This document shows positions 1 to 37,385 of a stretch of DNA of 37,385 bases, in pieces. Made by a program: the position numbers and the translations under genes. Within the stretch, counting starts at the first letter, position 1. The number at the start of each line of letters is the position of its first letter. The notes below the pieces were generated by a model. It saw only the letters and a program-made list of their open reading frames with translations. It ran no database searches and was not told the DNA's origin. The stretch is from Trueperaceae bacterium (GTDB taxonomy: Bacteria; Deinococcota; Deinococci; Deinococcales; Trueperaceae): positions 4,002 to 41,386 of the forward strand of contig JBBDRK010000034.1 of the NCBI GenBank assembly GCA_040905465.1. Reading direction: 5' to 3'.

Positions 1-176
<176 letters not shown>

Positions 177-189
177 GACGAGCACCACT

Positions 190-1395
190 TCATACGATCG
201 ACAACTCCTTCTGCAGCGCCAGGGCCACGGCGCCCAGGGCTCCTGACAGGCGCGAGTGCGCCAGGGTGATCGTCACGGTCTCCAAGTCGGCTGCCGGCAG
301 CCACTCGCTGGCCGCCGGTTGGAGCCGGTCGAGAAACGCGCCGCCCAGGTCGGTCATCGGTCCGGCCAGCGACAGGTGGTCGGGCCGCAACAGCGCCACG
401 GCCCAGGCGAGGAGTGGGGCCACGCGGCTGGCGATCTGATCGATGAGCTCGGCCGCCCGCCGGTCGCCGTTGGCTGCGGCGTAGCGCAGAGCCAGGTAGT
501 CGACCTCGTCGCTGGGGGAAGTGTCCAGCAGCTCGCGCACCGCGCCGGCGAGCCGTCCCGATCCTCCGAGGAGCTCGCCGATCTCCCCGGACTCCGGGCG
601 GCCCCGCGCTACCCTGTCGGGATCGACCGGCGCCCCCGTCCGCGTCGGCGGTACGAGCGGGAAGTGCGGCAGCCGCAGTCCGCTCAGGTCACCGCCGTAA
701 TGGAACGCGCCTCGCTCCAGTGTCACCCCGATCTCCACCCCGCGGTCGAGGAGCAGGGTCACCAGTCGCTGGGGCGACTGGTCGGAAGCTTCACCGAAGG
801 CGTACTGAGCCAGGGCGCTCAACTCGGTGGCGTGCGCAAGATGAACGGGCACCCGATAGCGCCCGGCCAGCGGGGCCGCCACTTGTAGGTCGCGCCAGCC
901 CAGCGGGACCGAACGGCGTACGCCGCCGCTCCTGGTGTCCACCTCACCGGGCAGACCGACGCCTATGCAGAGCAGCGGAGCGTCGAGTTGGGCGCGCAGG
1001 CCGTCGATCACTCCGACGATGAGTTCGAGCGGCCGCTTTGCGTCTAGCTCGACGCGGTGATGGGCGACCACCTGTCCGGCCAGGTCGGTAAGCACCCCGG
1101 TTACCTGAACGTGGTCCACACTCACCCCGATGATCTGCCGGGCGTCCGCCCGGAACTCTATCAAGCGGGGCCGCTTGCCGCCGCTCTCCGACGCCGGGCC
1201 GTGGCCGCCTTCGCTCACCAGCCCCTCGGCGATCAGCTCTGCTACCAGGCTCGAGACGGTGGGCTTGGTGAGCCCGGTCATGTGGGCGAGTGCCGCGCGG
1301 CTGTCGGCCAGGCCCAGATAGACCGCCCGCAGCAGCATCTGGCGGTTGTGCCGCTTGAGCTGCTCGTGGGTGGCTTTGCGCGGCTCCATCGTCAT
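190..1395 (-). CDS. ROK family transcriptional repressor (NagC/XylR-like)
   Basis: N-terminal wHTH (SRAALAHMTGLTKPTVSSLVAELIAEGLV), SGGKRP linker, ROK domain (IGVGLPG, HLSLAG, GALGA). Confidence 0.93.
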   Translation of the reverse strand: MTMEPRKATHEQLKRHNRQMLLRAVYLGLADSRAALAHMTGLTKPTVSSLVAELIAEGLVSEGGHGPASESGGKRPRLIEFRADARQIIGVSVDHVQVTGVLTDLAGQVVAHHRVELDAKRPLELIVGVIDGLRAQLDAPLLCIGVGLPGEVDTRSGGVRRSVPLGWRDLQVAAPLAGRYRVPVHLAHATELSALAQYAFGEASDQSPQRLVTLLLDRGVEIGVTLERGAFHYGGDLSGLRLPHFPLVPPTRTGAPVDPDRVARGRPESGEIGELLGGSGRLAGAVRELLDTSPSDEVDYLALRYAAANGDRRAAELIDQIASRVAPLLAWAVALLRPDHLSLAGPMTDLGGAFLDRLQPAASEWLPAADLETVTITLAHSRLSGALGAVALALQKELSIV

Positions 1396-1396
1396 C

Positions 1397-2920
1397 TCAG
1401 CTCCTGGCCAGGGGGCGAGTCTCGCTTCCCGGCAGCTTCACCGGCAGCACTCCGCTCGCCTCGATCTCGCCGAACAGTATCCTGACCGCGGCCTCGGTGT
1501 TGGCAGGGCGTATCCCGTAGGTGCACAGGCAGGGAGCTTCGGGTGGGCCTACGGTGAGGTCGGCAGGGCTGCGAAGCGCCAGGTGGACGATCTTCTTGCC
1601 GGCGCCGTGCAGATGCTCGAGCAATCCGCGTTGCGCCGGATCCTCGATGGCGTTGACCGTTCCCACCAGGATCGTGGAGCAGCCGTCGAGCGCCCGCAGG
1701 ACGTCCGACAGTCTTCCTCGGCCGGCACCGTAGGGCAGTGTGGTCATATTCAGGTGAGCGTGCCGCTCACGCACCTGCCTGGCGAACTGCAGCTCCACGC
1801 CTGAGGAGGTGTCGGCCGGGCTGAGGTCTCCGGCTTCCACTACCACCAGACCCAACAGCTCATCGCTCGAGATGACGAGCGGCAGACTGCCGGCTCCGCG
1901 GACAACCGTCACGGCCCGCTCGGCGATGGCCTGCGCCAGCTCGCGGTGCTCGCGCCGGCCGATCGTCCCGAAGTCGGGGAGCTCCGGCGGCAGCTCGCTG
2001 CGAGCCCGCTCTATGCGTTCGAGGCTCGGCCGCCGGTAGCGCGTGGCGAAGCGTTTGAGAAGCTCCTGTTGCTCAGGCAGGTGCCCGAGCAGCACCAGAT
2101 CGGCTCCCGCCTCGAGGGCTTGGCCGACGCGAACCTCGGCCGGCCCGTCGGCGACCGCCCGCATGTCCATGGCGTCAGTGATAGTGAGTCCGGAGTAGTG
2201 AAGTTCGCCGCGCAGCAGGTCGGTCAGGAGCGCGCGCGACAGCGTGGCAGGCGCGTCGTCGATCGCCGGGTAGCGAACGTGGGCGCTCATGATGGCCTTT
2301 ACCCCCGCGGCTATCGCAGCCCGGAACGGCACCAGCTCTAGCAGTTCGAGGTGGGCGCGGTTGCGAGTGACGACCGGCGCCTCGTGGTGGGAGTCCAGTT
2401 CGGTGTCGCCGTGCCCGGGAAAGTGCTTGGCCGTCGCCAGGACTCCCGCGCCCTGCAGTCCTCGAATCGTGGCCACTCCCAACGACGCCACCAGTTTGGG
2501 GTCATCGCCATAGGCGCGAGTTCCCACCACTGCGCTGCTCAAGTGGCCGGCTAGGTCGAGCACAGGTGCGAAGTCGAGGTTACAACCGAGCGCCAGCAGC
2601 TCGAGCCCCAGGACCTGGCCGGCTTGCTCGGCGAGCTCCTCGGAGCGGGTGGCCCCCAGCGCCATGTTGCCGGGAAGCTCGGTGGCGCCCCCCGTGACCG
2701 CCATCAACTGGCCACCCTCCTGGTCGATGCCGATCAGCGGGGGGTGTTGGCCGCCGAGCCGAGCCGCCTCGTGCAGAGCCGACGTCGCCTCCCGTAGTTG
2801 CGCGGGGGACGAGACGTTGTAGTCGAACAGGCAGACGGCGGCGATGTCACCGTTCGATACGCCTTCGAGCACCCAGTCGGGCGGTGTGAGCCCGAGAAAG
2901 CTGACCATCAGCTGCCCCAT
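1397..2920 (-). CDS. nagZ: GH3 beta-N-acetylhexosaminidase (NagZ-type), cytoplasmic, two-domain
   Basis: IDQEGG, KHFPGHGDTELDSH (NagZ D-x-H dyad), nucleophile motif ITDAMDM; no signal peptide. Confidence 0.88.
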   Translation of the reverse strand: MGQLMVSFLGLTPPDWVLEGVSNGDIAAVCLFDYNVSSPAQLREATSALHEAARLGGQHPPLIGIDQEGGQLMAVTGGATELPGNMALGATRSEELAEQAGQVLGLELLALGCNLDFAPVLDLAGHLSSAVVGTRAYGDDPKLVASLGVATIRGLQGAGVLATAKHFPGHGDTELDSHHEAPVVTRNRAHLELLELVPFRAAIAAGVKAIMSAHVRYPAIDDAPATLSRALLTDLLRGELHYSGLTITDAMDMRAVADGPAEVRVGQALEAGADLVLLGHLPEQQELLKRFATRYRRPSLERIERARSELPPELPDFGTIGRREHRELAQAIAERAVTVVRGAGSLPLVISSDELLGLVVVEAGDLSPADTSSGVELQFARQVRERHAHLNMTTLPYGAGRGRLSDVLRALDGCSTILVGTVNAIEDPAQRGLLEHLHGAGKKIVHLALRSPADLTVGPPEAPCLCTYGIRPANTEAAVRILFGEIEASGVLPVKLPGSETRPLARS

Positions 2921-2924
2921 GGCA

Positions 2925-3824
2925 CTAACCCTTCGACCCGGTCATGGTGATGCCCTCGATGAAGTAGCGCTGGGTCAGCAGGAACACGACGAGCACCGGA
3001 ATCACGAAGAGAACGCTGGCTGCCATGATCTCTTGCCAGGGCAGCGGCGACTCCTGGAGGTTGTTCTTCTGGGCGACGTAGATAGGCATGGTGAACAGCT
3101 CGGCTTTCTGGAGGTAGATGAGGGGTTGAATCAGGTTGTTCCACTGGGCCACGAACAGGAACACCGAGATGGTGGCGACCGCCGGCCGCGACAGGGGCAG
3201 GATCACGTACCACCAGGTCTGCAACGGATTGGCGCCGTCGATCATCGCCGCCTCGTCGAGCTCCTTGGGGATGGTGAGCATGAACTGCCTGAGCAGGAAC
3301 ACCAGCGCGGCGCCGCCCGCGAAGAAGCCGGGGATGGTGATCGGGTTGAAGGTTCGGATCCAGCCGAGCTCGTAGAACATCACGTACTGCGGCACCAGCG
3401 TCGCCTGCACCGGCAGCATCAGCGTTCCCATCATCAGGGCGAACACCAGGTTGCGCCCCGGCCATCTCAGTCGACTGAAGGCGAAAGACACCAACGTTAT
3501 CGAGCCGACGGTTCCGAGCAGCGAGAGCGTGACCGTGAAAAAGCTGTTTCCGTAGGCGCGCCAGAAGCTCCGCTCGCTGAGCAGCTCTGAGTAGTTCGAC
3601 CACCGGGGGCTCTCTGGGAGCATGCGCAGTTGTGGCCGGCCGACCTCCTCGATCGTCTTCAGCGAGGTGCCCGTCATCCAGGCCACCGGGAACAGGAAGA
3701 AACCTGCAGAGCCTGCCAGAGTCAGGTAGAGGAGTGCCGCTCCCAGCGTGCGCTTGAATCGGATGCCGGCCAGCGCCGGGCGAACCTTGGGGCGGCTCGG
3801 TATTGCTGCGTTTCGGGTGGTCAC
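2925..3824 (-). CDS. Carbohydrate ABC transporter permease (MalG-like)
   Basis: EAA loop (ELDEAAMIDGA), multiple TM segments, C-terminal QRYFIEGITMTGSKG. Confidence 0.95.
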   Translation of the reverse strand: MTTRNAAIPSRPKVRPALAGIRFKRTLGAALLYLTLAGSAGFFLFPVAWMTGTSLKTIEEVGRPQLRMLPESPRWSNYSELLSERSFWRAYGNSFFTVTLSLLGTVGSITLVSFAFSRLRWPGRNLVFALMMGTLMLPVQATLVPQYVMFYELGWIRTFNPITIPGFFAGGAALVFLLRQFMLTIPKELDEAAMIDGANPLQTWWYVILPLSRPAVATISVFLFVAQWNNLIQPLIYLQKAELFTMPIYVAQKNNLQESPLPWQEIMAASVLFVIPVLVVFLLTQRYFIEGITMTGSKG

Positions 3825-3827
3825 TTC

Positions 3828-5639
3828 TCAGCCCTCATAGTGGACCCAGCGGCTGTAGCGGAACTGGAAGACGGTGAGGATCACTATGATTACCGCCAGG
3901 ATCCAGGAGGCCGCGGAACCCTGGCCTATCTCCAGTTGTCGGAACGTTCGCACGTACAGGAAGTACGCCGCCGAAGCGAGGCTGCTTTCGGTCTGGGTGG
4001 TCTGGATGATGTAGACCGCCTCGAAGGTCTGCAGGGCGGCGATCAGGCCGATGACAACGTTGTAGAACATGGCGGGCGAGATCATCGGCAAGGTTATCCG
4101 GAAGAAGCGCTGAAACGGCCCGGCGCCGTCGACCTCGGCCGCCTCGTACAGCGCCCGGGGAACGCCCTTGAGGGCCGCCAGGAAGATGAGCATGCCGGTG
4201 CCGGAACTCCACATGGTGATGAGCACCAGCGAGGGTTTCGACCAGAGCTCGCTCTGCAGCCACAGCGGCACCCGGTTGAGCTCGGGAAAGCCGGCGGTGA
4301 CCTGGCGGAAGAGGGCGAAGTGATGGGTGGTGGCGCCGGTCTCAACCGAGATGGCGGTGAAGGCGGCGAAGTAGCGTGCTCCGTCCAGCATCGAGCCAAC
4401 GGCCAGCAGCGCCAGTGCCAGGCCCGACGCTCCGAGCAGGAGCCCGCGCCCGCGAGCGGTCAGGGCCGGGAGCAGCGAACCGGCGGCAACCGCCGCCAAC
4501 AGCGCCCAGATCCAGCCGGCCGCGGGAAGCGAGGCGGGGAAGGCCACGCGCAAGTACTCGAGGTCCTCGGGCAGCTCCAGCGGACTGCGCAGCAGCAGGA
4601 GCGACGCCAACGAGCCGAAGCTCCCCTGTTCGAGCCACAGCAGCCGGGCGAGCAGCGCAGCGGCGAAGCCCACCGCCGCGACAGCCAGGCCGCGTGCTAC
4701 GCCGGTCGACATCCTGCTGCCTGCCAGGCGCCGCGTGGTCAGGGTGAAAACGATCAGGGTGACAACCAGTAAGAGCCCCAGCCACGTGGCCGGATCGATC
4801 GGATCGGCTACCAGGCCGCGGCCCAGCAGCGAGACGGCCAGGACGATACCGATCACTTCGACCGTCCTGGTTGCCGTTTCCCGCTTGGCGGCGTCCCATG
4901 GTCCGGAGATCAGGTAGGCGCACAGGCCGGCGCCCAACAGCGCCGCCGGGGTATAGACGAATGCGCCGACAGGATCGCCGCGCGCCACTCCCGAATAGAA
5001 GGAGTTGAAGCCTTCGACAAGATAGATGAAGCCGCGGTAGAGCACCCCGAACAGAGGCAGAGACTCGGCGACGCGTTGCAGCGACAGATTGACGAAACCG
5101 CCGTTCGAGGCCAGCATGTAGCGCCATGCCAGCAGTATCGCCGGGCCGCCGGCCAGAATGACCGGCAGGTAGAAGATCAGTCGGAATAGGCCGATGCCGG
5201 GGAGCGGGCGGCTCACCAGCAGGGCCATGCCCAGGGCGGTGGCGATCTGCAGGGGCACGCCGACCAGAGCGTAGTAGAAGCTGTTGAACATCGCCTGGGT
5301 GAAGCGGCGTCCGTGGGCGCCAGCCCCGTCGATGAGTATGCGGTAGTTCTCCCAGCCGATCCATTCCAGGGGGCGGCCGAGCTGGTAGTCGGTGAAGCTG
5401 TAGAACAGCGAGGCGGCTGCCGGACCTACCACGAAGATGACGAATCCCAGGATCCAGGGGGCGGCGAAAGCGTAGCCCCAGAACGCGCGCCGCTGAAGCG
5501 CGGGCGTGCCGCCTCTCCAGCGGGTGGTAAAGCTGGCGAGGCGGCCGAGCGCCACGCTGCCGGCCGCGATGAAGGCGATGGTGGCCAGCGACCAGTAGAC
5601 GTTGTAGAGCCGGGCGGCCACGGTGGGATCGATGTTCAT
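3828..5639 (-). CDS. Carbohydrate ABC transporter permease (MalF-like) with a large internal hydrophobic insertion
   Basis: IGWENY, FYLP and EAA loop (LYEAAEVDGA) are present but the protein is ~600 aa; start uncertain (ATG 5639 or TTG 5666). Confidence 0.9.
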   Translation of the reverse strand: MNIDPTVAARLYNVYWSLATIAFIAAGSVALGRLASFTTRWRGGTPALQRRAFWGYAFAAPWILGFVIFVVGPAAASLFYSFTDYQLGRPLEWIGWENYRILIDGAGAHGRRFTQAMFNSFYYALVGVPLQIATALGMALLVSRPLPGIGLFRLIFYLPVILAGGPAILLAWRYMLASNGGFVNLSLQRVAESLPLFGVLYRGFIYLVEGFNSFYSGVARGDPVGAFVYTPAALLGAGLCAYLISGPWDAAKRETATRTVEVIGIVLAVSLLGRGLVADPIDPATWLGLLLVVTLIVFTLTTRRLAGSRMSTGVARGLAVAAVGFAAALLARLLWLEQGSFGSLASLLLLRSPLELPEDLEYLRVAFPASLPAAGWIWALLAAVAAGSLLPALTARGRGLLLGASGLALALLAVGSMLDGARYFAAFTAISVETGATTHHFALFRQVTAGFPELNRVPLWLQSELWSKPSLVLITMWSSGTGMLIFLAALKGVPRALYEAAEVDGAGPFQRFFRITLPMISPAMFYNVVIGLIAALQTFEAVYIIQTTQTESSLASAAYFLYVRTFRQLEIGQGSAASWILAVIIVILTVFQFRYSRWVHYEG

Positions 5640-5674
5640 TTGGGCATCAATGATCGCGCGAGACAAGGAGGGGA

Positions 5675-5706
5675 CGTACCGGCCGGACCTCGGTCCGGCC
5701 GGTACG
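5675..5706 (-). terminator. GC-rich stem-loop between binding-protein and permease genes (mRNA stabiliser or partial terminator)
   Basis: Perfect inverted repeat CGTACCGGCCGGAC-ctcg-GTCCGGCCGGTACG; no clear U-tract. Confidence 0.7.
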
Positions 5707-5714
5707 CCTTCTCA

Positions 5715-6962
5715 TCAGAGGTGGCCGCTGTCCTCCAGAATGGAGTCGTACTCCTCCTTGAGGAACCGTTGGGTGTCGGCAAGGCTCTGCTGATCGCTGA
5801 GGAAGAGCGAAACCTGCTCGACGATCAGTGGCCGCAGCTCGGCACTTGCCCTGATGTCCGAGAAGCCACGCCCGTTCTCGACCGCGAGGTCGAGCATCTG
5901 CGACCACACCGGGCTGCCGGCGCGGATCTCGGCCCAGGCGTCCTGGCGGGTAGGCGTGAATCCGGCGACCGAGTTCAGCTCGATGGCGTTCTCGCGCGAG
6001 CCGATGAACTCGAGGAATTCGACGGCGAGTTCCGGGTCTTCGACATAGGCAGGTACCGAGAGCCAATCGGTGAAGACCTGCACGAGCGGCTGGCCGCCCG
6101 GTCCCGCCGGATAAGGTGCGATTACGATGTCGTTCCAGATGGCGTCGCTGGTAGGGGGCATATTCCACATCGGGAAGATGCCGCTGATGACCAGACCGGA
6201 GGCGATGGGCGGACCCTGGACCGGGGGCAGGCCGGCGGTAGTCTCGGTGGGCAGAACGGCTCGTCTGCGGTCGTACATGAACTGCAGCGCCTGTGCGGTC
6301 TGCTCGCTGTCGAAGGCGCTGCTGCCGTCGGCGCCGTACAGTTCGCCGCCTGCACTCCAGATGTAGGCGATGAACTCCTGGGCATCGAACAGGCCACTTC
6401 CGATGTCCATGAAGCCCATCTTCTGGACGGCGCCGTCAGCTACCGCGGTGTTGGCAGTCACGAACGCCAGAGAGTCCTCGAAGGTCAGTGCCGGAACGGC
6501 GGCCGGGTCGGCTGCCAGGTCGCGCCGGTAAAACATCGGGCGCGGGCTCATCAGCAGCGGGAGGCCGCGCAGGTGGCCGTCCCAGCTCGCGGTTGCGAGC
6601 GCGGCCGGCAGGAACTGCTCGAGATCGGGCCAGTCGCCGATGTAGGGGTCGATGTCGGTGAGCAGCTCACCGTAACTGGCGGCATACTCGGAACCGAGAT
6701 AGACGATGTCGGGTCCGTCGCCGGTGGTTATCCAGCCGGCTACCGCGGCGTCGAAGTCGCCCCAGCCGCCGGTCAGGATCTCGAGTTGAACGTCGGGGTG
6801 GCTTTCCTGGAAGCGCGGGAAGGCATCATCGCGGAACCAGTCGAGGGTGTCCTCGGTGAGCCCGGTGATGTAGACCTCGAGGGTCTGCCGCTGGGCGGAC
6901 CCGAGGGTAAGGGTGGCCAGGAGCAGCGCCAGCAGCGCGGCGGGTAGCATTCTCTTGTTCAC
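5715..6962 (-). CDS. Sugar ABC transporter substrate-binding protein
   Basis: Signal peptide MNKRMLPAALLALLLATLTLGSAQ, GDGPDIV, MFYRRDL; RBS (aaagga) upstream; first gene of the operon. Confidence 0.93.
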   Translation of the reverse strand: MNKRMLPAALLALLLATLTLGSAQRQTLEVYITGLTEDTLDWFRDDAFPRFQESHPDVQLEILTGGWGDFDAAVAGWITTGDGPDIVYLGSEYAASYGELLTDIDPYIGDWPDLEQFLPAALATASWDGHLRGLPLLMSPRPMFYRRDLAADPAAVPALTFEDSLAFVTANTAVADGAVQKMGFMDIGSGLFDAQEFIAYIWSAGGELYGADGSSAFDSEQTAQALQFMYDRRRAVLPTETTAGLPPVQGPPIASGLVISGIFPMWNMPPTSDAIWNDIVIAPYPAGPGGQPLVQVFTDWLSVPAYVEDPELAVEFLEFIGSRENAIELNSVAGFTPTRQDAWAEIRAGSPVWSQMLDLAVENGRGFSDIRASAELRPLIVEQVSLFLSDQQSLADTQRFLKEEYDSILEDSGHL

Positions 6963-7046
6963 GTTACGGTTCCTTTCGGCAAAGAACGTCGTTATTCCCC
7001 ACCGGAAGGCGGAGAAGTGGAAGCCGGCGGCTCTGACCTCCCTTCG

Positions 7047-7067
7047 TTAGTAAGGAAACCTTACTTA
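7047..7067. promoter_or_regulatory. Probable ROK repressor operator
   Basis: AT-rich palindrome AGTAAGG-aaa-CCTTACT (7049-7065) with TTAG..TTA flanks, just downstream of the predicted transcription start. Confidence 0.75.
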
Positions 7068-7077
7068 GTGATGCCGT

Positions 7078-7106
7078 AGCTTAGAGCCTGGCTCTTGCCG
7101 TGTCAA
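7078..7106 (-). promoter_or_regulatory. sigma70-type promoter of the amino-sugar operon
   Basis: Minus-strand TTGACA (7106-7101), 17-bp spacer, TAAGCT (7083-7078). Confidence 0.8.
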
Positions 7107-7165
7107 TAGGAACTCGGTTTGCTCGCAGGTCGTCGTTGATAAGGACGAGGATGCGGAGGGCGGCG

Positions 7166-7588
7166 TCAGCCCAGTTCGAGGCCGCCGAGGAGTCGCCGCA
7201 ACGCGGCCAGGAATCCCTTGAACACCGGCGGCTGACGGTCCGAGCGGCTATGCGGATAGGGGTTGGCACCTGCCGAGGCGAGTTTCCTGTCGCCCGCCTC
7301 GATCTGAACGCTCCAGGAAGTCCCGTCCTGCAGCGGCGTTTCGCTTGCATACGTCTGTGGCCACGACCACAGGTCGTGCTCGTCGAGCCACTGCCAGAAG
7401 ATCTTCCAGTCGTGAGGCGCCGGGTTCACGAGTCGAACGATGCGGAGCTCGAAACCAGGGTCATAGACACGATACTCGAGGGCATCACCGGTCCAGTGGA
7501 CTTCGAAACTTTCGCCGGTGTAGCCGCCGATGCCGAAGCGGAGCTTGTTCGGGTGGAGCGGTTTGGACGCGGCATACCGATCGGCCAT
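7166..7588 (-). CDS. Hypothetical protein (140 aa, Trp-rich)
   Basis: Strong RBS (aggagggg) before ATG; globular-protein composition; DGTSWSV...GANPYP motif. Confidence 0.75.
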   Translation of the reverse strand: MADRYAASKPLHPNKLRFGIGGYTGESFEVHWTGDALEYRVYDPGFELRIVRLVNPAPHDWKIFWQWLDEHDLWSWPQTYASETPLQDGTSWSVQIEAGDRKLASAGANPYPHSRSDRQPPVFKGFLAALRRLLGGLELG

Positions 7589-7879
7589 TTCCCCTCCTGG
7601 GTGATCACCGTACGGTGCCGGTTCTCACGGAAGTCTGAAGTAGGCGCAGGCGTGGAGGCACTGCGCGCCGCTATCCTAGCCGCACCCGGCGCAGGGCGGT
7701 TCCGTAATTAATGAAGGTCTCTTCGTGAAGCACGCCCTATTCGGGCCCGTCTCGGTGTCTACGCCGACGGTGTGGACGACGCTTCGAGAACGCCGGACCG
7801 TGGCGGGCCCGCGGCTGGTGACCGATTCGCCGTGCGCTATCGTATGTGAGATCGGATATTGGAGGAGGTCACAGAACCG

Positions 7880-8152
7880 ATGGGCAGGCTCGACCACTGC
7901 TTCCTGCTGAAGATGCGAGACGGCCGCAGCGGCATGGCGTTCTGCGCTGCCGGGGAGCGAAATATCGAACGAGCTCGCGATGAAGCGTCTCGGGCGCTGG
8001 AGCGCGAGGAGTACGGGCAAGAATCGGAGCTGGCATACCTGGGGCTGCTCGACTATCGCCAGGTGGAAGACTCGGCAACCGACATGTTGGGTGCGTTCAT
8101 CAAGCGCGGCCCGGTATGGCTCGCTTTCTTCGAAGCGGGAGAGGCACCTTGA
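7880..8152 (+). CDS. Small hypothetical protein (90 aa) immediately upstream of ubiX
   Basis: GGAGGAGG at 7861-7868 before ATG 7880; stop lies 2 nt before the ubiX ATG. Confidence 0.7.
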   Translation: MGRLDHCFLLKMRDGRSGMAFCAAGERNIERARDEASRALEREEYGQESELAYLGLLDYRQVEDSATDMLGAFIKRGPVWLAFFEAGEAP

Positions 8153-8154
8153 CT

Positions 8155-8757
8155 ATGAGACTGGTCGTCGGCATCAGCGGTGCCTCTGGCGCCATTTACG
8201 GCATCCGAGCGCTCGAAGTGTTGCGCGAGCTGGGCGTCGAGACACACCTGGTCTTGACCGCCGGGGCCCGTGCAACCATCGCCTATGAAACCGAGTACGA
8301 CACCGAGCGGGTCAAGGAGTTGGCGTCGGTGGTCCACAACGAGCAGAACCTGGGGGGCGCCATAGCCAGCGGTTCATTCCGGACCGATGGGATGCTGGTA
8401 GCCCCCTGCTCCGTGAAATCGTTGTCCGGCATCGCCAACAGCTACGATGACAATCTGCTCATTCGCGCCGCCGACGTGGTGCTCAAGGAGCGCCGCAAAC
8501 TGGTCCTGATGGTGCGTGAGAGCCCGTTGCACGCCGGGCACTTAAGGTTGATGAGCCAAGCCACCGAGAACGGCGCCGTGATTCTGCCACCGATGCCGGC
8601 GTTCTACCACCAGCCCCGCACTATCGCCGACCTCGTCGACCAGGGGGTCGGCAAGGCGCTCGACCAGTTCGGCCTCGATGCCGGCCTGTTCGACCGCTGG
8701 GAGGGGAGCGCCAAGGCGGGCCGCGAGGCGAAGCTTAGGCGCGACGGGGACGAGTAA
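8155..8757 (+). CDS. ubiX: Flavin prenyltransferase UbiX/Pad1
   Basis: VGISGASG, IASGS, APCS, RAADVVLKERRKLVLMVRESP, PPMPAFYHQP. Confidence 0.96.
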   Translation: MRLVVGISGASGAIYGIRALEVLRELGVETHLVLTAGARATIAYETEYDTERVKELASVVHNEQNLGGAIASGSFRTDGMLVAPCSVKSLSGIANSYDDNLLIRAADVVLKERRKLVLMVRESPLHAGHLRLMSQATENGAVILPPMPAFYHQPRTIADLVDQGVGKALDQFGLDAGLFDRWEGSAKAGREAKLRRDGDE

Positions 8758-8842
8758 AGGGTCGCCGGTTCTCCCGAGGGCTCGGCCGTCGAGCAGGTCC
8801 AACTAAGGCTCGGCCCGTCGTGGAGTCCGCGCTGAGGCTCGT

Positions 8843-10120
8843 TCAGTCGTCGCCCGAGTCGGCCGGCCGCTCGGCGCCCGAGGCCTTGGCCGCCGCCTTC
8901 ACGTCCCTGTCCACGTCCACGTCCGCCTCCGCCTCTACTCCGGCGAAGTGACCGCGCCGCGCCAGGAGCAGGACGATGGAGGTGCAGGAAATCAGGGCGG
9001 CGATCGGGAACATCGCCTGGAAGCCTACGGTCTGGGCGATAAGGCCCAGCGCCAGCGGTCCGGTCACCTGCATGAGGCGGTTGGCGGTGAGCCGCAGGCC
9101 GAACGCCATGCCGCGCTCCTTGGCCGCCACCCGGTCCACCACCGCCACCATGGTGAGCGGCTGGGCGATGCCCAGCCCCACACCGACGAGCAGAGCGACG
9201 CAGGCGAGCGCCCAGATGGAATCGCCGTACACGATTCCCGCCAAGCCGACGATGCTCATAGTCATGGTGACCAGCAGGGTGCGGAAGCGCCCTCCGAGGT
9301 GGCTGATGATCAGCGGCATGAACGGCCGTACCATTATCGTTACCAGCGCCCGCAAGCTGATCACCGCACCTATGACCGTGGCCGGAAATGCGAGCAGGTC
9401 CAGGTAGGCGGGCAGGAACGACTGGTAGCCCAGCGCGGGAATCATGAGCGTGCCGCTGACCAGCAGCGCCAGCTGCACTCCCGGATTGCGCAGGAGTCGG
9501 GACACCTGTGCCGGGCTGGGAAAACGATGCGGCTCGCTGCTGACGGTGCGCTCCGGCTGTCGCAGCCGCACTACCAGCAGCACGGACAGGGTCGACAGTA
9601 CACCCGACAGGGCGAACGCCTCCTCGAAACCGAGCAGGTCGACAGTGACGCCGGCGATGAGCGGGCCCAGCAACTGGCCACCCGAGATGAAGGTGCTGTA
9701 CCAGCCGAAGTTCTGCTCGCGCCGGCGACCGCCGCCCAGTGTGGCCACGAAGCTCTGCGCGGCGACAACCGCCAGCAACTGCCCCAGGCCCCCCAGCACC
9801 TGCAGCAGTCCTAGCGCCGCGAACCCCGGAAACAGCGGTACCAGGAACGGCGAGAGCCCCACCAGCAGCGTGCCGGCTATCAACATGCCGCGCGAGCCGT
9901 ATCGGTCGACGAGCGACCCTGCCGGGATCGCCAGGAACAGGGGGAACAGGAAGGCGGCCGCAATGACAACGCCTATGACCGCGGGAGATGCTCCCAGCGC
10001 CACGCTGTAGAGCGGCGCCAGTGGCGCGATCATCGTGTGACCGACGAACATCAGGCCGATGGCGGCGCAAAGGGTCCAGAATCGGGCCGGGTCCGCTGGC
10101 GGGCCGCCGGCGGGCTTCAC
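8843..10120 (-). CDS. MFS transporter
   Basis: About 12 hydrophobic segments; motif A-like GSLVDRYGSR. Confidence 0.92.
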   Translation of the reverse strand: MKPAGGPPADPARFWTLCAAIGLMFVGHTMIAPLAPLYSVALGASPAVIGVVIAAAFLFPLFLAIPAGSLVDRYGSRGMLIAGTLLVGLSPFLVPLFPGFAALGLLQVLGGLGQLLAVVAAQSFVATLGGGRRREQNFGWYSTFISGGQLLGPLIAGVTVDLLGFEEAFALSGVLSTLSVLLVVRLRQPERTVSSEPHRFPSPAQVSRLLRNPGVQLALLVSGTLMIPALGYQSFLPAYLDLLAFPATVIGAVISLRALVTIMVRPFMPLIISHLGGRFRTLLVTMTMSIVGLAGIVYGDSIWALACVALLVGVGLGIAQPLTMVAVVDRVAAKERGMAFGLRLTANRLMQVTGPLALGLIAQTVGFQAMFPIAALISCTSIVLLLARRGHFAGVEAEADVDVDRDVKAAAKASGAERPADSGDD

Positions 10121-10124
10121 ACTC

Positions 10125-11093
10125 TCACGGCTCGAGCAGCAGCTTGCCCGTGCTCTGGCGCGACTCCAGGTAGCGGTGTGCTTCGGCCGCCTCGGCCAAG
10201 GGGAAGATGCGGGTCACCGGAACCGTGATGTCGCCGGCGGCCAGCAGGTCGAGCATCGCGACGGCCGCCTGCCTCACGCCCTCCGGCCTGTTGCGACGGT
10301 AGTGACCGCTTGAGTAGCCGATCACTGTGCGGTTCGCTGAATGTAGCAGGCCGGTGCCCACATGGCCGTCGCCGCCGGCGTTGCCGAACACCACCACGCG
10401 GCCGAACGGCGCCAGCAGCTCGAGCCCTTCAGCGAAGTGTTCGCCAGCCACCGGGTCGAGGCTCAGATCGATTCCCTCGGGAGCCGCCTCCCACAGCCGC
10501 TCGACCAGCTCGGCGCCGCGGCCCACGACCACCGTGTCGGCGCCGTACGATTCGGCGACCTCGCGCTTGGCATCGCTGCCGACGGCGGCGATGATGCGGC
10601 CGGCGCCAAGCTTGCGGGCCAGTTGCAGCAGCACCGTCCCGACGCCGCCGGCGGCGCCGTGTATCAGCACCGTTTCGCCCGGGTCGAGCCGCCCCTTCAC
10701 TACCAGGACGTTGTAGGCGGTCATCAGCACCACCACGCCGGCAGCCTGGCGTAGATCGGCACCCTCCGGCAGCGGATAGCAGAGCTCCTTGCGGGCGCGG
10801 ACCGTTTCAGCATAGGCGCCACCCTCGGTGGCCGCTGCCACCAGCTGGCCGTGCTCGATGCCCTGAACGCCGCTGCCGACCGCGATGACTTCGCCGGCGA
10901 CGTCGAGTCCCGGGATGAACGGAGTCTTGCGCGCCCCGTGATAGCTGCCCCGGCGCCCTTTCACGTCAGCGAAGTTGATGCTTATGTAGCGGCTGCGGAC
11001 CAGCACCTCACCCGCAGCCGCCTCCGGTTCGGGTACCGTCTGGAGCCGCAACACTTCTGGGCCGCCCAGTTCGCTGACAACGATGGCACGCAT
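10125..11093 (-). CDS. Zinc-independent MDR oxidoreductase (NADPH:quinone reductase / enoyl reductase-like)
   Basis: Start MRAIVVSELGGPEVL after RBS agaggagg; INFAD, PGLDVAG, HGAAGGVG, STGKLLL. Confidence 0.92.
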   Translation of the reverse strand: MRAIVVSELGGPEVLRLQTVPEPEAAAGEVLVRSRYISINFADVKGRRGSYHGARKTPFIPGLDVAGEVIAVGSGVQGIEHGQLVAAATEGGAYAETVRARKELCYPLPEGADLRQAAGVVVLMTAYNVLVVKGRLDPGETVLIHGAAGGVGTVLLQLARKLGAGRIIAAVGSDAKREVAESYGADTVVVGRGAELVERLWEAAPEGIDLSLDPVAGEHFAEGLELLAPFGRVVVFGNAGGDGHVGTGLLHSANRTVIGYSSGHYRRNRPEGVRQAAVAMLDLLAAGDITVPVTRIFPLAEAAEAHRYLESRQSTGKLLLEP

Positions 11094-11269
11094 CGGCACT
11101 CCTCCTCTGGTAACTCTGTTCCCGCCGGCAAGTTCGTCTTGCTTCGGCATCACTCTGTCCTTCAACAGCCGGCTCCATCCGGAAAGCCACTCGGCCTCGG
11201 TAACGCGCTCCTGCGTTCGGTTCCCGGCCTGCGACCGGGGCCGGATCACTCCCTATGAGCCGAAGCGGT

Positions 11270-12478
11270 TCAGGAAGTGAGTTCCAGCAGTTCGCCGGCC
11301 ACGTACCTGCCGATCGCCAGCGAGGCTGTCGCTGCCGGCGAGGGTGCGTTGAGCACGTGCAACGCCCGTTCCGAGGAGATGAACACGAACTCGTCCACCA
11401 GCGAACCGTCCGGATTGAGCGCCTGCGCGCGAACCCCGGCGCCGCCCCGGACGACATCCTCGTCGCGCAGCTCGGGCACCAGCCTCTGCAGCGACTCCAC
11501 GAACGCCCGCTTGTTGAGCGAGCGGTAGTACTCGTAGGCGGCAACCCGCCAGTGCTTGCGAACCAGCTGCCACACCCCGGGATAGCGCAGCGCTCCGACG
11601 AGCTCGGACGGGTTGATCCGGCTCCAGTCGTAGCCTTCGCGTGCGAACGCGAAGACGGCGTTCGGGCCGGCTTCCACCTCGCCGTCGACGGTGCTGGTGA
11701 GGTGCACCCCCAGGAAGGGGAAGCTTGGGTCCGGCACCGGATAGATGGTGCCGCGCACCAGCTCGCGCCGCTCCGGCGTCAGCTTGTAATACTCGCCGCG
11801 GAAGGGCACGATCTGCACATCGGGCTTGTGGCCAGCCTGGCGGGCGATCTCGTCGGCATAGAGTCCGGCGCAGTTGACCAGGTAGCGACTCCGTATCTCG
11901 CCGCTGTCGGTGGAGATCCTCAGCATGCCGGGAGATTCCCTGATGCCTGTTACTCGGGCGCCAAACTCGAAGGCAGCGCCGCGCTCGCGCAGCAGCTCGG
12001 CGTACTTTTCGGCGATCCTGGCGTAATCGACTATCGCGGTATTCGGCGACCAGATCGCGCGCAGTCCGGCAGCGTGAGGTTCGATTTCGCGCAGCCGCTC
12101 CGGGCCGATGAGTTCCAGTCCCTGAACTCCGTTCTCGACCCCACGCTCGAATAGGGTCTCCAGCCGCGGTATCTCGTCCTCACGAGTCGCGACCACCACC
12201 TTGCCGCAGCGGTCGTAGGCGAGGCCGTGTTCCCGGCAGAACTCGCGCAGCAGCTCGACACCCTCCACGCACAGGCGCGCTCGCAGGGTGCCCGGGCGGT
12301 AGTAGATGCCGGAGTGCACTACGTTGCTGTTGTGGCCGGTCTGGTGCCGGGCTACGCCCTGTTCCTTCTCGAGCACCACGATCGACATGTCGGGCGCGCG
12401 CTGCGAGAGCGCCAATGCCGTGGCGAGGCCGATGATTCCTCCGCCTATGACGGCGAGATCGTAATCCGGATTGAGCAA
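11270..12478 (-). CDS. lhgO: L-2-hydroxyglutarate oxidase-like FAD oxidoreductase
   Basis: IGGGIIG, HQTGHNS..HSGIYY, PFRGEYY, IYPVPDP.FPFLGVH, AGVRAQA, NAPSPAATAS. Confidence 0.9.
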   Translation of the reverse strand: MLNPDYDLAVIGGGIIGLATALALSQRAPDMSIVVLEKEQGVARHQTGHNSNVVHSGIYYRPGTLRARLCVEGVELLREFCREHGLAYDRCGKVVVATREDEIPRLETLFERGVENGVQGLELIGPERLREIEPHAAGLRAIWSPNTAIVDYARIAEKYAELLRERGAAFEFGARVTGIRESPGMLRISTDSGEIRSRYLVNCAGLYADEIARQAGHKPDVQIVPFRGEYYKLTPERRELVRGTIYPVPDPSFPFLGVHLTSTVDGEVEAGPNAVFAFAREGYDWSRINPSELVGALRYPGVWQLVRKHWRVAAYEYYRSLNKRAFVESLQRLVPELRDEDVVRGGAGVRAQALNPDGSLVDEFVFISSERALHVLNAPSPAATASLAIGRYVAGELLELTS

Positions 12479-12549
12479 CCGCTACCTCCTGTATTCCCGC
12501 ACCAGCGTTTCACGCCGCAGCGCCGCCTCGCGTGCCGAAGACACGCGGA

Positions 12550-13911
12550 TCAGGCAGTGTCATCGTCCTCGTTCCGTTCTCCCGGCGTAGACGTCGACTG
12601 GGAGGACGACCACGGTTTCGCCTTCCCGACGGATTCGTCGTCGAGCTCGTCGTTGTGCTGGCCGAGGAGCGGGGGCGGCGTGGGCGACCGGCGGCCCGAG
12701 CGGCTGTAGCGCAAGGGGCTGCCGGGCAGCCGCAGCGTTCCCAGTGTGGGGTGCTCGACCTCGTCGATCAGGCCCAGATGCGCCACCTGTGGTGAGGCGT
12801 AGACCTCGTCGACACTCAGTATCCGCCCTGCCGGAATGCCGGCCGAGTCGAGCCTCTTCATCCACTCGTCGACCGAAGCCGCCCGCAGCGCCGGCGCCAT
12901 GGCGGCCTCCAGCTCTTCCACCCGCGCCACCCGCTCGCGGTTGCCGGCGAAGCGCGGTTCGTCGGGGTCGAGGTTCACCAGGGGGGCGAAGCGGCGCCAC
13001 AGCCCCTCGGAGCCGACCGCAATGTTGATGTCGCCGTCGGAGCATTCGAACGTCCCGTAGGGGGCGATCAGTGGGTGGCGATTGCCTTCGGCGGCGGGAA
13101 CGTCGCCCGCCAGCAGCCAGCGGGTGCCCTGGAAGGTATGGATGGCTACCATGCCGCCCAGTAACGAGGTGCTGACCCGCTGTCCGCGCCCGCTGCGGTT
13201 GCGCTCCACCAGCGCGCTCACCACCCCATAGGCACCGAACATGCCAGCCAGGATGTCGCCGATCGGCACACCGACCTTAGTCGGCGGTCCCCCGACCGGC
13301 CCGGTGAAGCTCATCAGGCCGCTCTCGCCCTGCACGATCTGGTCGAACCCCGGCCTGTGGCCGTCGGGTCCGCCTTCGCCGAAGCCGGTGATCGACAGAA
13401 CCACCAGTCGCGGGTTCAGGGCCTCGAGCTCGGACTCGCTCAGCCCTAGCCGTTCCATCACCCCCGGGCGGAAGTTCTCCACCAGCACGTCGGCGCCCTG
13501 GATCAGCCGGCGCAGCCGAGCTATGGCCGCCGGCTCCTTGAGGTCCAGCTCCAGGGACCTCTTGCCACGGTTGAGCGACAGGAAGTAGGCCGACTCCTGG
13601 CCCGCTGGCCCCAGACGCGCCGCTTCCTGCCCCGCTGCTTGCCGGCCTGCCGCATCCGGAGTCGCGGTTTGCTCGCTCGCGGGCCGCTTGCCCACGGAGT
13701 GCTCCAGGAACGGCGGACCCCAGCTGCGCGAGTCGTCGCCCTTGCCGGGACGCTCGACCTTGATCACCTCGGCGCCGCCATCGGCCATCATCTGTGTGGC
13801 GTAGGGACCGGCGAGTGCTCGTGTCAGGTCGATGACGGTGATGCCGTCGAGCGGGCCTCCGGCACCGGTTCGACGGTCGGCGGCCGGCGCGCCCTGGCGG
13901 GGCCGGCTCAC
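12550..13911 (-). CDS. Family III CoA-transferase (CaiB/BaiF)
   Basis: DLTRALAGP, VIKVERPGKGDDSR, NRGKRS, ENFRPG, catalytic Asp in KVGVPIGD. Confidence 0.95.
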   Translation of the reverse strand: MSRPRQGAPAADRRTGAGGPLDGITVIDLTRALAGPYATQMMADGGAEVIKVERPGKGDDSRSWGPPFLEHSVGKRPASEQTATPDAAGRQAAGQEAARLGPAGQESAYFLSLNRGKRSLELDLKEPAAIARLRRLIQGADVLVENFRPGVMERLGLSESELEALNPRLVVLSITGFGEGGPDGHRPGFDQIVQGESGLMSFTGPVGGPPTKVGVPIGDILAGMFGAYGVVSALVERNRSGRGQRVSTSLLGGMVAIHTFQGTRWLLAGDVPAAEGNRHPLIAPYGTFECSDGDINIAVGSEGLWRRFAPLVNLDPDEPRFAGNRERVARVEELEAAMAPALRAASVDEWMKRLDSAGIPAGRILSVDEVYASPQVAHLGLIDEVEHPTLGTLRLPGSPLRYSRSGRRSPTPPPLLGQHNDELDDESVGKAKPWSSSQSTSTPGERNEDDDTA

Positions 13912-14447
13912 CGGTCACCATGGTCTTCCAGTGCCTGACGGTGCAGCGCCGACTTGCGGAAGTACGATTCGGCGATCCTGTCGATCAACGCGCACTCCTC
14001 GTCGGTCACATCGCGCACTATCCGCCCGGGCACCCCGGCGACCAGCGAGCGCGCCGGTATCTCGCTGTTCTCCCGCACCACGGCGCCGGCGGCGATGAGC
14101 GAATAGCTGCCGATGCGGCAGCCGTTGAGAACGGTCGCCCGCATCCCTATCAGCACGTGATCCTCGATTCGGCTGCCGTGGACGAGCGCCCCGTGGCCGA
14201 GAGAGACCTCACGCCCGAGCACCAGCGGATGGCCCGGATCGGTATGCAGCACCGAGCCGTCCTGGATGTTGCAACGTTCACCTATGACTATCTCCTCGTT
14301 GTCGCCGCGCAGCACACTGCCGTACCAGACGCTGGCGCCCGACGCCAACGATACCCTGCCGATGAGAGTGCACATGGGAGCCACGAAGGCGTCGTTCGCC
14401 ATATCCGGCCGGTGGCCCCCGTAGGGCAGGATCAGCGCCCTGCTCAC
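13908..14447 (-). CDS. Gamma carbonic anhydrase family protein (PaaY/CaiE/YrdA-like)
   Basis: Hexapeptide repeats, LRGD, NIQDGSVLH, GHGALVHG (three metal-ligand His). Confidence 0.93.
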   Translation of the reverse strand: MSRALILPYGGHRPDMANDAFVAPMCTLIGRVSLASGASVWYGSVLRGDNEEIVIGERCNIQDGSVLHTDPGHPLVLGREVSLGHGALVHGSRIEDHVLIGMRATVLNGCRIGSYSLIAAGAVVRENSEIPARSLVAGVPGRIVRDVTDEECALIDRIAESYFRKSALHRQALEDHGDR

Positions 14448-15301
14448 AGCGGCTCTCCCGGCACGACGTAGCCGAGCTGCCGGGACAACTCCGCGCCGGC
14501 GGATATCGCCAACCCGGCGATCGACTCGAGCCGTTCCCGTGGCATGCGCACCGCCGGCCCGGTCACGCTCAGACTGGCGACCACCGCCCCGGTGTGGTTG
14601 GCGACCGGCACGGCGACGGTATGAATGTCGTGCACGCGCTCGCCGAACGACAGCGCGTAGCCGCGCCGCCTGATCTCGTCGAGCTCACCACGGAGCTCGG
14701 CCGCATCGGTGGGGGTCACGTCGGTGACCGCCTCGAGTGGCCCGGCCAGAATCGCTTCGCGGGCCTCGGGCGACAGAAAGGCCAGCAAGACCTTGCTTGG
14801 CGCCCCCTGGTGCAGCGGGATCGGTTGGCCCAGTTCGGTGTAGGTGCGTCTTAGCGGCTTGTGGCTCTCGGCCTGGTCAACCACCACTCGCCGATTGTCG
14901 GCGCGGAGGATGTGCAGTCCAACCGTCTCGTCGCTGGCGTCGCGCAGTCGCTGCATCAGCGGCAGCGCCGCCTGACGCACGTTCACGTGGCCGCTTGCGA
15001 TATAAGCGAGCCTCAGGATGTGCGAGCCCAGGGCGTAACGCTTGCTGCCGCTGACCTGTTGAACCAGGCCATGAGCCAGCAGGCTGTTGAGCAGGCGGTG
15101 GGTGGTGCTTGTGTTCAGCCCCGTCAGGTGCGCTATGGCCGATAGGCCCAGCTCGCTACGTTCACGGGTGAACACGTTGAGAATCGCCACCGCCCGATCG
15201 AGAGAGCGAACGTCGCTGCCGGGCGCCGGCTTTGCCGCGCCCTCGCCGCCTCCGGTTGCCGCGGCGCTCTGTTGCCGGTGCCCGGGTGGATTTCCATGCA
15301 T
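14444..15301 (-). CDS. IclR family transcriptional regulator
   Basis: VRSLDRAVAIL, HTH (STTHRLLNSL), ETVGL, RRRGYALS, VAVPV..SLSVTGP; exact start uncertain. Confidence 0.94.
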   Translation of the reverse strand: MHGNPPGHRQQSAAATGGGEGAAKPAPGSDVRSLDRAVAILNVFTRERSELGLSAIAHLTGLNTSTTHRLLNSLLAHGLVQQVSGSKRYALGSHILRLAYIASGHVNVRQAALPLMQRLRDASDETVGLHILRADNRRVVVDQAESHKPLRRTYTELGQPIPLHQGAPSKVLLAFLSPEAREAILAGPLEAVTDVTPTDAAELRGELDEIRRRGYALSFGERVHDIHTVAVPVANHTGAVVASLSVTGPAVRMPRERLESIAGLAISAGAELSRQLGYVVPGEPL

Positions 15302-15378
15302 TACAGGTTCACCATTCCCATGCTCGACTCCTGCCGTGTCAGTGCCGGTTGCGAGGCATATCGCAGAGGGCGCGATGC

Positions 15379-15408
15379 TTGACTCGCCTGCAAGATATCA
15401 CGTAAGCT
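15379..15408 (+). promoter_or_regulatory. sigma70-type promoter of the CoA-transferase/tct operon
   Basis: TTGACT (15379-15384), 18-bp spacer, TAAGCT (15403-15408). Confidence 0.65.
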
Positions 15409-15427
15409 GTCCACAATACAAAATCCT

Positions 15428-15444
15428 TTCCCACCAGGTGGGAA
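15428..15444. promoter_or_regulatory. Probable IclR operator
   Basis: Perfect palindrome TTCCCACC-A-GGTGGGAA in the divergent intergenic region, downstream of the -10 element. Confidence 0.72.
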
Positions 15445-15540
15445 TTCCATCGAGACTGACCGGCCCCGCCGGCAAGCAGGCTCACCCCTGACGGGCTCAC
15501 CCGAAACGATGACCGGGCCTGCGAAAGGAGCAGACCAAAA

Positions 15541-16776
15541 GTGTTGCCGCTGGACGGATTCAAGGTCCTCGACCTCACCCGCTTTCTTTCCGGGCCCTAC
15601 TGCACGATGGTCCTGGCGGACATGGGCGCCGACGTCATCAAGGTCGAGAACTTCCCGGAAGGGGACGACTCTCGCCGCCTCGGTCCCAAGGTCAACGGCG
15701 AGAGCTATCCCGCCGCCATGCCCAACCGGAACAAGCGCAGCCTGGCAGTGAACCTCAAAGAGGACCGGGGCCGCGAGCTGTTCCTGCGGCTGGCCACGGA
15801 GAGCGACCTGGTGATCGAGAACTTCAGGCCGGGCGTGACCTCCAGGCTGGGTGTCGATTACCAGGCAGTCAAGGCCTTAAATCCCAAGATCATCTACTGC
15901 TCCATCACCGGCTTCGGTCAGACCGGGCCATACCGCGACCGTCCCGGTTTCGATATCATCGCCCAGGGTGTGACAGGCTTCATGCGCATGACCGGCGCGC
16001 CGGGCGGCGAACCGGCCAAGGTGGGGATAGCCATCAGCGACATCGCCGCCGGTGCGACGGCCGCACAGGCGATCCTGGCGGCGGAGATCCACCGGATGCG
16101 CTCGGGTGAGGGCCAGTACATCGACATCTCGCTGGTCGACGCAGGTTTGGCATGGACAGTCTGGGAAGCGGGCGCCTACTTCGGCAGCGGCGAACTGCCG
16201 CAGCCGATGGGCAGCCGTCACCGGCGCTCCGCTCCCTACCAGGCGTTTCGCACGGCAGACGGTTACGTGACGATCGGCGCCAACAACCAGCGGCTGTGGC
16301 AGCGCCTGTGCAACGACGTGCTGGACCGACCCGAATGGCTCGCGGACCCGCGCTACGCAGAGGGGCCCGCGCGCCTGGAGCATGTCGACGAGCTCACACG
16401 AGACATCGAAGAGATAGTCAGCCAACAGCCGACGCAGTACTGGGTCGAGCGCCTCGACGACGCCGGGGTGCCGGGCGGGCCGGTTCTGCGCTACGACGAG
16501 ACGCTCCGCAACGAACAGGTGCTGGCCCGCGAGATGGTCGTAGAGATGGAACACCCCAAGATCGGCCCCATGCGCGCTCTGGGAATTCCCGCCAAGATGT
16601 CGGGCACGCCGTTCACAGTGCGCGCTCCGGCGCCCTGGTTGGGGCAGCACACCAGCGAGGTCCTCGCCGGTGCCGGCTTCGCCGCCGAGGAGATCGCCGA
16701 TCTCTACCGCAGCGAGGTCGTCTTCGACCGATACCGTGAGCCGAGCGTCGAGGAGGCGCGAACCGATGACAAATGA
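15541..16776 (+). CDS. Family III CoA-transferase (CaiB/BaiF)
   Basis: RBS aaggag; DLTRFLSGP, NRNKRS, ENFRPG, catalytic Asp in KVGIAISD. Confidence 0.95.
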   Translation: MLPLDGFKVLDLTRFLSGPYCTMVLADMGADVIKVENFPEGDDSRRLGPKVNGESYPAAMPNRNKRSLAVNLKEDRGRELFLRLATESDLVIENFRPGVTSRLGVDYQAVKALNPKIIYCSITGFGQTGPYRDRPGFDIIAQGVTGFMRMTGAPGGEPAKVGIAISDIAAGATAAQAILAAEIHRMRSGEGQYIDISLVDAGLAWTVWEAGAYFGSGELPQPMGSRHRRSAPYQAFRTADGYVTIGANNQRLWQRLCNDVLDRPEWLADPRYAEGPARLEHVDELTRDIEEIVSQQPTQYWVERLDDAGVPGGPVLRYDETLRNEQVLAREMVVEMEHPKIGPMRALGIPAKMSGTPFTVRAPAPWLGQHTSEVLAGAGFAAEEIADLYRSEVVFDRYREPSVEEARTDDK

Positions 16777-17572
16777 GAAGATTCCTACCAACCAGGGGCT
16801 CGATGAGCTGTACCTGGAGAAGGACGGTGCGATAGCCACACTGGTCATCAACCGTCCTGAGAAGCGCAACCCAATCAGCTTCCGTATGTGGCAGGCACTA
16901 CCGTCGCTGGTGGCCGAGGTGGAGGCCGACGACGCAGTCAAAGTGCTGGTGCTGCGTGGCGCCGGCGATGCGGCGTTCTCGGCCGGCGCGGACATCAGCG
17001 AGTTCGACAGGTACCGCGCGGACTCCGAGGGAGCGCGACTCTACAACGAGGCCACCCATGACGGAGAGCGGGCATTGGTCGGCCTGAGCAAGCCATCTAT
17101 CGCCATGGTGCGGGGATTTTGCATCGGCGGCGGCTGCGAGTTGGCTTTGGCATGCGATTTCCGTTTCTCCGACACCACCGGACGTTTCGGCATAACGCCG
17201 GCCAGGCTAGGAATCGTCTACAGCCTTACGGCCACCAAGCAACTCGTCGACCTCGTAGGTCCGGCGACGGCGAAGTACATCCTCTTCTCGGGCCAGCACG
17301 TCAGCGCCGAACGCGCCCTGGAGGTGGGGCTGGTCGATGAGCTGCTGGCCCCGGAAGAGCTGAACGCCCGCACCCGGGAGTTCGCGGAGCTTCTTGCCAG
17401 CAGGTCGCAGTACTCGATCCGCAGCATGAAGCAGATCATCGGCCGGATTGTCGGCGGCCAGGTCGACGACGACGCCGAAACGACAGCCATGCGCGACGAA
17501 TCGTTCGATACCGCGGACTACAAGGAGGGCGTTCGTGCCTTCCTGGAGAAGCGTCCGCCGCGGTTTGGGTAG
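16766..17572 (+). CDS. Crotonase-superfamily protein (enoyl-CoA hydratase/isomerase-like)
   Basis: NRPEKRN, AFSAGADI, CIGGGCELALACDFR, EGVRAFLEKRPP; RBS gaggagg. Confidence 0.93.
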   Translation: MTNEKIPTNQGLDELYLEKDGAIATLVINRPEKRNPISFRMWQALPSLVAEVEADDAVKVLVLRGAGDAAFSAGADISEFDRYRADSEGARLYNEATHDGERALVGLSKPSIAMVRGFCIGGGCELALACDFRFSDTTGRFGITPARLGIVYSLTATKQLVDLVGPATAKYILFSGQHVSAERALEVGLVDELLAPEELNARTREFAELLASRSQYSIRSMKQIIGRIVGGQVDDDAETTAMRDESFDTADYKEGVRAFLEKRPPRFG

Positions 17573-17584
17573 CCGGCACGAATC

Positions 17585-18055
17585 GTGGACGAGTCAGCCG
17601 CTCGCAGGAGGTTCGAACAGGCAGTCCGTGAAGCGGAGCCGGAGTTCGAAAGGTTCTTCCTGGCACGCTTCTTCGACCTCACCGTGAGTTTCGGCGACGA
17701 GACCTGCAGGGTGGACCTGCCGGTGTCCGACTACCTCTTCAACCCACAGGGATCGCTCCACGGCGGCGTTATGAGTTTCGCTCTCGACGTGTCGATGGGT
17801 CATCTCTGCAACCGGTTCCTGTCGACAGGTGTAACGCTCGAAATGAAGACTCAGTTCCTGAGGCCCGTAAGCGGCGACTGCCGCTGCGAGGCGTCGTTCC
17901 TCAAGAAGGGTCGGCGGGTGGCGTTCGTCGAGTCCCGCCTTCTCGATGCCCGGGACCGCCTGGCCGCGGTGGCCACGTCCACCTGGATGCTGCAGTCACC
18001 TTCTGAGCCACCTTCGGAGACGTCGACGGGGGGTGACAGGCATGCCCTAGGGTGA
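17585..18055 (+). CDS. PaaI family (hotdog-fold) thioesterase
   Basis: NPQGSLHGG...D motif, TLEMKTQFLRP. Confidence 0.9.
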   Translation: MDESAARRRFEQAVREAEPEFERFFLARFFDLTVSFGDETCRVDLPVSDYLFNPQGSLHGGVMSFALDVSMGHLCNRFLSTGVTLEMKTQFLRPVSGDCRCEASFLKKGRRVAFVESRLLDARDRLAAVATSTWMLQSPSEPPSETSTGGDRHALG

Positions 18056-18117
18056 TGCTGGTCGACGTAACCCAAGCTTGGATAGCTTCGTGCACTACCC
18101 CAGAAGGAGGAAGCGGA

Positions 18118-19101
18118 ATGGCAACACGAGCAAGCTCGAGCCTCATGAAACGCATCACGCTCCTTGTAACGGCCACACTTCTAGCCTCACTGCCGGCTAC
18201 CGCGGTCGCCCAAGGCGACTATCCGAACCAGCGTCTCAACTGGACTATCGCGTTCGGCCCGGGCGGCGGCAACGACATAATGTCGCGCACGCTCATCGAG
18301 ATCCTCGAGAAGTACGACCTGTACCCGAACAATATCGTCGCCCAGAATCGGGCCGGCGGTAGCGGCGCGGTCGGCTGGGGCTACCTGTTCGCCCAAGCGG
18401 GCAATCCGTACCACATCTCGTCGACCAGCGGCAGCTTCATCACAACACCGCTTCAGGCGGACACGCCCTGGGGAACTACCAGCTTCACGCCGATCGCGCT
18501 GCTCGCCTCGGACGACATGGTGATTCTGGTGAACGGTGACTCGGAGATCGATTCGCTCGAGGACTTCATCGAGAGTGCCCGGGAGACGCCACCGTCGATC
18601 GGCGGCATAGGAGCGGTGAACGTCGACTTCATCATTCCCACGCTGCTGGCCGATCAGGCCGGCTTCGAGTTCGACTACGTGTCGTTCAACGCCGCCGGCG
18701 AACTCAACACCGGGCTCCTGTCCGGCTCGCTGGACGCCATCATGTCCAACCCCGGCGAGGTGCTGGGCCTGATGGAGTCGGGCGACATGAAGGCGCTGGC
18801 CTTCAGCGGCGTCGAGACGCCGGAGGCGCTCGGCGACCTGCCGACCTTCGCCGAGGCCGGCTTTCCAGTCGACGTCTCGCTGCCGCGCGGTCTGATCCTG
18901 CCCCCGGACGTTCCGCAGGAGGCGCAGCAGTGGTGGATCGACACCATGAGAGAGGTAGTCGAGACGCCGGAGTGGCAGGAGTACATCGACAACAACCTGC
19001 TCACCGAGAACATCCGCTACGGCGACGAATTCACCGCCTTCCTGCAGAACACCCAGGACTCCTTCGAGCGCATCCTGCGTGAGCAGGGAGCGATCGACTA
19101 G
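18118..19101 (+). CDS. tctC: Tripartite tricarboxylate transporter substrate-binding protein
   Basis: Signal peptide ending AVAQ, YP...FGPGGGND, NRAGGSG; RBS aggagg at 18105-18110. Confidence 0.93.
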   Translation: MATRASSSLMKRITLLVTATLLASLPATAVAQGDYPNQRLNWTIAFGPGGGNDIMSRTLIEILEKYDLYPNNIVAQNRAGGSGAVGWGYLFAQAGNPYHISSTSGSFITTPLQADTPWGTTSFTPIALLASDDMVILVNGDSEIDSLEDFIESARETPPSIGGIGAVNVDFIIPTLLADQAGFEFDYVSFNAAGELNTGLLSGSLDAIMSNPGEVLGLMESGDMKALAFSGVETPEALGDLPTFAEAGFPVDVSLPRGLILPPDVPQEAQQWWIDTMREVVETPEWQEYIDNNLLTENIRYGDEFTAFLQNTQDSFERILREQGAID

Positions 19102-19123
19102 CCGGATCGCACGCAACGGAGCG

Positions 19124-19145
19124 CGGGCAGGCCAACGCCTGCCCG
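19124..19145 (+). terminator. Stem-loop after tctC
   Basis: Inverted repeat CGGGCAGGC-caac-GCCTGCCCG. Confidence 0.55.
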
Positions 19146-19171
19146 GCCCGTCGCCGAAAGAGAGCGCACGC

Positions 19172-19615
19172 ATGAGACTCGCTTTCACGTTGTTCCTTCT
19201 CGCCCTGGCGGCCTTCTATACCTGGACGGCGTTCATCGACCTGGCCCCGTTGACGGCCAACGGACGATTGGGCCCGGGATTCTTTCCCAGGGTTATCGGC
19301 GTCGCGCTCGTTGTCACCCTGCTCTATTCGATCGTCATCGACAGGAGATTCGGACTCACCTCGGGAGAGGAAAGCGCCTATGCGCGTGACATAGTGATTT
19401 TCACCGGCCTGCTGGTGCTGTTCGTGGCGGCGTTGCACGTGCTCGGCGGGCTGTTGGCGATGGTGGCCTTCATGTACGCGGCACTCACGATCTTCAACCG
19501 CCGCCGTCACCTGCAGAACATCCTGGTGAGCGTGCTGCTCCCGACCGGCATCTTCCTCCTGTTCAACACCTGGTTGAACGCCGGGATTCCCGAGGGAATC
19601 CTCGCCTTCCTCTGA
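19172..19615 (+). CDS. tctB: Tripartite tricarboxylate transporter small membrane subunit
   Basis: LGPGFFP motif, 4-5 TM segments, C-terminal IPEG; lies between tctC and tctA. Confidence 0.9.
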   Translation: MRLAFTLFLLALAAFYTWTAFIDLAPLTANGRLGPGFFPRVIGVALVVTLLYSIVIDRRFGLTSGEESAYARDIVIFTGLLVLFVAALHVLGGLLAMVAFMYAALTIFNRRRHLQNILVSVLLPTGIFLLFNTWLNAGIPEGILAFL

Positions 19616-21162
19616 TGGAACTCCTATCTGATCTCTGGCTCGGTATGTCGGTTGCGGTGACGCCCGCCAACCTGTTCTTTCTTTTTATCGGGGCGCTCGT
19701 CGGCATCGTGGTAGGCGTGTTCCCCGGCCTGGGACCGTCGGCCGGCATCGCCATCTTGCTTCCCATCACGTTCGGGATGGACAGGATCAGCGCCGTGGTG
19801 ATGCTGGCGGCCATCTACTACGCCGCCATGTACGGCGCTACCCTCACGTCTATCCTGCTCAACGTTCCCGGGGCCTCGGCGGTGGTGGCGAGCACCTTCG
19901 ACGGTTACCCGCTCGCCAAACAGGGGAGGGCGGGACCTGCCCTGGTGATGCAGGCTGCCGCTTCGTTCGTCGGCGGAACCGTTGGCGTTATCCTGATCAC
20001 CCTTCTGGCCCCGGTGTTCAGCCGCGTCGCCCGGAGCTTCGGACCGCCGGAGTTCTTCATGCTGGTGATGATGGGCCTGCTGGCCCTGGTCGTGATGGTC
20101 GGCGCCAACTGGCGCTACGGAGTGATCTCGGCGCTGCTCGGCTTCGGCCTGGCAACGGTTGGCGTCGACCTGGTGACCGGAGCGCAGCGCTACACCTTCG
20201 GCTCCGCGCAGCTCATCGGCGGCATCGACTTCATTCCCATCGCCATCGGGCTGTTCGGCATCGGCGAGTTGCTCTACTCCCTCCACATCGGCGTTCACAG
20301 GTCGGCTTCGGGGGTGATCGCCTATCGCAGCGAGGACCGCTTCTGGCCGACCGCCGTCGACTGGCTGGAGAGCAGGTGGACGTTCGTCCGCAGTTCGGTG
20401 CTCGGTTTCGTGGTGGGGATTATTCCGGGGGCCGGGGCCACCATCGCCTCGCTGATGGCTTATTCGGTGGAGAAGTCGGTCTCCAAGACTCCGGAGAGGT
20501 TCGGCAAGGGTGCGATGCAGGGTCTGGTCGCCCCGGAGACGGCGAACAACGCGGCGTCGGCCGGCGCCATGATCCCGCTGCTCACCCTGGGGATTCCCGG
20601 GTCCGCTTCGACCGCGGTGCTGTTGGGGGCGTTCCTCCTCTGGGGCCTGAGGCCCGGTCCGCTGCTCATGACCCAGAACCCGGAGTTCGCCTGGGGACTG
20701 ATCGCCAGCATGTACTTGGGCAACATGATGCTGGTGGCGCTGTGTATCTTCGCGATACCGCTGTTCGTTGCGATGCTGCGCGTGCCCTACCGAATCCTCG
20801 CGCCCATCGTCGGCGTGCTGGCGGTAATCGGTACCTTCACGGTCAACGACAGCATCGTCGAGACCTGGCTGATGCTGGTTGCCGGCGTGGTCGGCTACTT
20901 CATGAAGCGCTTCGGCTTTTCGCCGGCGGCGCTGGTGGTTGCCCTGGTGCTGGGGCCGCTGGCCGAGGACACCCTGAGGCAGAGCCTCACGATCTCACGC
21001 GGGTCGTTCGCCATCTTCTACGAGCGGCCGGTTTCGCTCACGCTGGGGATCGTCACGATCGTGCTGTTCGTGCTGATGTCGTTCATGCGCCGGTTCCAGC
21101 GCTCGGCCGGCACCGAGCCAGGCGAGCCGGGCGAGGACATCACTCCGAAGTCGGCGGTGTAG
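19615..21162 (+). CDS. tctA: Tripartite tricarboxylate transporter large membrane subunit
   Basis: GVFPGLG, SILLNVPG, DGYPLAKQGRAG, PETANNA, LTLGIPGS. Confidence 0.96.
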   Translation: MELLSDLWLGMSVAVTPANLFFLFIGALVGIVVGVFPGLGPSAGIAILLPITFGMDRISAVVMLAAIYYAAMYGATLTSILLNVPGASAVVASTFDGYPLAKQGRAGPALVMQAAASFVGGTVGVILITLLAPVFSRVARSFGPPEFFMLVMMGLLALVVMVGANWRYGVISALLGFGLATVGVDLVTGAQRYTFGSAQLIGGIDFIPIAIGLFGIGELLYSLHIGVHRSASGVIAYRSEDRFWPTAVDWLESRWTFVRSSVLGFVVGIIPGAGATIASLMAYSVEKSVSKTPERFGKGAMQGLVAPETANNAASAGAMIPLLTLGIPGSASTAVLLGAFLLWGLRPGPLLMTQNPEFAWGLIASMYLGNMMLVALCIFAIPLFVAMLRVPYRILAPIVGVLAVIGTFTVNDSIVETWLMLVAGVVGYFMKRFGFSPAALVVALVLGPLAEDTLRQSLTISRGSFAIFYERPVSLTLGIVTIVLFVLMSFMRRFQRSAGTEPGEPGEDITPKSAV

Positions 21163-21180
21163 AACGGCGGCAAGCGGAGT

Positions 21181-22011
21181 CTAGTGCAGACGCCTCTGGA
21201 TGCCGGCTCGCTGCATGATGGTCGCCGCGATCTCCTCCACAGACGAGGCTGTCGTATTCAGGTAACCGATGCCCTGACGCTCGTACAGCCGTTCCCCCTG
21301 CCTGACCTCGCTTTCGCACTGGTCGAGTGAGGCGTAGCGACTGTCGGGTTTGCGGCGGCGGCGGATCTGATGCAGCCGCAGCGGGTCGATGGTGAGTCCG
21401 AAGAGCTTATCCCGATGGTCGGCCACCGCTCGGGGGAGGGCCAGGGAATCGAAGTCGTCGTCGGCTAGTGGGTAGTTGGCGGCACGGATCCCGAACTGCA
21501 TGCCCAGGAACAGGCAGGTCGGTGTCTTACCGGCGCGCGACACCCCCAGAAGGATGATGTCGGCCCGTTGGTAACTCTGCGTGGCCAAACCATCGTCGGT
21601 GCTGAGGGCGTAGTCGACAGCATCCATGCGCGTCTGGTAGGCGGAGAGGTCGACGATTCGGTGGTAGCGTCCTACTGCCGGGGAGGGGGCCGACTCCAGC
21701 TCCCCCTCCAAAGCGGCGAGATGGGGGTTGAAGATATCGAGCAGAAGCGCCCTGGCTGTCATCAACCGCTGCGCTATCGCGGCATCGGTGAGGGTGACGA
21801 ACGCTATCGGTCTGACACTCGCTCCCTGCGCCTCGCGGTCTATCTCCGCGACTACACGCTCGGCCTCGTCGACACTGTCAACGAACGGCCTGGTGACGAA
21901 ACGGAAGCGCTCTCCCTCGAACCGGGCAAGCAGACTGTGCCCCACTACCTCGGCCGTGATCCCCGTATGATCGGAGATGAAGAATACAGCACGTTCGCCG
22001 TCCTCGGTCAT
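21181..22011 (-). CDS. ppsR: PEP synthase regulatory protein (kinase/pyrophosphorylase, DUF299)
   Basis: FISDHTGITAE, DDG, GVSRAGKTP, AANYPL, SVEEIA; divergent from ppsA. Confidence 0.93.
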   Translation of the reverse strand: MTEDGERAVFFISDHTGITAEVVGHSLLARFEGERFRFVTRPFVDSVDEAERVVAEIDREAQGASVRPIAFVTLTDAAIAQRLMTARALLLDIFNPHLAALEGELESAPSPAVGRYHRIVDLSAYQTRMDAVDYALSTDDGLATQSYQRADIILLGVSRAGKTPTCLFLGMQFGIRAANYPLADDDFDSLALPRAVADHRDKLFGLTIDPLRLHQIRRRRKPDSRYASLDQCESEVRQGERLYERQGIGYLNTTASSVEEIAATIMQRAGIQRRLH

Positions 22012-22200
22012 GTCATCGTTCTCCCGCTCCGAACAGTAGCCCGAAATGTGGCGACCGTGTGACTGCTTCACCCGGTGGCGCGCTACTCTCGGCGAACAGC
22101 CAGACCACAGGTTGAGCCATCGGCGCTTCGACCTTAGCTTCTCGAAACGAAGACGAAGACAATGAGATGGCTTGGCGCTATGCTACGGGGGTACCGGTCG

Positions 22201-24579
22201 ATGTCTGCATACGTTCGCTCGTTTGAGTCTCTGACGTCCCAGGACGTGGATCAGGTCGGGGGGAAGAACGCCTCGCTGGGCGAGATGATCAGCAGTCTCA
22301 GCCAGGCGGGGGTAGCGGTGCCGGGCGGGTTCGCCACGACCGCTCTTGCTTACCGGGAGTTCCTGGCGCAGGACGGACTCGATTGCAGGATCGAAGGGGC
22401 GCTTGCCGGCCTAGATGTCGACGACCTCACCGCCCTGTCCGCGACCGGGGCGCGAATAAGGGGTTGGCTGCTCGACACGCCCCTGCCGCCGAGGCTGGAA
22501 GCGGAGATCCGCGAATCGTACCGAGAGTTGGAGGGCGAATCCCATGATCTTTCGGTAGCGGTGCGCTCGTCGGCCACCGCCGAAGATCTGCCCGACGCCT
22601 CCTTTGCTGGCCAGCAGGAGACTTTTCTAAACGTGCGAGGTATCGAGAGGGTGCTTCGGGCGGTGCGGGAGGTCTACGCGTCGCTGTTCAACGACCGGGC
22701 GATAGCTTACCGGGTCCACAAGGGTTTCGCGCACGACGGCCTGGCGCTCTCCGCCGGGATTCAGCGCATGGTGCGAAGCGACCTCGGTGCCAGCGGAGTC
22801 GTCTTTACCCTCGACACCGAATCGGGCTTTCGTGACGTGGTCTTCATCACCTCGTCCTATGGACTTGGGGAACTGCTGGTGCAGGGCGCGGTGAACCCTG
22901 ACGAGTTCTACGTTCACAAACCGGGTCTGGCGCAGGGACGACCCGCCGTCTTGCGCCGCTCGCTGGGCAGCAAGGCGCAGAAAATGGTCTACGCCAACGG
23001 ACCGCTAGGTAGCGGCGGCCTGGCGGTGGCGGAGGTTCCGGCGGCGGAGCGCGGCAGGTTCTCGCTGTCCGACGCCGAGGTGGAGGCGCTCGCACGCCAG
23101 GCGCTGGTGATAGAGCGCCACTACGGTCAACCCATGGACATCGAGTGGGCCAAGGACGGGAGCGACGGCACCATCTACATCGTACAGGCCCGCCCGGAGA
23201 CGGTGCAGAGCCGGCCGCGTGGGAGGACTCTCGAGCACTTTCAGCTGCTGGAAACCGGCAGGCTGCTGTCGAGCGGCCGCAGTGTGGGCCAGCGAATCGG
23301 CAGCGGTACCGTGCGGGTGGTGAAGGACGTGAGCGAGATGGGCCGGGTGCAGCCGGGCGATGTGCTGGTTACCGACATGACCGATCCCGACTGGGAACCG
23401 GTCATGAACCGGGCCGCGGCTATCGTCACCAACCGGGGCGGGCGAACCTGCCACGCAGCGATCATCGCGCGGGAGCTCGGGATTCCGGCGGTGGTGGGAA
23501 CCGGCGATGGCACCTCGGTCCTCGCCGACGACAACGAGGTGACGGTCAGCTGCGCCGAGGGTGACGACGGCAAGGTCTACCAGGGGCGCCTGAAGTACGA
23601 GGTTCGGCAGGTCCAGCTCGACACCATGCCGGAACTGCCGACCAAGATCATGATGAATGTGGCCAGCCCGCAGCGCGCATTCGCCTTCGCGGCCACACCC
23701 AACGCCGGCGTGGGGCTGGCCAGGCTCGAATTCATCATCAACAACACCATCGGGGTCCACCCGAATGCCCTGCTCGATTACCCCAATCTGCCGGAGGACC
23801 TGCGATCCGCGATAGAGGGACGGATCGCAGGTTACGAGGGACCAAGCGAGTTCTTCGTGGAGAAGCTGGTGGAAGGGATCGCCACCATCGCGGCCGCTTT
23901 CCAGCCGAAACCGGTGATAGTACGGTTGTCGGACTTCAAGTCGAACGAGTACGCCCACCTGCTGGGCGGCGACCGCTACGAACCGATCGAGGAGAACCCG
24001 ATGATCGGATTCCGGGGCGCCTCCCGCTACCGTGCCGAGTCGTTTCGCGAATGCTTCCGGCTCGAATGCCGTGCGTTGCGCAAGGTGCGCAGCGACATGG
24101 GTCTCACCAACGTCGAGGTAATGGTCCCCTTCGTCCGCACGGTGGCGGAGGCCCGGGAGATCGTGGGCCTGCTGGCCCAGGAGGGGCTGGAACGCGGCCG
24201 CGACGGGCTGCGTCTGATCATGATGTGCGAAGTCCCGGCCAACGCCATCCTGGCCGAGCAGTTCCTCGAGCACTTCGACGGCTTCTCTATCGGCTCGAAC
24301 GACCTGACTCAGCTCGTCCTCGCCCTCGATCGTGACTCCGGCCTAGTGGCCTCGCTGTTCAGCGAGCTCGATCCTGCCGTGAAGACGCTCATGAGCCAGG
24401 CGATCCGGACCTGCAAGGCGCAGGGCAAGTACGTGGGAATCTGCGGGCAAGGCCCATCGGACTACCCCGACTTCGCGGAGTGGCTGCTCGAAGAGGGTAT
24501 AGACAGCATCTCACTGACTCCCGACACTGTTCTCGAGACCTGGCTCTACCTCGCCCGCCATCAGCAGCGGCTCGAGTAG
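22201..24579 (+). CDS. ppsA: Phosphoenolpyruvate synthase (pyruvate, water dikinase)
   Basis: [67 protein letters not shown]. Confidence 0.98.
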
Positions 24580-24593
24580 CCGGCAGCCGCCGC

Positions 24594-24628
24594 TTGCTCG
24601 TGACGGCGACTTGCCCGTACGCTAGCTC
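24594..24628 (+). promoter_or_regulatory. Putative promoter for a leaderless transcript starting at ATG 24629
   Basis: TTGCTC, 18-bp spacer, TACGCT, then 5 nt to the ATG; no Shine-Dalgarno. Confidence 0.45.
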
Positions 24629-24814
24629 ATGCAGCAGGAACTCAACGTCCTCCTGACCGCCGGCCAGCTGAGCACCAGTCGGGCCGTTCTCGAGCAGCAC
24701 GCCCACGTGCTGCCGACGCTGATGCGCTCGCTCAAGCGCCGGTTCGACCCGCTGGAGATCATGAACCCGGGCAGGAAGATCGTTGGCCGGGAGCCGCTGG
24801 AAGGAGACCTATGA
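24629..24814 (+). pseudogene. Internally deleted FAD-linked oxidase (GlcD/D-lactate dehydrogenase-like): N- and C-termini fused in frame
   Basis: N-terminal-like LSTSRAVLEQH joined to the hallmark C-terminal motif LMRSLKRRFDPLEIMNPG in only 61 aa. Confidence 0.7.
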
Positions 24815-25803
24815 AGAGGATTCGCTGGGGCGTCCTGAGCACCGCTAACATCGCCGTCCGCGCCGTAATTCCCGGCCTGCGTGCCGGCGAGTTGGGCGAA
24901 GTCGCGGCGATTTCCTCGCGCGACCGGGCTCGAGCCGAATCGGCCGCGGCAGAGCTGGCCATCCCCAAGTGGTACGGCTCCTACGAGGATCTGCTGGCCG
25001 ATCCGGACATAGACGCGGTCTACAACCCGCTGCCGAACCACCTGCACGTCCCCTGGAGTATTCGCGCGCTGGACGCCGGCAAGCACGTGTTGTGCGAGAA
25101 GCCGGTAGGTCTCGACAGCGGCGAGGCGCTGCAGCTGCTCGAGCACTCGCGCCGCCACCCGAGCCTCAAGGTGATGGAAGCGTTCATGTACCGCTTTCAC
25201 CCCCAGTGGCGTCGCGCGCACGAGCTGGTGCGCGAAGGAGCGCTCGGCCGCCTGCAGACCGTCCACTCCTTCTTCAGCTACCACAAGACCGACGCCGACA
25301 ACATCCGCAACCGCAGCGACATCGGCGGCGGCGGCATGCTGGACATCGGTTGCTACTGCGTGTCGCTGTCCCGGTTTCTTTGGGACGCCGAGCCGCAACG
25401 GGTCCTGGGACTGGTCGAGTTCGACCCGGAGCTGGGAATCGACCGGCTCGCTTCGGCTGTGCTGGAGTTCCCCGCCGGCAACGCGACCTTCACCTGCGCC
25501 ACTCAGCTCTCACCCTATCAACGGATGCAGGCCCTGGGCGACCGCGGACGCCTGGAGATCGTCCGGCCGTTCAACGCCGAGCCCGATGTCGACATGTGCC
25601 TGCGGTTCGAACGAGACGGAGACGTCGAGGAGATCACCGTGCCGGCCGTGGACCAGTATGCGGTCCAGGGCGACCTGTTCGCCCGCTCGATTCTCGACGA
25701 CGCCCCGGTACCGACGCCCCTGGAGGATGCGGTGGCGAATATGCGGGTGATAGACGCGGTGTTCGAGAGCGGCCGAACCGGCAAGTGGGTGGCGCTTGGC
25801 TGA
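24811..25803 (+). CDS. Gfo/Idh/MocA family oxidoreductase
   Basis: IRWGVLSTANIA, YNPLPNHLH, GKHVLCEKP, MEAFMYRFHPQW, GGGMLDIGCY. Confidence 0.95.
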   Translation: MKRIRWGVLSTANIAVRAVIPGLRAGELGEVAAISSRDRARAESAAAELAIPKWYGSYEDLLADPDIDAVYNPLPNHLHVPWSIRALDAGKHVLCEKPVGLDSGEALQLLEHSRRHPSLKVMEAFMYRFHPQWRRAHELVREGALGRLQTVHSFFSYHKTDADNIRNRSDIGGGGMLDIGCYCVSLSRFLWDAEPQRVLGLVEFDPELGIDRLASAVLEFPAGNATFTCATQLSPYQRMQALGDRGRLEIVRPFNAEPDVDMCLRFERDGDVEEITVPAVDQYAVQGDLFARSILDDAPVPTPLEDAVANMRVIDAVFESGRTGKWVALG

Positions 25804-25890
25804 GGGTGCCCCGCGCCGCCGGTTCGGGGGTCCAAGGTCGAGGTGAGCATCGCCCGCGAGGAGGGACCTGAGTTCGTGGCGTCGTTGCGG

Positions 25891-26229
25891 CTAGGCGTCG
25901 CCTTCCAGGAGGGTGACCAGGATGTCGAGGACCTCCTCCACCAAGTCAGCAGGGGCAGGCTCGATCACCCGCGCGTTGCGGGCCCGCCAGTCCAGTGCCC
26001 TGACTTGGTGTGCCAGGACCACGCCGACGGTCTCGAGGCCGGCTGGCAGCGCAACCTCGAGCGGATAGCCTTTGACCTTCGAGGTTATGGGACAGGCGAC
26101 GATCATGCCGCTTGCCTTGTTGTAGCGGCTGTTCGACAGAACCAGTGCCGGCCTGTGTCCGGACTGTTCGTGGCCCAAGCGGGGATCGAAGTCTACCCGG
26201 ACAAGGTCCCCCCGCCGCGGGGCTCTCAC
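25891..26229 (-). CDS. mazF: MazF/PemK family endoribonuclease toxin
   Basis: RGDLV.VDFDP..GHEQSGHRPALVLS, CPITSK, DWRAR; GTG start overlaps the antitoxin stop (GTGA). Confidence 0.93.
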   Translation of the reverse strand: MRAPRRGDLVRVDFDPRLGHEQSGHRPALVLSNSRYNKASGMIVACPITSKVKGYPLEVALPAGLETVGVVLAHQVRALDWRARNARVIEPAPADLVEEVLDILVTLLEGDA

Positions 26230-26465
26230 CAGATCTCTGAGCCTAGCGCGCCGCCCCAATCGACCTCTGGATGAACCGTTTCCGGCGTCACACCCTGCAG
26301 TAGCTCAGCGAGCGTTCGCTTCCGATTTTCGGGGCTGAACATTAGCATGCCGTTCGCAACCTCCAGTTCCAGGACGCTGCCCTCTTCGAGGTCGAGCGGT
26401 CGCGCGATGTCGACGGGAAGGCGGATGGCGAGGCTGTTGCCCCACTTCTTGACGGACAATCTCAT
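26226..26465 (-). CDS. mazE: MazE/AbrB family antitoxin
   Basis: VKKWGNSLAIRLP, TLAELL, HPEVDWG...GSEIW. Confidence 0.93.
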   Translation of the reverse strand: MRLSVKKWGNSLAIRLPVDIARPLDLEEGSVLELEVANGMLMFSPENRKRTLAELLQGVTPETVHPEVDWGGALGSEIW

Positions 26466-26471
26466 GCAAGC

Positions 26472-26491
26472 ATTGTATCACATAATGATAC
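26472..26491 (-). promoter_or_regulatory. Extended -10 promoter (leaderless mazE) overlapped by an autoregulatory palindrome
   Basis: Minus-strand TG-A-TACAAT 6 nt before the ATG; palindrome GTATCA-cataa-TGATAC (26475-26491). Confidence 0.75.
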
Positions 26492-26607
26492 GTGGCAGAA
26501 GAATGCGGGGGAGTCGTCGGCGACCCAAAGACGCCGCGCGTCGGTAGCCTGCTCCGGGTACCGTCAGCCTAGAGTTTTCGCCCGCCGCGGCCGTGGTAGC
26601 CTCCCTC

Positions 26608-27654
26608 ATGCACGACAAGATTCCCGTTTTCGATGGCCACAACGACGTTCTCCTGCGCCTTGCCGAAGAGCGCGGCGGCGGGCGGAGCTTTCTCGAACGC
26701 GGCACCGAAGGGCACCTGGATCTGCCGCGGGCCCGGGAAGGAGGCCTAGCAGGAGGCCTGTTCGCGGTCTTCACCCCATCTGCCAGTTCGCCGGAACGGA
26801 TCGACCGGCCCGACGGTTACGAGACTCCGCTTCCCACCGCGCCCGATCTTGCTACCGCCCAACGGAACACCCTCGCGCTGGCGGCCGACCTGTTCCGGCT
26901 CGAGCGCGACTCGCAAGGGGCGATGCGGGTCTGTCGGAACGTCGCCGAGATCCGCGGCAGCATTGCGGACGGCGCCTTGGCGGTGGTACTGCATATCGAG
27001 GGCGCCGAGGCGATCGATGACGGTTTCGATGGCCTGGAGGTGTTCTACCGTGCCGGCCTGCGCTCACTGGGGCTGGTGTGGAGCCGCCCTAACGCGTTCG
27101 GTACGGGCGTGCCGTTCAACTATCCGGGAACACCCGACATCGGGCCGGGCCTCACGAACCGTGGCAAGGAGCTGGTGCGTGCCTGCAACGACCTCGGCGT
27201 CATGGTCGATCTGTCGCACCTGAACGAGCGGGGGTTCTGGGATGTGGCCGGGATCAGCGACAAGCCGCTGGTGGCGAGCCACTCCAACGCCCACGCCATC
27301 TGTCCGGTACCGCGCAACCTGACCGATGCCCAGTTGGAGGCCGTCGCCGAGTCGAGTGGTCTGGTGGGCGTCAACTTCGCGGTCGGCTTCCTCGACCCTG
27401 GCGGGAGCAAGGACGCCGGGTTGCCGCTCGAGGTGATGGTGCGGCACGTCGATCATCTCGTGGAGAAGCTGGGCATCGAAGGAGTTGCCCTGGGCAGCGA
27501 TTTCGACGGCGCAACCATGCCGTCCGAGATCGGCGACGTGAGCGGACTGCCGCGGCTGGTCGAGGCTCTCCGGGCGCACGGGTACGACGACCAGACGCTC
27601 CGGCGGATCTGTCTCGATAACTGGCTGGACGTGCTTGAGCGCAGCTGGGCCTAA
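26608..27654 (+). CDS. Membrane/renal dipeptidase family (peptidase M19)
   Basis: DGHND, HIEGAE, DLSHLN, SHSNA, GSDFDG; start placed at ATG 26608 after TG-G-TAGCCT. Confidence 0.94.
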   Translation: MHDKIPVFDGHNDVLLRLAEERGGGRSFLERGTEGHLDLPRAREGGLAGGLFAVFTPSASSPERIDRPDGYETPLPTAPDLATAQRNTLALAADLFRLERDSQGAMRVCRNVAEIRGSIADGALAVVLHIEGAEAIDDGFDGLEVFYRAGLRSLGLVWSRPNAFGTGVPFNYPGTPDIGPGLTNRGKELVRACNDLGVMVDLSHLNERGFWDVAGISDKPLVASHSNAHAICPVPRNLTDAQLEAVAESSGLVGVNFAVGFLDPGGSKDAGLPLEVMVRHVDHLVEKLGIEGVALGSDFDGATMPSEIGDVSGLPRLVEALRAHGYDDQTLRRICLDNWLDVLERSWA

Positions 27655-27813
27655 CGTGGCGCGCTAGTCTCCCAGCGCCGCCAACATCGCCGGTGTCCTG
27701 CCTGTGGCTGTGGCTGCACGGCTCCGCCCTGTGAGTCGGCGTCTGTCGCCTTGGCGCCGGCTTTCTGCCGGTGCCGGGCCGGGAGCAACCTGCGCCGGTC
27801 AACGCGGAGGCCC

Positions 27814-27843
27814 TTGACGTTTGGCCGGGCTCGGTGCTACCTT
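27814..27843 (+). promoter_or_regulatory. sigma70-type promoter of the LacI/beta-glycoside operon
   Basis: TTGACG (27814-27819), 18-bp spacer, extended -10 TGc-TACCTT (27838-27843). Confidence 0.7.
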
Positions 27844-27848
27844 GCGTA

Positions 27849-27862
27849 TGAAACCGCTTTCA
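27849..27862. promoter_or_regulatory. LacI-family operator O1
   Basis: TGAAACCGCTTTCA: near-perfect palindrome with central CG, at the predicted transcription start. Confidence 0.8.
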
Positions 27863-27886
27863 CAGGCTGGACCTGAAAGGGAAACG

Positions 27887-28900
27887 ATGCCGACCATCAG
27901 AGAGGTGTCTCGCCGCGCCCAGGTCTCCGCTTCCACGGTATCGCGCGTGCTCAACGGCACCGCACCGGTAGCGGAAGACACCCGCAGACGCGTGCTGGCC
28001 GCCGTTGCCGAACTCAGTTACCGACCGAATGCGTTCGCCCGCAGCCTGGCTACCAACCGTTCCGGCGGCATCGGCGTCAGCGTGAACGATCTTGCCAGCC
28101 CCTATTACGGGGCGATGCTGCAGGGTATCGAGGCCGAGGTCGAAGCGGCCGGCATGCACATGGTGGTATCGAGCGGCAGGGCCGACAGCCGCAAGGAGCG
28201 TGAGGCGGTCGAGTTCCTTCTCGAGCGCCGGCCCGACGCCCTGATAGTTCATCTCGAAGCGACACCCGACATGGAGCTGCTGGAGTTGATGCGGTCCGCT
28301 GTTCCGGTAGTGCTGATCGGCCGTCACCTGGCCGATGCAAGCGAGCGCTGCGTCTACCTGGACAACGAAAACGGCGGCGACCTCGCTACCGGCTATCTCC
28401 TGGCCAACGGCCATCGCCGCATCGCCCACATCGCCGGCCCGCTCTCCTTTCCGGACGCTCGCGCCCGCCTGCAGGGCTATCGCCAGGCGCTGGAAAACGC
28501 CGGTCTGGCGTTCGACGAGCGGCTGGTGGCGGAAGCCGACTTCCTGGAAGAAGGCGGGTATCGGGCGGCGAAGCGGCTGCTCGCGCGTGAAACCGCTTTC
28601 AGCGCTCTCTTCTCGGCCAACGATCAGATGGCCGCTGGGGCCCTGCAGGCCCTGCGCGAGGCCGGGATCAACGTCCCCGACGAAATCTCCGTGATGGGTT
28701 ACGACGACGTCCTCTTCGCTCGGTACCTGTCGCCCGCACTCACCACCATCCGCCAGCCCCTCGTCGAAATGGGGCAGGCAGCCGCCAGAATCGCACTCGA
28801 CGTCCTCGACGGTCGGGAAACGGAGGTGAAGCGAAAGTTCGAACCTGAGTTGGTAGCGCGTGAGTCCGTCCAACGGATCGGTCAAACGGTGGCCAATTGA
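27887..28900 (+). CDS. LacI family transcriptional regulator
   Basis: TIREVSRRAQVSASTVSRVLNG, YRPNAFARSL, GHRRIAHI, ANDQMA, PALTTIRQP. Confidence 0.97.
   Translation: MPTIREVSRRAQVSASTVSRVLNGTAPVAEDTRRRVLAAVAELSYRPNAFARSLATNRSGGIGVSVNDLASPYYGAMLQGIEAEVEAAGMHMVVSSGRADSRKEREAVEFLLERRPDALIVHLEATPDMELLELMRSAVPVVLIGRHLADASERCVYLDNENGGDLATGYLLANGHRRIAHIAGPLSFPDARARLQGYRQALENAGLAFDERLVAEADFLEEGGYRAAKRLLARETAFSALFSANDQMAAGALQALREAGINVPDEISVMGYDDVLFARYLSPALTTIRQPLVEMGQAAARIALDVLDGRETEVKRKFEPELVARESVQRIGQTVAN
28588..28601. promoter_or_regulatory. Second identical LacI-type operator copy (O2) inside the repressor gene
   Basis: Exact repeat of TGAAACCGCTTTCA, 739 bp downstream of O1. Confidence 0.6.
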
Positions 28901-28959
28901 TACCCGTCCGGTCCCAAGCGCCCCTACCCCATTGCTGGGGTCAGCCAGAGAGGTGACGC

Positions 28960-30204
28960 ATGACCAAGTTCGTAACAGCCCTCGCTTTCATAGCCGGCCT
29001 GGCGTTAGTTCAGGCACAGACGGTGTCGATCGCACTGTTCCCCGATCTCGACTCACATGTGGAGGCGGTGATCGAGGAGTTTGAACAGCACCACGGGGTC
29101 ACCGTCGAGGTACACGTACTGCAGCACGGCGATCACCACAACGCGCTGGTCACTCAGCTGGCCACCGGGTCCGGCGCCGCCGACGTGGTAGCCGTGGACG
29201 TCGGGTTCATTGCCCGCTTCGTGGCCGAGGGGGGACTTACCGACCTGTCGCAGCAGCCGTTCGACGCCGGACGCTATCAGGATGTGTTCGCCGATTACGC
29301 CTGGTTGCAGGCGACCACCACCGACGGGCGCATCGTCGCCCTGCCCACCGACCTCGGTCCGGGAGTCATGTACTTCCGGCGTGACCGCTTCGAGGAGGTC
29401 GGCGCCGGCGTCGACAGCGTGATCGCCGACTGGGACAGCTATATCGAGTTCGGCCAGCAGGTCACCCGCGACACCGATGGAGATGGACAGAACGACGTGT
29501 ATCTCATCGCCGACGCCGGTGACGTGGCCAGAGCCATGTTCCGGACCGGCTTGGCCGATGGTGAAGGCCTCTACTTCGACGCCGACGGCAACGCCAACGT
29601 AGACAACCAGCGGTTCCACGACGCGTTCGAGGTCGCCAAGAGGATTCGCGATGCCGGCCTCGACGCGCAGATCGGTTCCTGGACCAACGAATGGTACGAA
29701 GCGTTCCAGCAGGGGACGGTAGCCACGCAGCTTTCTGGCGCCTGGCTGCTGGGTCACCTGCAAAACTGGATGGCGCCGGAGACCGCCGGCTTGTGGGGAG
29801 CTTCCCACCTGCCCAACGGCATCTACGGCTCCTGGGGCGGGTCGTTCTACGGAATCCCGCAACAGTCGGAGAACAAGGAGCTGGCCTGGGAGTTGGTCCA
29901 GTACCTGACGACCGATCAGGAGGTGCAACTCGCCGCCTTCGATCGGATCGGTGCATTTCCGGCCGTTACCTCCACCTACGGCGATCCGATGTTCGAAGAG
30001 ACGCTTGCGTTCCTCGACGATCAGCAGGCACGCGTCCTGTTCGCGAACGTGGCGCAGAACATCCAGGGCGTGGCAACCCACTCGGGCGACATGGTCGCCA
30101 ACGAGATAGTGGAGTCGGCGCTCACCCGCGTTCTCAACGAGGGCGTTGCCGTCGACGAGGCCCTGGCCGAAGCGCAGCGTCTGATCGGACGCCGCGTCCG
30201 CTGA
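28960..30204 (+). CDS. Sugar ABC transporter substrate-binding protein
   Basis: Signal peptide ending VQAQ, GSGAADVV, LPTDLGP.VMYFRRD, WGGSFYGIP. Confidence 0.94.
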   Translation: MTKFVTALAFIAGLALVQAQTVSIALFPDLDSHVEAVIEEFEQHHGVTVEVHVLQHGDHHNALVTQLATGSGAADVVAVDVGFIARFVAEGGLTDLSQQPFDAGRYQDVFADYAWLQATTTDGRIVALPTDLGPGVMYFRRDRFEEVGAGVDSVIADWDSYIEFGQQVTRDTDGDGQNDVYLIADAGDVARAMFRTGLADGEGLYFDADGNANVDNQRFHDAFEVAKRIRDAGLDAQIGSWTNEWYEAFQQGTVATQLSGAWLLGHLQNWMAPETAGLWGASHLPNGIYGSWGGSFYGIPQQSENKELAWELVQYLTTDQEVQLAAFDRIGAFPAVTSTYGDPMFEETLAFLDDQQARVLFANVAQNIQGVATHSGDMVANEIVESALTRVLNEGVAVDEALAEAQRLIGRRVR

Positions 30205-30211
30205 TGACCTT

Positions 30212-30240
30212 GCCGTGGGAGGGGGATCCTCTCCCACGGC
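30212..30240 (+). terminator. Stem-loop after the binding-protein gene
   Basis: Inverted repeat GCCGTGGGAG...CTCCCACGGC. Confidence 0.65.
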
Positions 30241-30261
30241 CGCTCTGTCGGAGGAAGCGCC

Positions 30262-31278
30262 ATGGCCATCGGAACCCGATCCAAGACAAGCCCGGCTACG
30301 GTTCGCACCGCGTCCAGTGGCCGCTGGCACCGCTTCCAGCGGCGCTATGCGCCGTATATCTTCGTCAGCCCGTTCTTCATCCTCTTTGCCGTCTTCGGCG
30401 TATTCCCCACACTATTCTCGATCTACCTCTCCTTTCAGCAGTGGAACCCGATCCAGGGCCTGGGCGCGATGGAGTACGTGGCGTTCGAGAACTACGTTTG
30501 GCTGTTCGGCGATCCCTGGTTCTGGAAGGCAATGTGGAACACGCTTTGGCTGGCGTTCGTGTCGGGCCTCCCCCAGCATCTGATCGCCATACCGCTGGCC
30601 TTCGCGCTGGTCATGGGCGTGACCCGCTTTCGGCACCCGCTGACCGCCGCCTATTTTCTTCCCTTCATAACCTCGACCGTCGCCGTTGCCATCGTGTTCC
30701 AAACCATCTACGGCACCCAGTTCGGAGTGCTCAACCAGGCGATAGGTGCTCTGGCGGGTTGGCCGGCAACCTCCTGGCTGTTCGAAGGGATTCGAGAGCT
30801 CCTGCCGGTGGACTGGCTGGGACGAGCCCGCTACATCAAGCCTTCGATCGCGATACTGGTCGTGTGGAAATACTTCGGCTTCAACGTGGTGCTCTACACG
30901 GCCGGCCTGTCCACCATCCCCCGGGAGTTCTATCAGGCCGCCGCCGTTGACGGAGCCAACCTCCTGCAACGCTTCTGGTACGTCACCCTGCCTCTGTTGC
31001 GGCCGATGATCTTCTTTGCGGTCACGCTCACCATAATCGGCAACCTCCAGATGTTCGACGAGCCGTTCGTGCTGACCAACATCAGTGGCAATCGCACCGG
31101 CGGCCCTAACGAGGCCGGCCTGACCGTCGCCATGTACCTCTACCGAACCGGGTTCGAGTGGGTGGACATGGGTACGGCAGCGGCGATGTCGTGGATTCTC
31201 TTCCTGGTAATCGGCACGGCCACCTTCGTCCACTTCCGGTTCCTCGGGCGCAGCGGGCTGGAGAGGCGGGATGGCTGA
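30262..31278 (+). CDS. Carbohydrate ABC transporter permease (MalF-like)
   Basis: PYIFVSPFFILF, FENY, YQAAAVDGA, MFDEP. Confidence 0.95.
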   Translation: MAIGTRSKTSPATVRTASSGRWHRFQRRYAPYIFVSPFFILFAVFGVFPTLFSIYLSFQQWNPIQGLGAMEYVAFENYVWLFGDPWFWKAMWNTLWLAFVSGLPQHLIAIPLAFALVMGVTRFRHPLTAAYFLPFITSTVAVAIVFQTIYGTQFGVLNQAIGALAGWPATSWLFEGIRELLPVDWLGRARYIKPSIAILVVWKYFGFNVVLYTAGLSTIPREFYQAAAVDGANLLQRFWYVTLPLLRPMIFFAVTLTIIGNLQMFDEPFVLTNISGNRTGGPNEAGLTVAMYLYRTGFEWVDMGTAAAMSWILFLVIGTATFVHFRFLGRSGLERRDG

Positions 31279-32152
31279 GATGACGACGTCGCGCATTCCG
31301 TCGGTGAATAGGACCGGTGAGGACAAGCTCGGCCCCGCCGTCCGGCACGGCCTGCTGCTGCTGGGGCTGGTCGCGCTCGCCCTTCTGACCTTCTTCCCCT
31401 TTTACTGGATGTTCGTGCTGGCAACGCACGCGCGCGACACGATATTCAGCGCGCCGCCGCCGCTTTGGCTGGGCGACGACCTGCAGCGCAACTACGAGGC
31501 TCTGCTGAACGCCCTGCCGTTTTGGCGAAATATCTGGAACAGCGTGTACATCGCCGTGGTCGCTACCGTGACGACGGTGTTCTTCTGCTCGCTGGGCGGC
31601 TTCGGCTTCGCCATGTATGAGTTCCGGGGCAGGAATGCGATGTTCACGTTCGTCCTGGTTTCACTGATGATCCCGCAACTGCTGAACATCATCCCCTACT
31701 ACCTGATAATAGACTTCCTGGACTGGCTCAACACACCGCGGGCCATCTGGTTCCCGGGGATGGCCAACGCCTTCGGGATCTTCCTCATGCGCCAGTACAT
31801 TGCCAGCACCATTCCCAAAGACCTCCTGGACGCCGCGCGAATAGACGGCGCCAGCGAGTTCCGTATCTATTGGAGCGTGGTACTTCCGCTGGTGCGTCCG
31901 GGACTCGCGACCCTGGCGCTGCTGACGTTCATAAGCCAGTGGAACAACTTCCTGGGGCCGCTGGTCATCCTTCGGTCCCGGGACGCCTACACGGTTCCGC
32001 TCGCGCTCCGCTCGTTGCAGGGGCTGGTAAACACCGATTGGGGAGCGGTGATGCTCGGCACCGCACTGGCAGTGCTACCGCTGCTCGTGCTGTTCGTCTT
32101 CGCCTCGCGGCAGGTCATCGAGGGGCTGGTAGCCGGATCGGTGAAGGGGTGA
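31271..32152 (+). CDS. Carbohydrate ABC transporter permease (MalG-like)
   Basis: LLDAARIDGA, WNNFLGPL, GSVKG. Confidence 0.95.
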   Translation: MAEMTTSRIPSVNRTGEDKLGPAVRHGLLLLGLVALALLTFFPFYWMFVLATHARDTIFSAPPPLWLGDDLQRNYEALLNALPFWRNIWNSVYIAVVATVTTVFFCSLGGFGFAMYEFRGRNAMFTFVLVSLMIPQLLNIIPYYLIIDFLDWLNTPRAIWFPGMANAFGIFLMRQYIASTIPKDLLDAARIDGASEFRIYWSVVLPLVRPGLATLALLTFISQWNNFLGPLVILRSRDAYTVPLALRSLQGLVNTDWGAVMLGTALAVLPLLVLFVFASRQVIEGLVAGSVKG

Positions 32153-33423
32153 AGAGCCGCAATTTTGTGATGGCCGCGGTGATCGCTGCGATGCTCCAGG
32201 CGATCGCCGTCGGGCAGGACGTCCTGACCGTTACGGTCCTCACAGCGCAAGGGGCAGCAGTGCCGCGGCTGACCACCAGTGGATTCAACATCGGCAACTC
32301 GATGCGGGTTGTGGGTTTCGAAGCTGACTTCGAGGCGATCCGCATCGACTCGCTTCGCTTCCCACCGGGTAACCAGGCCGACGAGATCACTGTCGGCCGG
32401 CCCGACCTCGCGGCACTTTCGCAGAATCTGGAGCTGCTCGGTAGGCCGCAGGTGCTGATGGTGGCGAACCTTTTCGGCGGCACGCCGGAGGGCGCCGCCG
32501 AGTTCGCTCGATTGGCCGCTGACATGGACATTCAGGTCTTCGCCTGGGAGATCGGCAACGAACCTGATCTCTACGCCACCAACCGCAACGATGCGAGCTG
32601 GACTCCCGGTCGCTACTGCCGCGAGTTCCGGCGCTACGCCCAGGCTCTGCGTGAGGTCGACCCGCGCTTCGAGATGGCCGGGCCGGCGGTCTCCGGATCG
32701 CGGCCGGGGGGCGAGGAGTTCCTGCGCGAGGTCTTGCGGCTGTGCGGAGACGCAATCGACATCCTCACCTGGCACATCTACCCCACCGACGGCACCTGGA
32801 CCGACGACGAAGCGCTCGCCACCTCCGGTCACTTCAGCCGCGAGCTGACGCGCTACCGGGAGTGGGCCGCCGACCGGCGGGCCAACCCGCTCGGTTTCGG
32901 GCGACCTCTCCGTTTCGGCGTTACCGAGTTCGGTCTCTCCTGGCGCTCGAGCTCGTTTCGTCACCTCGAGGATATGGCTGCAACTCTGTGGCTGGCCGAC
33001 GTGCTGGGCCAGATGACGGCCGAGCGGCTCGACCTGAGCCACTACTTCACCCTGCAGGGAATGGGAGGTCACGGTCTCATCGATACCGGAGGCTGGCTCA
33101 GGTCCACCTACCACCTGTACCGAATGATGGCAACGTTTACCGGCGAATCGGTCCCCGTCCGCGCGCGGGAACCGTTGAGAGCGTACGCCGTAGCGGGAGC
33201 AAATGGGCTGCAACTGCTGTTGATAAACAGGGGCGCCACGCCTCAGCGGGCGGAGCTGCTCTTCGAGGGTTCGCCGCCGTCAGGGCTCGAAATCACCACC
33301 CTCTCGGAACAGAACGTCGAGTCCGGGCAGGCTCCCGCCACGACGATCTCGATGACGGAGGAGCCCGTCCTGGTACCTGCCCGCGCCATCGTGCTCGTAC
33401 GCGAAACTACCGCCGCGAAATAG
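32149..33423 (+). CDS. Secreted clan GH-A-like glycoside hydrolase (GH39/44/51/79-like; family unassigned)
   Basis: GTG start overlaps the permease stop; signal peptide; LRFPPGN, WEIGNEPD (acid/base), TWHIYP, VTEFG (nucleophile), LLLINR beta-domain. Confidence 0.8.
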   Translation: MKSRNFVMAAVIAAMLQAIAVGQDVLTVTVLTAQGAAVPRLTTSGFNIGNSMRVVGFEADFEAIRIDSLRFPPGNQADEITVGRPDLAALSQNLELLGRPQVLMVANLFGGTPEGAAEFARLAADMDIQVFAWEIGNEPDLYATNRNDASWTPGRYCREFRRYAQALREVDPRFEMAGPAVSGSRPGGEEFLREVLRLCGDAIDILTWHIYPTDGTWTDDEALATSGHFSRELTRYREWAADRRANPLGFGRPLRFGVTEFGLSWRSSSFRHLEDMAATLWLADVLGQMTAERLDLSHYFTLQGMGGHGLIDTGGWLRSTYHLYRMMATFTGESVPVRAREPLRAYAVAGANGLQLLLINRGATPQRAELLFEGSPPSGLEITTLSEQNVESGQAPATTISMTEEPVLVPARAIVLVRETTAAK

Positions 33424-33431
33424 GAGACAAC

Positions 33432-34781
33432 ATGCCCGACGAGAACAAATCCCTGCCGACCGACTTCGTGTGGGGCGTCGCAACCTCGGCATATCAGATA
33501 GAGGGCGCCACGGGGGAGGACGGCCGGGGAGTCAGCATCTGGGACACCTTCTGCCGCACGCCCGGAAAGGTCGCCGAGGCCGCGACCGGCGACGTCGCCT
33601 GCGACCATTACCACCGCTGGCGCGAGGATCTAGACCTGATAGCGGCCCTGGGTGTCGGCGGGTACCGCTTTTCGGTCTCCTGGCCGAGAATCCTTCCCGA
33701 GGGACGCGGTCGGGTCGAACAACGCGGCCTCGACTTCTACGACCGCCTGGTAGACGGCTTGCTGGAACGCGAAGTCCTGCCGTTCGCGACCCTCTACCAC
33801 TGGGATCTGCCACAGCGGCTCGAAGACGCGGGGGGCTGGACCAGCCGCGCGACCGTTGACGCGTTCGTCGAATACGCAGACGCGGTGACGGAGCGGCTGG
33901 GTGACCGGGTGAGCGCCTACGCCACATTGAACGAGCCCTGGTGCAGCGCCTACCTCGGCTACACCAGCGGCGAGCATGCGCCAGGTCTGAGAAGCCGGCG
34001 CAAGGGGCTGCAGGCGTCACATCACCTGCTGCTGGCGCACGGCAAGGCACTCCCGGTGATGCGCGGAAACGCACCCTCGGCACGGCACGGAGTGGTACTC
34101 AACCTCAACCCGGCTTATCCAGCCAGCGACGACGAAAGAGACAGGCAAGCGGCAGTGCGGTACGACGGCTTCTTCAACCGCTGGTTCCTCGATCCGATCT
34201 TCCTCGGGCGCTATCCCGCGGACGCCTGGCAAGGCTATGAGGAGGACGTTCCGCTGGTACGAGACGGCGACCTGGCGGCGATCGCCGCCCCTCTCGACTT
34301 CCTCGGCGTGAACTACTACAGCCGGACGGTGCTTCGTGACCGCGACGGGGAGTGGCCGGCTGCCGCCGCTGTCGCCCCGCAGGGACCCGTTACCGACATG
34401 GGCTGGGAGGTATTCCCCCGTGGGTTGACCGACCTCCTCTGCCGACTCGATGACGACTACCCGGTGCCGGATCTCTACGTGACCGAAAACGGAGCCGCCT
34501 ATGCGGATATGGCCGAGGACGGTCGGGTGCACGACGCAAACAGGATCGGCTATCTGGCCGGACACATGGCCGCGATCCGAGCCGCCGTCGACCGCGGTGT
34601 ACCGGTGCGGGGCTACTTCGCCTGGAGCCTGCTGGACAACTTCGAGTGGGCGCACGGCTACGACAAGCGTTTCGGCCTGGTGCACGTGGACTACGAGACC
34701 CAGATCCGTACACTCAAGGCGAGCGCCGATTGGTACGCCAGCTCGATCGCTGCCAACGGCGTCTTGTCCACCTCCCGTTGA
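33432..34781 (+). CDS. GH1 beta-glucosidase, cytoplasmic
   Basis: FVWGVATSAYQIEG, CDHYHRW, TLYHWDLP, TLNEPW, YVTENG, DNFEWAHGY; RBS aggag. Confidence 0.96.
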   Translation: MPDENKSLPTDFVWGVATSAYQIEGATGEDGRGVSIWDTFCRTPGKVAEAATGDVACDHYHRWREDLDLIAALGVGGYRFSVSWPRILPEGRGRVEQRGLDFYDRLVDGLLEREVLPFATLYHWDLPQRLEDAGGWTSRATVDAFVEYADAVTERLGDRVSAYATLNEPWCSAYLGYTSGEHAPGLRSRRKGLQASHHLLLAHGKALPVMRGNAPSARHGVVLNLNPAYPASDDERDRQAAVRYDGFFNRWFLDPIFLGRYPADAWQGYEEDVPLVRDGDLAAIAAPLDFLGVNYYSRTVLRDRDGEWPAAAAVAPQGPVTDMGWEVFPRGLTDLLCRLDDDYPVPDLYVTENGAAYADMAEDGRVHDANRIGYLAGHMAAIRAAVDRGVPVRGYFAWSLLDNFEWAHGYDKRFGLVHVDYETQIRTLKASADWYASSIAANGVLSTSR

Positions 34782-37066
34782 CCAGGCTTTCGTTCGCCCC
34801 GATCTTGTTGCTGCTCACCCTCTCGTGGACGACGGTGGGCGCGGAAGGGGCCGCCCTCTACCTCGACCCCGGCAGACCGGTGGAGGAGAGGGTAGCCGAC
34901 CTCCTGGCGCGCATGACACTCGCCGAGAAGGTTGGCCAGATGACGCAGATCAACCTCAGCCGGCTGATGGGCGACGGCGAGTGGGATCGCGGCCCGCTGA
35001 ACCATGAGTGGTTGGACCGGCTCCTGGTGGAAGGCGCGACAGGTTCTCTGCTCTCGGGAGGGGGAGCTGCGCCATTGCCGAACACGCCCGTCTCCTGGGC
35101 GGAGACCATAAACGAGTTGCAGAGGATAGCGGTAGAGAGCACCCGGCTGGGCATCCCGATTCTCTACGGCATCGACGCGGTCCACGGCCACAACAACGTC
35201 TCGGGAGCGACGATCTACCCGCACGGCATCGGCCTGGCCGCCACGTTCGACCGCCAACTGGTCGAATCGGTTGCGTTCGCCACAGCCCGGGATGCGGCGG
35301 CCACCGGGATCACCTGGAACTTCTCGCCGGTTGCCGACCTGGGAACCGATCCGCGCTGGGGACGCTTCTACGAGACCTTCGGAGAGAGCCCAGCCCTGGC
35401 AGCGGAACTGACGGCGGCCCACGTCCGCGGGCAGAACCGGGTGGCGCGAGTCGCTTCGACCCTCAAGCATTTCGTGGGTTATGGCCAGGCGAAGAGCGGC
35501 AAAGACCGGGCGCCGGCCGACCTGTCGTTGCGCGAGCTGCGGGACACCCAACTACCAGCCTTCGCCGCCGGGATCCGCTCCGGTGCCCAGGCGGTGATGG
35601 CGAACAGCGGTTCGCTGAACTCCGTACCGGTGCACACTTCACGATTCCTGCTCAGCGAGGTGCTGCGAAACGAACTGGGGTTTTCCGGACCGGTGCTGAG
35701 CGATTGGGGAGACGTCGACAAGCTGGTCTCGGTGCACCGGGTAGCACCCGACTACGAAGCGGCGGTGGCGATGGCGGTTAACGCCGGAGTAGATGTGGTG
35801 ATGGTTCCCCACGACGGCGAGCGCTTCGCTCGGGCGTTGCTCCGGCAGGTCGAGTCGGGCGGCGTCACTCGCCGGCGGATAGATGAAGCTGCCGGTCGCG
35901 TCTTGGCCCTCAAGTTCCGGTTGGGCCTGTTCGAGCAGCCGTACGTCGACGCGGCCGCTACCGCGTCGATAGAGGGCAGGGGACTAGGCGGCGGCGGATT
36001 GGCGCTCCGGTCGGCGCTGGCAGGGATCACACTACTCGAAAACCGCCGGGGCGCCCTGCCGCTGTCCGATACGCAGCGGCTGCTGGTCGCGGGCGCAGGC
36101 GCCGACGACGCGGCGATGCAGTTGGGCGGCTGGACCATCGAGTGGCAGGGGCTTGCGTCGGGCGACGATCGGGCGCCGGCTACCACGGTTCTGCGAGGCC
36201 TGCGGGAGCAGGCGCCGGCGGGCGCAGCGGTCGAGCCGTTGCCCCGCCTGACTGCCGCGGCCGGCCCGACTGCGTTGCGGGCCGACGCAGTGGTTCTGGT
36301 GCTGGGAGAGCCGCCGTACGCCGAGGGCGCCGGCGACAGCGACACGCTCCGCTTGCCCGAACAACAACTCGAGCAGGCAAGGTTGCTGGTCGCCGGGCTC
36401 GAAGGGTTGGACGCCAAACTGATCGTCGTCCTGTTCGCCGGTCGCCCTATCCTCCTGCCGGGCTGGCTGACCGAGGCCAGCGACGCCCTCTTGATGGCAT
36501 ATCTTCCGGGGAGCGAGGGAGGCAGCGCCGTCGCTCAGGTTCTCTTCGGAGGGGTGAGTCCCGCCGGCCGGCTGCCGTTCAGCTGGCCCAGAGAGGTGGG
36601 TCAATTGCCGCTCGCCGGCGGCGCGCTTCCGGCAGAGTCCCGCAGTGAGCCCCGTTACCGGTTCGGCCACGGTCTGTCCTACACCATGTTTCGTTACCGC
36701 AACCTGCGAGCAGAGCAAGTCGATGCCGGAGTTGTGCTGACCGTGACGGTGGAGAACACAGGGGACACGGCCGGCGACGAGGTAGTTCTCGCCTTCGCCG
36801 GTTTCCCGACGCTTCCCTGGATGACACCCGACCGGGTCCTCGCAGGATTCGAGCGAGTGAGATTGGCGCCGGGTGAGGCGCGCGACGTCTCGGTCGCAGT
36901 GCCGTGGACCGCCTTGGCGCTCGTGCCTGGTGATGCGGACGCCGGCGGGCTGCCCGAGGTGATGGCCGGGGAGTACCGGTTCGAGGTCGGCAGTTCGGTC
37001 TCCTACATCGATCTGCAAAGGTGCATGCCGAGGTCGTGTCGGCAAGGCGGAGGATCTCGAGAGTGA
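34778..37066 (+). CDS. Secreted GH3 beta-glucosidase with C-terminal Fn3-like domain
   Basis: TTG start overlaps the GH1 stop; signal peptide; MTLAEKVGQM, DAVHGH, RWGRFYE, KHFVGY, SDW nucleophile, GHGLSYT. Confidence 0.92.
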   Translation: MTRLSFAPILLLLTLSWTTVGAEGAALYLDPGRPVEERVADLLARMTLAEKVGQMTQINLSRLMGDGEWDRGPLNHEWLDRLLVEGATGSLLSGGGAAPLPNTPVSWAETINELQRIAVESTRLGIPILYGIDAVHGHNNVSGATIYPHGIGLAATFDRQLVESVAFATARDAAATGITWNFSPVADLGTDPRWGRFYETFGESPALAAELTAAHVRGQNRVARVASTLKHFVGYGQAKSGKDRAPADLSLRELRDTQLPAFAAGIRSGAQAVMANSGSLNSVPVHTSRFLLSEVLRNELGFSGPVLSDWGDVDKLVSVHRVAPDYEAAVAMAVNAGVDVVMVPHDGERFARALLRQVESGGVTRRRIDEAAGRVLALKFRLGLFEQPYVDAAATASIEGRGLGGGGLALRSALAGITLLENRRGALPLSDTQRLLVAGAGADDAAMQLGGWTIEWQGLASGDDRAPATTVLRGLREQAPAGAAVEPLPRLTAAAGPTALRADAVVLVLGEPPYAEGAGDSDTLRLPEQQLEQARLLVAGLEGLDAKLIVVLFAGRPILLPGWLTEASDALLMAYLPGSEGGSAVAQVLFGGVSPAGRLPFSWPREVGQLPLAGGALPAESRSEPRYRFGHGLSYTMFRYRNLRAEQVDAGVVLTVTVENTGDTAGDEVVLAFAGFPTLPWMTPDRVLAGFERVRLAPGEARDVSVAVPWTALALVPGDADAGGLPEVMAGEYRFEVGSSVSYIDLQRCMPRSCRQGGGSRE

Positions 37067-37109
37067 CTGAACGACGCTGTCGGGTCGGGAGGCGAACTCG
37101 ATCTTGAAA

Positions 37110-37340
37110 TTACCCTCGAGGTGCGCCCTCGGGTGACCCCACTGGCACAGTGGGGAACATTTGGCGAAAGTCGGCGATGGCGGCTTCGGTCTGCTCCGGC
37201 CGGCTCGGTGCATACCAATGGAACTGCTCGTGGAGGAGTGTGCCAAGACACCCGTCGTCGTTATCGATCTGCCGGGTATTGAGAGTGAGGATTGGGTGGC
37301 TACTGGGAAACTGATACGGAAGGTGTACCTCAAATGCCAC
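37110..37340 (-). pseudogene. Short fragment of a HEXXH-motif protein, probably truncated
   Basis: SHPILTLNT...LLHEQFHWY...PVGSPEGA then an abrupt stop; region looks less GC-rich by eye. Confidence 0.45.
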
Positions 37341-37385
37341 CCCCCACGATAACTGCTGACGTCAGCTGCTACGACGGCGTGATAA

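What the first reader, a model, noticed from the sequence alone, without database searches (positions are those of the whole stretch)
8843..21162. Divergent IclR-controlled CoA-dependent organic-acid catabolic locus that fits no pathway I can name
Seen: the left arm is IclR, gamma-CA-like, CoA-transferase III, LhgO-like, MDR reductase, MFS. The right arm is CoA-transferase III, crotonase, PaaI thioesterase, TctCBA. A promoter and a perfect 17-bp palindrome lie between them. Known: TTT systems import di/tricarboxylates, family III transferases activate carboxylates, and LhgO oxidises a 2-hydroxy acid to its 2-oxo acid. The locus has no acyl-CoA dehydrogenase, thiolase or CoA-lyase, so it is not beta-oxidation, glutaryl-CoA catabolism or itaconate (Ict/Ich/Ccl) catabolism. 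Inference: uptake, CoA activation, a crotonase step (decarboxylation or hydration), CoA release, then oxidation of a 2-hydroxy-dicarboxylate such as 2-hydroxyglutarate into the TCA cycle. This is the strongest candidate for an undescribed system in the window.
Basis: partly seen in the sequence, partly recalled or inferred. Interest (0 to 1): 0.72.

Follow-up and report, generated by a model that had tools for sequence, protein, structure and literature searches.

The report
Conserved CoA-dependent organic-acid catabolic island
A twelve-gene, regulator-controlled cluster for importing an unidentified organic acid and processing it through coenzyme-A intermediates is real, recurs in three bacterial phyla and matches no pathway I could find, although every part belongs to a familiar enzyme family.

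Summary
All 12 genes are present as described and the 17-bp palindrome lies at 15428-15444.

The core IclR <-> CoA-transferase-crotonase-(thioesterase)-TctCBA recurs in 30 loci from Deinococcota, Actinomycetota and Bacillota. The palindrome is a conserved operator, TCCC-N7-GGGA. It is exact in 13 of 25 upstream regions and has at most one mismatch in 22 of 25, against 0.6% and 15.5% of shuffles.

The left-arm genes are accessory but linked to the core. CoAT_L-LhgO, the gamma-CA-like gene and QOR recur with the core in other gene orders and other phyla.

Two corrections follow.
- The crotonase lacks the second catalytic Glu of hydratases in every homologue examined, and the first Glu in most. 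It is not a canonical hydratase.
- LhgO is interchangeable. Other loci carry a D-2-hydroxyacid dehydrogenase, a LarA-type isomerase or an FAH-family enzyme instead.

Best reading (about 0.5): a CoA-handle pathway that delivers an L-2-hydroxy-dicarboxylate to LhgO. The substrate is unknown. Seven literature searches found no description.

Verdict: a new variant of a known kind, of moderate interest.

The parts
8843..10120 (-). MFS transporter, last gene of the left arm
   Evidence: PF07690, 161.8 bits. Retained at 70-75% identity in G001/G002. Moved downstream of TctA in G022 at 47% identity.
10125..11249 (-). MDR-family NAD(P)H oxidoreductase (QOR/PIG3-like). The true start is probably later, since homology begins near residue 53.
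   Evidence: ADH_zinc_N and ADH_N. TIGR02824, 225 bits, below the cut-off of 296.8. Present in 5 of 5 Trueperaceae loci. Homologues of 44-45% identity sit beside paralogous CoAT-crotonase pairs in Bacilli loci L167 and L172.
11270..12478 (-). L-2-hydroxyglutarate oxidase/dehydrogenase (LhgO)
   Evidence: NF008726 equivalog, 550 bits, above the cut-off of 299. The only copy in G000. Lies directly after a CoAT_L homologue also in Actinomycetota loci L040, L041, L137 and L139.
12550..13911 (-). Second family III CoA-transferase (CoAT_L), SUGCT-like
   Evidence: PF02515, 402.6 bits. Best solved relative is succinate-hydroxymethylglutarate CoA-transferase, E 3e-81. 38% identical to CoAT_R.
13908..14447 (-). 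Hexapeptide-repeat gamma-carbonic-anhydrase/PaaY/CaiE-like protein
   Evidence: PF00132. NF050158, 163.5 bits (cut-off 250); PaaY, 115.8; CaiE, 87.8. Overlaps both neighbouring genes by 4 nt.
14444..15301 (-). IclR-family regulator, first gene of the left arm
   Evidence: HTH_IclR and IclR_C. Adjacent to the core in 24 of 30 orthologous loci.
15378..15408 (+). Promoter-like region: -35 TTGACT (15379-15384), 18-nt spacer, weak -10 TAAGCT (15403-15408)
   Evidence: CTTGAC is invariant in 5 of 5 aligned Trueperaceae intergenic regions. Not called by the consensus scan.
15428..15444 (.). 17-bp palindromic operator TTCCCACCAGGTGGGAA (consensus TCCC-N7-GGGA)
   Evidence: Conserved in 22 of 25 upstream regions with at most one mismatch, against 15.5% of shuffles. 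Palindromy is kept through paired changes in G022: TTTCCAC-ATT-GTGGAAA.
15541..16776 (+). Core family III CoA-transferase (CoAT_R)
   Evidence: PF02515, 450.6 bits. 82% identity in G001/G002, 73% in G022, 66-74% in Actinomycetota, 64-65% in Bacilli.
16766..17572 (+). Atypical crotonase (ORF opens at 16670)
   Evidence: ECH_1, 163.6 bits. Motif ITPARLGIVYS: the second hydratase Glu is replaced by Pro. A Tyr is shared with E. coli ScpB.
17585..18055 (+). Hotdog-fold (4HBT/PaaI-type) thioesterase
   Evidence: PF03061. TIGR00369, 59.7 bits, above 36.6. Present in 22 of 30 orthologous loci.
18052..21162 (+). TctC (18052-19101), TctB (19079-19615), TctA (19615-21162): tripartite tricarboxylate-type uptake system
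   Evidence: PF03401, 71.5 bits; PF07331, 60.8; PF01970, 507.6. A TctA orthologue of at least 56% identity follows the core in 24 of 30 loci.

Best explanation
The 12 genes form one IclR-controlled catabolic island, apparently spread laterally between phyla. It uses CoA thioesters as a temporary chemical handle on an imported di- or tricarboxylate.

Proposed mechanism:
1. TctCBA imports the acid X.
2. CoAT_R makes X-CoA from a donor such as succinyl-CoA.
3. The atypical crotonase converts X-CoA to Y-CoA by enolate (alpha-carbanion) chemistry that is not canonical hydration.
4. CoAT_L passes the CoA from Y-CoA to fresh X, recycling CoA in the manner of the carnitine system. The hotdog thioesterase and the PaaY/CaiE-like protein release or rescue CoA.
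5. Free Y is an L-2-hydroxy-dicarboxylate, either L-2-hydroxyglutarate or a close analogue. LhgO oxidises it to the 2-oxo acid (2-oxoglutarate), which enters central metabolism.
6. IclR binds the conserved TCCC-N7-GGGA operator between the arms and is released by X or a CoA ester.

Shown: gene identities, synteny, operator conservation, loss of the hydratase Glu pair, and the linkage of LhgO to the core.

Inferred: direction of flux, CoA recycling, the effector, and the identities of X and Y. The roles of QOR and MFS are unassigned.

For the crotonase step I rank C2 stereoinversion of a 2-hydroxyacyl-CoA (D to L) first at about 0.25-0.3. Non-canonical hydration of an unsaturated acid follows at about 0.2, then decarboxylation at about 0.12. 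The remainder is unknown.
For: Gene families.

One unit:
- All 12 genes are in the same order in G001 and G002, and 10 of 12 are present in G022.
- The core recurs in 30 loci: 5 Trueperaceae, 21 Actinomycetota-type and 4 Bacilli.
- The locus is rare. Crotonase matches were found in 8 of 401 sampled Actinomycetes genomes (orthologues) and 15 of 401 Bacilli genomes (orthologues and paralogues).
- CoAT-crotonase-gammaCA-CoAT(-QOR) also occurs contiguously in Bacilli loci L169 and L172, with TTT or TRAP transporters. The left-arm genes therefore travel with the right-arm enzymes.

Operator: (13 of 25 exact, 22 of 25 with at most one mismatch).

Crotonase:
- The residue aligned with the second catalytic Glu is never acidic, in 23 of 23 sequences and 25 of 25.
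- The first Glu is kept in only 3 of 23.
- Both Glu are essential in a true hydratase; E-to-A mutants are dead (PMC5651017, passages read).

LhgO link:
- LhgO is in the locus in 10 of 30 cases, in at least three gene orders.
- The CoAT_L-LhgO pair is adjacent in both phyla.
- The window's LhgO is 68% identical to a stand-alone LhgO of a related genus and only 47-49% identical to the Actinomycetota in-locus copies. This suggests independent recruitment.
- 12 of 14 locus-bearing Actinomycetota genomes have LhgO, against 128 of 301 in the class sample (one-sided Fisher p about 0.002, and kin are not independent).

2-hydroxy-acid theme:
- A D-2-hydroxyacid dehydrogenase directly follows TctA in L032 and L034.
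- L160 carries a LarA-type isomerase followed by a D-2-hydroxyacid dehydrogenase.
- An FMN L-2-hydroxyacid oxidase sits between the paralogous crotonase and CoAT in 6 Bacilli loci.

No CsiD was found in G000, so the known source of L-2-HG from glutarate was not found.
Against: - The substrate is unidentified.
- QOR and MFS have no assigned step.
- FAH-family genes (11 of 30 loci) and SDR genes (6 of 30) in sister loci would be unnecessary if the product were simply 2-oxoglutarate.
- G022 has the core but no LhgO, at 92% completeness. G847 also lacks it.
- LhgO is common without the locus: 14 of 41 relatives and 43% of Actinomycetes.
- In G014 LhgO sits next to the same flavoprotein that flanks the window's locus. 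Part of the adjacency here could therefore be historical.
- Against stereoinversion: L160 carries a LarA-type isomerase in the same operon, which would be redundant. G000 also has a YdiJ-like candidate D-2-HG dehydrogenase at 660 bits, below the cut-off of 1350.
- All of this is sequence inference. There are no expression or biochemical data.
Confidence: 0.5

Rival explanations
1. A hydration cycle like those for carnitine (CaiB/CaiD/CaiE) or acrylate (AcuN/AcuK). An unsaturated di- or tricarboxylate with a fumarate-type backbone, such as mesaconate, citraconate or trans-aconitate, is CoA-activated. It is hydrated by the crotonase through a non-canonical or substrate-assisted mechanism and released as a substituted malate or an isocitrate isomer. 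An LhgO-like enzyme or a D-2-hydroxyacid dehydrogenase then oxidises it to a beta-keto acid. In sister loci an FAH-family enzyme decarboxylates that acid.
For: - It explains where the hydroxyl group comes from.
- It explains why a 2-hydroxyacid oxidoreductase follows the core.
- It explains why an FAH-family protein recurs, in 11 of 30 loci. The best solved relative is the HpaG/HpcE decarboxylase-isomerase, E 4e-46, and TIGR02303 gives 157-161 bits.
- It explains the use of a tricarboxylate-type transporter.
- A CoA-transferase, crotonase and gamma-CA-like trio is the composition of the E. coli cai operon. CoA-transferase, crotonase and MDR reductase mirror AcuN/AcuK/AcuI (PMC5651017, passages read).
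Against: - The Glu pair that is essential for hydration is missing: the second Glu in all homologues, the first in 20 of 23 orthologues.
- LhgO here scores as a true L-2-HG oxidase equivalog and looks vertically inherited. L-2-HG cannot arise from beta-hydration of a C5 enoyl-CoA (chemical reasoning).
- G000 has no close FAH orthologue; the best is 37% identical.
Confidence: 0.2
2. A decarboxylation route like E. coli ScpB/ScpC. A malonate-type acid, such as tartronate, methylmalonate or ethylmalonate, is CoA-activated. The crotonase decarboxylates it and the gamma-CA-like protein handles CO2/bicarbonate. The left arm does something separate.
For: - The crotonase shares the motif TP-x-x-LG-x-x-Y with E. 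coli methylmalonyl-CoA decarboxylase. This includes the Tyr that hydratases lack, and both lack the second Glu.
- NF008506 gives 144.9 bits.
- The hexapeptide protein scores best against gamma carbonic anhydrase, at 163.5 bits.
Against: - NF008506 is below its cut-off of 257.
- The ScpB His aligned is Ala here.
- I could name no natural tricarboxylate or hydroxy-acid whose thioester-assisted decarboxylation yields an LhgO substrate (reasoning, not a test).
- A thioesterase would be unnecessary if the product were acetyl-CoA or propionyl-CoA.
- The recurrent 2-hydroxyacid oxidoreductases are left unexplained.
Confidence: 0.12
3. Two unrelated operons that merely share an intergenic region. The left arm would be a housekeeping L-2-HG/quinone-reductase operon and the right arm one of many TTT-linked CoA-transferase clusters.
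For: - LhgO occurs alone in 9 other related genomes.
- In G014 it neighbours the same flavoprotein as in the window.
- G000 carries other CoAT-crotonase clusters, for example on C16.
Against: - CoAT_L and the gamma-CA-like gene accompany the core in 5 of 5 Trueperaceae loci.
- CoAT_L-LhgO follows TctA on the same strand in L040, L041, L137 and L139.
- CoAT-crotonase-gammaCA-CoAT is contiguous in Bacilli.
- IclR, the gamma-CA-like gene and CoAT_L overlap by 4 nt each.
Confidence: 0.03
4. A variant of the known glutarate pathways, either glutarate CoA-transferase plus glutaryl-CoA dehydrogenase or CsiD plus LhgO.
For: The best-scoring named NCBIfam model for both transferases is succinate-glutarate CoA-transferase, at 329 and 308 bits. 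LhgO is the second enzyme of the CsiD route (abstract of PMC5974017 in the listing).
Against: - Both scores are far below the cut-off of 750.
- There is no acyl-CoA dehydrogenase in the locus.
- No CsiD was found in G000, which is 95% complete.
- The crotonase, thioesterase and TTT system have no role in either route.
Confidence: 0.04

Closest known systems
E. coli carnitine system caiTABCDE (CaiB CoA-transferase, CaiD crotonase, CaiE gamma-CA-like)
   Same: It has a family III CoA-transferase, a crotonase and a hexapeptide gamma-CA-like protein in one operon. CoA is cycled between substrate and product.
   Different: - CaiD keeps both catalytic Glu and the window crotonase does not.
- Scores against the CaiB and CaiE models are far below their cut-offs: 82-132 against 413, and 87.8 against 305.
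- The locus has no CaiA, CaiC or CaiT.
- The substrate here is imported by a TTT system and followed by LhgO.
Acrylate handling by AcuN/AcuK(AcuH) and AcuI (PMC5651017, abstract and passages read)
   Same: The composition is CoA-transferase, crotonase and MDR-family reductase, acting on a small unsaturated acid.
   Different: - AcuH needs Glu112 and Glu132, which are absent here.
- No sequence comparison with AcuN or AcuK was made.
- This locus has a dicarboxylate-type transporter and LhgO.
E. coli ScpB (YgfG) methylmalonyl-CoA decarboxylase with ScpC
   Same: The crotonase has a TP-x-x-LG-x-x-Y motif and no second Glu. A CoA-transferase gene lies next to it.
   Different: - It is 27% identical.
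- NF008506 gives 144.9 bits, below 257.
- The ScpB His in the AGHDI motif is Ala here.
- ScpC belongs to another transferase family (recalled).
CsiD-LhgO glutarate hydroxylation pathway (abstract of PMC5974017 seen in a search listing)
   Same: LhgO is the terminal oxidase, yielding 2-oxoglutarate.
   Different: No CsiD was found in G000. L-2-HG, or its analogue, would have to come from CoA-ester chemistry instead.
Activation-epimerisation-hydrolysis chiral inversion of 2-arylpropionates via alpha-methylacyl-CoA racemase, and the ligase-crotonase-hotdog thioesterase logic of 4-chlorobenzoate dehalogenation (both recalled, no call)
   Same: The three-step 'CoA on, one enolate-type step, CoA off' logic matches CoAT_R, crotonase and thioesterase.
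   Different: Activation here is by transferase, not ligase. No crotonase-fold 2-hydroxyacyl-CoA epimerase is known to me.
LarA-type nickel-pincer 2-hydroxyacid racemases (PMC7583248, abstract and passages read)
   Same: They provide a route for using both enantiomers of 2-hydroxy acids, including 2-hydroxyglutarate and malate. A group-22 member sits in the orthologous operon of L160.
   Different: They act on free acids with a Ni cofactor. None is in the window. The paper's Table S1 on gene contexts could not be read because supplements are closed.

Membership tests
Tripartite tricarboxylate transporter (TctCBA) | TctA, TctB and TctC families present and adjacent | tested here: met
   PF01970, 507.6 bits; PF07331, 60.8; PF03401, 71.5. 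All are above their cut-offs. Order is C-B-A at 18052-21162.
IclR-family regulator with divergent operator | HTH_IclR and IclR_C domains, with a palindromic site in the divergent intergenic region | tested here: met
   Domains. Operator conserved in 22 of 25 regions with at most one mismatch. The effector is not testable with these tools.
L-2-hydroxyglutarate oxidase LhgO (NF008726 equivalog) | Whole-protein score above the curated cut-off | tested here: met
   550 bits against 299.
L-2-hydroxyglutarate oxidase LhgO (NF008726 equivalog) | Specificity for L-2-hydroxyglutarate | not testable with these tools
   An enzyme assay is needed.
CsiD-LhgO glutarate pathway | Glutarate hydroxylase CsiD (PF08943) in the genome | tested here: not met
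   0 matches in G000, which is 95% complete. The control matched E. coli.
Canonical enoyl-CoA hydratase | Crotonase fold (ECH_1) | tested here: met
   163.6 bits.
Canonical enoyl-CoA hydratase | Both catalytic glutamates (rat Glu144/Glu164, AcuH Glu112/Glu132) | tested here: not met
   The second Glu is Pro in the window and is never acidic in 23 of 23 and 25 of 25 homologues. The first Glu is present in the window but in only 3 of 23 orthologues.
Methylmalonyl-CoA decarboxylase ScpB (NF008506) | Score above the cut-off | tested here: not met
   144.9 bits against 257.
Methylmalonyl-CoA decarboxylase ScpB (NF008506) | Active-site Tyr and His (roles and numbering recalled) | tested here: inconclusive
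   The Tyr is aligned and conserved. The His of the AGHDI motif is Ala here.
Carnitine Cai system | CaiB, CaiD and CaiE equivalogs, plus CaiA, CaiC and CaiT | tested here: not met
   NF002914, 82-132 bits against 413. NF010150, 87.8 against 305. No acyl-CoA dehydrogenase, ligase or BCCT transporter in the locus.
Itaconate degradation (Ict/Ich/Ccl) | Citramalyl-CoA lyase in the locus | tested here: not met
   No lyase family among the 12 genes. Not searched genome-wide.
Glutarate CoA-transferase / glutaryl-CoA dehydrogenase pathway | NF052585 equivalog score, and an acyl-CoA dehydrogenase | tested here: not met
   328.6 and 307.6 bits against 750. No dehydrogenase in the locus. GcdH was not searched genome-wide.
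AcuN/AcuK/AcuI acrylate system | Sequence orthology to AcuN and AcuK | not tested
   No AcuN or AcuK sequence was fetched. The resemblance is one of composition only.

The most novel reading that the evidence does not exclude
The CoA-transferase and 'TPAKLG' crotonase pair is a previously unrecognised module for CoA-dependent stereoinversion of 2-hydroxy acids: activate, epimerise at C2 on the thioester, release. This would let a single stereospecific oxidase consume both enantiomers. In this window it would convert D-2-hydroxyglutarate, or a related D-2-hydroxy-dicarboxylate, into the L-form for LhgO. In Bacilli, a paralogous module sits with an FMN L-2-hydroxyacid oxidase in a MetQ-MetN-MetI operon. 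That operon lies behind a SAM riboswitch in 3 of 6 loci. There the module would do the same for the hydroxy analogue of methionine.
Probability: 0.22. Interest if true: 0.8.

Novelty: new variant of a known kind. Interest (0 to 1): 0.55.

Why it matters
Clusters that link a TTT transporter to a family III CoA-transferase and a crotonase are, from my recollection, numerous in bacterial genomes and almost all unassigned. G000 itself holds further CoAT-crotonase clusters.

This one is unusually tractable.
- Its core is conserved across three phyla.
- It has a conserved operator and a cognate IclR regulator, which could make a ready biosensor for the unknown acid.
- It occurs in cultivable carriers.
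- Its crotonase clade has lost the hydratase machinery and so probably performs other chemistry.

Solving it would assign a function to a large 'enoyl-CoA hydratase-related' clade; 5649 of the 8000 candidates scored reached E <= 1e-30. It would also show a CsiD-independent way in which L-2-hydroxy-dicarboxylates reach LhgO.

Tried and rejected
- The consensus promoter/terminator scan of 8600-21400 found nothing in the intergenic region beyond the palindrome read as a hairpin. Terminator-like sites were 3, against 5.5 expected.
- The Rfam gathering search of the window found no RNA family.
- The search of earlier findings by place, sequence and words returned nothing.
- The look-up of sequencing runs listed no RNA holder. 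Co-induction of the arms was therefore not tested and read laying was not run.
- The ESM Atlas gave only generic enoyl-CoA hydratase clusters.
- The search for homologous proteins gave only generic names for the best 120 crotonase homologues.
- Literature searches found no paper describing this gene combination. The library lacks most subscription journals, and supplements are closed. Table S1 of PMC7583248 on LarA gene contexts may bear on the group-22 isomerase.
- I looked for FAH, SDR and D-2-hydroxyacid dehydrogenase orthologues of the sister loci in G000. None was closer than 37-43% identical.
- I tried on paper to derive L-2-hydroxyglutaryl-CoA by hydration or decarboxylation of known natural di- and tricarboxylates: glutaconate, itaconate, aconitate, isocitrate, citrate and intermediates of the protocatechuate 4,5-cleavage pathway. 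I found no route. This is reasoning, not a test.
- No structure prediction, fold search or complex prediction was run. The nearest solved crotonases (4wcz, 4olq) carry only generic molecule names, so no functional label was expected from them.
- A SAM riboswitch was sought in the other crotonase-FMN_dh-CoAT loci. It was found in 1 of the 4 newly tested, and in 3 of 6 overall.

Full report
**Observation.**
- The left arm, on the minus strand, runs IclR (14444-15301), a hexapeptide gamma-CA/PaaY/CaiE-like protein (13908-14447) and a family III CoA-transferase, CoAT_L (12550-13911). It continues with LhgO (11270-12478), an MDR/quinone-oxidoreductase-like protein, QOR (10125-11249), and an MFS transporter (8843-10120).
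- The right arm, on the plus strand, runs a second family III CoA-transferase, CoAT_R (15541-16776), and a crotonase (ORF 16670-17572, likely start 16766). It continues with a hotdog thioesterase (17585-18055) and TctC, TctB and TctA (18052-21162).
- LhgO is a firm call: NF008726, 550 bits against a cut-off of 299.
- Both transferases resemble dicarboxylate enzymes most. SUGCT structures match at E 1e-81 to 1e-87. The NCBIfam models for succinate-glutarate, succinyl-CoA:mesaconate and oxalate transferases also match, all below their cut-offs.
- IclR, the gamma-CA-like gene and CoAT_L overlap by 4 nt each, and QOR and MFS are 4 nt apart. The left arm therefore looks like one operon that begins with the regulator.
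- The flanks are unrelated: PpsR/PpsA on the right and a PF02441 flavoprotein on the left.
- No acyl-CoA dehydrogenase, thiolase or lyase is present among the 12 genes.

**The intergenic region.**
The palindrome TTCCCACCAGGTGGGAA is at 15428-15444.
- An alignment of the five Trueperaceae intergenic regions shows an invariant CTTGAC, a conserved CGTA..CT block 18 nt downstream, and then the inverted repeat.
- The repeat keeps its symmetry through paired changes, as in TTTCCAC-ATT-GTGGAAA in G022.
- The same 17-bp element, consensus ATCCCAC-N3-CGGGAA, lies 22-45 nt upstream of the transferase gene in nearly all Actinomycetota loci.
- Over 25 upstream regions of 240 nt, TCCC-N7-GGGA is exact in 13 and has at most one mismatch in 22. 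Shuffles give 0.6% and 15.5%. Two of the 25 regions, L035 and L051, come from a genome the tool flags as unpublished.
- This is a genuine operator that has travelled with the regulator and the operon.
- The generic sigma-70 scan did not call a promoter here, so that part of the observation rests on conservation only.

**Who carries it.**
The nearest named relatives are Trueperaceae MAGs.
- Among G000 and 40 relatives, CoAT_R has paralogue-level matches (at most 46% identity) in most genomes. Orthologues (73-100%) occur in only 4 of 41: G000, G001, G002 and G022.
- G001 and G002 have all 12 genes in the same order. G022 lacks LhgO, has QOR inverted, and has an FAH-family gene and the MFS gene after TctA.
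- A scan of one genome per species returned 80 loci. Of these, 21 have CoAT_R at 60% identity or more, and 20 of those 21 have the crotonase next to it.
- Further searches with the crotonase added three Actinomycetes loci and four Bacilli loci.
- Counting duplicates once, I have 30 orthologous loci: 5 Trueperaceae, 21 Actinomycetota-type and 4 Bacilli.
- Within them, a TctA orthologue follows in 24, the thioesterase is present in 22, and IclR is adjacent in 24. IclR is adjacent in none of the 4 Bacilli loci.
- The locus is rare. Crotonase matches were found in 8 of 401 sampled Actinomycetes genomes (orthologues; the 8 include the unpublished G059 and G068). They were found in 15 of 401 Bacilli genomes, counting orthologues and paralogues.
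- CoAT_R is 66-74% identical between Trueperaceae and Actinomycetota, and the operator is shared. I infer lateral spread. No tree was built.

**Are the two arms one system?** Yes.
- CoAT_L and the gamma-CA-like gene accompany the core in 5 of 5 Trueperaceae loci.
- In Actinomycetota loci L040, L041, L137 and L139, a CoAT_L homologue (53-54%) and LhgO (47-49%) follow TctA on the same strand. They overlap by 4 nt in L041.
- L038 and L047 have LhgO alone after TctA. L030 has transferase, LhgO and the gamma-CA-like gene upstream.
- In Bacilli paralogue loci the order CoAT-crotonase-gammaCA-CoAT is contiguous (L169, L172). A QOR homologue (44-45%) lies nearby in L167 and L172, with TTT or TRAP transporters.

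**LhgO.**
- LhgO lies in 10 of 30 loci.
- It is also common by itself. It occurs in 14 of 41 relatives, nine of them without any left-arm partner within 20 kb or less. It occurs in 128 of 301 sampled Actinomycetes genomes (that sample includes the unpublished G051, G059 and G068).
- The window's LhgO is 68% identical to a stand-alone copy in G014, which sits next to the same flavoprotein that flanks the window locus. It therefore looks native and recruited, whereas the Actinomycetota recruited their own copy. Two independent recruitments next to CoAT_L argue for a functional link.
- Genome-wide, 12 of 14 locus-bearing Actinomycetota genomes have LhgO, or 11 of 13 without the unpublished G068. 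The baseline is 43%, and one-sided Fisher gives p about 0.002. Kin are not independent, so this overstates the case.
- Of the two that lack it, one (G045) has a D-2-hydroxyacid dehydrogenase fused onto the end of the operon.

**What replaces LhgO elsewhere.**
- D-isomer-specific 2-hydroxyacid dehydrogenases follow TctA in L032 and L034.
- In Bacilli locus L160 the operon reads CoAT-crotonase-thioesterase-TctCBA. It is followed by a nickel-pincer (LarA-type) isomerase of group 22 (NF052515, 538 bits against 400), a D-2-hydroxyacid dehydrogenase and an FAH-family protein. That genome has no LhgO.
- FAH-family genes occur in 11 of 30 loci. Their closest solved relative is the HpaG/HpcE decarboxylase-isomerase. 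SDR genes occur in 6 of 30.
- G000 has no close FAH orthologue.
- The constant part is therefore transporter, transferase and crotonase, with or without the thioesterase. The variable part is always some enzyme set for 2-hydroxy or 2-oxo acids.

**The crotonase.**
- Alignments with a solved hydratase and with E. coli CaiD and ScpB fetched from K-12 show the window protein keeps the first catalytic Glu, in GGGCELA. It has Pro where the second Glu should be, in the motif ITPARLGIVYS.
- Across 23 orthologues the second position is never acidic. The first is Glu in 3, Gly in 18, and Leu or Ala in 2.
- The same holds for 25 sequences that include the Bacilli groups.
- In a bona fide hydratase each Glu is essential (PMC5651017, abstract and passages read).
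- The motif TP-x-x-LG-x-x-Y, with a Tyr where hydratases have Pro, is shared with ScpB, the methylmalonyl-CoA decarboxylase. The ScpB His in AGHDI is Ala here, and the ScpB model scores below its cut-off.
- The nearest solved structures (4wcz, 4olq) carry only generic names. All 120 best database homologues carry generic names too.
- This enzyme stabilises a thioester enolate but is not a standard hydratase.

**A paralogous module in Bacilli.**
- Six loci carry MetQ-MetN-MetI-like genes followed by the crotonase (43-51%), an FMN-dependent L-2-hydroxyacid oxidase and a CoAT (53-56%). The loci are L046, L050, L170, L171, L174 and L175.
- Pfam was run on L046 and partly on L050. The other four were judged by ORF sizes and tblastn.
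- A SAM riboswitch precedes the operon in 3 of the 6.
- In L046, an aminotransferase and a nitrilase-family gene lie just upstream.
- This looks like a methionine-acquisition operon in which transferase and crotonase feed an L-2-hydroxyacid oxidase. It again ties the module to 2-hydroxy acids.

**How it most likely works.**
I put about 0.5 on that scheme for this window, with LhgO taking L-2-hydroxyglutarate or a near analogue to the 2-oxo acid.

For the crotonase step I rank three chemistries.
- *Stereoinversion at C2 of a 2-hydroxyacyl-CoA, about 0.25.* It is the only simple way I can see to obtain an LhgO substrate without a hydroxylase. It fits both L- and D-specific dehydrogenases as alternative partners, and it fits the methionine operon. 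Against it stand the LarA-type isomerase in L160 and a YdiJ-like candidate D-2-HG dehydrogenase in G000 (660 bits, cut-off 1350). It also leaves FAH, SDR and QOR unexplained.
- *Non-canonical hydration of a fumarate-type unsaturated acid, about 0.2.* It explains the hydroxyl and the FAH genes. It conflicts with the missing Glu pair and with a strictly L-2-HG-specific LhgO.
- *Decarboxylation, about 0.12.* It has the best motif support, and the gamma-CA-like gene would fit. No sensible substrate links it to LhgO.

QOR and MFS remain unassigned.

**Comparison and novelty.**
The locus works like the Cai, AcuN/AcuK and 4-chlorobenzoate 'CoA-handle' systems, but it is a member of none. Equivalog scores and the defining catalytic residues fail (see the membership table). 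It is not the CsiD-LhgO, glutaryl-CoA or itaconate pathway.

Seven full-text searches found no description. That library omits most subscription journals and all supplements.

I rate it a new variant of a known kind: familiar families in an undescribed, conserved combination, with an atypical crotonase at its centre. Interest is 0.55.

**Limits.**
- Everything rests on sequence comparison.
- Synteny counts come from tblastn with the window proteins. Thresholds were E <= 1e-8 to 1e-10 and more than 50% query coverage, with the best non-overlapping hit kept.
- Several loci end at contig edges, so absences there are not informative.
- LarA was looked for only where Pfam or NCBIfam was run, on L160 and L164.
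- Counts that include the unpublished genomes are marked above.

Noticed in passing
L046:5236-11212, L050:4235-11164, L175:6817-12759 (also L170, L171, L174): Bacilli operon MetQ-MetN-MetI-like, then crotonase (TPAKLG type), FMN-dependent L-2-hydroxyacid oxidase and family III CoA-transferase. A SAM riboswitch lies upstream in 3 of 6 loci. In L046 it is preceded by an aminotransferase and a nitrilase-family gene. I suspect an undescribed methionine-salvage route from a hydroxy-acid precursor.
   Followed up: partly
L160:2595-11629 (minus strand): The orthologous Bacilli operon ends with a nickel-pincer (LarA-type) isomerase of group 22, a D-2-hydroxyacid dehydrogenase and an HpaG-C-like FAH protein. 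A citrate/2-methylcitrate synthase gene is divergent upstream. This may give a context clue for the uncharacterised LarA group 22.
   Followed up: partly
L044:37-4583: In a Paenibacillaceae MAG fragment, a 55%/51% CoAT-crotonase pair is embedded between an RraA-like aldolase, an Amidohydro_2 protein and a LigB-type extradiol dioxygenase. This is a protocatechuate 4,5-cleavage-like context.
   Followed up: no
L164:8314-16421 (also L163, L165): Bacilli cluster of CoAT, crotonase, CoAT, class V aminotransferase, MFS, gamma-CA-like protein and a LarA-family protein.
   Followed up: no
window 21181-24579: A divergent pair: PEP synthase regulatory kinase/pyrophosphorylase (PpsR, PF03618) and PEP synthase (PpsA). 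It lies immediately right of the locus and is ordinary.
   Followed up: no
window 8116-8757 and L124:4953-6770: A PF02441 flavoprotein flanks the locus. In related genome G014 the same flavoprotein (72% identical) lies directly beside a stand-alone LhgO (68% identical). This suggests LhgO was resident at this site before the island assembled around it.
   Followed up: partly
G000 contig C16:7618-10326, and C46:92964-94073: Further CoAT-crotonase-SDR and CoAT clusters in the same genome (34-44% identical to the window enzymes). TctA paralogues lie on C16, C17 and C70.
   Followed up: no
window 15410-15424 and the Actinomycetota upstream regions printed: A second, weaker half-palindromic block lies about 20 nt upstream of the main operator: GTCCACAATACAAAA in the window, and TTCC..N..GGAT-like in several Actinomycetota. 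It may be a second IclR site.
   Followed up: no
window 3828-6962 and 24811-27654: ABC transporter genes (a permease and a family 1 solute-binding protein) lie on the left. A GFO/IDH/MocA oxidoreductase and an M19 dipeptidase lie on the right. They are unrelated to the locus.
   Followed up: no
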